NCBI RefSeq assembly: GCF_963676685.1
Contig: NC_092355.1
Coordinates: 15,624,001-15,688,000 of the forward strand
Direction: 5' to 3'
Source of the DNA: Mytilus edulis
Lineage: Eukaryota
DNA length: 64,000 nt
Shown here one piece after another: positions 1-64,000 of this stretch; position 1 is the first letter of the stretch; each line of letters opens with the position of its first letter. The notes below the pieces were generated by a model that saw nothing but the letters and a program-made list of their open reading frames with translations, searched no databases and had not been told where the DNA came from. The translations under genes were made by a program, and so were the position numbers.

Positions 1-2383
1 AAAACTTAGTACACATGTTCCTTATTGTATGATCATTCTAATGTTGATGTCAATTTTTCAAAAGTAAAGTATTCAGAAGGTCAGGCCGATAAACAATTAT
101 TCCTAGAAGTTTTTACATACTGGCAACGTATGCATGTAACTGGTGGCTAAATGATTCTCGTAAAATAAAATCCGATCTTACAATGAAGTTAAAATTTATT
201 TATAGTGCTTATTTGACAGAATCTTATAGTTAAAATAAAATTAGGAAAAAGGGTCACTGTCGTTTGTCAATTGTTTCATTTCAAATTGTCTTAAGGAGAA
301 ATGATAAACATTTCGCCTGATCTCATTGAAGCTAACAGCTAATTTCCTAATGTATGTATATCAACACTTTGGTCAGCTTACTTGCTTTGTTTGTATATTT
401 TGTATAATTATATTTTGATAACGTCCAATTGAATTTAAATATCATATATACAGGTTTGCATACCTATATATGAAGATGTCAATCTTCATTACAAAGCTTG
501 GATAAAAATTTATACAAACAAAGCAAGGAAGCCAACCAAAGTTTAACCCTATATGCATTAGGAAATTAGCTGTAAGGCAAAACATGTTTATAAAATTAAT
601 ATTAAGTGAATGTCAATTAAAATCAAAACTTTCGGTGTTTAAAACTAAATTGTTGTAAACTTAACTTGACAAAAACAAGAATAATATCCAACATAAAATC
701 TCCGGGATAAAATATCTCCCTTTCATTTAGCTGTACAACTATGAAACATTGAAAACAAATTTCGATTTTCAATGCCGGCAACAACCTTGTCTAAAATGTT
801 TTAATTTCCAAAATTAGCAATTCAGATTTATAATATTTTAACCTGTTGGGGAAATCTTACTAAATGTAGTTTTCAACGAGAAAATTATTTCTAAAATAAT
901 TTTTGAATTAAAAACTTTTTGTATTTTATATTTACTGTCTGGTTTATTCAAAACACGTGAGGTAGTAATAACAGGGATTGTATTTTATGGTAGATATATA
1001 ACGTTTTAGAATCAAAAATTCATATATTAAACCTATAATTTTAATTTCCTTGAAGTTAAATCTGAAATAGTCAGAAATAATGAATTCACAAACTAGATGG
1101 AATAACTTCTATACGTTCGTCTTAGTCGGGAACAATAATGGTATAAAGAAGTCCATGCTTTTGTATAACCGTCTGTCAAACGTCGCGAATGAGTTTGTTA
1201 CGGCATACTTCTGAAATTGACGCGGAAAAAAGACACATCTAGTCTGATATAGTCAAATACTCTGTATGTACGCCAGTGCCATCTTTCATTTCTTCTTTTT
1301 TTTATTTTCAATAATTTTGCTAATGAAGGACAGAGGACAAAAACAGACTTTCCTAACAAAAGCGGCGGGAAAGGTTATTTCAAACAATTTTCCATTCAGA
1401 CGGATGGTGTTTCTGAAGGTTAATATATTGTGCGGCAACAACATCCTGATACATGCATTTAATCTATTGTATTACCGGATAATAAAGTAGATGAATATAG
1501 TTGTTATTCGTGTGGGTTTCAAACGTCAATTTGCGATTTTTTTTCAAATAGTGCGCCAGCAAGGAAAGTTTGTACTATGACGTCAGATGCAATGTTTTGA
1601 AGAAAGACAACTTTTTTATTCAAAACGAACGAGAAAAAAACATAAAAATTGCTCATAACTTTTTGAAAGGTCGGTGACATACCCTTATTTGCTTTATTTT
1701 GAAGAGTACACATTGCACTTTCCTTCTTGGAATTTGTATGAAGAAATCACTGGTAGATATTTTTCAATACTGTAAACGTTTTTCATTTTTACGTTTTATT
1801 TTTGGCGGGAATAAAATAAATCATGTTTTTAAAGATCAAAACAATACGAGTCTAAAACTCTTGAACCTGTATTTGATAGATAAAAATCTACGTTTTAACG
1901 TGAAACAAGAATTATGCTTGTATGTTTGATATAAAGGATTTTTTGTGAGTTTAGATAACAAGTAAATAGTATGTTAATATTCGGAAAAACACAAAACTGA
2001 GGTTGCTATAGTGACAAAACTAAGTCGGTGACCCCCAATTTTTTTCATCATATTTTGTTCCTCAAATCATGAAATACCTTCACACAAAATTGCAAGGGAA
2101 AATCACTGGTAGAAATGAATAGGCTGTTTGGTCTTTAACAGCGTCTCTTCAAATAATAATTCAAAAATGAACTTTCACATTTTATTGCGTTTCTTTTTAC
2201 TTACTCTATCAATATTATTTATAGAGTAACTAATCGAAAAATTCAAAAAGAGAAAAATATTAAAAAAAGTGACAAACACATTTATTCACGAATGCTTGTA
2301 GCGCATGAGTTAATTATCAGTAGTTGAATATTTTATTTTTATTTTTGAATTCTTCGATTAGTTATTCTATAAATAATACTGAA

Positions 2384-2656
2384 GGTGGTACCCAACACCT
2401 TCACTTAAATTAATTTGGCTCGTTTAATTTTCATAAAATTTTGAAAAAGTATTTACTTTGACCCTTTGACAAAAATATAAAAATTTCAAAAGATTTGAAC
2501 AACCATTTTATCAGAAAAAATTACACTGGTTGTATAGCAGTTTGACAAACACTAATTTTGATCTTAGAGAAGCTTAATATTTCCTTAACAATACAACGTA
2601 ATTAAAACGTTTAGCTTATTTTACGGAGTAATCGCCCAGTAGTGGTGGGTATCACC
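2384..2656. mobile_element. Non-autonomous DNA transposon (Kolobok-like MITE)
   Basis: Terminal inverted repeats (TIRs) GGTGGTACCCA ... TGGGTATCACC, flanked by TGAA/TTAA (degenerate TTAA TSD); RR termini plus TTAA is the Kolobok signature. Confidence 0.6.
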
Positions 2657-3060
2657 TTAATCATTCTTTTTATGACATTTGGCAAATGACTTGTTTATAA
2701 TTCAAGTAGAAAATGTAAGGGACTATCCCGTTTTCGTCGCATTCACAATTTGCTTTGACCGTGGTAATCGACGTTACGACATCGCAAAATGGGTGTGTGA
2801 CGTCAGTGGAGTAAAAAATAACCACGTATATTCGTTATTGATAAAATTCTAGTAAGTTTCTCCATATAAATGGGATTTTGAATTAATAAGCATATTCACC
2901 TGTGGAAAAAGTATATGCCCCGCGCAAAACGCCGTGTGCTTTTACGTGCATAATTTTGATAAAAAAGCGTTTGATGTACAATTAGTTTTAGTAAAAAAAT
3001 GCCATTACACTAATTTCTCTCGAAATATGGAATAAAACAATTCCTGTCTTTTGGTTCGAT

Positions 3061-3158
3061 AAATATGTGGTTTAATTGACTTTTGAAAAACTGATATTCA
3101 CCTCGGCCGTTGGCCTCAGTGATATCAGTTTTTCAAAGGTCAATGAAACTACATATTT
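3061..3158. repeat. Long imperfect palindrome (probable centre of a non-autonomous transposon)
   Basis: aaatatgtgg..ttgacttttgaaaaactgatat ... atatcagtttttcaaaggtcaa..ctacatattt; arms of ~40 bp around a GC-rich core. Confidence 0.7.
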
Positions 3159-3645
3159 ACGTCATCATATTATATTACTTCACATTTGAACTTATCGTTT
3201 TTTATTCTACTTGGAAATCAATGTAATTCAGTGCAACCAATGAAAAAAATATTCTTATCAATTGTTTGTGATATAAATCTGTTTTAAGTTAAAAAGTATT
3301 GTTTTTATTCAAAAGAGATATGGTATTGAAATGTTTTATTTTACTTATAAGGTAAACAACCTGTAACAAACATGCACTTTTTTCAAAACATTTCGAAATT
3401 TTCGACGTAGTGTCATAATTGTTGAAAATGACACCTTATTTAGGTTTTGTCTGAACTTGTAAAGAGCGTGTCCCGTTCTCTTCTTGAGACATCGGATTTA
3501 AAATCCCCTTTCTAAACAGAGATGTGGTTGCGTACTTGAAAATCCTGCACCGCTAGCCAAAATACATCTCCACAAAAAGGAGAGAACGAGCTTACATCAT
3601 CTGCCAAGTGAATCCATTTCTATTCATAATGTCTGGGATTAGGAC

Positions 3646-4851
3646 CAGGGTTTCCGCTGGCGGTCGCCATTTTCGCAATTTGCGAAAAAATAATAATTGT
3701 GGCGATTAAAATTCGTCATTGGCGAAAGACCATGGCGAAAGAAATATATATACGATTTATTTTCAGCCATCTTGTTTATTTACATTTTTTCGGGTTTCTC
3801 GGATTTTACCTGATCGGACAATATACTCGGAATTCACCTTGAACTCGTTTAAGATTTTGACAAAAAATCAATAATCAGCTGATTGCATTGTGTGATATCA
3901 ACAAAGGACTAATTAATAAAGGTGTTAATTGTATTGTTGACATTATGATATGGTTAAATGGCGTCCGTCATATGTCACAAAAGGATCATTTATTAACTAC
4001 TTTGCGACGCACGTGTTCGAAGCAAAGTTTTGACGTCTCCTCTCCTTATAATGATAGTCCAGAAAAGAAAACTGTTGTTATGACGAAAATTTATTAAAAT
4101 CAAGAAATATCTCCGATTTAAAACTTTATCCTTTGACTTTGATATCGATAATTGATTTTAAAGAGTACTTTAAAGTCGTTTGTGTGTTACGACATGTTTC
4201 AAGCATAGTTTTACGTCTCAACTTTTTCATTTACGAGGGTCTAGACTTAAAGAAAACTGTCGTTATGAAGATATTTTTTCAAAAGATTGGGAACAACCCC
4301 TCGAAAGGGAGTAACCTTCAATGTATACCTACACCTTAAATGAGGGATCAATTCCAAGTGATAAAAGCTTTTTTTCTTCTTGTAAAAACCACTTCATAGA
4401 CCAAAAGGGCACCTATTTTTCTTTTGAAGAAATTTACCCAAAGAACTGTACATCTTTCTTGTATTATATGGTCAAAACATGTCCAAGAATTTTGTTATAT
4501 TATGGGACTGATATCTTCATTATTATCAAAAGCAAGTGGCCCCCTCTATTAGAAAAGTTGTTCAAAATACATAATATATAAAGAATTTTTACCCTTTAAA
4601 AAAAAGTTCTGTTTTTTTAATAGTAAATGTTAAAAGTTTATTCATTACCATTTAACTGTAACAATGTAGACTCTAAGATAAGTTTGAGAGAATAATCATA
4701 GACAACGATGGGGCAAACTCATCTTATTAAGGGGGGAATTAAACGAAAAATATATAATGTTACTTGGCGAATAAAATAACAAAGTGGCGAAAAATATATT
4801 GTTTTGGCGAAAGAGGTGGCGAAAAAAATAATTGACCCAGGGGAAACCCTG
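3646..4851. mobile_element. Non-autonomous hAT-superfamily DNA transposon (1206 bp)
   Basis: TIR CAGGGTTTCCgCTGG / CCAGgGGAAACCCTG; exact 8-bp TSD ATTAGGAC (3638-3645, 4852-4859); clustered TGGCGA subterminal motifs at both ends; no transposase ORF. Confidence 0.9.
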
Positions 4852-7800
4852 ATTAGGACACAATCAAAAGAAATAGTGACCAAATTGTATCTTTGTAAGC
4901 AACTTTTATTAGATCTGTTTGGTTTCTTGAGACACTTTTAATAACATTTTGTATACGTACTAATATATGTTTATTTTGTTTAAATTATAATTGATTTTAA
5001 ATTGTACTTACTCTTTATGACAACTACAATCACATATGCGTATATCCAAACTTTGTCCATGTCTGACATGATGTTATATTAAAAATATCACAAAATCTTT
5101 CGTCACCAAACAAGGAAGTTTTGAACGGAAACAAATAACTTATAACTAACTTTTTTCCGTTCACACAGTAGACATTTAGATAACAAGAAACATTATTTAC
5201 ACTAAAGGTTTATCATGTTTATTTGTCATATGTTAATCGTGTGCGTGAACACTTTTCGTGATTTTATTTGGTTGTTTTCAAATTGAAATGTGATCAGTTA
5301 TCATTATGCTATTTTTTCATGAACTTATTTAACAGCATTTACAAATTGATATTGTTTTGATATAGATTCTTACATTGATATCAGTGTATTATTGGATTTA
5401 TCCAATCGAGATAGTTGAATTATCAATTTTAAAGTCCGAGCCGCCTCGGTGTCGGGAAGGGATAGTTTCCATAGAATTAGAGAAATATATATAATATAGA
5501 ATTTTTGTTTAAATTAATCAAGGCCAGAATTTGTAAATCAATACATTTTGTGCTTTGTTAAGTTAAAAATTCAGCATGGATGGCTGATATTTCTATTAAA
5601 TTTATTTGCAATTATGTGTGATCGAGATGTTTGACAGATATATTATTGCTTTTAGTACTTTTTTTATTGTGCTATTTTGTATCATTACCTGCCTAACATA
5701 AGCCTTAACTCTCCATTAATTCCGTTTACAATTCGTTATTTTCACTTAGATGACGCTTTTGTTTTTGCAATGATGGAGTTAAATGACCAGTAACCTATCA
5801 ATTTATTTACATTTAGCTGATTTGTTCATTTTTCTTTCCTTGTTTTTCTCTTCTAAAATATTCTTTTTCATCTTTTTCCATTTTTTTAAATACGTTAGCA
5901 GCAGTCATTTGAATTTAAAATTATGTTTGAATGAAGTACCAATCTCAATAGGATACACGTATATTTGGATCAAAAAGATTCAACGACTCATTGGTAGGGT
6001 TATGCCCCTTTGAAAATTAAAAAAAATGTCGGTTGGCCACTAAAACTCCAAAACCGTAAGATGTAGCCACCTATGATCTTTACCAATGATCATCAATTGA
6101 CGTGACTATGAAAATTGACCTAAGGTCAAAGGTCAATGTCATGACCTAGATTTTGACCTAAGCTTGTTATTGGATTTACTCAATAACCACAAAAGCTGGA
6201 TGATAAAATGTAACTGAGAAAATGTGTGTCTTGTTGAGATAAACATTTGTTTAAATGGGTCCAAAAATATTGGACAACTATCATGGACCTAGGGCACCAA
6301 AACTGTTTTTCGGGTCCGAAATTATGATTTTTTTTGCTTATAACTCAAAAGAGGTTAGAGATAGAAAGAAACTTTGAATTGCAAAAATGTTCAGCATAAT
6401 AAGATCTATACAATTTGGTCAAGATCAGAATTCAAGGTCCCTAGCAACGACATAAAACACCTTAGCAACCTGATATTTTTGAACTTAGAAGGCTATGAAT
6501 AATATAAATATGCAATTTGTAATACTGGAAATGACATTTTTGTCCCTACATGTAGCAACGACATATTAGTCCTTAGCAATCACTAATTTGTTTAATTTTA
6601 AAGACTATGAATAGTGCATATCACATTCATAATACTCGAAGTAATATGATCATCCTTAGGAATGATTTTTGTCCTTAACAACCACTTGTGATGAACATAG
6701 AAGTCCTTAGCAACAATCAATAAAAGGAAAAGGAAAGACCTTTCAATTGTTCATGAACTATTGACCTTTAATATTATGCCTCTAAATCCAAAACTTTCAT
6801 AAACCATGTATCTTTCACTAAAACAAACACAAAATATTTCCGTACTTCTCAGGCAGATTTTAGTTCTTGATCATTTAACTCCTAACATGCTAAAATGTAT
6901 TTCTTTATACTGTTATAATGATCATCAATAATTGATTTCTCATTTGGATGGTTCATAATTTTACAAATTAAAGCCATTGAAATCATTTGACCAAAAAACA
7001 AATTGATAAAACATGTTTCGTGACAGAATACTTTTCAAATAATCATAATCAATGGTTGAAAACATTTTCAAAATCACATCATTGGAAAAACTTATAATCG
7101 TTCATTACACATTGACGGCTTTTGATACTTCAAATTATGAAGGACATTCAGACATAACGATCATATGCATATAACTTCTTACAAAAACATGGTTTCAAAA
7201 CAGAAACAAAAACATGTTCTCAAGATACTGCATTTGTTGTTTAACCATTACAAAATTTTAAAGTACAATTAGTAAAAAATACATGCAACGGATACAACTA
7301 GGACACTATATAACAGGGCAACATGAAATAATCAGTATAGAAATTAGTTTTTCATGTAGACATTGTAATTTGTTTTGTAGGTACATGTAATTGGATTTTT
7401 GTTGTAAGTAACTGTAAATTCATACTTGAATTTTACCAGTGAAAGTTTTTGAAATGAACAAAATAACAAATATCAAATCATGTAACGTAATTGTTGTTGC
7501 TCATAAATATTTAAGTACATTGATTAAAAACATTACAATGATATTCAGAACATTATATCCTTTTGTCCCGACAATTATATATCAAAGGGTTTCGTTAAAT
7601 CTCGTTTAATTCAAAACAAAAAATATGCCTGTTCCAAGTCAGGAATATAACAGTTATCCATTCGTTTGATGAGCTTTTGAGTTTTCAAAAGGATTATTGA
7701 CTTCCCGTTTATAATTTTCCTCGGAGTTCGGTATTTTTGTTATTTTATTTCAACTGTACAACTTTGCATACTGAAAAAGTAGTTTTTATTTTAAAGATCA

Positions 7801-10800
7801 TCAATAATTATATGAAATTGGTATTAACGTATTTATATTACATGTATTATCTAATTAGGTAGGTCAAATAACATCATTGACATAGTTAAATCACTACACA
7901 GAAAATACTTAATCTATCTAGCTAAATCCTTGTCATCTGTTTTACTCTGTAACATTGATGAAAACAAACAAACATCAATGTCAAACATGAGATTCCTTTT
8001 CTTTTGAAAAATCATCTATCAGAAGTTCAAATGTGTTTAAATGCGCTGTTAGTAATCTTCTTGAATACAAACATCGACAAATCACATCTGTTTAAGATTT
8101 TGGCCATTTTGTCAATCTATAATATTTTTTAAAGGTTTTGGTCATATAGCACTTCTAGTAATCGTGTATATATCCCTTATTATTTGTTTTTAATTTGTTT
8201 AGCTGAAGTGTTTCTTTTCCTCATGAATGTAATTTAAGGACGCTCAAATGTTTTAATTGTAATAACCCCGACATTGTTAATAACCTTCGTCTCTCTTTTA
8301 CACATGTGTGACTGACCATGAAAAAGTAACTCCTATATGTTTATTTTGATCATTTTGTAAGTTCTTAATTTGCTCGTTTTGTTAAGAATATAACATCAAA
8401 TCTTTTTGACACGTTTTTTTTTTTTGTTATTTAAAATTTTATTGTGTGTTTATATTTTCCTTTGAATGTGCTTGTAATATTTTTTATCTTTTTTCTCTTA
8501 TTATGTCGCGGGGAGGGATTGTCTTTTGCTGGAATTATATTTCCTTTTTGAATGCATAAGTATATTGTATGCGGTTTTACTTTCAATGCAACACCAGCAA
8601 TATAAAAGTAAACGCCATTTGACTGTTGACAATGGTTAAATCATCGTTCATCAATTCATGTTTCCACAACAGTTGAACATTATTAGACTTACATGTACCC
8701 ATAGACGTTCAAAACAAATTTTTAATACATCATTCTTGAAATGTTGTATTTTTTAATGGGATTGGTATAATTAGTGGATGATACGTAAAGGAAAAAATTC
8801 GGTTACTCTGAATTTAATCAACTTTGATGATACACAACGACTTTTTCAACACCAATTGATATAACCTTGACAAAACAAGGAAATACAGAAATTTAAACTA
8901 TAACATATTTGACGGATTATTTATATCTAGGTGTCACACGAATTTGCATTTGTGACATACATTTCGATCGTGTATTTAGTCTGATAAGAGATTAGCCTAC
9001 TCCATATGACAAAATCTTAATCGATAAAAGAACATCTTGACAATACTTCACAAATACTTATGTTACAAAATCAGTTTGTGAACGATCAAATCCTCCTAAT
9101 CTTGTCAATAGTGACACAATACAACATAATAACAACTACATATGCAGAGCTTTGACAAATATTATTATGAAAAAGTATAATTCCGACAAAGTGTCATAAT
9201 AACGAAGTATCATAATGACAAAGAATCAATATAAAATGCCAAACTATCACAATGACAGGTATCAGCATATAATAAGAAATATCATAATGACAAAGTAAAA
9301 TAATATTATCACAGTGACAAAATATCACCATGAATGTGTAATATCATCAAATCATGGTACGTCACTTCCGGTTGTATACGAAAGAAATATTCCCTTGAAT
9401 TTGACAGTTGTAGGGTAATTAATCCTACATTTTATTGTAGTACAACAAATCTGTTTTATAAACATAATTATGTCTTGGGTATTTCAAAGCACCATTACTT
9501 TTTTATTTGGAGTTCCTATAGAATATTTTGTAAACTTGAGGTTACATGGTTACTAAAGCTTGTACACAGGTTAAATAACGGGAGAAATTTTATGGGTTAA
9601 CTTTCAGTGATGGATATTTTCTACTATGCAATGACATGTTATGTTAATTTTTTTCTATAGACTTGACAGGATAAAACGTTAATCATGCAAAGTATTTCTT
9701 TATTTAAAACAAAGATAAATTCTGCACAATTTTTTAAAAAGTGCATATTTAACGAAGACTAATAGGGAAAAGTCAAAGGTGGTATTACACGTAAAATGAC
9801 AAAGATTAAGCATATAATGATAAAGTATCAGCATATAATAACAAAGTATCATCATAGCATAAAATTAAACACAAAAGACAGATGCGGCATGCCATAGTTT
9901 CAAGGCACCGTTATTTATTTTTTTATGTTGTGTCCCTTTAGAATAATTTGAAAACTAGACTTTTCAGGGTTTCATCTAATTTAACAAACAGCAAAAGAAA
10001 AGAAAAGGAACAAGCCAATTTTAGATATTAGAGCAGATGGTATAGAAATCGATACAAAAAAATCATTGACAAGGAGTATTCTAAAACAAGAACAACGAAT
10101 GAAGTGAAGTTATTATAGAATTGATCATTATATCAAATATTAAATGTATTAAACAATCTGTTTTATTAAATATCCGAAATGACTGTGTTATAAAATTGTT
10201 CTCTTGTGTTTATTGCATAAAAAGAGAGAATATACCAACGATCAAATGTATATCTTTCTTTATCATTAAGATATAAACTTCTGAATGAAAAAACAAACAT
10301 ATAGGGAAATTCCCCAAGAGTAGAATAATCTCCGTATTTTCGTAAAGTATCAACATTGATAACTTTAAACGGAAACTTACAATCTTATACGTCATTACAC
10401 GCATTTTTAATTCACTAGGAAGTTATACTTGTAGATTTGTACAATGATATTTATTAAATAGTTGTATCAATATGATAGATTTCATTTAAACAGTCGTAAC
10501 TTTTATCTTTTCTTTCTGGTCAACATTTTTAAGGGAAAATTATTGTTCTTTAACAAACCTAAACAAAAACAGTTCGTTCTTGTCTTCATCGACGTAAAGT
10601 ACAGAATCGGCAACACATTTCAGAGAAATAAATTATGTTGTTAGTTTTGTGAAAATATCGTATGGAAATTTATTTTAATATGCAACTTATGTGTAAAAGA
10701 CGTTAAAAGACCAGTAAACAATTACCAATTAGAAAGGTCAATTTTATCTGAAATATTCACATTCGTTTGGTATACAAAAACTAAAAGGAGCAGACTACAA

Positions 10801-11390
10801 AATAAAAGTATATCAATAAAATATATTATAATTTTAGCTATGCTTTGGTTTTATGTTAAAACGATTCATTGCAATATGTTCATTTGAATAAACTTTGCAA
10901 ATACAATGCAGTCTCGTATTTTCTCTTTCATTCTTTTCAAATTTTCGAACACATACATTTGATCTTGCAAGGAAAATTATAAACTATAACAGCGAACAAT
11001 CGAAACCAAAACTGAAACACCTTGTGAATAGGTTTGCTACTATAAATAACTCCACGACAATTCAGGTAAACGCAGAAAAGCGTTTCTGATGCATTTCGGT
11101 TAAAAGGTACGACGAACAGTATATTAATTAGCTACCGTCCATTAAAGAATATCAAATTCAGCGCATATCACTCAGCAATGATCCACTGTATATATGCAAA
11201 AAAATATTCATATTTTTTTTAAAGTTAGAAAGACTTTGTTAGGATGTGACTTAAATAGATAAAAAGCATTGTTCAAATGTTTCAAGTTCCTTGGTCTACT
11301 GTAAAATTATATATGTTTGTTTTCTTTCTTTATTCTTTTCATTATAAATCATGTTGACAATCCATGAAATAACGTATGAATGTAAATCGC

Positions 11391-12231
11391 ACTAGATTTG
11401 TAATCGCTAGTAATAACGGATGGCACCCTCGTCCCCCCCCCCCCCAATTGCCAGGATAAAGGCAGTCATTTTGAAATTTCCAAAGTAAAAGAGCGTATCT
11501 ACATATGGAAATTATCATTCTGGTAAAGTTTCATTAAGTTTAGATCATTTTGAAATTTTTGACATTTTAGTCATTTCCATAGTAACAGCGGCCATTTTGA
11601 AATTTCCAAATCCAAAATACAATTCTGCCCATGTCAGTTATCGTTTCTGTAAAGTTTCATCAAGTTTGCAGCATTTTGATTATTTTAGAAATTTTGATAT
11701 TTTTACTGTTTCCATGGTTACAGTAGATAGCTCCAAAATTCTAAAAGCAGGCATCTCATTGACATATGTCATGTTTTATATCAATACAGTTGTATTGATC
11801 TCTATGCAATATTCTTAAAGAAAATGCAGCTTTTATATATTTTTCCATAGGCTCACTGTTAAACATTTGCCCTGCTTCCATGACAATGTCGGTCTTTTGG
11901 AATTTCTAAATATTGTCTTGACATCTAGGCATACCAAGGAACATTTCCATAAAGTGTCATCCAGCTAGGTCTTATAATAAAAGATTTAGAATTTTGAAAA
12001 TTTTTCACTTTTTAGCAGTTTCCATAGAAACGGCGGCCATTTAAAAAAATTCCAGAGTCAGATGCACAACTTCAAATGGGGGTCCTCATTATGTTATAGT
12101 TCCAACAACATTGGATCACTCAATTCTTAGAAACACGATAGACCAAATGTGTGGAAGAATAAGAAAAATAATAAGAAAAAAAAACGTAGAATATCAATAC
12201 GTCACCCCAACTCCGTTGAGGGTGCCATAAT
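11391..12231. mobile_element. Helentron-associated (HINE/DINE-like) non-autonomous element with internal tandem repeats
   Basis: Subterminal inverted match ATGGCACCCTC / GAGGGTGCCAT, 3' hairpin CACCCCAAC..GTTGAGGGTG, recurring TTTCCAT..AAC..CGGCCATTTT motifs at roughly 140-150-bp spacing. Confidence 0.5.
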
Positions 12232-13484
12232 CACCTGGAAATTATATATTCTACCTAGCGACTGTTAGCATACACGTATTTATGTTAAAATAGTCCCTTA
12301 AACGCTTTGCAGTAGGTTTTTTTAGCTTGCAAATACAGTTTTCAAATGTGCAACTAATAAATGAATGTAATCTAAACAGGGTTATGATGATTGTCCATAA
12401 CTCCATCATTGTTATGTTATGTGTCCCTTATTATCCTTCTTTGTGTACACGAAAAGAATCACACTCTATATACTACTAATTTTATAGGCACAAATAGTTG
12501 TTTTGTAGTTAAGTTTTAAGATAATTAAGGCGTTTCAGTAAATGAATCATTTACATTGTAGTGTTTTGTCGTTGTTCTCCTCTTATATTTAATGCGTTTC
12601 CCTCAGTTTTAGTTTGTTACCCCGATTTTGTTTTTTGTCCATGGATTTATGAGTTTGAACAGCGGTATACTACTGTTGCCTTTATTTACAGAAAAATCTA
12701 TACATGTATATCTTAAAAAATAAAACTCTTTTCATTTTAATGTCATCAAAACTTTGAATTTTTTAAATACTTAGTTTTTTCTACCTCAGGAATCGATTGC
12801 CAAAGATTTTTTGTATTAGTTTATTGTTAAATAAAAGACACAAATATGACACAGTGATAAAAAAAATAGGACTTTTTTATGCCCCGTTTTATACTTCTGC
12901 AGTGTTGATGTGGTCAATATGATTTGAAACTAAAATCCAGTTTTAAAACTTTGTCCACTGTAATACGTCAGTCGGAGCAATGTTAAGAAAACCAAACTGA
13001 CTTAGTTTGTATTTTATGAAGGCCACATTCGCGAGAAGAAAAACAATGTGAATATATTAAATTGCTACATGTATGAACTAAAGTTGTCTTTATTTAACTT
13101 AAGTATTGCGCTTTCCTCTGAACTCAATCTACAGCCAACAAAATAAACAATAAATTTAACTTCGAGTAATCTGTCCATTTAACCACATTAATAACATGAA
13201 ACGGAAACTTTCAATTTGAAACGTCATTGTGTAAATAAATGTTTGTCCCACTAGGAAGTTATTCTTAAAGTTTAGTACACAATTTGTACACAAATATTCA
13301 TTACACGCTATATCTAGTTTTATCTGAAGTATCTATTTACTATTTTACTGTCTAAAATTTCTTTTTTTTTTATTTTGACATACAAACGTTCTGTTCGTTA
13401 AACTAATGTTAGAATCACTGACTGCCAACTAAACATTGTTCTTCTTGAATATAGTTATCAAAGGTACCAGGATTATAGTTTCAT

Positions 13485-13528
13485 ACGCCAGACGCGCATT
13501 TCGTCTTCATAAGACTCATCAGTGACGC
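13485..13528 (-). ncRNA. Minimal type I hammerhead ribozyme (retrozyme fragment)
   Basis: Minus strand GCGUCA-CUGAUGA-GUCUU aug AAGAC-GAAA-UGCGCG-UC^-UGGCGU: intact catalytic core, helix II, helix I GCGUCA/UGGCGU, very short self-complementary helix III. Confidence 0.8.
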
Positions 13529-13683
13529 TGAGATCAAAATAGTTATAAACTGAAACAAATATAAAGTTGAAGAGCATTGAGGACCCAAATTTCCAAAAGT
13601 TGTCCTAAATACGGCTAAGGTAATCATCACACCCAGTAATATTACCTCGTACATTTCATCCATTTAACCACCTTTATAGCATA

Positions 13684-16298
13684 TGTAAGACTCAAGATCG
13701 ACGTCCGATCTCTAATCGACGTCCGTTCCTCAAATCGACATCCAAATCTGACGTCACAATAACATATCCTTCCAAATCGACGGCCAATGTTATGCCTATC
13801 TAATCGACGTCCATTTTTTTTTTTGGCTTCTCTAATCGACGTCCAATTTCTAGCTTCTATAATAAACGTCCGTTTTGAAACATAATACAAAACTGACAAA
13901 ACCGACAGTAGCCGAAATCTTAAGACCTTTTAACAAATTGTGTGTGACGGATAGGATCTATATAAAAAAAATGTTTAAAAGATTTAAAACATACTAGACT
14001 AAATATGTACACAGGTTGTGATATATATTTTTTTTTAATTTTAGTGATTACATGAAAATAAGGAGATGTGGTATGACATGAATAATGTAAACAATTCAAA
14101 TTAGAAAGTGAACAGTCTTATTTATAAAAAAAAAATCCGAAAATCAAATATGATAGACATAAACCATCAAAAACCACTGCACTACAGACCCATACAGAAT
14201 ATGACTGGGTTAAACAAGTGTGTTAGCACTCAACCTAGAACAGTTGTGTAACAGCACAACATAAAAAATAATGCAAAATGTTTGAGTATATGTTTCAGGT
14301 GTAAAAGTCAAATATTTGTTGCAAAATGTAAGGAAATTTGTCCAAATTATAATACTCTAAATACGATTGGCTATACTTCTATATTTTGTCTATAATTGTT
14401 GAAGAGTGAATAATGTCCTGCAAATGTAGTTTGTTTGGGGTTTGGTGTCGTTAAGTTGCTTTCTCTTAGACATCCAATTACATTAATTAACATGCATAGG
14501 AATGACACACTACTATGTAGATCAATTTGATTAACTTTGTATCAAGATAAACTTTAATATGCATGATACCTATTTCGTGTTGGAAAAAATCTATATGAAA
14601 AGTGTGTATAAATGTTTGAACCCTACAAAATATGTACATAATTAAGGTAACACGATACCGAATGGCATATCTCCCGATTTCCAAACTTTTTGGCACACCT
14701 GTTCTTTGAATCGAGTTACATCGGAATATGTAATAAAACATGGGGGTCACAATTTTTGTTTTCTTGGTATGTTAATAGGAAAACGTCAATTTTGGCGACA
14801 ACTTCACATGGGTATAAGTGGAAATGCCTATTTTTCGGCTTACCTTTTCAGATTTTCCAATGGAACGCTATGTTCTTATATACGGAGAAAAACAAAAAAC
14901 TAACATAATATCCAGGATTGCATAATAAATCCATACACGTAAAGAAACTCTTATGTCACAATTCTTGTTTTTGAGATAAATGGCTTCAAAGTTGATTGAT
15001 ACCCTTAGAATTTGACCGAAAACGTGTGACGTTATTGAATACATAATGTAACGTTGTTCCTACTCAGAGATATGGAAAACAAAATATGTGTCGAGATCTG
15101 AATGGTGTTTATTTTATTTTCATTTACCGTGTCGTGTTTTGTAAATTTCCTCGTAACTGCAATTTGAAATTCTACTGATACAATTTATTTCTTCCTGCAC
15201 ATGGAAATTTCACTCATATGAATTACATTAATCTCGTCTGATTTTCACACCAAACGAGCAAATACTTAAAACTTGCTTGAACTGGTTGGTTCCACGTGAA
15301 TCTGAATATATGATATAGTTCATATATAAATCACCGGAATTTGGTACACGTTATTCAAATAATATCTTTATTCTAAAATTTAATTAAGATTATGAAAAAT
15401 ACCGTATTTTTGTAAAGTTCACGTGAAAATAACATGAAAAATTTCACGTGTGATTCAGTTGAATTACTGACTTTTGTACTTCATTCTTTAAGACAATGGT
15501 GGTGTCATTGCTTCATCCATGCAGAAATAGATTAGTTCAGTTAGAAGTTTTATAATTCTTCGATTTTTGATGAGTGTGTAACGTTCAGTGGCAAATAGTT
15601 CATTCATGTTCAGTACGATACAATACAATTTAGAAAACAGTTGTTTATATAAAAGACACATATGATGCATTAGTCAAAAAAGGTTTAACATTCTGTAAGT
15701 TGTGAAAATTATGAGGGAAAATAATGATCCTGATAAAATACAAATTCTAAAAAATAAAATAACAAAACTCAAAGAAAAATTCAAAACTTATATTCTTGAC
15801 TTGCTACATACATTAGTATAGTGTACCCTGCGTGGTGTAAATGTGTGAGTTGATTTCTCAGCAAGTCGGACAAACATTGCAAACTGTATGAAAAATTTCA
15901 CAAAGTTCAACAGTCTGTCATTTGTGGAAAATTATTTACAAAACAAATCTTGAGATCATATATGCATTCTTTAAGTAAAACAAACTGCGAAAACGTTAAC
16001 TCATGGCGTAACGTCATTCGGTATCGTGTTACCTTAAGTTCAGTAATTTATTATTTATTGATATTAAACATCGATTAAAGACGACTAAATTCAATCGGAT
16101 GTAGTTATGGCAATACATGACGTCACATTGGACGTCGATTAGATGGTTAAGATATTGGACGTCGATTTGACAATGTGGCGTCAGATTTGGACGTCGATTT
16201 GACAATGTGGCGTCAGATTTGGACGTCTATTTGAGAAACAGACGGTGATTTGAGGAACGGACGGCGTTTAGATGCCGGACGTCGATCTGAGACTAACA
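13684..16298. mobile_element. Non-autonomous TIR element with TGT...ACA ends and 4-bp TSD (superfamily unassigned)
   Basis: TGTAAGACTCAAGATCGACGTCCG ... CGGACGTCGATCTGAGACTAACA; many subterminal TCGACGTCC motifs in inverted orientation; TSD CATA (13680-13683, 16299-16302). Confidence 0.8.
14646..16033. mobile_element. Kolobok-like non-autonomous DNA transposon nested in the 13684-16298 element
   Basis: Perfect 19-bp TIR GGTAACACGATACCGAATG / CATTCGGTATCGTGTTACC, TTAA on both sides. Confidence 0.85.
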
Positions 16299-16303
16299 CA
16301 TAT

Positions 16304-17129
16304 ACTAGAGGTTACAATGAGCCTGTGTCGCTCACCTGATATTTTTATTTTATTGATGCATGAAATGATGTTATCGTTATACTTTTGATTTAGTTTCAGA
16401 GATATAAGTCAAAAACTACATTTCCCCCTATGTTCTATTTCTAGTCATGTCTGTCATGTTGGTTAGCAGCATGGTGATGAGGCACATTTTTTTTTAAACT
16501 AAATACACTTATGCTTATTGTGACCAAGTTTGGTTAAATTTATATGAGTTGTTTCAGATGACTTTTGTAAAAGATACAAAAATTTGCGAAAAATTGTTAA
16601 ATTTTGTCTTTAAAGGGCAGTAACTCCTTATGGGATCCATTGAACATTTTAATCATGTTCGACTTATTGTAGATCTTACTTCACTGAACAATATTGCTAT
16701 TAACAGTTTATCGTTGTCTATAGTAAAATTCAAGATAATTACCTAAAACTGCAAAATTTCCTTAAAATTACCAATTCAGGTGCAGAAACCCAACAAAGGG
16801 TTGTCCAGTTTGTCTGAAAATTTCAAGGCAAATAGATCTGGAACTGATTAACTATTTTACCTCATGTCAGATTAGCTCTAAATACTTTGGTTTCAGAGAT
16901 ATAAGCCAAAATATTCATTTACCCGTATTGCTTTTTCAGCCATGTTAGTTGGCCGGGTCATCGGACACATTTTTTAAACTAGATATCACAATAATTATTG
17001 TGGCCAAGTTTGGCTCAGTAGTTTAAGAGAAGGAATTTTCTGTAAAGGTAAACGACGACGGACAACGGACGACGAACGCCAAGCGATGAGAAAATCTCAC
17101 TTCCCACTTTGCGCCAGGTGAGCTAAAAA
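16304..17129. mobile_element. Helentron-associated (HINE-like) non-autonomous element
   Basis: 5' GCTCACCTG matches 3' CAGGTGAGC, GACG-type microsatellite near the 3' end, terminal hairpin followed by an A-run. Confidence 0.55.
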
Positions 17130-17526
17130 CGAAACTTGTACTCTGATACGTCATTGTTTAATACATATAGTTTAATGAACAAGATATATTTACAATTATT
17201 CAGTGTATCCTTTTATCTTGTTTTAATTGTTTCAATGGGCTAAAAATTCATCGTGTTCATCTAAATGCTGATCAACAATGCAATTGGATGAAAAGAATTA
17301 TACGTATCTATACATGCTATAGGAAAGTAGAATGCTTCTGCTACATAAATATTGGCTGTTTTTGACAATACAATACACATATATCGGGTACAAGCATCCT
17401 TAAGTCATGCTAAGTTACTGAAATCCTCACAGTTTTACATTTAAGTTAAATTTTAGACGGTTTCCGTCTTCAATGAAAGTCATTCTTAACATTGAAATGT
17501 AAGTTGCATTTGATGATAATACATAT

Positions 17527-18666
17527 TGTTACGGTTTAGGGTATAAGCTGTAGGTTTGTACATACGACTCTATCGGGCTACTCAGTAAACACTCATTTCT
17601 ATTTTTGCGTTCGTCGTTTATTGTTAGCCAACGCGTATACAAAGACATTTGATGAACATTATGTATACTTATATATTGTTATTGTATGTAAATATTGTTA
17701 GTAAGGTATTTGGGAAAAATAGTATAGAGTTCGTCTTCATTGTTTGACCATGGGGGGTTCCCTGACTGAACGACTGTTCCCACCTTCTGTTTACCCTTAT
17801 TTCACACGTTCCTGCTTTATTACCTTGTTATTTTATTAGCGTAAGGCATGAATATTGTAACCGGGGCCCATACATGCTAAGAGTAAGCTTAGATAAGTCC
17901 CGTTTGTCCATTTCCCGACTCGACAGAATGTCAACATTCCGATCGCCGCCATTTGCATCACTATGTTTATTGACGTCAGTGACCTAATGACCTGAGATCA
18001 GCATCCAATCAGCATAACGTTATTTGCCCACCATCTCCATAGGGGCACGAGAAGTTGGTGGGACAGAGATATAAAAGCAAGTGCACAACAGTCTTCAGCT
18101 AGACTGCGGCCCGCTACCAGGGCAGTCACTCCTGATACCAAGGAAACTTACCAAAGGCAAGCAAACCAAAAGTGCCGCAGTCGATGCAATACATGTACCT
18201 TTGCATCCCCGTTGGATAAATGGACCAAACCATAATTGACCTAGATGTTTTACTACGTGTACTACGATGTTGACAAACGATTAACGTACCGAAAAGGGGG
18301 GTCTCTGTATATTTTATCAAGTGTTCTGTTGGGTTTTCATGTAATTTATACTTGGAATAGTATTGAATGTTTTGTATATAATAAATTGTGAAGCTTTATT
18401 AATCTTGTTATCTGTTGTACATGTAGTTAGTAAGTCAATGTAAATGAGTTTCTGTGCTACCATATTTAGACCAATGCCTTAACTGTTTTGCCTGCTACGC
18501 TACCATAGTCTTGACCATTTTACCAGCTACGCTACCAGTATAACTTAGTTTGTAACTCGACACCAGAGTTGACAGATCTATACTAGAATTTACCAAGAAT
18601 AAAGTAACCAGTGTGTTAACCTCATAATAATACCTTTTACTTTTGGGACACCCCCGTCCCGTAACA
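17527..18666 (+). repeat. 5' LTR (1140 bp)
   Basis: TG...CA ends with an 8-bp inverted repeat; differs from the 3' LTR at about 5 positions seen by eye (17661, 18259, 18263, 18411, 18602). Confidence 0.95.
17945..18077 (+). promoter_or_regulatory. LTR U3 Pol II promoter
   Basis: GCCGCCATTT (YY1-like), ATTTGCAT octamer 17951, TGACGTCA CRE 17971, TGACCTaaTGACCT DR2 17980-17993, CCAATCAG 18005, TATAAAAG 18070; AATAAA at 18380; all duplicated in the 3' LTR. Confidence 0.7.
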
Positions 18667-18669
18667 TTT

Positions 18670-18687
18670 TGTGTCCGGCGGTGGGAT
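18670..18687 (+). other. Degenerate primer-binding site (tRNA-Leu-like)
   Basis: TGTGTCCGGCGGTGGGAT 3 nt after the LTR; the last 10 nt match the tRNA-Leu-type PBS TGGTGGCAGCGGTGGGAT but the canonical TGG is absent. Confidence 0.55.
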
Positions 18688-18790
18688 ACGTATAAAACCA
18701 CACCTTGAGAGTAGAGACTTGAACCCGTATATATAATTTATGAAATTTTTTAACTTACTTGTACAACAGAGTTTCATTTAAACAATTAAC

Positions 18791-19855
18791 ATGAGTAGTT
18801 GCGTTAGTCCTTCAGAAAATTATGTTCCTGACAGTCGTGCATCTACCCCAGTTAGTGATAAATCTTGTGCATCAAGGCCAGATGATGTAGTAAATACCAT
18901 GAATAAGAAGGTTGAGGTCTATACAAATATAGTAAACCAGTTCAGTAGAAATTTGAATACCCTAGGGGACCGTTTTAATAGATTTGAAACACAGTTAAAG
19001 ATAAATAATGAAAAAGTAGAAAAGCTTGAAAATCTTTCTGAATTACTTTTAAGTAGTATATCGAAAATAGAAGACCAGGTGGCAAATTTGTGTATGAGTG
19101 TTTTAGATAAAATACCAAAAGTTACCAATGATTGTTCATGTGAGAATACAAGTTCTAATGTTACCAATAAAGTATGCGGGAGTAGTGAATCAAACCAGTT
19201 GTCTAACCGAGAACCAGTATGCATCGAGACTATAGGGTATACAAAACCATCAAAATATGATGGGACCACTAACTGGCTTGAGTACAAGTTACATTTTGAG
19301 GCTGTTGCAAAATTAAATAATTGGTCTGAAGATATAAAAGTTTTAAAGCTTATTACATGTATGAATGGTGCTGCTTTGTCGACTTTAGCTGATATTGAGA
19401 TAGATAATATCCCAACATATTGTTATTTAGTTAAACTGTTAACCAAAAGGTTTGCTCCTGAAAACCTGACAGATGTATATATGTCACAAATTGATGCTTG
19501 TGTTAGAAAACCAGGTCAACCATTGCAGGAACTGGCGGATAATATAAAAAGGCTAGTCAGAATGGCTTACCCATCCGCGAGTCTCGATACCAGAGACTAT
19601 TTAACTTATAGGGCATTTAGAAAAGCACTAAATGATCATGATTTAGAATTGGCTATTGTACAAAGCAATGTAGAAACCATTGACGGAGCGTTGTACTGTG
19701 CTCTGAAATATGAAACGTTTAGGGATAGAGAGAAAAAGTTTAGACAGCAACCAAAATCTGAAACGTCTGTTTGTATGAATGCCAAGGCAAACCAGACCTG
19801 TTATTTCTGTAATGAGAAAGGACACGCCATTAGAGACTGTCCTAAGAGAACTTAA
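18791..19855 (+). CDS. gag: Retrotransposon Gag (N-terminal coiled coil, Ty3/Gypsy capsid, CCHC zinc knuckle)
   Basis: Intact 354-aa ORF; heptad-rich LNTLGDRFNRFETQLKINNEKVEKLENLSELL; capsid motif KPSKYDGTTNWLEYKLHFEAVAKLNNW; C-terminal CYFCNEKGHAIRDC (CX2CX4HX4C), then stop. Confidence 0.92.
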   Translation: MSSCVSPSENYVPDSRASTPVSDKSCASRPDDVVNTMNKKVEVYTNIVNQFSRNLNTLGDRFNRFETQLKINNEKVEKLENLSELLLSSISKIEDQVANLCMSVLDKIPKVTNDCSCENTSSNVTNKVCGSSESNQLSNREPVCIETIGYTKPSKYDGTTNWLEYKLHFEAVAKLNNWSEDIKVLKLITCMNGAALSTLADIEIDNIPTYCYLVKLLTKRFAPENLTDVYMSQIDACVRKPGQPLQELADNIKRLVRMAYPSASLDTRDYLTYRAFRKALNDHDLELAIVQSNVETIDGALYCALKYETFRDREKKFRQQPKSETSVCMNAKANQTCYFCNEKGHAIRDCPKRT

Positions 19856-20237
19856 TCGTTAATGTTTGTTACATTCAGATACCATGAATGTTAGCATGTG
19901 AACATGTTTTTTTTATATATATATTTGTTATGAAAATGAGATTTTTACCAGTAATAGTCATTTTCGATACCTGAAAGTGAGTTTTGTACCAGTAATACTT
20001 GTAGTAATTTTTGATACCGGAAAATGAGTTTGTTAAATATTTCAGTATTTTTATAAAGAGTTGCACCTCGTTAAATATTTATTGTTCTATCAGTTGAAAC
20101 TGCAGAGGTGGTGTTATGTACGCATTCATGTTACCAATGAATAACCTTTTTATAGACCATTGTATGATAAACAGAGTTGTATGGTTGGACCTTTTTTGAC
20201 TACAGTATTATTTACTAGTATACAGAAATATTCTGAT

Positions 20238-20806
20238 TGACTCATCGACGTGTCTGTGTGACGGATGGAAGGTCTGTGGAATATTTTTATTTGGTATTGT
20301 CCCGGTGACTCACCGACGTGTCTATGTGACGGGTGGAATGTCTGTGGAGTATCATACAGTATTTGATTTACCTATATTAGTTTACCAGTGTTCACGGTGA
20401 CTCATCGACGTGTCTGTGTGACGGATGGAAGGTCTGTGGAATATTTTTATTTAGTATTGTCCTGGTGACTCACCGACGTGTCTGTGTGACGGGTGGAATG
20501 TCATACAGTATTTGTTTTACCTATATTAGTTTACCAGTGTTCCCGGTGACTCATCGACGTGTCTGTGTGACGGATGGAAGGTCTGTGGAAAATTATTTTT
20601 ATTTGGTATTGTCCCGGGGACTCACCGACGTGTCTAAGTGACGGGTGGAATGTCTGTGGAATACCAAGCAGTATTTATGTTACCAATTTTAGTTTGCCAG
20701 TGTTCCAGGTGACTCATCGACGTGTCTGTGTGACGGATGGAAGTTCTGTGGAATATTTTCATATGGTATTGTTGTGATTCGCTGACGTGTCTTTGTGACG
20801 GGTGAC
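20238..20806 (+). repeat. Internal array of 8 alternating A/B repeats (about 4 x 150-160-bp dimers) in the retroelement 3' region
   Basis: Core TGACTCA(T/C)CGACGTGTCTGTGTGACGG(A/G)TGGAA at 20238, 20306, 20398, 20466, 20547, 20618, 20710, 20775. Confidence 0.95.
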
Positions 20807-21196
20807 ATGCACAATTTAAAGTACCATTTATTTAGCCACTTATTTATTTGAACCAACTGTACCATGAAGTTTAAACCAAGTAGAGCAAGCACTTTACATT
20901 GAAACAAGATATATACTAATATCCAGAGTTGTGAGTATCTCAATTCCAGAGATACAATATTATACCATGTTTAACACCATATTATTGACACCAGAATTAT
21001 AGTACAAATGTTTGATCTCAGTACCAGATATCGAAACTATAGAACTAATGATGATTATTGTGATTAATTTACCATGTCGACAGAGCCAGCAACCACACAA
21101 AGAAGATCCGGTTTTATTTTTTTAGTAGGTTGATAAGTAGGTATTTATTAGGTAGGTGTTCTATTATTTTTAAGTTCGAGGACGAACTCTTATCCT

Positions 21197-21209
21197 GGGT
21201 TGGGGGTAG
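21197..21209 (+). other. Polypurine tract
   Basis: GGGTTGGGGGTAG immediately 5' of the 3' LTR, preceded by TTCGAGGACGAA. Confidence 0.75.
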
Positions 21210-22349
21210 TGTTACGGTTTAGGGTATAAGCTGTAGGTTTGTACATACGACTCTATCGGGCTACTCAGTAAACACTCATTTCTATTTTTGCGTTCGTCGT
21301 TTATTGTTAGCCAACGCGTATACAAAGACATTTGATGAACATTGTGTATACTTATATATTGTTATTGTATGTAAATATTGTTAGTAAGGTATTTGGGAAA
21401 AATAGTATAGAGTTCGTCTTCATTGTTTGACCATGGGGGGTTCCCTGACTGAACGACTGTTCCCACCTTCTGTTTACCCTTATTTCACACGTTCCTGCTT
21501 TATTACCTTGTTATTTTATTAGCGTAAGGCATGAATATTGTAACCGGGGCCCATACATGCTAAGAGTAAGCTTAGATAAGTCCCGTTTGTCCATTTCCCG
21601 ACTCGACAGAATGTCAACATTCCGATCGCCGCCATTTGCATCACTATGTTTATTGACGTCAGTGACCTAATGACCTGAGATCAGCATCCAATCAGCATAA
21701 CGTTATTTGCCCACCATCTCCATAGGGGCACGAGAAGTTGGTGGGACAGAGATATAAAAGCAAGTGCACAACAGTCTTCAGCTAGACTGCGGCCCGCTAC
21801 CAGGGCAGTCACTCCTGATACCAAGGAAACTTACCAAAGGCAAGCAAACCAAAAGTGCCGCAGTCGATGCAATACATGTACCTTTGCATCCCCGTTGGAT
21901 AAATGGACCAAACCATAATTGACCTAGATGTTTTACTACGTTTACGACGATGTTGACAAACGATTAACGTACCGAAAAGGGGGGTCTCTGTATATTTTAT
22001 CAAGTGTTCTGTTGGGTTTTCATGTAATTTATACTTGGAATAGTATTGAATGTTTTGTATATAATAAATTGTGAAGCTTTATTAATCTTGTTAACTGTTG
22101 TACATGTAGTTAGTAAGTCAATGTAAATGAGTTTCTGTGCTACCATATTTAGACCAATGCCTTAACTGTTTTGCCTGCTACGCTACCATAGTCTTGACCA
22201 TTTTACCAGCTACGCTACCAGTATAACTTAGTTTGTAACTCGACACCAGAGTTGACAGATCTATACTAGAATTTACCAAGAATATAGTAACCAGTGTGTT
22301 AACCTCATAATAATACCTTTTACTTTTGGGACACCCCCGTCCCGTAACA
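21210..22349 (+). repeat. 3' LTR (1140 bp)
   Basis: Near-identical copy of 17527-18666. Confidence 0.95.
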
Positions 22350-23032
22350 ATATCATATGTAAAGGTTTAAGATGAACACGGATGCGGCCATTTTCATTTT
22401 TGTCAAAAAACATCTGAAAAGTGGCATTTTTTAATAGATTTTCATATATAAGCTTGAATTGGAGCGTTTTTAATGACTACATCGGTTAAAAAAATTCACA
22501 TTAACTAATTAAATCAACTGAAATAGACACTTTAAAGTTGAAAAAAGTGTCCAAAATCTTTCGTTAGATGAACCTGAAATTTAAGACCAAAATCGTCCCT
22601 TACCGGACATACTCCTTTATTTCGAATCCAGATTGACATATGTTTCGAAGACGTGAAATAAATAGCCAATACTATATACGTCTGAGAAGAGTTCATTCCT
22701 GTTAGAATGAAAGTAAGAAGATATCAAAGGTACGAAAAGAAATCTAAGAATTAGAAATACATAAATAACAAAGAGAAGGCAAATTCATTAAACGTCACAA
22801 CTAGGCTTGAAATAAGTAATAGAAATCCCATTCTCAAATATCCAAATACATTCATATATATAGCATGATATTTGTCTATTTTGATTACAACATGTATATG
22901 GATACATATATCAGCCAAAGTTATTTGTTTATTCCATCCACATTTGCAATTTCATGTTATAACCAGTTTTTTAGAATGTATTTGTAACACTCATAAACGT
23001 GTCCATCCCCTCAAAATCAGGACGCTAAACAT

Positions 23033-24214
23033 ATAAAAGAGGGACGAAAGATACCAAAGGGACAGTCAAACTCATAAATCTAAAACAAACTGACAACGCC
23101 ATGGCTAAAAATGAAAAAGACAAACAGAAAAACAATAGTACACATGACACAACATAGAAAACTAAAGAATAAACAACACGAACCCCACCAAAAACCAGGG
23201 GTGATCTCAGGTGCTCCGGAAGGGTAAGCAGATCCTGCTCCACATGTGGCACCCGTCGAGTTGCTTATGTGATTACAAATGCGGTAAATAGTCTAATTCG
23301 GTCACATTCATGAAAGGGAAGGGGATTGTAGTTACGACGTAAGGAACATATCCGATATCATTTGTGAAACGGTTATTCCATAACGGTCAACCAACTCGTG
23401 ATGGCGTCCGTAAAATTTACGAAGGGATGATTTCAACTTCACCATTTGGAACTCTTGATTTAATAGCTTCCTTGTGAGCAGTAACCCTCTATCAAGAAAA
23501 TCATGATAGGAAATGCAAGCACGGGAATATCGTATCAATTGGGAGATATATACCCCGTATGCAGGTGCTGCTGGAATGTTGCTACTTAGAAATGGAAAGT
23601 TCACAATTAGAAAGCTAAAATCATCTCTTTTGTCGTAAAGTTTTGTTTTCAACCGACCCTCATTGTCAATTTCTAGATGTAAGTCAAGATATGAAGCCGA
23701 CTTAACTGTATCTGTAGTATCCTTTATCTCCAATTCGATGGGATAGATGCGTTCCACATAGTCACCAAATTTTGAATTGTTTAGTGAAAGAACGTCATCT
23801 CTATAGCGGAAAGTAGAGTTTAAGGATATTGCTAACTTCTTATCTTTCTTCCTAAGAAGTTCCTGCATGAAGTCAGCCTCATAATAATAAAGAAACAAGT
23901 CGGCAAGTAGAGGGGCACAGTTTGTTCCCATTTGGGATGCCGACAGTCTGTTGAAAAACCCGTCCTCCGAACGTTACAAATATGTTGTCAATCAAGAAAT
24001 CAAGCATCTTGATAACATCGGTTTCAGAGAATATTTTGTTTGAATCAGAATGATTCTTTACAAAGTATGATTTATCCCTCCCTTAGACAAGATACTTGTA
24101 TCTACGTTGGCCATTCTTTTTTATGAAGCAAAGTAATACCAACTCTTTCAATTTGTCTTTTAGTTTGGAATATGGAATACTTGTGTACAGAGTAGAAAAG
24201 TCAAATGTTTTTAT
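23033..24214 (-). mobile_element. 5'-truncated Penelope-like retroelement (RT pseudogene plus 3' repeat)
   Basis: KTFDFSTLYT..QQTVGIP/MGTNCAPLLADLFL..RYRDD..KLYDKRDDF..SNIPAAPAYGVYISQLIRY; frameshift near 23932, internal stop, RT catalytic motif reads YRDD; the 3' repeat recurs at ~34487. Confidence 0.85.
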
Positions 24215-24781
24215 ATAATTGTTTATTAAAACCCAATTCTGTCTGTTTCTTTTTTTTCAAACATTTATAAATTATGAGGCTGGTATTAGGAATGCTTATG
24301 ATACTCTCAAAGTTATGTTCTATGCTCTTCAGTTAAATACAACCAACCAACGTTAATTACGTCGCTGAGGACATATAAGCTTTTGAAGTGTTCAGTCGTT
24401 GTAATGTTTTAAAATTGACAAGTTTTGGGAGACAACTATTGTTTGAAACGTTTGGGTATGTGAAATTAGACACCTGTGGCTTATTTGAAATTCTGAGGAC
24501 ACGTTTGTGCATACCGGATACGTGTGGGGGAATAGGCACGTTTGTGAATTTAGCATATTTTAAAATTGGCGTTTTTTTTAGTTATTGAAGATAATAACCA
24601 GGGACCAATGAAACGCAAAAATAAAAGTTCGTAAATTGGTTTAGCACAATAAATCAATAAACACAGGAGAAGAATTGCTTTTTACAAAAATCATTAAAAA
24701 TAAACGTATGTAACAATAGTCACTTATATTAAACACAGTGGTTTTTTTTTCAGTTTGTAAATCTGATGTTTAAAGTTTAAA

Positions 24782-24881
24782 TTAATCAATAACTGTAAAG
24801 TATATATCGTTGTTACAGGTATTCCTGTTTTCCATCTTTAAATCAGCGTATTGGGATGTGTCCTTGAAAAGTTCAGTTCTC
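24782..24881 (-). CDS. Exon 8 (last coding exon) of type I membrane protein: cytoplasmic tail
   Basis: Acceptor ttttttgtag|; phase 2; KRTELFKDTSQYADLKMENRNTCNNDIYFTVID*. Confidence 0.7.
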
Positions 24882-25339
24882 CTACAAAAAAAAGATTATC
24901 ATGCTATGATCATAGCTGTTTTTAAAGATTAAATTAAAACAATGTACATGGAAACATTGTACGTAATTTCCACAGCGTGAGTAATGTGAAATAAAGTTAA
25001 TCAGGTGTCCACGTAAATGAATCAATTGACAGAAAAATCTATATCTTGACCAATAGGACTCTTTCCAAAACAAAGCAAAATGTCACTTGACAACATATCT
25101 CGCAAACTGTGAATCAGTTTATTATCAAAATCTCTTTTTACTTTCTATATATTCTATATACATACATTCCCCATTTCCTTTCTCAATTTTACTTTATATG
25201 AAAAAGATATATTATACATTGATCAAAGCCTCGTGTAGTTCTGTCTACAACCCTAGTTTATATGTAATCGGATACATGTAGGAACAGTTTTAAAATTGTT
25301 AATACATTGAAAGGTATGTGTTGGTGAAAATGTTCTTAC

Positions 25340-25412
25340 TTGAGTTTTCGAACGAGTAGTATGATGCCAAAACATAACAAATTTAAACCAACACTTCCTC
25401 CTATGACAGCTC
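25340..25412 (-). CDS. Exon 7: transmembrane helix
   Basis: tctttcag| ... |gtaaga; GAVIGGSVGLNLLCFGIILLVRKLK (hydrophobic run, then basic stop-transfer); phase 1-2. Confidence 0.8.
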
Positions 25413-26392
25413 CTGAAAGACAATGTCATATTATAAATACAAGACAAACAGTTTCCTCCTGATTGTACCAAACAGTAGTGATGTGTTAACTTATATCCTA
25501 CGTAATTTCCGAGTGTTTATATCAATGTTTGATACTTTATTTAATACTAATGACTGTTATTGTGATTAATTAAGAATTATATGAGGTATATAAAAAGGTA
25601 CTCTGTGTATTTTGACTTTGTTGGCTTACTGTTAACATGAATTTGATGATAATTCCGCTAGAATAGGTTGATCAAATTTAATTGTACAATATTTATATTA
25701 TCATTTTAAGTTTTAAACAGTTTAACCGTCAAAATGAGGTTTAAACCGTCTTTGAAGTATGTTCTTCTGTAAGTGGCATTTCACAAACAATATATTAGAT
25801 TTAATGTCATCATATGAACTGCATGACATCATATACCTATGCAAAAGAAGACCGCGAATTGACAAATAGTTTCCATTATCAAGCTTCAACTCTTCTTTAA
25901 AGATTTTTTTTTAATTTTTTTTTTTCTAATTAAGTAAATCCGCCATCTTTAATCAAACACTGCAGACAATGGTGGATGTTCGGAGAGATATTTTAATTTT
26001 AATTTGAATTTGAAAATATATGTTAACTCGAATGTATTGTAGGTTCTCGTCTGACAGCATGTTGCAATTGAATTTGAAAATAAATTATGCAAAGACAAGA
26101 GACGCAAAAAAATCTTTCAAGTATATTCACTATTTGATTTATGTGAGAAAGGAGAAAATATTCACAAATATTACAGATATTAAGTGAGAATATAGTTTCT
26201 TTAATATCAATTTAATTGCAGGAGGTATACATTAGTATCTTTGTTTGTGGCTCAGAATAGATAGACAGATGAATCGTTACCAATAAGACTGGTTACTGTA
26301 AATCCTTGATGACACTCATTTGTTACTTTTTTAAATTGAGTTACTCCAGACGTTATACCTACAAAATATATAAGATAAATGTTCATACTTAA

Positions 26393-26999
26393 AGGGGTAC
26401 TAGCTGTCAAATTCATGTTGACCGATTTGACTCAAATTCTCATATTTTATTTATAACAATGTAAAACATTTTTCCAAACTATCAAAAGTATGAAATAAGC
26501 AATTTACAAAACATGGTCTCAATAAGATGAAGCTTCCTTTTGTGTGAATTTTAGCCAAGACGCCATCTTATTAACTATGAGTTGGCATTATATGACCATA
26601 TTAGCGATGTCAACATAAACATAAATATAAATAGATTAAGTAACTAAGTTTATACCTTTATAAGAATGATTTTTTATGGATCAAATTGGTGAATCAAATT
26701 ATTTACCTTAGTTTCACTTTCAATGTTGACATTCTTTTCCTTTAAATAACCATACACGGAAAATGCATACGTTATTCTATCTCTTTGTACGGAGTTAAAT
26801 TTGAGTCCACATGAATACGGATTTAATGAGGTCGAATTATACACTTGCAAGTTATCAATGTTAATTAGCTTAATTTGATAAAATTGAACCATTTTTTCTG
26901 CTAAGAGCGAATTACTATTTCACTATTTCAATATCATTAATGATTGAACAAAAAAAATCATACTTTAGATTTCTTATATATCTCGTAGCTAGTGCCCCT
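26393..26999. mobile_element. Kolobok-like MITE in intron
   Basis: TIR AGGGGTACTAGCT / AGCTAGTGCCCCT, TTAA on both sides. Confidence 0.75.
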
Positions 27000-27445
27000 T
27001 TAATACTTTTACATGCTAGAAATAAACCATTGGGTATTCGCTATTGCAGTTACCAAAATGAAACATATCGAATCCATCTCTCAAATTTCAATCATGACTA
27101 ATGTGTATTTATTTGTATATCGAATGTGAAGTGCAAAATATTTATGAAAATCATAAATTCGCAAGTCACATCTACACTAACAGAAAATACATGCAAGACG
27201 CAAATTAAGTCACTCGCTTACAAATGAAAAGAAGTTCACGTGTACGACAATGAAAAGAATGTATATCAATACACGCAGTCATGAAAACATTTTTGTTAAA
27301 CAGTTCGATAATCTATACGAACATTAAATGTTTGTCAATATATAAATGTCACAGAGTCAATTTACACTGAAAATGTAACATTATTATAAACATTTATTTC
27401 GAATGGTAACTTGGAGTTTCTTTGGAATTTGTGAATTTGAAACAT

Positions 27446-27532
27446 ATGAATGAATGAATGAATGAATGAATGAATGAATGAATGAATGAAAATGAATGAA
27501 AATAAATAAATGAATGAATGAATGAATGAATG
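27446..27532. repeat. (ATGA)n microsatellite
   Basis: Direct reading. Confidence 0.95.
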
Positions 27533-27998
27533 CGTCAATTATACAATTATAGTAATGTTGTCTACACAACATATATTATAGTATTAATATACAAGCTGTA
27601 CTATCCTGATGAATTGCTAAGGTGACAAAAAAGTTGAAAATGTGATTTAAACATAAAAATAAGGTAGATTCTCATTTCAACATGGTTTATTTTTCATTTT
27701 ATAGTTATCATTAAAGATTAGTCTCCTTGTTTGTTTGGCAATCTTTAGCTTATATACAAAAGTATACTTACTCAGTTGTAAATATATAAAAATGCACGAT
27801 ATATTTTGTCATTTTTGTATCTTTTCCATTGCACAAAACACTTGCATGACCGTTTTAAAAAAATTCAAAAAATCTGCATCACTTACATATTCAGTAATAC
27901 TAGTTAAAACATCAAAATAGATAGTTCTTATGCAACAAAATCAAGGTCTTGAACTTATATAAGAATATGTATGAAATATCTATAAGTAACTGACATAC

Positions 27999-28106
27999 CA
28001 TTTATTAGCGTTGTCTCAGTATTTTCCTGATTTTCAATTATCTGCTTTGGTGTCATTCCTGAGGACGACATCGTTGTGTAGAGTACGTGGGCTGTATTTG
28101 CACTTT
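27999..28106 (-). CDS. Exon 6: Ser/Thr-rich stalk
   Basis: ttctaatag| ... |gtatgt; QSANTAHVLYTTMSSSGMTPKQIIENQENTETTLIN; phase 1-1. Confidence 0.7.
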
Positions 28107-28762
28107 CTATTAGAAATTCATATATCATGTTTTTCATATATTATATACTTAATCAATATCGATAGATATGACTTAAATTATAAGCCTGGTCACAAATGTT
28201 TCCGAAACGTTTGTCTTATTCACTGTGATAGTACCTAAACGTTATTGGTGTTTTTTTTGTTGTTGTTAATTTGTTCTCCTACTGAACACGCATGACATTT
28301 TTTAATTTGAACGTTGAGCAACACACAATCAATCATCAATAAGTTCTGTCGGTTTTTTGTTCGGACACTTTGTTGTCTGTTTATTTGTTATTGTTAATAT
28401 GATTGCCTCCTAATCTAGTTTTTTGACATGTTCGTACTTTCCCAGATCAAATAACAGACAAGTTGTCAGTTGTAAATATGTACACGTTACTTTGTGTAGG
28501 CATCTATACACATGTATACGGATTTAAATTTATAGGAAGAATCACCTTGTTCTTAGCCAAAAAAATATACAGATGAAAGTATTTGTTTGCAATTTCCTAC
28601 CAATAATGAATTATAATGATGTTTACGAAAAGATATGTTACTATCCGAACAGTGAAACGGTTTCGCTTTAACAAATGTATTTAGCGTTTAGATATACGTT
28701 TGCTTTCGCTTCTCTTAATTTTCAACTGAACATGTAACATATATTATTTATTTTTTACTTAC

Positions 28763-28888
28763 GATCACTTCTACAAATAAACCATTGCAGCGTTTCGTTG
28801 CACGCCATTTCACTCTTTTTAAATATCTTGTTGCCATTTAAAGTATTAATAACACCTGCCGGACACATCAATGGTGTTGTGGTACAAT
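28763..28888 (-). CDS. Exon 5: Cys-containing ectodomain segment
   Basis: cctttaaaag| ... |gtaagt; NCTTTPLMCPAGVINTLNGNKIFKKSEMACNETLQWFICRSD (C-x6-FIC, as at the end of C-type lectin-like domains); phase 1-1. Confidence 0.8.
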
Positions 28889-29871
28889 CTTTTAAAGGAA
28901 AATTAGTTTATCAAAACATAAATAATCAATGGATATCATACACGGTGTTATAGTAATATCGCTTGCATTTCAGTTTATACATTGTTGTCAATGAAATGAA
29001 ATTTTATGTAACCGTTATAAAAGTGAGAGGTTTTTCTAGCTATAGACCTAGGTTTACTCCACCATTATCTACATATGGAAAGACTCAGAGTAAAATGGGA
29101 ATATAATAGAATAGTATGCTGGTACTTGCTACAACTATGTCATGAATTTCAAACGAATGACAAAACTGATTTTAAGGCCTTGTTTGAACTAGTTTAAAAT
29201 GTTTCGACATTGCAGACATTTAAAATTGAATCTTGGTGTCAACTACGCCAATATCGCTTAAACATGTTGAAGTATAGTAAGGACCTTTCGAAGTAATTGG
29301 TGTAAACTCTTGTCCATAAACTATAGACTAGAACAAAAGATGTCTTTCTACAGAGATGCCATTGCTGAAAAAAATACCCTTTACTATACCCCGATTTAAG
29401 AAATAAAAGGACATGCTGAATTTATCTGAAAGACATATTAGGCAATTAATAAATGGATTAAGACTGGTTGTTTTGGTTGGTTTTAGTTGGATTGTCGTCT
29501 GGAATTTTCTCCGTTTGCTACTGTTCAAATTCCTAGGTATAGACTTAACTTTGGCTGGTGTGTTTATAAGTTTATAGTGAAAAATCGATACTGATATTTA
29601 ATAAGATGTTAGTAATCCTAGTTCAGACATGTGTTATCTTGTTTCGTCTCCTTTGATGTGTAAAAACGGATGATTCAGTGATTTGTCACTATTCTACTGT
29701 TGATGTATTAATTAACTTCGTATTACAACATATTGAAACATTTATCAATAAAACCTGATATTTGTTTTTGTAGTTTAGTCGTAGTCTGATTGGCGTTCGT
29801 CGTACATTTCCTTTTTAAATAAAGTATAGTGCAAACATCTGTATCAAGCTGATGTTTAAAAATGAGCTTCA

Positions 29872-30279
29872 GCGCGTCTGGCGTAATTTAAAATTTAGTC
29901 CTGGTATCTATGATGAGTTTATTTACATCCACTAGGTCGATGCCACTGCTGGTGGAGATTTATTTCCCCGAGGGTATCACCAGCCCAGTAGTCATCACTT
30001 TTTGTGCTGACATGAATTATCATTGATAAGGTTTTATTGATAAATTAACTGTTTATAAAATTTTGAATTTTTGTAAAAAAAACTAAAGCTTTTCTACCTC
30101 AGACATAGATTACCTTAGCTGTATTTGGCATAACTTTTGGGAATTTTGGTCCTTAATGCTCTTCAACTTCGTACTTTATTTGGCATTTTTGACTTTTTTG
30201 GATTCGAGCGTCACTGATAAGTCTTGTGTAGACGAAACGCGCGTCTGGCGTAATTTAAAATTTAGTCCTGGTATCTATG
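29872..30279 (+). mobile_element. Retrozyme-like monomer (367-bp period) with hammerhead ribozyme
   Basis: 41-bp direct repeat GCGCGTCTGGCGTAATTTAAAATTTAGTCCTGGTATCTATG at 29872 and 30239; hammerhead at 30208-30251. Confidence 0.8.
30208..30251 (+). ncRNA. Minimal type I hammerhead ribozyme with a mutated core
   Basis: GCGUCA-CUGAUAA-GUCU ugugu AGAC-GAAA-CGCGCG-UC^-UGGCGU; core reads CUGAUAA instead of CUGAUGA. Confidence 0.7.
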
Positions 30280-30323
30280 TGTTTATTCATATCAAATCAT
30301 GTATACATGTATATAGATATAGT

Positions 30324-30515
30324 AAGATGTGGTGTGAGTCCCAATGAAACAACTCTCCATCCAAATAACAATTTTAAAAAAAAGTAAACCATTATAGGTC
30401 AATGTATGGTCTTCAACACGGAGCCTTGGCTCACACCGAACAACAAGCTATCAAGGGCCCCAAAATTACTAGTGTAAAACCATTCAAACGGGAAAACCAA
30501 CGGTCTAATCTATAT
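30324..30515 (+). repeat. Dispersed SINE-like repeat family (AAGATGTGGTRTGAGTGCCAATGARACAACTCTCCA...)
   Basis: Further copies or fragments at ~40634-40800, ~44645-44830, ~44872-45030, ~56361-56408. Confidence 0.7.
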
Positions 30516-30538
30516 AAAATATATATGTATAGACTTAC

Positions 30539-30718
30539 TTGTTTTAAAACACTCTGTTATATGTTCTCTAATAACATTGGTCCATGCCGGAATTCCTGAA
30601 AATTTAGAATTTCCAGTTTGATGACAAAATGTCGAAGGTAACAACAGTTGTTGTTTTGATTCACAAAACATCGCTCCTTCATTTTGTGAAGCTCCCCAGT
30701 ATGAGGAGGTTCTGTCTT
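30539..30718 (-). CDS. Exon 4: C-type-lectin-like segment
   Basis: tttacag| ... |gtaagt; EDRTSSYWGASQNEGAMFCESKQQLLLPSTFCHQTGNSKFSGIPAWTNVIREHITECFKT; phase 1-1. Confidence 0.8.
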
Positions 30719-31243
30719 CTGTAAATAATGAAACATTAATCAAATTACAGTGAAACAAAATAAATATACCTAGCTCATAAGTATATATAAGCAAGTTTTT
30801 AAATTAGCTTTGCACTAATTATAAAACCCTTATAATAAACTATTTTCATCACCTTCATTAAGCAGTGTTGTAATCGATTCAATACTAAACGTACTAATAT
30901 GTAGGTAAAAAAGAAGTAATCGTTTCTTCGTCCCTTCTACTAGTTGAAATGCTAGACGTTTTACCGAACGCGTTTTTACTTGTGTTTTTAAATATTCCTC
31001 CAGTTATAAGTGCAAATATTTATATATGTTTTAATAAGGATAATGACAGTAATGATAGTTCCTGATATAAGAAAACAAAATTAGAACTATATAAAGCAAC
31101 ACGGTTGTTTTTACATTTTAATGAACTGGTTTTGTATATTTTAAATTTACTGTTCTTAATTTATTGATTTTTATGTCCATCTGAATTCATTCGTTTTGCT
31201 ATCGGACGTATGTGAGGAATAAATAACTAGTACTTGTAATTAC

Positions 31244-31390
31244 CACATCTAGCAACGGTTGTTAAATCCTTTGCATTACAATTTCGTGCTTCAAACATGT
31301 GTGACTGAGTACTACCTTTTGTACATCCTCCACAGCAGAATGTCATGCAGTTTCCAGGATCGTCTGAATTAAAAACTGTCCCAAGAAACT
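31244..31390 (-). CDS. Exon 3: Cys-rich segment
   Basis: ttaatacag| ... |gtaatt; EFLGTVFNSDDPGNCMTFCCGGCTKGSTQSHMFEARNCNAKDLTTVARC; phase 1-1. Confidence 0.8.
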
Positions 31391-31770
31391 CTGTATTAAA
31401 AGCAATAATATATAATCGGGTCTTTATATCTAATACAATCAAGAACAAAACAAAACCACAACTGGCAGAAGAAAACACGTGGACATTCGCAAAGCGGGAC
31501 GGAACCGTGTTCGTCTCCAGTTTAGCAAGCACTGAATGGCATGTGAATCAAGAACTATTCAAAATATAAATACAGGAGCATTATATGACGATACAGTGGT
31601 GTGCAGATTGAATATGTGTACACACACAGTAAAACAAAGACAAAATAACCAATGACAGAATGAACTGCGAATGTGTCTCTGGTTAAGTATTTTATGACGA
31701 ACATTGTGTCAACAGTCTTCGTATTTATCTAAATTAATTTATCTATTAAGTAAAATAGATATTTACTAAC

Positions 31771-31944
31771 CTTTGTATGCATAGTAGGAATTTGACTCTT
31801 CGCATACACTCATATTCTTGTGATAATCAATAAGTACTTCATCTGGGATGCAAATACATTCTCGAGATGAGGTCTTCTGATATGAAAAATATTCCCAAGA
31901 CATAAAACATGAGACAGCGCAGAAAAGGACCCATATATAAGAAA
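31771..31944 (-). CDS. Exon 2: WSC-like segment (5' boundary uncertain, possibly damaged)
   Basis: VSYIWVLFCAVSCFMSWEYFSYQKTSSRECICIPDEVLIDYHKNMSVCEESNSYYAYK; good donor |gttagt; only a weak aag acceptor keeps phase, and an in-frame TAA sits at 31946-31948. Confidence 0.6.
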
Positions 31945-33195
31945 CTTAAGTAGATGCAATTTCGAGTGCATATACAATCGAAAGATTTAAAGCCAGTCAA
32001 TAAGTATTTCTTAATTATTTTATAGCATATCCCCTTATCGAGTCAATGAATATTTATTCAAAATACAAATGGTTGGACCTACGACTGCATTTTCCATTGA
32101 TGTGGTTCTGCGCACATGTGTCCAAAAAATACATTTGTGCATGGCTTTGTGTTGGGATAGAAGTAAATAGTGTGAGTGTTGTAAATCCTTCTACGGTACA
32201 TATATAAAAAAAAATTAAGTTGAAATATTTGTTTTTGAGTCATTTTCAACAAAATTTCACTTTTCAACAATATATGTGTACTCTGTTTATTATAGTAATT
32301 TCATTTGCGACATCTGCATTTATTTCACCTACCTTGAATCCAAAATGTTTGACATGATGACACTTTTTCTGACATTCACCACGTGTGTTTATGGAATAGA
32401 ATTCGGTGTTATTCAATACCGGAACTTTATAACAACCTTAAAGCATACTTTATTGAATCATTACCATGCAACAGACTAAATGGTTTAAACTCTTCATATC
32501 ATACTGCAACGAATACAATTATGTTTTCATATGATAAGATCGGTGGTCTTTCCTTTCTGTCAAGTTTAATTTGTTTGGTGTTTTCCTCACTTTTTTTTTT
32601 ATTAGTGTCCATTATTTTCTATTTTTTCTATTTTTTTCCATTATTTTGTATCTATTTCTTTATTATTTCTTTTCTATGTTTGTATCTTTATATATTATTG
32701 TCTTATATAGTTATTTTAGCACTAGCCAAACCTTAATATTGAATTCTATCAACAAAAATATCCTAAAATGACTATTCTCTGTATTTTTTCATTTTTTTTT
32801 TTTTTTTGTAGATTTGACAAATTATTTGTTGTGCTCCTCAGTTATATTAAAAAAAGTCAAATAACACTGATCTCCAAGAAACAGTACAGAAGATGACGTA
32901 TCCTACCACATGTATGTCGGGTTTAAGCTTTTTTGGTAAATTTCCGATCTTCTTATCTTAGATCTTTTTTATGATGACATATCTGTCAACCCACCAATAT
33001 ATCTGGTGCACACTGTCATATACTAAAGGTTAACTTTTATAAAGTGTTTGCATTGGCTCTGTAACAGGCGCTCTATCACAGTTTTTAAAACATCCACATA
33101 CTTATAATATTCGTACATATAATCAAGGAGATCAGCGCGTTTCATTTATATTGGATACATGTTTCCCATTTAAACACCCTACAGGGGAACAATAC

Positions 33196-33442
33196 CTATT
33201 AATTCAATCCATGGTGTAAATATTGAAGATTTTCCAATCCAAAATTGTTGATTTTCTAATACATCGCTTCTTCTTAAAACTTCTTCCATTTTCTCCAAAC
33301 CATTTATCCCGCAAGATGAAGATGCTTCATTCCAGGTAACTCCATATGGAGAATAGTTTAGTGTCTGCTCTCCTCCAACTAAAGATATATAGTCATAGGT
33401 TAAGGTTAAAAGTAAAAATTGAAAAAGCCGATAATTCACCAT
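33196..33442 (-). CDS. Exon 1: signal peptide plus N-terminal C-type-lectin-like segment
   Basis: MVNYRLFQFLLLTLTYDYISLVGG-EQTLNYSPYGVTWNEASSSC...FWIGKSSIFTPWIELI; TWxxAxxxC and WIG motifs; donor |gtattg, phase 1. Confidence 0.85.
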
Positions 33443-34588
33443 AGACCGAATGATGTTGATGTAAACTTATTAGTGGACAATTAACAAACACATAAATCAA
33501 GGTACTCAATTTACCAGTGTTTCACCGCCAGCCTATTTAAACATGGTCTTACAGTATAAATGTAATGGTTAAGATATAATCATAGTATGCTGCCATTTCT
33601 ATTCATATTTTATTTCAAAATTCTATCTCAACGATTTCTTTTTTATGCATAAACGTGTTTTTTTCATGAACAGTATAAGCAGATTTTGGCAAATTTGAAG
33701 GACCCATAGCTAAAATAAAAAAGCATACAAAAAATCTATCGGAGAAATATATATGATCTACCTCAATAATCTTCCATAGAAATGAGGAAAGCAAATAAAA
33801 ACTTTAAATATTCGATATATCACCAACAACAAAAAACAATAAATCTAAAATCATGGCAATGGCTCCTAATTCGTTTTAACAAACATTACTTTCCTTGTTT
33901 CACAGATAACAATATTGATTATTGTTTCTAACGTAATCATGAGCTATTAATATAATAATATAATGTAAGATTTGTGTTAATTTTGTAAATTTAGATGCAA
34001 TACTTTTTCATAAACTGCAAAAGCCAGTGCAAATAAATTTACACTAAAAAATATCCGAACGCCTTTTTTCATTTGTTCAGAAATGCTAAATTCCAATCAA
34101 ATGTATTACAATATGAATAGTGAAAGCTATATGACTGAAAGCACATAAAAAGAATATCTCATGTCTTCTTAGTACAAATATTCCCAATACAATCTGAACC
34201 ATAGCTTTTACCTATTTTTCAATTTGGATACAGAGAAATTGAAACAAAATTCAATATGTTCTTGGTTAGAACGAACAGGATTCATGGTTATATCTCCGGA
34301 CGGTTTTGTTGAAGTTCATGTTTGGTCTTCAATTTTGTGTTTTATAAATTGAAGGGTTTTTGGTATATTGTTTTTTAATTGACTGCCATGACATTGGCAG
34401 TTTGCTTCAAACTTTAGAGTATAAATATCCCTTTGGTATCTGTCGCCTATCTATTTAAGTGTCTAATTAAATTTAAAATTGGTATAAAAAGAGGGACGAA
34501 AGATACCAGAGAGACAGTCAAACTCATAAATCGATAATTAACTGACAACGCCATGGCTAAAAATGAAAAGACAAACAGACAAACAATA

Positions 34589-34772
34589 TGAGTTTAGTAT
34601 GACGTCCATTATCACTGTACTATTATGCATATTTTAGGGGCCAGCTGAAGGACACCTACGGGTGCGGGAATTCTCGCTACATTGAAGACCCATTGGTTGC
34701 CTTCGGCTGTTGTTTGCTCTATGGTCGGGTGGTTGTCGCTTTGACATATTCACCATTTCCTTTCTCAATTTT
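34589..34772 (+). mobile_element. 184-bp SINE-like insertion within a Penelope-like 3' repeat fragment
   Basis: 8-bp TSD AAACAATA (34581-34588, 34773-34780); homologous to 47832-48012. Confidence 0.8.
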
Positions 34773-35969
34773 AAACAATAGTACACATGACATATAACGT
34801 GTCACGTTCGTTCATCAAATATATGAATCAGTAAATAAACCGTCATCATAGGTACCTGGATTGAAATTTTGTCAGTAGGATAGTCTTCAAAAGACTCATC
34901 AGTGACTCTCAAATATAAAATAAAATAAAAATTCAAATACAATACGAATTTAAAGAGATTGGGGATAATAAATCTCGATACCAAACATGAGAAAAATAGA
35001 TGAAAACAATCGTAAATATAAGAATCACTGTATATGTCATTCCCCTATACATGCTATACTTTCAAACTCCATTCTGGACTCCCTATGAATATTTGTTTCT
35101 CTATTGTTTGTGCTATTTTCACATTTTCTGAACAGTGTGAGAAAAATATTTCTCAACACTAGTGAAATATCTGTTCTCAGCAAATGATAAGTCGAAATTA
35201 AATTATGACTTTTTATTTTTTTTAATTTCATCTTAATTTCTATGGTCACGTCATGTAAAAGAAACAACAATGTCTGATGATGTCACACATAACGAACAAA
35301 ACTTTCTGCAAATGTCCGAAAAAGAACGATAAAAAACCTTAAAGAAACAGCTTCAACCACTATAACTCGTGAATTACGATAATTCACGCTCAAAAGTTAA
35401 ATTTTATTTATTCAAAAAGCTATGGAGAATATTGTAACACACTTGTATTTATATGTATATATCGTGACTTATCATGATACCAAATGCATAGTTAACTGTA
35501 AAAATGCAAAGCACATTCCTATCAAAACAAAAATGTTTTATCATATAATGTTAATACTCACTTAGTGCAAAATGATTGACAATGAGAACTAGCCCAAAAC
35601 TCTTCATTTTACAAAAAAAGATTCTTATCTGATTGAAGAAGTCTGTTTCCGGTCACTGACGACAAATTGATAGCAAACAAAAGACGTCTAACAAAAAAAA
35701 GGGAAATTAATTTCAAATTAAAAGAAAAACATAATAAAACACACGTCTTATCTCAACTAGGTTCATATAAGGACATAGTGCATTCTAAACAGATTTAATA
35801 CACAAATAAACAGACAAACCGTTATGAGTACTACACTGTTGTCATAGATCACTCCGGTTTATTCCTGTTTTTAGATTAATCAATATTTATTCAGATAAAT
35901 CATTACAATAAAATTACGCATGAAATATAAATCTTTCTCACATCTGCCTCTTAGTAAACAAAAAATGCA

Positions 35970-37850
35970 CTTCAAAGCGTCAAAATTCGAGATATAAAGT
36001 CTAAAAATGAGGCGGAGGAAGCCATGTCTGTTGTTTCTTTAATTTCTAGTTCTGGGGGATATATTAATGGAACCCAATCACAAAAGTTCGGATTGTTTAT
36101 GGAAAGAACATCATCAATTTATCTGAAAGTGAAATTAAATAATCTGTCTTCTTTGATCCTCTTGTTTTTGACAAATGTCTGAAGGAACTCCGATTCATAT
36201 GAAAATAAGAAAAGGTCGGCAAGAGGAGGCGCACAGTTTGTTCCAATAGGAATGCCGACAATTTATTGGAAAAGTCTACCTCCAACCTCAAAAAATATGT
36301 TTTCGATAAGAGGCTCCAGCATACTGACCACTTGTAATTCTGTGTAACATGTTTTACCTTTTTGTTTGTCACTATTAACAAAATAAGCCTGATGAAATCC
36401 CAAAGTAATAGATTTATAGCGTATGCTACCATGTTTATGTTGAAAGGCATTGCGGATTATTTCTTTAAGACGATTTTTCAATTTCACATGGGGAATGGTG
36501 GTATACATGATTGAAAAATCAAAAGTTTTGATGAAACAATTTCAGAAAAAAGACCGAGATTTAAAATTGTCTAGAAGTTCTTTAGAAAGTTTAAGAATCC
36601 ACATATGGTCAATACCACTACGCGAGTAAACAGTTTCATAGTATTTCTGAAGACCCTCTTTCACTGCGGACAGAATTTTCGTCAATCTAATGGACAATTC
36701 TTTAGTGGAACATGAAGATGAGCCAGCAATTTACCGTTGTTTGTACGGAATTTTATGAAGCTTTGGTATCCAATACAAACAAGGTAAGTCCTCCGAGTTG
36801 GTGTTCAATGTAATGTTTATTGAAGCCATGAAGGACTTATTATTTGCTAAAATCACGTTCTTGTCAAATGCTATGTCTTTGTATGTGGGATTACCTTAGT
36901 GCTCATTTATACATAACTCTTTTACAAAACATTCGTAGTAATACAATTTACATACAAAGACAATATTATTTGAAGCTTTGTCCGCACGAACAACAATATA
37001 CTTATCAAGACGAGATGATAGACATTTCATGGCCTTTTTTTCTTTGAAAACGGACTTTGGTCGATCTTTCACACAATTTTTCAACTTGTGAATGCGACGT
37101 TTAATCAGAGACCTGATAGTATTAACCCATTCTGACAAAGTGTCCAGTTCAACTTCTTCTCGCTTGGACCATGCTCTGGCGTAGTCCTCAATGGAATCCA
37201 TAATTATTTTGAAGTTATGGTTCCAATTGATGTGTTGGGTTTCTCTAAACTTAGGACCATGAGGAATCACCTTTCAGAGATTTTCATGTTGAATTATGTT
37301 TAGATTCCCAGTTATAACATGACCAGAGGGGCTGTTATTATAAGTGGAGGGGGAACAGTCACATCATGGAAGGTTTTTTAGTTTAGGTATTGATCTAAGT
37401 TAAGGTCCTGTAATGCTTGTTTATAGTTTAATATTTTGGATGCAATGGTTTTGGTGTAACTGTAGGATACAATAGGAACAGACTGATTTTGAAAATAAAT
37501 AGGAATTTTAGATGTTACCTCCTTGTGATGTAGTACGTTGCAGATATTGATAGCATCAATCCTCAATTGGCAAAGTCAACAGGAAGGAATTTCCTCTTTT
37601 CCTCTTGTAAAGGTTCCGATCGTACTGGTTTGGAAAGACGGAAAAGAGTTACATCACAAATAATACTGGCTAGTCTGTATATTGAAGAAAATGTATTGGT
37701 GCCTCCTTTGTCAAGTGCATAATCTCTCAAACATTTTAGAAAATTAACTGGTAGTGAAAAGAGAATAGTTCTTATGGAATGTAACCCTAGTGGATGATGA
37801 AAATGTGAAAGAGCTGTCACCCTTTCATAACTATCATACGTTTACTGACT
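35970..37850 (-). pseudogene. Degenerate Penelope-like element ORF (N-terminal region plus RT)
   Basis: CDC..GHVITGNL, GPKFRE, ADKASNNIVFVCK, LYWIPKLHK, KTFDFS..YTTIPH, VGIPIGTNCAP, ELEIKETT; many frameshifts and stops; 3'-truncated. Confidence 0.85.
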
Positions 37851-37875
37851 GAATTTACATGACATGCTATCTGAT

Positions 37876-38041
37876 CAGGGGCGGATGCAGGAATTTTCGA
37901 AAGGGGGGGGGGGGGGTGCTAACCCAGGGCAAAGGGGGGTGCAGGGGGGTGCAAAACATATGTCCCGATACAAATGCATTGATCGGCAAAAATAAAGGGG
38001 GGTGCTCACCCCCGAAACCCACCCCCCTGGATCCGCCACTG
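37876..38041. mobile_element. 166-bp MITE with 5-bp TSD (hAT5-like)
   Basis: TIR CAGGGGCGGATGCAG / CTGGATCCGCCACTG; TSD CTGAT (37871-37875, 38042-38046); degenerate relatives near 39328 and 45932. Confidence 0.8.
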
Positions 38042-39589
38042 CTGATAAGGTTTGCATACGCAGGGAGACATTTCAACCTACCCGTATACCATGTATACAT
38101 TATTCCGACTCCAAGAAAGTCTTTGTTCTAACTTATAAGTCTTGTAGGGGCTGTGTGTTTAGCGGAGAAGCAGCACACACCTATGTTCAAGTCTTTGGTA
38201 TGAGACAAAAGGTTTAAAAACTAACCCATGATCTCCAGCACTCTAGGAGAGCGGGATTGTTAAAGGTTTATACTTATATACTTATACATATACTATAAAA
38301 GTGGTCATATTGGTATTTTGGGAAGACAACAAGGCAATTGTAAGCATTGAAATAACATTTAGGTCGCCATCATTTATTTCTTATCTTGATGCATAGATAC
38401 AAGCTACTGCATTACATCGGGAAAGAATACAGTCTGTGTTGAAATTGAAATAATAAATCATATCATTCATTAATTCTTAAGGAAGTTCACTTGTCATGTC
38501 TTGGGATTTTTGATTCCTTTATTAATCCCCTATCAATATAAACTAGTGTTTTAAAAAGTTAATTATTTTGATACTCAGAAGCGAACTCCATTAGTTGTTT
38601 TACCCTTTTACACCTGTTGATCATAATTGTTTTATACTCTGTACTTATCCAGACCCTCATTAATACAGGAAATTACAATGTATTTCATGTTTGCGGTATA
38701 TTTTGGTTTTTCCGTGGACCTATTTGTGTTGCGTTTGATTTGTTGTGTCAGTGTTATATCCAATGGATTCCATTTTTTATCTTCCCATCTCTAGAAAGCA
38801 GACCCCTAGATTCAACTTTCTTTGTTAAATAGGAGCAGGTACGTTAAGAATTTAATGCAGTTGCTATATGAAAATAATGAAATGGTGGTATGCTTCCTGA
38901 TGATTATGATTTATTTAACTATATCTTACAGACATCGAAGGACGAATGCGTGTACAACTTAAGGTGCTTGTACGACCTTCCACAATGAGCAAAACATATA
39001 TCTTTTGATCAGCAATATTAGAATCTTTTATTTGTTTTTTGAAAATCTAATAAAATTTTGCACATCTTTAAAGACATCTAAAGTTATGAAAATACAATGT
39101 AATATGTCCTTTTATGTCATTTTCACTGTTCAAACATATAAGGACGATAGTAAACGAATCTTAGCAACGAAGCTCAGGTACTGGTGTAAATACAAAACAA
39201 AGTTCAATAAAGACATATTTCATGTTGGTTTTTTTTAATTCATCAAGTGTGAATAAAATATGCGTAGGGTGATATTTATGACTTTAAAATATTTGATTCT
39301 CTACAGAATTCAATTAAAGATTGATGTCAGTGGCGGTTTCATGCTGAATTATGGGTTTGGAATCCCCTTTTATGACGATTAATGTTTTTTTCGCCTGGAG
39401 CATATGGTTAATACCCCCCTTTTTATTCTGAGTCAGAACCCCTATCTAAAACGGCTGATTCCGTCCCTGGTTATACAAGTAGGATCAAGTAATGCTTAAA
39501 AGCTTAGTCTACATCATTTGTACATTGTAGCTGCATAAAGCGTAACATATTTTTCAGCCGTATAATTCTTATAAAAAAATTGTCTTTAC

Positions 39590-40430
39590 ATTCAAAACAA
39601 AAGAGGTCAAGGTCATATAAACTAAATGAGAAATACATATACAGTTTACAATCAATCAATACAATACATATAGTTGACATATTGCTTATAGTTTCCAAGA
39701 AACAGACTTAACCAAAAAAAAACCGAAACATTGACCAATGAACCATGAAAATACGGTCATGGTCAGATGAACCATGCCAGGCAGACCTGTACAGCTTAAA
39801 ATGTTTAATACTTCCATACAACAAAATTATACAGTTGTCCTATTGCTTATAGTTTAAGAAACAGACCAAAACACAAAAATTAACACTGAGCAATAACCTG
39901 TGAAAATGAGGTCAAGGTCAGATAAAACCTGCGAGACTGACATGTACATCATAAAATATTTTCATTCACCTAGCTGATTTATTGCAAAAAGTATAAAAAA
40001 AAAACCCAGACCAAAACACAAAAAAATTACTTTAACCATTGAACAATAAAAATGTGGTCAAGGTCAAATGACACCTGGCATTTGAATATGTACACATAAC
40101 AATCCTTTCATATACCAAATACACTACCTATTGCTTATAGTATCTGAGATATTGACTTGACCACCAAAACTTAACCTTGTTTATTTATCTATGAAATAAG
40201 GTCGAGGTCCGCATATACCAAATATAGTTACCCTACTCATAATAAGGGAGAAATAAAAAAAAAAAAAGAATGTTCACTTTTTATTATAGTCACGGAAACA
40301 TGAAAATGAGGTCAAGGGCAATGGACATGTGACAGACATAAATACTTCGTAACATAAAGCATCTATATACAAAGAATGAAACATCCATGTCTTCCCCCTT
40401 CGAAAATAGAAAGCTTTAAAGAATTCAGTT
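39590..40430. repeat. Degenerate ~150-bp tandem repeat (likely internal to a Helentron-type element)
   Basis: AAAATGAGGTCAAGGTCA and TATTGCTTATAG motifs recurring at roughly 150-bp spacing. Confidence 0.6.
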
Positions 40431-41655
40431 AATAGTAAGTTGGTTTTACAAAGTCATAATACATGCGTTTTGAAGGTTATAGAGGTCATAAGTTTTAAGC
40501 CACGCCTACTTGGTGAGAGGTCAATTGGTTTTCTGTTCTGTACGTCTGTCCTCTCCTTATTTCAGGATTATATATTTTTTTGATAGTTTTCCATTTAGCT
40601 GTGGTAACATTAAGCTAAATAAAATATAAAAAGAAGATGTAGTATGTTTGGCAATAAGACACCTCTTCAGAAGAGACCAAATGACACACAAATTAACAGC
40701 AATACTTCACCGTACGGTCTTCAACAATGAACAAAGCCCATACCGCATATTCAGCTATAAAAAGCCCCGAAATCCCAAATGTAAAACAATTGAACTAGAA
40801 AACAAGTGTACATCTTTATTGAGATATGAATGTTACAACATTATATGCACAACTATAATGTTCTTCCGAATTCTACAGGTTAATCATGCATGACAAGTTG
40901 ATAGCTTTTAATAGCTGACTATGCGGTACGGGCTTTGTTCATTATTGAAAACCGTACGGTGACATTACGGTTTTACAATAGAAGTGATGCTTTTATAACA
41001 GCAGTTAGATTTTTGAGACAAAAATTGAGCACATCAAATGGTGATACCGTTTTTTTCATATGTCAACTACGAATCAGGTCAAATCTCCATCTGGTTTTAA
41101 AATTATGAAAAAAATATCAGTGTACAGCTTAGTATGTGCTTTGATGAACAGAATCATTTTTGTTACTATTGCAATACAGGGATTGTGAAGACAAAAAATA
41201 AAACATGTGAATATGTCCACTACGTAACTGTCAACTACGAAACAAGTTTGAGAAAGAAAAAAAAACGTTTCGTAGTGGACACTACCACTACCATGCATTC
41301 GGTTATTTTTACTCTTTTTTAAATCGGATTCGTGCAAAACAAAAACAAGGATTACTTTCATGTAATTTTCAATATGTTTTTATCAACATGGCAAAAAGGG
41401 TTGGTGTCAACTACGAAACATTTTGTCCACTACGAAACGGTTTTTGTCAACTACGAAACTCATCAAAATGTCCGCTACGTTACATAAGTTGTACCTTCAT
41501 ATTTGAAGTACTGTCTAATCTTTATCGATAAAAAATGGTTCTCCAATTCAGAAAAATTGAAATGTGTCTAGTATATAAAATAAAACAAAAAAAATGTCAA
41601 AAGGAGACATTAAAATGCCATAAGATTTGCGTTCATATATATATATATATATATA

Positions 41656-42025
41656 GTGTCTAAAAATAGCAACAATCAACATAGATAGATGCACACGCCC
41701 GATGAAGCTAATTAATTTGTAGGATCCTTTACTATAGATAATTTAGCTGATCTGTAACAATAACATCTTCATGCCTTATATATCATGTACTGTAGTACGC
41801 CGCTAGATTAAAACTGACGTGGAAAGGTAACACATGGCCAGCGAAAGCTCTTTTTTTTTGAGAGCCCAGGTGGTCGTGTGGTCTAGCGGGACGGCTGCAG
41901 TGCAGGCGATTTGGTGTCACGATATCACAGTAGCATGGGTTCGAATCCCGGCGAGGGAAGACCCAAAAATTTGCGAAAGCAAATTTACAGATCTAACATT
42001 GTTGGGTTGATGTTTAGACGAGTTG
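41656..42025 (+). mobile_element. (TA)n-flanked element containing a tRNA-derived Pol III cassette
   Basis: A box TGGTCGTGTGG and B box GGTTCGAATCC within 41864-41958; (TA)n runs on both sides. Confidence 0.6.
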
Positions 42026-42039
42026 TATATATATATAAA

Positions 42040-43375
42040 TTTGCTTTCTAATTTTGAAAACAGTATTTCTCTGGCTTCGTTGTGAAGAGCGCACTGTAAA
42101 AAATAGTGTATACTATCCTCAACAGGGTGGCCACAGCTGCATGCGGGACTGGGTTTAATATTAACACGATGTAAATCTGAATTTAAAGAACTGCACATAT
42201 TTCTCAAACGTGTATGAATGATATTAATTTTCTATCCCCACAACTAAAATAGGAAGGTGGCTGTATCAATTTGGACTTCATCTTTCGTTTAAAAATATTT
42301 ATGTTTTGGACGTACGTATGTCGGGGGGAAGGCTATTCCATTCAAAAGTAGTGGATGGGAAAAAGGATTTTCTAGTTATGTCTAGTCTATAACCGGGTAC
42401 TACATAATTATTACTGTTTCGCAAATCGTAGTTAGATACTTGACCAACAAGCGGGGGCATTAAATCACAGAGATAATCAGGGGCAGTCTCATTATGTATA
42501 GAATAGAACATATTGAGCATTCTGGATTTTCTTCTGTTCACAAGCAATTGCCAGCCAGTTTCAAAATATATAGCTTCCCGACTAGCAAACACGGGCAACC
42601 CAGTTACTAACCTCCCTGCTTCTAACTGAACATGTTCTAAATTGTCGGCTTCTTGTTGAGTACAACCATCCCATAACTCACATGCATATTCCATAACGGG
42701 TCTTATAAAAGTTAAATATATACGAGCAAGATAATTTCTATTCAATACATATTTCAATTTTTTAAGAACATTTAATCTCGTGCTTGCACACTTTAAAATA
42801 TTTTCTATATGTGTATGAAATTTATCATTGGAATCAAAAGTAATCCCTAAGTGTTTATGACAGGAGACAAATTCTACTAATTGGTTTTGAAATTCTATTT
42901 CAATATCATCTGGGGAAGTATGGCAGGAGAATATCATAGCCTTTGTCTTATTAGGGTTAAAGTTAATAAGCCAATCTTTAGACCATACTGAAATTTGTTC
43001 TAAATCGCTGTTTAAGACATCCTCTATAGTGTAAGGGTTATTGCTGGAATAAGAAAGAGATGTATCATCAGCAAACAATCGAGTTAGACTTGTCAAATTA
43101 TCAGCTATGTCATTTACATAAATAAGAAATAGTAGGGGACCTAATACAGAGCCTTGCGGAACTCATGCATTAGTATTATCAAAAGGCGAATAGGTATTTG
43201 AAACGAAAACGCTTTGTTTTCTATTTGAAATATAACTTTCAAACCATTTATACAGATTTCCATTAATACCATACGCTTTTAGTTTTATTAAGAGGCCACT
43301 ATGCCATACCCTATCAAAAGCTTTCGAGGTATCACATAATATAAGAGATGTTATACAGCGATCATCATGTGACAT
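42040..43375 (-). pseudogene. 5'-truncated CR1/L2-type LINE ORF2 (RT plus C-terminal Cys/His motif)
   Basis: CDTSKAFDRVWH, VPQGSVLGPLLFLIYVND, LFADD, KHLGI, C-terminal CSCG..EDSIHYFLQC; in-frame TGA at ~43163 and frameshifts near 42230-42300. Confidence 0.9.
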
Positions 43376-45476
43376 GCATATCCTATAATAAATTTCTATT
43401 AGCTGGTGAACCTTTTGATATATACATGTACCTGTTAAAGATACGGAAAAATGAAGCAGCTGTCGAGACAGCTATTGTGGTAAGTAGATATTTTGATTTT
43501 TTTCTAAGTTTCAATGTTGTGTGTGCGTTTAAGTCCGTTTTTGTTTGTTTTTTTTTAGGGGGGAGGGGGAGGGGGGATTAGCTATATCCCATATCCCAAA
43601 AGTGCAATCCTTTCAATTCATTGCTCAAAATGAAAGTCACGTATACCACATTTTCATATGTCATATATATGTTTTGCCTCCAATATCACGTTTATATTAA
43701 AATTCTGCGCGAGATGAACAAAAGTTTCCGTCAATAACTTTATTGCATTATCGGATTTAACAGTTGATACCTTTATCGGTAGATATGAGTGTTCATATTT
43801 CCCTTTTCTTTATAATTCAATAAATATAGCCGTCCATTTTTTTCCCTTTGATTCCCTTTTTTCTTGTTTTTTATTGTTACTTTTGTTTATTGTTACTTTT
43901 GTTTATAGTTACTTTTGTTTTTTGTTTTTTTTAGCCTTACCTATAGTCTTAATACGAAGCACTTGATGGACTGAAAAAAACACACACAAATATGTATATT
44001 GATAAATTACATCAGAAGGCATAACATGTACATCATCACAGTCGGAACTTGTTTAATTACAAAGATTTTTATAGATTTTACAACAAATATTTTGTGCTTC
44101 AGAAAAATACATGACAATTAGGTTAGGTTAATTTTTGTTTTCATTTAATAGAAAATAACTTATTGTATGGCAAGTATGCAAATACAAAAATGTTCCTTGT
44201 TTAGTACCTTCAATATTTGTCTCTACAATATCTTCCATGCATATGTATGCATCATACTTTTCATATACCGAGTATTTATGAATTTTTGAATTAGTTTGTT
44301 TCTAATATTGCGGAATATGCGTTATTTTATTCTCCACTTTGCAGTCATTCTTTGAATAAGTATTCCTTGTAAGACAATTTAAAGCCACATCAACTTCAAT
44401 TCTTCATTTTCGGGCTTTTGGCCAAACTATAAGAGAACACAAATCCATGTTTGTCAAAGAACTCCACGTTACTTAATTTCATAATACACAAAAAATCCCA
44501 ACCTTTCTCTATTCTTATATAGCATTAACTGTTTAAAGGATGTCATATTGTTATAATTCAAAATTAAATTTGTGTTGTTTATAGTTATTTTCTGAGATAT
44601 CGAAATTTCAGTGACAGTCATGAAGTAGCTAAAATGCCAAAAAAATATGGTATGATTAACAACGAGACAACTTTCCACAAGAGACCAACATGACTCAGAT
44701 ATTAACAAAAATAGGTCACCGTACGGCCTTCAACAATGAGTAAAGCCCATACGGCATAGACAGCTATAAAAGGCTCCGAAATGACAATGTAAAACACTTT
44801 AGACGAGAAAACTAACGGAATTATTTATTAAAAAAACTAAATTTTATGATATACTAGTATGTAGATATAGGAAGATGTGGTGTGAGTGCCAATGAGACAT
44901 GCAACTCTCTATCCAAATAACAATTTATAAAAAGGTAAACCATTATAGGTCAATGTACGGCCTTCAACACGGAGCCTTGGCTCACTCCGAACAACAAGCT
45001 ATAAAGGGCCCCAAAATTACTAGTGTAAAAAAACAATAGCATAACATCACAACATAGAAAAAACACACGTTAAAATATCAATTGGCAGACTTAACTCAAT
45101 CAAAAAACATAAATTAATACACATATGTAGCTGTTTTCCTAAGAACTGTTAATAATATATGCATAAAAAGAAATGTCATAAGATGTTGGAACGTTTCGTA
45201 AATAATTCATCGACTTAACTTCATTATATGCTATTAGATATATGTTTTAAGTGTCAATATCAATAAAACACTTTCCAGTTACGATTATCTTTCCATTTTT
45301 AAATACCATAATTACGATTATCTTTTTTTCCGAGTTACGATTATCATCCCGAATTTTTCGACGGCAATTTTCAAAGCGCTTAGACTAATCCAGTGCACCT
45401 TTACGATTCAAATATGATGTACTGGTATAGATAAACCTTGCAGCTGAGTAACTATTGACAAAAGCATGCTACATTT

Positions 45477-45559
45477 TAGTCTCGATTATCCAGACGCTCC
45501 ATATGCATATGTAGATTATTGTTGGCTGTAAGAACGATAACTCTGGTGCATCGAGACTA
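45477..45559. mobile_element. 83-bp MITE with TAG..CTA ends and 9-bp TSD (AcademH-like)
   Basis: TIR TAGTCTCGAT / ATCGAGACTA; TSD GCTACATTT (45468-45476, 45560-45568). Confidence 0.75.
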
Positions 45560-46925
45560 GCTACATTTAAGAAAAATGAGTACAGATTTTACCTATATCT
45601 ACCGTCGCCATATTGGGATAATCGTAATTGCAGTTACTATCATCTCTTTAATACCAGTGGTATAGGCCGTGTATGAAATAAACAGTACAGATTCAAACAA
45701 TGTGCTATCAAACGTAATCCTTGAAAGAGGGGTGAAAGATACCAAAGGGACATTCAAACTTTAAATAAATCGGAATTAAACTGACAATGACATTGCTTAC
45801 AAAAAGACAAATAGACAATAAAGACAATAATAATTGATCGAGAATTTTGTTCCCTGTGTGATAAGAGTATTGACGACATGGTCGAGATGATAAAAACATC
45901 AGGAAATGAGATTGTAGTTGCAAAAGCAGACGCAGTGGCGGGTCCAAAGGGGTGGGGTCTGAGAGTTGCTACAAACCCTTTTTTTGGACGATCGATGCAT
46001 TTGAAAGGGGACATATATTTGACCCCGCCCCCTTTATCTTGCTTTATTTTATTTATATTTATACTAGTCATTGGGGGCCCTTTGATTGCTCTGTGTTGTA
46101 TGTCGTACTGTTGCCTATTATGGTTTACTTTTACAAATTTTGATTTGGATGGAGAGTTTTATCGTTGCTACTCATTCCATGTCTTCGTATATCTATTAAC
46201 CCAGCCATATTCTGTATGTGCCTGTCCAAAGTCATGAGCCTGTATTTTAGTTGTTATCGTTTGTTCATGTTTCTTCTCATATTATATATTTTGTAAATTG
46301 TATTGTTATGTATATCTAGGACTTTAGTTTTGTCGTTTGAATTATTTCACACTTTTCATGGCCTTCTATAGACAACTATATACATTATTGGGGTTTCTTA
46401 TTATTGAAGGCCGTACGCTTGCCTATAATTGCTTACAACCACTTTATATTTGAACTCCCGTGGATAGGTGCCTCATTAGCAATCATACCATTGTTTTTAT
46501 TTATAGTATAAACCTGAATTTTAAACTCGTGTTTTCCTAAACTTGCATGAAATATTTGTCACTGGGCGTTTAAAGTTAGCAATCAAACAATCAATCATTT
46601 TAAACTTGTATAAAATAAGAGGAAAACCATTTGATTTTGTTTTGCTGGGGTGTGGAGCATGTTAATTTTGTTGCCTGTTAAGAGCTGAAAAATAGGCATG
46701 ATCAGCGAAAGATTAAAATAGATATTAAATCCGCCAATTTCGTCCTGTCCCCTTCCCTTCCCCGATAAAAACTGACCGCCACAAAATAGCACAATAGTGT
46801 TTAAAGTGGTGTTAAACACCAATTAATACCATCTTTTGAATATCAAATAGTCATACATAACTATGGAAAGCCACAGTGAACCCCTCGGTTATTATTATTT
46901 TGCCTTTAGAAATACTTAAAATACA

Positions 46926-48012
46926 ATTTCCTATCGTTAATTATCCGTTTTTAGATGGTGACGTTCCCTTGTCACCATCTTACGGTGTTTATATATCTCA
47001 ACTTGTACGATTCGCTCGTGTATGTAACAATGTTTTAGATTTTAACGAGAGAAATTTATGTATTACTGAAAAATTATTACACCAGGGTTTTCGATATCAC
47101 AAACTAATCAAAACATTTACTAAATTTTATCATCGGTATAAAGACATCATTCGTAAATATAGCTCAACATGCAGACTTCTAATACGTTCAGGTATTTCAC
47201 ATCCAATTTTTTATGGAAATATTCTTTATAAAGCACAAAGTTGTCAGTATTCACCTCAGAAACTTACAAAACCTTTGAATAGACTTATTAAGAAGGGATA
47301 TAATTACGATACTGTTGTCAAGTCATATTTTGGCGTTAATATTGAGTCACTGATAAGGTCTTTGCATCGGAACTAAACACATTTATTCTAAAAACAGTTG
47401 TTGGCATGACACGGGTTATGTTCTTCTCATATATGTTATGATGGTATGATACTAAACCCCTAACGGGAAGGATTGTGCCTGATGTTCATATGATGAAATC
47501 ATAATCTTTCAGTCAGTTTAATTGAAGTCTGGAGCTGGCATGTCAGTTAACTGCTAGTAGTCTGTTGTTATTTATGTATTATTGTCATTTTGTTTATTTT
47601 CTTTGGTTACATCTTCTGACATCAGACTCGGACTTCTCTTGAACTGAATGTTAATGTGCGTATTGTTATGCGTTTACTTTTCTACATTGGTTAGAGGTAT
47701 AGGGGGAGGGTTGAGATCTCACAAACATGTTTAACCCCGCCGCATTTTTGCGCCTGTCCTAAGTCAGGAGACTCTGGCCTTTGTTAGTCTTGTATTATTT
47801 TAATTTTAGTTTCTTGTGTACAATTTGGAAATTAGTATGGCGTTCATTATCACTGGACTAGTATATATTTGTTTAGGGGCCAGCTGAAGGACGCCTCCGG
47901 GTGCGGGAATTTCTCGCTACATTGAAGACCTGTTGGTGACCCTCTGCTGTTGTTTTTTATTTGGTCGGGTTGTTGTCTCTTTGACACATTCCCCATTTCC
48001 ATTCTCAATTTT
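46926..48012 (+). mobile_element. 3' fragment of a Penelope-like element (RT C-terminus plus 3' UTR)
   Basis: FPIVNYPFLDGDVPLSPSYGVYISQLVRFARVC..KLLHQGFRYHKL is homologous to the 23332-23931 protein; stop at 47376; the tail is shared with 34589-34772. Confidence 0.8.
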
Positions 48013-49400
48013 AAATACATCTTCAGCTTTTGAATTTTCACGACCCTGCCTATTATCATCAATTATAAAATCTTCGGCTTATGAAAATGTGGACCTCGCG
48101 CCGATTATCCAGTCCTATACTGTAATATCTGCGGCTGTCGTTACGAGCTGATTTTATATATGACGTCATAATAAACACAGGAACATTTTTACGATATATA
48201 TGTCCTTTAATAATGCTGCCACACCATAAAAAACGTTGATCACACAGCCCAAATTCTATTTTATCTGCATTCATAAATTTATAAATGGCGTTTAGACTAA
48301 ACGATGCCATGCTCGTTATGTGCCTCTACCGTCTAAATTATCTATCTAAAAGGAAGAGGTAGAAAACAGCAGGAAGATCATCCTAATGCAAAAAAAAAAC
48401 ATAAATGGACCATTTCTGACTCACTACCGAAGAACGTAAAAAAAAAAAAACACGCCCAAGAAGAACAGCTTCTTTCCAATATTACAAAGGCTTGCGTTTT
48501 GTATCGTCTAGCCAGACCTCTTTTACTGGTTTTTTTTCTGCGGACGATTTCCTTCGATACAGCATTTCTTGAGTTTATTAAATCTTTAATTAATACACCG
48601 TATCATTTTGCAGACTTCTTCTTTGTTATGCATGTTGATTGTCTCCCAAAAATACTAGTTCATTTCGCGAGAACTTTTTGGGGGTTTTCTGGTGAATGAC
48701 ATATAATTCCTTATTTGGTATTGTATAAAATCTTGGGGCCGCCTCATGTTGTTACGTTGTGATTACTTGTACGTTTATGTAGTGATCACTTGTATCCCCT
48801 TTCCATGAGGGTCCTTATATCAAATTCAAAACAACTTAAACAATTTTAAATTCCAATGTCAAAATTATTTCATAACTTCTACTTGTTTTATAATGTGTAT
48901 ACATGTACATATTGAAACAGTTTTATTTACATTTAGTAATTAAGAAAGGGTCAGTGTATTTTACTTCTAGTTTAACACTGTCTCATTATAACTATCGACA
49001 AACTAAAATTCATCTTCTTCTCACACTCAGTTCCCGAACGGTTTTCTCAAATTAAAAATATCATATATAAAAAATTCAAGGCAGTATCTACACCGGCGCG
49101 AGACGTTTTTATGCCTTTTTTAATGCACATTTTTGTTTCACTTTTAGAACGTTGCGTTTGCGCTTTTCAAAAAGGAAATGTTTGCTTCATAAATATAACA
49201 TGTGAGTTATTATTGATTTCTTAAACATTTACACAGAAGCATGTTCTCTAAAAAAATATATTGTATATCTGGTTTACTGTGATAATTGTTACTTTCAAAG
49301 AATTTCCATGACTTTGGTAAATGTTGACAAGATAACAAGCAGACTATCATAGGTAAAAAGTCTATAAGTCCTGTCAATTTTCGTCCAAGTCCCGGTTAAA

Positions 49401-52400
49401 AGCGCAAATGACCATAGTATTTGCATGGAGCGAAAATGGCCATGGTGTTTGCATGGAGCGCAACTGGCCATGGTGTTTGCATGGAGCGCAAATTAAATGT
49501 GTATAGTGTTTGCATGGAGCGCAAAAGTCCATAGTGTTTGATTGGGGCGCAACTTTTCATAGCGTTTGCATGGAGAGCAAAAATCCAATTGTGTTTGATT
49601 GGGGTGAAAATTTTCACAGCGTTTAAATATCGAGCAAACGTCCAAAGTGTTTGCAAGGAGCGCAAATGTTCATAGCGTTTGCATGGAGAGCAAATGCCCA
49701 TAGTGTTTGCATGGAGCGTCCATGTCAATAATGTTTGCATGGAAAGTAAATGTCCATAGTGTTTGCATGGAGCGCAAATGTCCATAATGTTTGCATGGAG
49801 CGAAAATGTCCATAGTGTTTGTATGGAGAGCAAAACTCCATAGTGTTTGATTGAGGCGCAAATTTTCATAGCGTTTAAATGTCGAGCAAACGTTCAAAGT
49901 GTTTGCATGGAGAGCAAATGTTAATAGCGTTTGCATGGAGAGCAAATGCCCATAGTGTTTGCATGGAGGGTTCATGTCAATAGTGTTTGCATTGAGAGAA
50001 AACGTCGATAGTGTTTGCATGGAGAGTAATGTACATAGTGTTTGCATGGAGAGTAATGTACATAGTGTTTGCATGGAGAGTAATGTACATAGTGTTTGCA
50101 TGGAGCAAAAATAGCCATAGTGTTTGCATGGAGCGCAAATGTCCATAGTGTTTGCATGAAGCGCAAATGTCCATAGTGTTTACATGGAGCTCAAATGTCC
50201 ATGGTGTTTACATGGAGCTCAAATGTCCATGGTGTTTATACCGAGAGCAAATGTCCGAAGTGTAAATGAACATAGTGTTTGCATGGAGCGCAAATGCCCA
50301 TTGTGTTTACATGGAGAGCAAATGTCCATGTTGTTTACATAGAGCGCAAATGCCCATTGTGTTTACATGGAGAGCAAATGTCCATGGTGTTTACATAGAG
50401 CGCAAATGCCCATTGTGTTTACATGGAGAGCAAATGTCTATCGTCTTTACATGGAGAGCAAATGCCCATAGTGTTTAAACGGAGAGCAAATATCCATGGT
50501 GTTTAAACGGAGAGCAAATGCCCATAGTGTTTAAACGGAGAGCAAATGTCCATGGTGTTTACATAGAGCGCAAATGTCCATAGTGTTTATACCGAGAGCA
50601 AATGTCCGTAGTGTAAATGAACATAGTGTTTGCATGGAGCGCAAATGCCCATTGTGTTTACATGGAGAGCAAATGTCCATGTTGTTTACATGGAGAGCAA
50701 ATGTCTATCGTCTTTACATGGAGAGCAAATGCCCATAGTGTTTAAACGGAGAGCAAATGTCCATGGTGTTTAAACGGAGAGCAAATGCCCATAGTGTTTA
50801 AACGGAGAGCAAATGTCCATGGTGTTTACATAGAGCGCAAATGTCCATAGTGTTTATACCGAGAGCAAATGTCCGTAGTGTAAATGAACATAGTGTTTGC
50901 ATGGAGCGCAAATGCCCATTGTGTTTACATGGAGAGCAAATGTCCATGTTGTTTACATGGAGAGCAAATGTCTATCGTCTTTACATGGAGAGCAAATGTA
51001 CATAGTGTTTACATGGTGAGCAAATGTCCATGGTGTTTGCATAGAACGCAAATGTCCATGGTGTTTACACGAAGAGCGAATGTCAATAGTGTTTACATTG
51101 AGAGCAAATGTCCATGCTGTTTACATAGAGAGCAAATGTCCATGGTGTTTACATAGAGAACATATGTTTATGGTGTTTACATGGAGAGCAAATGTCCATG
51201 ATGTTTACATGGAGAGCAAATGTCCATGGTGTTTACATACAGAGCAAATGTCCATGGGGGTTACATGTAGATACATGGAGCGCAAATGTCCATGGTGTTT
51301 ACATGGATAGCAAATGTTCTTTAGTTTTTACATGGTGCGCAAATGTACATGGTGTTTACATGTAGATACATGGAGCGCAAATGTCCATGGTGTTTACATG
51401 GAGAGCAAATTGTTTTTAGTTTTTACATGGAGCGCAAATGTCCATAGTGTTTACATGGAGAGCAAATGTCTGTAGTGTTTACATGGAGCACAAATGTCCA
51501 TGGTGTTTACATGAAGAGCAAATGTCTATAGTGTGTACACGGAGAGCAAATGTCCATCGTGTTTACATGGAGAGCAAATGTCCATAGTGTTTCCATGGAG
51601 AGTAATGTACATAGTGTTTACATGGATCGCAAATGTCCATAGTGTTTAGATGGAGAGTAATGTACATACTGTTTGCATGGAGCGCAAATGTCCATAATGT
51701 TTACACGGAGAGCAAATGTCCATAGTGTTTACACGGAGAGCAAATGTTCATGGTGTTAACATGGAGCGCAAATGTCCATGGTGTTTACGAGAGCAAATGT
51801 CCATGGTGTTTACATGGAGCGCAAATGTCCATGGTGTTTACATGGAGAGCAAATGTCCATGGTGTTTACATGGAGCGCAAGTGTCTATGGTGTTTACATG
51901 GAGATCAAATGTCCATGGTGTTTACATAGAGAGCAAATGTCCATGTTGTTTACATGGAGAGCAAATGTCTATCGTCTTTACATGGAGAGCAAATGTCCAT
52001 AGTGTTTAAACGGAGAGCAAATGTCCATTGTGTTTACATGGAGAGCAAATGTCCATGGTGTTTACATAGAGCGCAAATGTCCATTGTGTTTACATGGAGA
52101 GCAAATGTCCATAGTGTTTACATGGAGAGCAAATGTACATAGTGTTAACATGGAGAGCAAATGTCCATAGTGTTTACATGGAGAGCAAATGTCCATAGTG
52201 TTTAAACGGAGAGCAAATGTCCATTGTGTTTACATGGAGAGCAAATGTCCATGGTGTTTACATAGAGCGCAAATGTCCATAGTGTTTACATGGAGAGCAA
52301 ATGTCCATAGTGTTTACATGGAGAGCAAATGTCCATAGTGTTTACATGGAGAGCAAATGTCCATAGTGTTTAAACGGAGAGCAAATGTCCATTGTGTTTA

Positions 52401-55400
52401 CATGGAGAGCAAATGTCCATGGTGTTTACATAGAGCGCAAATGTCCATAGTGTTTACATGGAGAGCAAATGTACATAGTGTTTACATGGAGAGCAAATGT
52501 CCATAGTGTTTACATGGAGAGAAAATGTCCATAGTGTTTAAACGGAGAGCAAATGTCCATTGTGTTTACATGGAGAGCAAATGTCCATGGTGTTTACATA
52601 GAGCGCAAATGTCCATAGTGTTTACATGGAGAGCAAATGTCCATAGTGTTTACATGGAGAGCAAATGTACATAGTGTTTACATGGTGAGCAAATGTCCAT
52701 GGTGTTTACATAGAACGCAAATGTCCATGGTGTTTACACGAAGAGCGAATGTCAATAGTGTTTACATGGAGAGCAAATGTCCATGCTGTTTACATAGAGA
52801 GCAAATGTCCATGGTGTTAACATGGAGCGCAAATGTCCATGGTGTTTACGAGAGCAAATGTCCATGGTGTTTACATGGAGCGCAAATGTCCATGGTGTTT
52901 ACATGGAGAGCAAATGTCCATGGTGTTTACATGGAGCGCAAGTGTCTATGGTGTTTACATGGAGATCAAATGTCCATGGTGTTTACATAGAGAGCAAATG
53001 TCCATGTTGTTTACATGGAGAGCAAATGTCTATCGTCTTTACATGGAGAGCAAATGTCCATAGTGTTTAAACGGAGAGCAAATGTCCATTGTGTTTACAT
53101 GGAGAGCAAATGTCCATGGTGTTTACATAGAGCGCAAATGTCCATTGTGTTTACATGGAGAGCAAATGTCCATAGTGTTTACATGGAGAGCAAATGTACA
53201 TAGTGTTAACATGGAGAGCAAATGTCCATAGTGTTTACATGGAGAGCAAATGTCCATAGTGTTTAAACGGAGAGCAAATGTCCATTGTGTTTACATGGAG
53301 AGCAAATGTCCATGGTGTTTACATAGAGCGCAAATGTCCATAGTGTTTACATGGAGAGCAAATGTCCATAGTGTTTACATGGAGAGCAAATGTCCATAGT
53401 GTTTACATGGAGAGCAAATGTCCATAGTGTTTAAACGGAGAGCAAATGTCCATTGTGTTTACATGGAGAGCAAATGTCCATGGTGTTTACATAGAGCGCA
53501 AATGTCCATAGTGTTTACATGGAGAGCAAATGTACATAGTGTTTACATGGAGAGCAAATGTCCATAGTGTTTACATGGAGAGAAAATGTCCATAGTGTTT
53601 AAACGGAGAGCAAATGTCCATTGTGTTTACATGGAGAGCAAATGTCCATGGTGTTTACATAGAGCGCAAATGTCCATAGTGTTTACATGGAGAGCAAATG
53701 TCCATAGTGTTTACATGGAGAGCAAATGTACATAGTGTTTACATGGTGAGCAAATGTCCATGGTGTTTACATAGAACGCAAATGTCCATGGTGTTTACAC
53801 GAAGAGCGAATGTCAATAGTGTTTACATGGAGAGCAAATGTCCATGCTGTTTACATAGAGAGCAAATGTCCATGGTGTTTACATAGAGAACATATGTTTA
53901 TGGTGTTTATGTAACAAAAAATTTGTTCCGGCATGACAATTGTTCCGCTGGAACAAATTTCATAGGAAATATGTTCCATCGGAACTTATGTCACAGAAAA
54001 TATGATTCAGTACTATAAAATTTGTTCCGGAACTAATTTTTTAACTAAGTGTGAAATAAGTTCCGGAACAAAATTCACAGCACCATGAGTTTTGTTCCAA
54101 TATTGAAATTTAAAAAAAAGTGAAATAAGTTTGTGTGATATTAGTTTTGAACGAAAGTATTTTATAGAAATCAATGAAAATGTTCTGCTCGAATCTATTT
54201 AACAGAAAATATGTACTGTGCTTGCATGGAGTATATTTGCAATTGAAGGCATGACTGTAGGGATGAAGATAAGAAATAAAAGCGATGATAATGTATCATA
54301 ATTTGTATCTATGTTTTATCCTTTATGTGGTATTCCACCTCCTTGTTTCCTGTTGATCTGTCATGGGTGTTCTAATCATACATGTACTTAGCTATGGTCA
54401 TTGCACAGTTTTAAAAGAGTGTGTCTTTTGTTTCTTTGTATTCTAATATAATTGATCAGTCACTTTGTCCTTTTAAAAAAAGTACAAATGTTCATCTTTA
54501 ACTATTATAATACTTTTTTTCGGAATGACTTTTATTATTATTTCTTATTCTACTCTTTCTGGTTCATAAGTGTCATTTTTAATATTATTAATTGAGTATG
54601 TTATTAAACTTTTGCATTGCTCCACATGATCCAAATTGGATGTTTAAACTTTTTATTTATTACCTTTTTAATATCAATATAATACACGTTTTTGTAATGA
54701 CTTTCAACTCACTGATGACAAGTGCTCAGTATACATAAGATAACTTGTTTAACCAGTGGAACATATTTCATAGACACGGAACTTATTTCACCAGGTGAGG
54801 AACAAATCTCACAAATCCAGAACATATTTCACCAGGTAAGGAACAAATCTCACAAACATGGAACTAATTTCACTAGGTAGGGAACAAATTTCACCATCCC
54901 AGAACTTATTTCACCAGGTAAAGTGTGGAACTTTTTTCATATAAATGGAACAAATTATATAGAAATTGTCTGTGAAAAAAGTTCTCCCAGAACATATTTC
55001 CTGTGAAATTAGTTCCACTGGAACTTTTTTCACAGGAACAAATTTTGGCTCACATTTACATGGAGAGCCAATGTCCATGATGTTTACATGGAGAGCAAAT
55101 GTCCATGGTGTTTACATAGAGAGCAAATGTCCATGGGGGTTACATGTAGATACATGGAGTGCAAATGTCCATGGTGTTTACATGGAGAGCAAATTTTCTT
55201 TAGTTTTTACATGGTGTTTACATGTAGATACATGGAGCGCAAATGTCCATGGTGTTTACATGGAGAGCAAATTTTCCTTAGTTTTTACATGGAGCGCAAA
55301 TGTCCATAGTGTTTACATGGAGAGCAAATGTCTGTTGTGTTTACATGGAGCACAAATGTCCATGGTGTTTACATGAAGAACAAATGTCTATAGTGTGAAC

Positions 55401-56027
55401 ACGGAGAACAAATGGCCATCGTGTTTACATGGAGAGCAATTGTCCATAGTGTTTCCATGGAGGGTAATGTACATAGTGTTTACATGGATCGCAAATGTCC
55501 ATAGTGTTTAGATGGAGAGTAATGTACATACTGTTTGCATGAAGAGCAAATGTCCATGGTGTTTACATGGAGAGCAAATGTCCATAGTGTTTACACGGAG
55601 AGCAAATGTCTATGGTGTTAAAATGGAGCGCAAATGTCCATGGTGTCTACGAGAGCAAATGTCCATGGTGTTTACATGGAGCGCAAGTGTCTATGGTGTT
55701 TACATGGAGATCAAATGTCCATGGTGTTTACATAGAGAGCAAATGTCCATGTTGTTTACATGAAGAGCAAATGTCCATAGTGTTTAAACGGAGAGCAAAT
55801 GTCCATGGTGTTTATATGGAGAGCAAATGTCCATGGTGTTTACATGAAGAGCAAATGTCCATGGTGTTTACATGGAGAGCAAATGTCCATAGTGTTTACA
55901 TGGAGAGCAAATGTCCATGGTGTTTTGATGGATAGCGAAAGTCTATAGTGTTTAGATGGAGAGCAAATGTCCATAGTGTTTACATGGAGAGCAAATGTCC
56001 AGAGTGTTTACATGGAGCACATATGCC
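49401..56027. repeat. 28-bp satellite with higher-order repeats
   Basis: Unit AATGTCCATRGTGTTTACATGGAGAGCA; near-exact 1061-bp tandem duplication (identical ORF-track entries at 51954/53015 and 51772/52833). Confidence 0.97.
53910..55054. mobile_element. Non-autonomous TIR element with TGT...ACA ends and 4-bp TSD, inserted in the satellite
   Basis: TGTAACAAAAAATTTGTTCC / GGAACAAATTTTGGCTCACA; TSD TTTA; many GGAAC/GTTCC subterminal motifs; empty paralogous site at ~51171-51190. Confidence 0.9.
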
Positions 56028-56499
56028 ATTCTGTATTGGCTCACACTGGGCAGCAAGCTATGAAGTGCCCCAAAAATGTCTTGTTAAAAACCATTCAAAC
56101 AGGAAAACAACGGTCTAATCCATTTACAACAACAATGTGTCCCCAGTACACGGATACCCCACTTGCACTATCATTGTTTTGCCGCCAACATATATATGTT
56201 TTAAAATGCAATGTACGGATGACGCGCTGTACGTGTCATGTTAGCTTTTGACAACCATTATTTTTTTCGACACTAAAATATTACGCTCCTTAATACATGT
56301 AATAAGACTAGTTCCAAGTTTAACTTTGTGATAAGATATATATACATAAATAGATTTAGGAAGATGTGGTGTGAGTGCCAATGAAACAACTCTCCATCCA
56401 AATAACAATGCATGTCTGTATCTGTGATTATACATGAATACAGTCTTACTTTGTTATAGACAATGAAGCAAAACTCACTTGTAATCATCATGAATCAAT

Positions 56500-58387
56500 G
56501 GTATCTTTTTGTGATTCAATTAGGAACACAGTTCTCTTTGTGATTTAAACAAAAGCTCAGTTCTCTGTGGGATTCAAGCAGGAAATTAATTTAAAAAAAA
56601 AAGGGAACTTATATTTCTCTGTGCGACTCAAACAGGAATACAATTTTCTTTGTGATCCAAACATGAACGTAGTTCACTTTGTGATTCAAACAGGAACTTA
56701 GTTCTCTTTGTGATTCCATTAGGAACCTAATTTTCTTTGTGATAAAAAGGAACTTATAGTTCTATGTGCGACTCAAACAGGAATCTAGTTCTCTTTGTGA
56801 TTCAATTAGGAACCTAGTTCTCTTTGAGATTTAAAAAAGACTGTAGTTTTCTGTGTGATTCAAACAGGAACCTAATCCTCTTTGTGATTCAAACAGGAAC
56901 ATAGTTCTCTTTTGAATTCGATTAGGAAACTTGTTCTCTTTGTGATTTAAACAGGAACCAAATTATCTTTGTGATTCAAAGCGAACATAGCTATCTCTAA
57001 GATTCATGCAGAAACGTAGCAATCTTTGTGATTCAAACAAGAACCTAGTTATCTTTGTGATTTAAAAGAAACTTATAGTTCTGTGTGATTGAAACAGGAA
57101 CCTAGTTCTCTTTGTGATTCAATTAGGAACCTAGCTATCTTTGAGATTCAAACAAGAACTTCGTTCTTTTTTTTTTATTAAAACAGTTACCTAGTTCTCT
57201 CTGTGATTCAATTAGGAAAATAATTCTCTTTGTGATTTAAAAAGTAACTTATAGTTTTTTTGTGTGATTCAAACAGGGACCTAGTCCTCTTTTAGATACA
57301 ATAAGGAACCTAATTCTCTTTGTGATTCAAACAGGGACCTAGTCCTCTTTGTGATACAATAAGGAACCTAATTCTCTTTGTGATTCAAACATGAACCTAG
57401 TTCTCTTTGTGATTCAATTAGGAACCTAGCTATATTTGAGATTCAAACAAGAACTTCGTTCTCTTTTTTATTAAAACAGTTACCTAGTTCTCTCTGTGAT
57501 TCAATTAGGAAAATAATTCTCTTTGTGATTTAAAAAGTAACTTATAGTTTTTTGTGTGATTCAAACAGGAACCTAGTCCTCTTTTTGATACAATAAGGAA
57601 CCTAATTATCTTTGTGATTCAAACAGGAACCTAGTACTCTTTTTGATTCAATTAGGAACCAGTTACCTAGTTCATTTTGTGATTTAAACCGTAACTTAGT
57701 TCTCTTTGTGATTTAAACAGGAACCTTATTCTCTATTTATTCAAACAGGAACAAGTTATCTCTGCGATTCATGCAGGAACGTACTTCTCTTTCTGATTCA
57801 AACAGGAACCTAGTTCTATGTGTAATTCAATTAGGAACCTAGTTCTCTTTGTGATTTGAAAAGAAACTTATAGTTCTGTGTGATTGAAACGGGAACCTAG
57901 TTCACTTTGTGATTCAATTAAGAACCTAGTTCTCTTTTTGAATCAATTAGGAACCTAGTTCTCTTTGTGATTTAAACAGGAACCTAGTTCTCTTTGTGAT
58001 TTAAACATAAACTTAGTTCTCCGTATGATTCCAACAGGAACCTATTTCTTTATGTGATTCAAACAGAAACAGTTCTCTTTGTGATGCAAACAGGAACCTA
58101 ATTATCTTTGTGATTCAAACAGGAACCTAGTTCTCTATGTGATTCAAACCAGAACCTAGTTCTATGTGCGTTTTTTACATTAACCTGTGATTAAATAGGA
58201 ACTTAGTCTCTTTTTGTGATTCGATATGAAACTAGTATTATTTTGTGATTAAATAGGAACCTAGTCTCTTTTTGTGATTAGATATGAAACTAGTATTATT
58301 TTGTGATTAAATAGGAACCTGTTTTATTTTGTGATTAGATATGAAGTCCCTTTTTGTGATTAAATAGGAACCTAGTGTCTTTCTGAT
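56500..58387. repeat. ~29-bp satellite
   Basis: Unit GTGATTCAAACAGGAACCTAGTTCTCTTT, diverged copies. Confidence 0.9.
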
Positions 58388-58390
58388 TAA

Positions 58391-58659
58391 GGGAACTACA
58401 TTTGATTTTTATGGGGGGGGGGGGGGATGGGGGGTGGGGGGCTAGGATGAAAAAATTTGTCCTGCCTTTTTTTTTAGCTGTAATCTCTGTCCTGCCTTTT
58501 TATTTTTCACTCTGTTCGGTCCTGCCTTTTTTTTTTAGTTTATCTTGACTTCTTTTTACCTAAATTGTCGTCCTGACTTTTTTTTACTCAAAACTCCTGT
58601 CCTGCCTATTTTTTCAAATTTCATCCTAGCTCCCCCATAAAAAACAAATGGTAGCTCCC
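58391..58659. mobile_element. PIF/Harbinger-like MITE (269 bp)
   Basis: TIR GGGAACTACATTTG / CAAATGGTAGCTCCC; 3-bp TSD TAA; removing it restores a satellite unit; internal GTCCTGCCTTTT repeats. Confidence 0.8.
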
Positions 58660-59291
58660 TAAATAGAGACCTAGTCTCGTTGTTATTGATGGGCATCAAC
58701 AGACTCCCTTTGTGACAAAGGCAGGGTAATTTTCTGTCTACTCTTGTGATAAAGATCAGATCTAACAGTTGGAGTATGTGATGATGACAAGATTTTACAA
58801 ACTTTGGAATTCAAAATCAGCAGGCAAACTTCGCAATTAAGACAGAAACCAACTCATATTTCATGATTATCAAGTCCCCCTTTGATTCAAGCGTGGTCGT
58901 GTACTTGACTGTAGACAAGAACCCAAAAGCTTATCTGTGAGATTACTTTGTTGAAGGGTTGTGAAACTTAAGAGATCTCGATCATGGCGTGCTGGTCATT
59001 TTTAAACTTTCACCAAGCTCCTATATTTTCATAACAGCAAAAACTGTGCAAGTCAGGAACAACCAGTCTCATTTTGTGATTAAGACACGCACTGTGTGAT
59101 CATCATGAATCAATAGTCTCCGTTTTATAAAAACAGAATCCCAGTCATTTAGTGTGATAAGGAATCTAACTGTTTAATAACATTAACGGTACCAATTTTC
59201 CTGCACCATATGCGCATATGTTTAAGTTATCAAAACAGAAACCTAGTCATTTTGTGTATAGGAACCTAGTCTTTCTTAGCTATGCGATTAA

Positions 59292-59689
59292 GAGGCTGTT
59301 CAAGTAAATATAAGGCAAATCCTATGATATGGGTGGCACAACATAATTTTTTTCCCACTGAATTTTTGGTTCCAATGCAATATTTATATCATACAAAGGA
59401 TATATATGTCAAAGATATTTTTGAATCAACAGTGGATGGCTCAGAAAATGATTTTAAAGTTCACTAACAACGCAACAAAATTTTGAACAAAATGAAGAGT
59501 TATCTCCCCTTTTCAATGAATTTTCAGTGCTTTCTATGTATTTATTTTCTCTTTATTTGTTGCAGTTAATAAAAAAACTAAATTTAACTTTGAGAAAGAA
59601 TGAATTTGTGATATGAAATAGATGAATAAATTCTGAAAACAAAATATGTCATGTGCCATCCACTGCCTGGTTTTTCCATGGACACCCTC
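59292..59689. mobile_element. Kolobok-like MITE
   Basis: GAGGCTGTTCA / TGGACACCCTC imperfect TIR, TTAA on both sides. Confidence 0.6.
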
Positions 59690-59969
59690 TTAAACAGTAG
59701 TCTAGCATCTCTAAATGTGCTTGAGGCTGGAATATGGTTTCACTTTATGATAAAACAGGAATATGAAATCACTTTTTGATTGACACGATATCTTGTCTGT
59801 CTTAGTAATTTTAACAGGAACATATGTCTGTTTCAGTAGTAAACATGAACAAAGTCTCTATTTGAAATTAAACATAAACAAAGTCTCTCGTGAAATAGAT
59901 AACAAGACTTCCTCTGTGACTTAATGAGAAACCAAGTTTATTTTTGTGATTAGTCTTATTTTGTAACAA

Positions 59970-60370
59970 AGATAGGAATCAAGTCTTATATTGTGATCAA
60001 GACAGGAATCTAGTCGTATATTGTGATCAAGACTGGAATCTATATTTTGATCAAGACAGGAATTTAGTCGTATAGTGTGATCAAGACAGGAATCTAGTCT
60101 TATACTGTGATCAAGACAGGAATCTAGTCATATATTTTGATCAAGACAGTCATCTAGTCTTATATTGTGATCAAGACAAGAATCTAGTCTTATATTGTGA
60201 TCAAGATAGGAATCTAGTCTTATATTGTGATCAAGACAGGAATCTAGGATTGAATTGTGATCAAGACAGGAATCAAGGATTGTATTGTGATCGAGACAGG
60301 GGCCAGGGATGATATTGAGATCAATGCAGGAATCAAGTCTTATATTGAGATCAACATGATTAAGACAGGA
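59970..60370. repeat. 30-bp satellite
   Basis: Unit TGTGATCAAGACAGGAATCTAGTCTTATAT. Confidence 0.92.
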
Positions 60371-60840
60371 CAAAAGTCATCATTTGTGGGGGGAAATAAG
60401 TTTATCTTTGACATTACTACAGGAAACAAGTCTCAATTGTGTGGGGATGGTAACAAACAGTTTCACTTTGTTATATATCAGGAACCTTCAGTATTGATCT
60501 GTGACTAAAGCAGATACAAAGCCTCAACTTGTGATCAAGACAGAAACACATAGTCTCACTCTGTGAATAAGACAGGATTAAAGTCTGTAACAAGCCAGGA
60601 CTATGACAGTTGATATCCATTTACTTTAATAATGTGTAACGAGCTTTTGATTTTGCCATTTGATCAAGGACTTTCCATTTTGAATGTTCCTCTTCCTTAG
60701 GAATCTAATCTTAATTTTGTGATTAAAAACGGAATTTCGTCATATATTGTGAATTAGATAGAAAGCAACAGTCTTAATTTGTGGTTCAGATAGAAACGTA
60801 TTCTTTATTTAAGAATTAAGACAGGAAACTATGTCTAAAT

Positions 60841-61872
60841 TTGTGATTAAAACTGAGGAACAGCCATAAGTCTTAGTTGTGATTAAATCAGGAACAACCA
60901 TAAGTCTTTGTTGTGATTAAAACTGGAACATCCATAAGTCTTAGTTGTGATTAAAACTGAGGAACAGCCATAAGTCTAAGTTGTGATTAAAACTGAGGAA
61001 CAGCCATAAGTCTTAGTTGTGATTAAAACTGGAACAGCCATAAGTCTTGGTTGTGATTAAAACTGAGGAACAGCAATAAGTCTAAGTTGTGATTAAAACT
61101 GAGGAACAGCCATAAGTCTTAGTTGTGATTAAAACCGGAAGAGCCATAAGTCTTAGTTGTGATTAAAACCGGAACAGCCATAAGTCTTAGTTGTGATTAA
61201 ATCAGGAACAGCCATAAGTCTTACATGTGATTAAAACTGAGGAACAGTCATAAGTCTTAGTTGTGATTAAAAATGAGGAACAGCCATAAGTCTTAGTTGT
61301 GATTAAAACTGGAACAGCCATAAGTCTTAGTTGTGATTAAATCAGGAACAGCCATAAGTCTTAGTTGTGATTAAATCAGGAACAACCATAACTCTTTGTT
61401 GTGATTAAAACTGGAACATCCATAAGTCTTAGTTGTGATTAAAACTGAGGAACAGCCATAAGTCTAAGTTGTGATTAAAACTGAGGAACAGCCATAAGTC
61501 TTAGTTGTGATTAAAACTGGAACAGCCATAAGTCTTGGTTGTGATTAAAACTGAGGAACAGCAATAAGTCTAAGTTGTGATTAAAACTGAGGAACAGCCA
61601 TAAGTCTTAGTTGTGATTAAAACCGGAACAGCCATAAGTCTTAGTTGTGATTAAAACCGGAACAGCCATAAGTCTTAGTTGTGATTAAATCAGGAACAGC
61701 CATAAGTCTTACATGTGATTAAAACTGAGGAACAGTCATAAGTCTTAGTTGTGATTAAAAATGAGGAACAGCCATAAGTCTTAGTTGTGATTAAAACTGG
61801 AACAGCCATAAGTCTTAGTTGTGATTAAATCAGGAACAGCCATAAGTCTTAGTTGTGATCAAACCAGGAACA
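60841..61872. repeat. 34/36-bp satellite with a 488-bp higher-order repeat
   Basis: Unit TTGTGATTAAAACT(GA)GGAACAGCCATAAGTCTTAG; variant order repeats between 60877 and 61365. Confidence 0.95.
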
Positions 61873-61964
61873 AACTGTTTCACTACCGCTATGCGATTCA
61901 GCAAAAACAAAAAAGTCTTCCATATTATTCAGTGATTAAATCAGGAACTAGCTGCAGTCTCATT

Positions 61965-62966
61965 TTGTGTTCAATGTAGAATCAATATCTACTTTATGCT
62001 CAATGTAGAATCAATATCTACTTTATGCTCAATGTAGAATCAATATTTACTTTGTGCTCAATGTAGAATCAATATTTACTTTGTGCTCAATGTAGAATCA
62101 ATATTTACTTTGTGCTCAATGTAGAATCAATATTTACTTTGTGCTCAATGTAGAATCAATATTTACTTTGTGCTCAATGTAGAATCTTGTGCTCAATGTA
62201 GAATCAATATTTACTTTGTGCTCAATGTAGAATCTTGTGCTCAATGTAGAATCAATATTTACTTTGTGCTCAATGTAGAATCAATATTTACTTTGTGCTC
62301 AATGTAGAATCAATATTTACTTTGTGCTCAATGTAGAATCAATATTTACTTTGTGCTCAATGTAGAATCAATATTTACTTTGTGTTCAATGTAGAATCAA
62401 TATCTACTTTATGCTCAATGTAGAATCAATATTTACTTTGTGCTCAATGTAGAATCAATATTTACTTTGTGCTCAATGTAGAATCAATATTTACTTTGTG
62501 TTCAATGTAGAATCAATATCTACTTTATGCTCAATGTAGAATCAATATTTACTTTGTGCTCAATGTAGAATCAATATTTACTTTGTGCTCAATGTAGAAT
62601 CAATATTTACTTTGTGCTCAATGTAGAATCAATATTTACTTTGTGCTCAATGTAGAATCAATATTTACTTTGTGCTCAATGTAGAATCAATATTTACTTT
62701 GTGCGCAATGTAGAATCAATATTTACTTTGTGCTCAATGTAGAATCTTGTGCTCAATGTAGAATCAATATTTACTTTGTGCTCAATGTAGAAACAATATT
62801 TACTTTGTTTTCAATGTAGAATCAATATTTACTTTGTGCTCAATGTAGAATCAATATTTACTTTGTGCTCAATGTAGAATCTTGTGCTCAATGTAGAATC
62901 AATATTTACTTTGTGCTCAATGTAGAATCAATATTTACTTTGTGTGCTCAATGTAGAATCAATATT
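61965..62966. repeat. 29-bp satellite, highly homogeneous
   Basis: Unit TGTGCTCAATGTAGAATCAATATTTACTT with occasional 19-bp deletion units. Confidence 0.97.
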
Positions 62967-63390
62967 CTTCCTAAGTGTTTAAGATAGGATTGAGATAAGA
63001 ATGACCCGTCAATAAGTGACATTCCTTGATTGTGCATCTATATTGAATTTCACAAAAAGGAATGTGCATCTATATTGAATTTCACATAAAAAGGAATGTG
63101 CATGTATATTCAATTTCACAAGAAACAGTGTAAGCTGAAAGAATGCAAGTCATTAAACTTAGATGGAATGAAAAACTAACACCAATTCCTTAATATTCTT
63201 TTATTTTTGTCTTTTAAATAAACCAAAATAGTACCAAATGCTGACTGGCTAAATATCACTAGGTTTTCAGGCTAATATTCAGAATGAGGCTTTCTAATTA
63301 GTCATTATTACCAGAAAATGATAATGAATTGATAAATAAAAGTGTATGTTAGTTAAATATAACATGGTACAAGTTGGTTAGATGTATATA

Positions 63391-63597
63391 CTGTTGATTC
63401 ATTTATTTTCATGGGTATCAATTTTCCTGGATTCAGTAAAAATTGCATTTTCATGGATATTTAATTTGGTGGTTTTGCCAAAGTCTGCATACAAACCTAT
63501 AGAATAGTTGTATTTTGATGAATATTTGCATTCGTGGTTAACCTTTACCCATGAAATCCACAAAAATTGATATCCCACGAAAAAGAATGATCCAAAG
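63391..63597. mobile_element. TA-flanked MITE (Tc1/mariner-like)
   Basis: TA|CTGTTGATTCATT..GGGTATCAATTTT ... AAAATTGATATCCC..AATGATCCAAAG|TA; long imperfect inverted arms. Confidence 0.55.
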
Positions 63598-64000
63598 TAT
63601 GTTCTATGAATAACACTGATGTAGTTTCCTTATTTCTGGAAAATCCTTGTTTTGTAATAAAATATTGCAGTCTGAAAACCTAGCTATAATGTTTAATTAC
63701 AAACTTATTTAGTGATTATATGAAATGAAGATAAAAATATAATAGTTACAACGGTTATTTACAATTATGAAAATCTATCTTGGTTTTCTTGAAATTAAAA
63801 AATATTTTTGAACATGATGGGTAGCTGCCATTGAATGAAAACTCTCTAAAGTTGACTATCCTAAATAAAATACATACTTCTAAGTAAGGACCTATAAACA
63901 TCAATATGGTTTAACATTTTTTGGAGGAAAATTGTTGGAAAATGATTTCCCCAATTGTTTCACTGTACATTTACTAGAATTTTATTGTATCATAATGAAA

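Follow-up and report, generated by a model that had tools for sequence, protein, structure and literature searches.

A young, pol-less Gypsy-type LTR element of Mytilus that keeps its own gag and likely borrows its copying enzymes

An LTR retroelement with gag and without pol is a design that is already known, i.e., from plants and from zebrafish. The TR-GAG elements of plants are gag-only LTR elements (Chaparro et al. 2015, PMC4350172), and their transposition has been demonstrated (PMC8704663). In zebrafish, the BHIKHARI families Bik-1 and Bik-2 are LTR families of young age that likewise have gag only, with no pol described in any reference copy (PMC12067270). The design thus is not plant-specific, and the claim in an earlier, sequence-only reading of this DNA, that gag-only elements are described mainly from plants, was too strong. 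The wheat families RLG_Sabrina_SA and RLG_WHAM, with RLG_Wilma as helper, are long-lived semi-autonomous Gypsy families, which likewise have kept gag and which, by that account, have little beyond the primer-binding site (PBS) and short LTR motifs in common with the helper (PMC9744471). Bivalves have non-coding TRIMs, i.e., biv-TRIM (PMC6934838) and Helenus (PMC10886601), and named Gypsy clades of molluscs are C-clade and MolGy (PMC6238403). No case of a gag-only LTR element from a mollusc was found in the literature searched.

Here the term ‘window’ describes the whole stretch of DNA that was analysed, which is 64,000 nt of Mytilus edulis, while ‘element’ describes a 4,823-bp recently inserted copy within it. 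Its features and immediate surroundings are as follows.

17338..17522, no strand assigned: high-copy host repeat, split by the insertion and resuming at 22354 (contig depth; loose ends at 17525)
17523..17526, plus strand: 5' target-site duplication (TSD), 4 bp, ATAT (register confirmed by contigs of uninterrupted host repeat)
17527..18666, plus strand: 5' LTR, 1,140 bp, TG...CA (LTR pair comparison)
18669..18687, plus strand: PBS (matches PBS regions of L001 and L002, described below)
18791..19855, plus strand: gag, 354 aa, uninterrupted (ORF translation and Pfam)
18887..19111, plus strand: aa 33-107, predicted to form a long helix that is likely a coiled coil (AlphaFold2; weak coiled-coil Pfam matches)
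19238..19744, plus strand: predicted two-lobed capsid domain, aa 150-318 (structure prediction)
19799..19840, plus strand: single CCHC zinc knuckle, aa 337-350 (PF00098, E 1e-4)
19856..21209, plus strand: non-coding internal 3' region, in place of the pol and ORF3 of relatives (ORF and homology searches)
20238..20830, plus strand: tandem array, eight copies of a ~45-bp core (repeat analysis)
21117..21209, plus strand: conserved pre-PPT block plus PPT, the latter at about 21197-21209 (similarity to L001)
21210..22349, plus strand: 3' LTR, 1,140 bp (LTR pair comparison)
22350..22353, plus strand: 3' TSD, 4 bp, ATAT (matches 5' copy)

The two LTRs differ at 5 positions, that is, they are 99.56% identical, and their ends form a 7-bp terminal inverted repeat. 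A TATA-like box (18070) and polyadenylation-signal hexamers (18380 and 18598) in the 5' LTR would presumably function as such. The PPT is G-rich and imperfect. Summed contig depth over the host-repeat bin is 1e5-1.5e6, and contigs that depart from the 5' flank at 17525 and go on into 3'-flank-like sequence number 41, 24 and 72 in three DNA runs. These flank-to-flank contigs are in register with the 4-bp duplication, which indicates that the host repeat runs across the insertion site. The near-identical LTRs, the ATAT duplication, the PPT, the unbroken Gag that stops just past its knuckle, the 1.35 kb lacking pol and the insertion into a repeat continuing on both sides had all been pointed out in the sequence-only reading, and all have held up; the PBS and the eight-unit array are additions to that description. 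The PBS is likely one for tRNA-Leu. In the present copy a single base is mismatched within the triplet expected to pair with the tRNA 3' end, i.e., at the priming end, so that this copy may itself be immobile.

The mussel element has in common with TR-GAG elements, as these are described, LTRs, PBS, PPT and TSD; a single knuckle-encoding gag ORF; the lack of protease, RT, RNase H and integrase; and several copies, at least two in the mussel case as judged by Gag records and by contigs crossing the gag stop. Some TR-GAG Gags, furthermore, are Gypsy-like, and TR-GAG1 has a tRNA-Leu PBS. The mussel element nevertheless is 4.8 kb long, versus the <4 kb cut-off for TR-GAG (PMC4350172), has a 4-bp rather than a 5-bp TSD, resides in an animal, which named protein matches place in Mytilus, rather than a plant, and differs also in its 1.1-kb LTRs and internal tandem array. 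By analogy, then, it appears to work like a TR-GAG while not being classed as one, a likeness that is of design, ancestry aside. With Bik-1 and Bik-2 it shares, going by their description, being a young, multi-copy, gag-only LTR family of an animal, with coiled coil and capsid domain. Those, however, are relatives of endogenous lokiretroviruses, with a 617-aa Gag and a demonstrated developmental role (PMC12067270). Lokiretrovirus ancestry of the mussel Gag is disfavoured because its nearest complete relatives are of Gypsy type, a comparison made for Bik by description only. The wheat families as reported retain protease, unlike the mussel family. The bivalve TRIMs too are non-autonomous LTR elements found in Mytilus, with animal Helenus described as having 4-bp TSDs and a PBS link to Gypsy helpers, but they are short and without coding sequence, and the word gag is absent from the main texts of both papers.

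The nearest complete relatives found, L001 and L002, possess gag, a PR-RT-RH-IN pol and a slippery heptamer. In these closest complete elements pol lies in an overlapping frame, with the heptamer located within the last residues of Gag. The Gag 3' end of the element, upon inspection of its sequence, has neither slippery heptamer nor C-terminal tail; the Pfam zf-CCHC match (aa 336-352, E 1e-4) is to a knuckle with four residues beyond its last Cys. Gag cores are 58% identical between the element and L001 and L002, and about 55-58% identical to any complete relative found. Cis-acting sequences also are shared, particularly with L001: 28 of 30 columns of the PBS region (versus 86% over 44 columns for L002), 77% over 78 columns for a stretch of U3 (17679-17750), and 77% over 118 columns for the pre-PPT block (E 1e-15), with the latter match extending 21 nt into the LTR. 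In a tree, the family forms one branch (100/100, stem 0.58) inside of a 100/100 group with L001 and L002. Both Gag and cis signals, that is, are related to elements with PR-RT-RH-IN order, as is expected of a Gypsy (Ty3/Metaviridae) derivative.

What is found instead of pol is 1,354 bp in which the longest stop-free frame is 93 codons. Searches by profile, by tblastn and by frameshift-tolerant alignment found no similarity to protease, RT, RNase H or integrase in the element. With pol from L001 and L002 as query, the best tblastn E values against the element were 0.27-0.58, and in frameshift-tolerant alignments 13 of 40 shuffles scored as high as L001 pol and 18 of 60 as high as a Mytilus pol model, P0198. 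An Rfam search of the same region returned nothing at E<=1. The array within it has a core spacing of 65-92 bp, with a 160-bp dimer repeated 3.6 times, and contains 6 of the 12 heptamers in the whole window that match the AP-1 consensus.

This pol-less element is, on the sequences compared, a multi-copy family rather than a one-off deletion. Near-identical Gags (96-99% identity) are present on many contigs of M. edulis and M. galloprovincialis, while relatives in M. coruscus are 70-85% identical. Family Gag records come from at least seven, six and four contigs of these species, respectively, when contigs are told apart by length, with the full 354-aa ORF on four M. edulis contigs; uncollapsed haplotypes or more than one assembly may be represented in these counts. 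Of 25 such records, seven are truncated or spliced models. The other 18 all extend as far as the knuckle and stop 4-5 residues beyond it, and none of the 25 runs on. Among 148 other representative matches, by comparison, a C-terminal knuckle is present in 106, whose tails have a median length of 31.5 aa; only two of the 106 have a tail of six residues or fewer, and 55 end in a GN/EN motif. For the M. coruscus branch we infer the pol-less state from the common stop alone. A separate observation is that family gag has been spliced into host gene models, i.e., APC4, PPIB and a chitin-binding protein.

DNA-run contigs agree with the Gag records. Two cross the gag stop (X3, 19348-20333; X10, 19633-19883), another from X3 (20947-21221) passes the PPT into the LTR, and in the dominant contigs of two DNA runs the pol-less 3' region adjoins gag. 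In P0010, a gene model from M. galloprovincialis, gag, array, pre-PPT block and LTR start follow one another in that order. None of the contigs covers the whole element, so that multi-copy status rests on Gag records together with partial contigs. Ratios of post-gag to gag median bin depth are 1.43, 1.23 and 1.6 in three DNA runs, as inflated by the tandem array lying in the post-gag region. Single-contig depths, post-gag versus gag, are 201 versus 185, 45 and 35.5 versus 36, and 750 versus 823-953, bearing in mind that contig depth is not copy number and that rare pol-bearing copies can drop out of contigs. There is in these records and contigs no sign of a mostly pol-bearing family, and the earlier proposal, of a replicating non-autonomous element with its own capsid gene and with Pol borrowed, is supported at the level of the family by the records, the common stop and contig depth.

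A low-copy autonomous parent with near-identical gag and LTRs could nonetheless exist, the pol-less copies being its recent deletion derivatives, in which gag looks intact and conserved only because they are young and the parent was formerly under selection. The LTRs are covered 4-12 times as deeply as gag, and many LTR-like contigs show 85-92% similarity, some continuing for 1-3 kb unlike the window, as also does, for about 39 letters, one low-depth diverged X3 contig (19711-19902). The protein searches, moreover, were word-limited; that none of 3,465 longer candidates is a Gag-Pol fusion is a weak test; and the Bik-1 paper leaves this option open for Bik-1 as well (PMC12067270). Such a parent is nevertheless unlikely given an identical C-terminal stop in three species, including the diverged (80-85%) M. 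coruscus branch, a slippery-site tail in no family record, post-gag depth matching that of gag in three DNA runs, and no pol remnant within 1,354 bp.

The predicted Gag helix has a pLDDT of 85-96 across most of its length, and structural neighbours of the predicted protein include Arc, PNMA2 and PEG10, a likeness that, as modelled, reflects shared fold only. Between species groups, the capsid domain differs at 9 of 162 columns and the flexible parts at 21 of 91 (p 7e-5), or at 10 of 59 with the N-terminus set aside (p 0.013), this being a protein-level test with M. coruscus represented by five models, two of them from one contig. The capsid domain being more conserved than linkers suggests that it is under selection.

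That conservation might be read in terms of a Gag kept for the host as a trans-dominant inhibitor, poisoning the particles of complete elements as do Ty1 p22 (PMC4599808) or DRT2 (PMC10951436), since Gag that has no Pol partner could lower the proportion of Gag-Pol in mixed particles. Both precedents as described, though, are C-terminal Gag fragments, with DRT2 one domesticated locus. The mussel Gag is instead full length with knuckle, is flanked by intact LTRs within an insertion that is young, and occurs in multiple copies rather than at a single fixed locus. Interference, in addition, could be a side effect rather than a selected function. Signs of expression also are slight: in RNA run X22, about 6% of which was read, depth over the element is 0-11, only 5 of 6,633 placed reads are at least 99% alike to it, and most are first-mate-plus, which is antisense in most stranded libraries. 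The signal thus consists of traces, mostly diverged and possibly antisense, and an inhibitor is highly improbable.

The same traces, from a single run, weigh against mussels depending on this Gag, as zebrafish do on that of Bik-1, or using its particles for cell-to-cell RNA transport, as with Arc; host use as the explanation is very doubtful. In its favour are RNA-labelled runs containing 0.13-0.43 of the element's sequence words, the structural neighbours, and a layout like that described for Bik-1 Gag, i.e., N-terminal coiled coil, capsid domain and basic or nucleic-acid-binding end (PMC12067270). Such use is compatible with mobility and therefore would add to the best explanation rather than replace it. 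The restriction-factor and RNA-packaging alternatives offered by the sequence-only reading find no support in a multi-copy element with cis signals kept, Gag full length and RNA only in traces.

The explanation that we favour, with good though not complete confidence, is that the element is a young member of a Gypsy-type LTR family of Mytilus that is both multi-copy and pol-less. This family likely makes its own Gag shell and would package its own RNA. With a Gag gene kept and copying enzymes missing, protease, reverse transcriptase and integrase likely are borrowed from a related complete element. The family would have had a single ancient origin, by losing all that extends from the Gag tail to the end of ORF3, pol included. 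The 5' LTR would drive transcription of element RNA, with translation yielding Gag only. That RNA would be co-packaged with helper Gag-Pol, probably in the predicted mixed particles, followed by priming at the shared PBS and integration by helper integrase. Retained gag would favour the packaging of own RNA, and such preference would explain conservation of the capsid domain.

The candidate for likely helper, from sequence comparison, is a pol-ORF3 family of Mytilus, itself young, that comprises P0198, P0191 and related models, known here from pol and ORF3 protein models and tied to the element through L001 only. Loci of records CAG2253554, VDI54180-VDI54187 and CAG2187306 are helper candidates. 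P0198, from M. edulis, is 55-71% like L001 pol; the models for pol and for ORF3 agree to 97-99.6% when two Mytilus species are compared; and L001 and the Mytilus models also carry a zinc-finger ORF3, which in the candidate helper has been annotated as ZKSCAN. Distinctly less probable than the favoured explanation, indeed a long shot, is an extended version of it: a satellite lineage whose capsid has evolved separately (about 42% divergence from any complete relative), older than the split of M. coruscus from the M. edulis group and still mobile, with its Gag also serving the mussel, whether via Bik-1-like developmental dependence, via particles that carry RNA, or by controlling the helper with the zinc-finger ORF3.

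For annotation, gag residing within host gene models and an ORF3 named ZKSCAN are of relevance. The family is tractable, being young and occurring in three farmed species whose assemblies are public; its capsid domain is conserved, its frameshift tail has been lost cleanly, and there is a candidate helper. It offers a natural test of a question that is raised in the TR-GAG and wheat papers, i.e., why a pol-less element retains gag, and it extends the gag-only parasitic design from plants and zebrafish to a Gypsy lineage of molluscs.

The LTR retroelement considered here is real, as first described, and its parts within the window are these:

17527-22349: whole element, 4,823 bp
18791-19855: gag, 354 amino acids
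19856-21209: non-coding 3' region
20238-20830: eight-unit tandem repeat (the array)
21117-21209: conserved block preceding the polypurine tract (PPT)

That this copy lacks pol, as the sequence-only reading had it, is confirmed. That is, searches using pol from L001 and L002, two complete Gypsy-type relatives, gave best E values against the element of 0.27-0.58, five other pol-bearing models matched it solely within gag, and frameshift-tolerant pol alignment yielded scores inside the range of shuffles. A remnant of ORF3, the third reading frame of complete relatives, also was looked for ahead of the PPT, with none demonstrable.

A different reading would be that other family members carry pol, and contig depth speaks against it. 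Four of 24 listed runs (three DNA, labeled as three organisms, and one RNA) were mapped to 16900-21260 at 85% likeness, and in the DNA runs the post-gag region was at least as deep as gag, i.e., at ratios of 1.43, 1.23, and 1.6 (median bin, boundary bins omitted). LTR depth was 4-12 times gag depth in those runs, an excess expected from two LTRs per copy along with solo and older LTRs. Among the contigs listed, the main ones from DNA runs X3 and X10 run past the gag stop into non-coding sequence, and one from X3 continues through the PPT into the LTR; such contigs lose rare variants, their depth is not copy number, and none spans the element. An M. galloprovincialis gene model runs from gag through array and pre-PPT block to LTR start, the order they have in the element. 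Among 3,465 candidates from a search of longer proteins, none was a Gag-Pol fusion, the single find being a chimeric host model.

Named protein matches identify the host as a Mytilus mussel. The element belongs to a family of several copies, with Gags on many contigs in three Mytilus species: at least seven contigs of distinct length in M. edulis, six in M. galloprovincialis, and four in M. coruscus, counts which may include haplotype duplicates. The M. edulis and M. galloprovincialis Gags are at 96-99% identity, the M. coruscus relatives at 70-85%. All 18 of the 25 family records that reach the zinc knuckle stop 4-5 residues past it, the other seven being truncated or spliced models. Family gag pieces are also spliced into host gene models P0009 (PPIB), P0010 (chitin-binding repeat protein), and P0013 (APC4), which points to insertions inside or adjoining genes; the splices themselves probably are annotation artefacts.

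L001 and L002 are the closest complete relatives, two of 166 candidate stretches from metagenome contigs. L001 reads, in order, LTR end, primer-binding site (PBS), gag, overlapping pol, zinc-finger ORF3, conserved block, PPT, and LTR, its pol following the Gypsy order of protease, RT, RNase H, and integrase. L002 likewise has gag and pol; its gag (L002:841-2283) has an in-frame stop near the start, and its pol frame continues without a stop roughly as far as the end of the contig. L001 matches the window element over 28 of 30 columns of the PBS region, at 77% over 118 columns of pre-PPT block plus LTR start, and at 77% over 78 columns of a U3 motif. In a midpoint-rooted capsid-part tree of 35 rows (L001, L002, and 33 stored proteins hand-picked from best hits), eight family rows make up a single branch (support 100/100, stem 0.58), nested in a 100/100 group that also holds L001, L002, and the M. 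edulis Gag P0033.

Both relatives have a slippery heptamer where gag and pol overlap, one that is missing from the window's gag. In 106 related Gags whose knuckle is C-terminal, the tail beyond it has a median of 31.5 residues, is six or fewer in just two, and in 55 ends in the GN/EN motif which the heptamer encodes. The family, lacking the heptamer and short of tail, therefore has lost that part of Gag which leads into pol.

What remains of Gag appears, from protein comparison, to be under constraint. Between M. coruscus and other family rows, differing columns number 9 of 162 in the capsid domain, 0 of 19 in the knuckle, 13 of 75 in a predicted helix, and 21 of 91 in flexible parts (capsid versus flexible, p = 7e-5). 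With the N-terminus, for which one contig is the sole source, left out, that contrast gives p = 0.013; each of three single models alone gives p = 0.002-0.02. The measure is a protein-level proxy and presumes M. coruscus copies to be likewise pol-less. That this Gag also serves the host seems quite unlikely.

Established for element and family are cis signals, gag, absence of pol, spread, a common stop, and kinship to complete Gypsy elements. Membership in a helper-dependent, gag-retaining Gypsy family is well supported, and at family level the original suggestion of a satellite-like element keeping its own capsid while borrowing Pol is supported. The element would be transcribed from its LTR, its RNA translated into Gag alone and co-packaged with helper Gag-Pol; reverse transcription would be primed at the shared PBS, and the helper's integrase would effect integration, with gag perhaps retained for preferential packaging. 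The window copy's PBS has one mismatch at the priming end.

A candidate helper is present in the same species. Querying with the ORF3-like start of protein model P0006 returned Mytilus ORF3 proteins, with protease and integrase models in the same clusters. Between M. edulis and M. galloprovincialis these show 97-99.6% likeness, hence are young; P0198 (pol) has 55-71% likeness to L001 pol, and P0191 (ORF3) 43% to L001 ORF3. As this pol-ORF3 family is known from protein models, we infer its pairing with the element through L001. In the Mytilus pol gene models P0198, P0205, and P0212, RT core and RNase H are all left out, at differing junctions, likely a repeat-masking effect; they conceivably could represent a real RT-less subfamily instead. 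ORF3 itself, seen 3' of pol (L001:5904-7211; P0189, P0191, P0198), spans about 380-430 residues, with an N-terminal C2H2 finger, Ser/Thr/Pro-rich repeats, and a conserved C-terminal block; Mytilus copies are 97-99% alike and some are annotated ZKSCAN. A limited literature search found no description of such an ORF3, which may be more unusual than the gag-only element.

RNA run X22, about 6% of it read and from one adult or unknown tissue, so of small bearing on germ line or embryos, covers the element at depth 0-11, with few close matches and the reads mostly in the first-mate-plus direction. Those few reads pile up on the array (depth 3-11). The array contains six of 12 AP-1-consensus heptamers present in the window, and possibly is an enhancer or packaging repeat. 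Other observations in the window:

16900-17045: second high-copy repeat upstream, strongly represented and one-sided in X22 (2,118 versus 88), from other copies
23332-23973, minus strand: stop-free frame, by eye like a non-LTR reverse-transcriptase fragment, no significant Pfam match
42302-43162, minus strand: same by-eye likeness
46861-47373, plus strand: likewise, similar in kind to 23332-23973
49401-63125: tandem arrays over about 14 kb (units 28, 29, 30, and 34 bp), the window's last third being satellite-like

TR-GAG of plants is a gag-only LTR design (PMC4350172) with transposition demonstrated (PMC8704663). The mussel element shares that design but departs from TR-GAG in length, TSD, and host, and so works like a TR-GAG rather than being classed as one. 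In wheat, Sabrina and WHAM have persisted for a long time alongside a distant helper (PMC9744471). Gag-only LTR elements had been taken to be mainly a plant matter, a view that overstates the case: zebrafish Bik-1 and Bik-2 are young LTR families with gag only, no pol, and a developmental role (PMC12067270), i.e., a direct animal precedent. The bivalve non-autonomous LTR elements known so far are non-coding (PMC6934838, PMC10886601). The literature searches turned up no mollusc Gypsy family of the gag-only type. The gag-only design, that is, is already known, and a mollusc Gypsy family is an addition to it.

Follow-up and report, generated by a model that had tools for sequence, protein, structure and literature searches.

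A higher-order tandem repeat in the 3′ untranslated region of a gag-only LTR retrotransposon of Mytilus edulis

The locus and the element that carries the array

The DNA analysed here, called the window in what follows, is a stretch of 64,000 nucleotides from Mytilus edulis (contig NC_092355.1, positions 15,624,001 to 15,688,000 of the forward strand), and it contains no N. An LTR retrotransposon of about 4.8 kb spans positions 17527–22349, and a tandem array occupies much of the space that follows its gag gene (Table 1). The two LTRs are 99.5% identical (1137 of 1143 aligned positions, when the 5′ LTR is compared with 21207–22349). Both carry a perfect TGACGTCA, a CCAAT box and a TATAAA box in a promoter-like order; in the 5′ LTR the cAMP-response-type element (CRE) TGACGTCA is at 17971, CCAAT at 18005 and TATAAA at 18070. 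The target-site duplication amounts to only 4 bp in AT-rich DNA, and is a weak sign taken alone. The reverse complement of the PBS-like stretch looks like the T-arm and acceptor end of a tRNA, with one mismatch in TGG; tRNA genes were found nowhere in the window, so that there was none to compare with it. At the other end of the internal region, the PPT-like run lies where a polypurine tract is expected. Eight nucleotides upstream of that run lies a perfect 6-bp hairpin, AGTTCG-AGGA-CGAACT (21173–21188).

Table 1. Features of the retrotransposon and of its array, in window coordinates
Feature	Position	Strand	Remarks
Left target-site duplication ATAT	17523–17526		same four bases at 22350–22353
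5′ LTR, 1140 bp	17527–18666	+	TG..CA ends; inverted termini TGTTACGG/CCGTAACA
PBS-like stretch	18669–18687	+	read from sequence; 3 nt past the 5′ LTR
Intact Gag ORF, 354 aa	18791–19855	+	coiled coil; capsid-like domain, aa ~150–316; one CCHC zinc knuckle
Second short tandem repeat	19931–20035	+	~2.3 copies, period 41–47; between gag stop and main array
Tandem array	20238–20806	+	four AB dimers (160, 149 and 163 bp, the last one curtailed)
Unit starts, first half of array	A1 20238, B1 20306, A2 20398, B2 20466	+
Unit starts, second half of array	A3 20547, B3 20618, A4 20710, B4 20775	+
Putative hairpin, unit A2 as example	20403–20427 (CATC 20403–20406, GATG 20424–20427)	+	RNAalifold consensus and pair counts; low ensemble probability
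MSTEPATTQ-encoding stretch	21074–21100	+	matches start of Mytilus coruscus gene model P0005
PPT-like G-rich run, T-interrupted	21197–21209	+	read from sequence; adjoins the 3′ LTR
3′ LTR, 1140 bp	21210–22349	+	direct repeat of the 5′ LTR
Right target-site duplication ATAT	22350–22353		matches left copy

The identity of the single intact reading frame comes from its relatives. Pfam recognised a zf-CCHC domain, the zinc knuckle at nt 19796–19846, and assigned nothing to the rest of the protein. The sequence shares 98% identity with predicted Mytilus galloprovincialis proteins and 70–85% with several from M. coruscus. An exhaustive search returned 5702 relatives (E up to 0.001), aligned over residues ~150–316, while a search of viral contigs found nothing. 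The longer relatives continue, after the knuckle, with gag-asp_proteas/RVP_2, RVT_1, RT_RNaseH_2 and Integrase_p58_C. This is the PR-RT-RNaseH-IN domain order of Ty3/gypsy elements, and the 354-aa ORF is therefore a Gag.

Nothing of a pol gene accompanies it. Gag-Pol polyproteins compared with the window by tblastn match at 19109–19849 only, leaving no pol remnant, and the plus strand has no ORF of at least 30 aa between the Gag stop (19855) and the array. The element is thus non-autonomous. The end point of the ORF is shared: in four relatives, belonging to two Mytilus species, the Gag ORF ends at the same position, directly past the knuckle, and none of the close Gag relatives (at least 50% identity) is fused to pol. 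A reading made beforehand from the sequence alone, the sequence-only reading below, had described a gag-only element with an array where pol should be, and this is indeed the arrangement found, the array lying between the Gag stop at 19855 and the 3′ LTR at 21210. We are confident that the array is the repeat block of the 3′ untranslated part of the internal region, and that its carrier is a young, non-autonomous LTR retrotransposon of Ty3/gypsy type in Mytilus, with gag as its only gene.

Two gene models touch on the family of this element. Downstream of the array, some 110 nt ahead of the 3′ LTR, the MSTEPATTQ-encoding stretch is identical in 8 of 9 positions to the first nine residues of P0005, a gene model of M. 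coruscus which then continues into Gag; this likeness may reflect either a tandem arrangement of elements or a different order in M. coruscus. In M. edulis itself, the first 50 residues of P0008, a PPIB gene model, are 96% identical to the Gag residues encoded at 19361–19510. P0008 contains a fragment of the array-bearing element's family, which annotation has made the beginning of a cyclophilin gene model.

The surroundings are rich in repeats of other kinds. Directly upstream of the LTR element, inverted repeats at 13695–13878 and 16123–16288, 2.2–2.5 kb apart, comprise reiterated CGACGTCC-type sub-repeats, and the right one includes a 32-bp tandem repeat (16150–16234); the pair resembles the termini of a DNA transposon that has subterminal repeats. 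On the minus strand, 1 kb downstream of the LTR element, a 199-aa ORF (23332–23931) has no Pfam match; we take its RYRDD motif to resemble the active site of reverse transcriptases. The final 15 kb of the window are mostly minisatellite. A 28-bp unit with 56- and 84-bp higher orders fills 49401–53909 and 55055–56017 (~4.5 kb and 1 kb, roughly 160 and 31 copies), and it is the cause of the strong G-over-C skew at 50–56 kb. Four further arrays (56615–58382, 59951–60354, 60841–61872 and 61964–62966) are made of unrelated 29–34-bp units, one of them with higher-order periods of 174 and 488 bp at 98% identity.

Layout of the array

TRF describes 20238–20804 as a tandem repeat of period 160, with 3.6 copies and a score of 832. 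This period is that of a dimer. A conserved core of ~45 nt is present in eight copies, which follow one another in ABAB order and make up four AB dimers of ~160 bp. A repeat finder places seven copies in register, with start-to-start spacings of 68, 92, 68, 81, 71 and 92, and the decayed eighth unit starts 65 nt past the seventh (20710 to 20775). A 19-nt central motif occurs eight times, always on the plus strand and always within the array, against 0.00 expected from shuffles. Type A units read CATC, 17 nt, GATG, and are followed by a short linker; type B units read CACC, 17 nt, GGTG, and are followed by a long one. Unit 8 reads CGCT..GGTG, where G-U pairing is possible. All this agrees with the sequence-only reading: TRF, the repeat finder and the motif count reproduced every number of its eight-unit array, the arms of the two types were found as it had given them, and so was the capacity of the last unit to pair through G-U. 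Its palindrome, by contrast, was credited to most units and is exact, over 13 nt, in B1 only; four units have one mismatch and A4 has two, while A1 and B4 lack it altogether. The centre of this palindrome is odd.

The array stands alone in the window. A covariance model of the unit, run with filters off, recognised no further diverged unit in the 5′ leader or in the rest of the window, which does not hold a second array copy either. In public collections the 19-nt motif matched 41 metagenome and 22 prokaryote-genome loci, once in each and with no extended similarity, which is about the number expected by chance; it was not found in viral contigs, nor did a literature search find the core motif as a literal string. 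A protein-coding repeat was ruled out, since the periods are not multiples of three and the ORF of the array (67 aa) is without a protein homologue. The TACCAG motif of the second short repeat reappears in the long linkers of the array.

Variation in cores and linkers

Cores and linkers have not changed at the same pace. An alignment of the four AB dimers has variable positions at 5 of 90 sites in the cores and at 16 of 70 in the linkers (Fisher p = 0.0018), which makes the cores about four times less variable than the AT-rich linkers over the time that has passed since dimer amplification. The comparison counts variable sites on the dimer alignment, as a gapped global alignment overfits and yields a spurious 86% identity. 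Between types A and B the cores show 3 fixed differences in 45, while the linkers differ in both length and sequence. A central block, GACGTGTCT..GTGACGG, is invariant in all eight units, the decayed last one included. In that last unit the central 25 nt are nearly intact, whereas the left flank has 5 changes in 13.

Lower variation in the core than in the linkers points to selection acting on the core while the family replicated, and suggests that it has probably been preserved as a repeated cis-acting site for protein binding, rather than as filler. Judging from the paralogous units of one array copy, we lean, if only slightly, towards a constrained cis-element. Against this, biased gene conversion among eight similar cores could imitate the low core variation, and misalignment in linkers prone to indels could imitate the contrast between the two. 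The age of the array is another matter. Divergence between dimers is ~11–15%, far above the 0.5% that separates the LTRs, which argues that the array predates the insertion and was carried through replication.

Folding of the units

The sequence-only reading saw in the units a hairpin, the arms of which had changed together between types A and B. RNAalifold, given the eight units, does return the stem in question, lengthened to 5 bp and followed by a 4-nt bulge and an inner hairpin (4-bp UGUC/GACG, 5-nt loop), with a consensus energy of −7.5 kcal/mol; in unit A2, taken as an example, the 17-nt interval encloses this inner hairpin. The structure has 9 pairs, and standard pairing is found in all 72 of its 72 cells. 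A single pair differs in both partners between the types: it is U-A in all four units of type A and C-G in all four of type B. In unit 8 the stems carry three changes, each confined to one side, and pairing is preserved each time, as G-U or U-A. The stems are free of other substitutions, and loop positions 41–42 differ in three units.

Thermodynamics tells a different story. Compared with dinucleotide shuffles, single units have z-scores of −1.5 to +1.1 on either strand, and the whole array folds with a z of +0.46 on the plus strand and +0.67 on the minus strand. Minimum-energy folds of single sequences never use the register of the proposed stem. Taken alone, the 4-bp stem contributes −2.4 kcal/mol in A units, against −4.4 kcal/mol in B units; its probability in the ensemble is 0.16–0.42 in A units and 0.01–0.03 in B units, where a shifted register outcompetes it, and within the complete array this probability falls to ~0 for most units. 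A stable, reiterated hairpin is therefore not upheld, the shuffle z-scores being unremarkable and the stem nearly absent from the predicted B ensembles. A unit hairpin is possible, but these predictions do not favour it thermodynamically.

The compensatory change survives in part. There is one register in which the differences between A and B, CAT/CAC and GGA/GGG, complement each other, and it is the one that RNAalifold chooses. In the competing register, however, the same differences fall into two independent pairs, which are stronger in B, and compensation vanishes. Chance is a further consideration: when 3 random core substitutions were simulated, a pair changed on both sides within a 4-bp helix appeared in 1.1–1.6% of trials under strict Watson-Crick rules, and in ~7% once G-U was allowed in the helix. 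The caveat which had accompanied the claim, namely that a covarying pair copied by duplication is one evolutionary event, stands.

More familiar RNA structures were set aside. Rfam gave no match at E up to 1 over 17000–23000, hammerhead families included, and this excluded a hammerhead, a retrozyme or another described RNA family. Pre-miRNA-like hairpins were likewise excluded, as the folding energies of the units, only −12 to −20 kcal/mol, do not surpass those of shuffles. Cyclisation, whether with the 5′ leader or with some other part of the transcript, was rejected too, no reverse-complement word of at least 10 nt being present.

A proposed origin and role

How might such an array have come into being? 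An ancestral unit of ~70–90 bp may have been duplicated, its two copies then diverging into A and B, and the resulting 160-bp dimer would afterwards have been amplified to about four copies. Amplification could have taken place when reverse transcriptase switched templates between co-packaged RNAs, or else through unequal recombination; passages of PMC7004042 report that abnormal strand transfer has been proposed as the origin of the 3′UTR repeats of plant Ogre/Tat elements. Thereafter the core would have been retained as a reiterated cis-acting protein-binding site, a role which does not require a stable hairpin. The cores might then constitute a cluster of bZIP-type DNA sites, working as an internal enhancer for the CRE-bearing LTR promoter. 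Taken as a whole – a repeat block, amplified as a dimer, with a constrained core for which reading as DNA is narrowly preferred – this is in our judgement the best explanation, with its chances of being right evenly poised.

Its last component is the most fragile. With one AP-1-type heptamer and two (T/C)GACG half-sites to a unit, there are 24 putative sites overall, and TGACG is found nine times in the array. The AP-1 consensus TGACTCA had been presented too generously in the sequence-only reading: it is exact in six of the eight units (six of the window's nine occurrences) and gone from B3 and B4, a loss which itself counts against recognition as DNA. One duplicated unit accounts for all the copies of these bZIP-type sites, and they are weak evidence. 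Recognition as DNA would fit well with an LTR promoter endowed with a perfect CRE, and with conserved cores set in variable AT-rich spacers, as in the Su(Hw) array of gypsy. Yet nearly any 80-nt unit can be expected to offer one known factor or another a perfect 7-mer. Moreover, the array lies upstream of the 3′ LTR, unlike the known enhancer repeats of retroelements, which are mostly in U3 or in the 5′UTR. That bZIP-type factors read the core as DNA is thus a tentative proposition, which the sequence pattern places narrowly ahead of reading as RNA; the bZIP enhancer array, at first put forward as a mere alternative to the RNA hairpin, is at least as likely. The points in favour of DNA and of RNA are each a one-in-tens coincidence at best, and all of them derive from one founding unit.

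Alternative explanations

The most serious rival denies the core any sequence-specific role. The array would be a pure passenger, left behind by reverse-transcription template switching or by unequal recombination where the loss of pol had lifted the constraint of coding, and it may seed satellite DNA. No other reading has so strong a precedent, that of Ty3/gypsy 3′UTR repeats: in plants, passages of PMC7004042 describe these as common, hypervariable and without assigned function. The same UTR harbours a second short repeat (19931–20035), and the many other minisatellites in the window indicate that this genome readily forms tandem arrays. Decay of the terminal unit resembles what happens at the edges of neutral arrays, and folding no better than chance is what a passenger would display. 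It is in the cores that this account meets its difficulty. It leaves unexplained the fourfold contrast with the linkers, the survival of the centre of unit 8 next to a damaged left flank, and the near identity of A and B cores between linkers which differ in length and sequence. An inert array is a genuine possibility, still well short of probable.

Reading of the core as RNA by Gag, through its nucleocapsid (NC), stands nearly level with reading as DNA and is, on the sequence features at hand, somewhat doubtful. Its most explicit version is that of the sequence-only reading: every unit would act as a structured signal in the RNA, for packaging, for dimerisation or for recruiting Pol, and the multimer would load gag-only RNA into particles supplied with Pol by a helper, which the element would out-compete. 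The stem picked by RNAalifold, with all its cells paired, and the double change from U-A to C-G which keeps the pair, speak for it; so do the wobble-type pairing changes of unit 8, which are meaningful for sense RNA only. The sense strand is 64% G+T and has eleven TCTGTG, all of them sense-oriented. When the Gag profile was compared with the PDB its best matches, weak ones (E 0.07–0.1), were to the NC knuckle of MoMuLV, a protein with a single zinc knuckle which binds exposed UCUG of the packaging signal (PMC7599994). Most of the structural observations go the other way. Neither units nor array have excess stability, the stem is rare in B units and has practically no place in the folded array, and the covariation is a single event, open to chance and absent from the competing register. 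There is no Rfam match, no unit outside the array, no complementarity of at least 10 nt to the remaining transcript, and the palindrome is odd-centred and exact in one unit only. We know of no retroelement packaging signal made of eight 3′UTR repeats. Altogether, we consider a structured signal of this kind rather unlikely.

A bolder form of the same idea is that an animal gag-only element has swapped pol for a multimerised binding platform of its own nucleocapsid. This platform would comprise eight units rich in G and U, with a small hairpin and a pair of UCUG-type motifs apiece, so that the RNA of the element would be favoured in particles with helper Pol. Such an outcome is unlikely.

It is very unlikely that array and flanks together form an independent element nested in the LTR element and derived from the pearl/MgE/Helentron group of bivalves, for, although the period of 160 bp and the 3.6 copies recall the central repeats of those elements (up to six, of ~160 bp, with MgE known from Mytilus galloprovincialis; PMC7492417), the 160 bp are here a dimer of related 68- and 92-bp units instead of a single monomer, and no terminal inverted repeats, Helitron-type ends or flanking microsatellite were recognised around the array. 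A constrained cis-element read by means other than DNA or Gag/NC is barely conceivable, and there is a slight chance that the explanation lies outside all those listed.

Comparison with known systems

The element is a non-autonomous LTR element like TR-GAG, with a tandem repeat in its 3′UTR: it is of an ordinary kind, and a new case in bivalves. The plant TR-GAG and the mussel element both have two LTRs, PBS- and PPT-like ends, one intact gag ORF and no pol, and both are presumed to be mobilised by an autonomous relative. The TR-GAG literature that we found concerns plants only, whereas the host is here a bivalve; the mussel element differs further in that a long, higher-order tandem array takes up much of the space after gag. 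Bivalves, Mytilus among them, also have TRIMs, which are non-autonomous LTR elements but, unlike the gag-bearing mussel element, have no ORF (PMC6934838).

Tandem repeats in the 3′UTR are found in Ty3/gypsy elements of the plant Tat/Ogre group, as described in passages of PMC7004042 which cite Macas et al. 2009. The mussel array has the same position, between the last ORF and the 3′ LTR, and is distinguished by its animal host, by the association of a conserved core with a variable linker and by its ABAB higher order. As for layout, the closest parallel is the insulator of Drosophila gypsy, where 12 Su(Hw) sites, with variable AT-rich sequence between them, extend over 340 bp of the 5′UTR (PMC2374998). 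In both cases a short core is reiterated among AT-rich spacers in an untranslated region of a Ty3/gypsy element. The mussel array, however, has 8 copies in 570 bp and lies in the 3′UTR, and the motifs are unrelated; the likeness is one of layout.

With the packaging signal of MoMuLV (PMC7599994) the array shares G/U-rich motifs in the sense orientation, UCUG included, and a Gag with a single CCHC knuckle. Several cis-acting RNA signals of retroviruses are located near the 3′ end. The constitutive transport element of MPMV and the direct repeats of RSV are such signals, and the mussel array is likewise near the 3′ LTR. These retroviral signals, by contrast, are present in one or two copies and have well-supported structures, where the mussel array has eight copies, one covariation event and no excess stability. 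Finally, pearl/MgE arrays (PMC7492417) and the mussel array have in common a bivalve host, short dispersed arrays on non-autonomous elements and a 160-bp period. The carrier is different, since it is here an LTR element with gag, and the 160 bp correspond to an AB dimer. The resemblance to MgE/BIV160 is one of description and period.

Significance

This element adds a bivalve example to the gag-only LTR retrotransposons so far described mainly in plants and, with its array, an animal case to the 3′UTR tandem repeats of Ty3/gypsy elements, also described mainly in plants. It points, further, to a possible way in which satellite-like arrays of ~160 bp might spread in mussel genomes, with an LTR element as carrier rather than one of Helentron type. 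What else it means depends on how the core is read. Should stress-responsive bZIP factors read it, as in the explanation that we tentatively prefer, each insertion would be a portable enhancer. Should the reader instead be the Gag that the element encodes, we would have a natural model of a parasite of a parasite securing its packaging; and, were the nucleocapsid platform to be true, we would be faced with a naturally evolved, self-contained module of 'capsid plus cargo-tag'.
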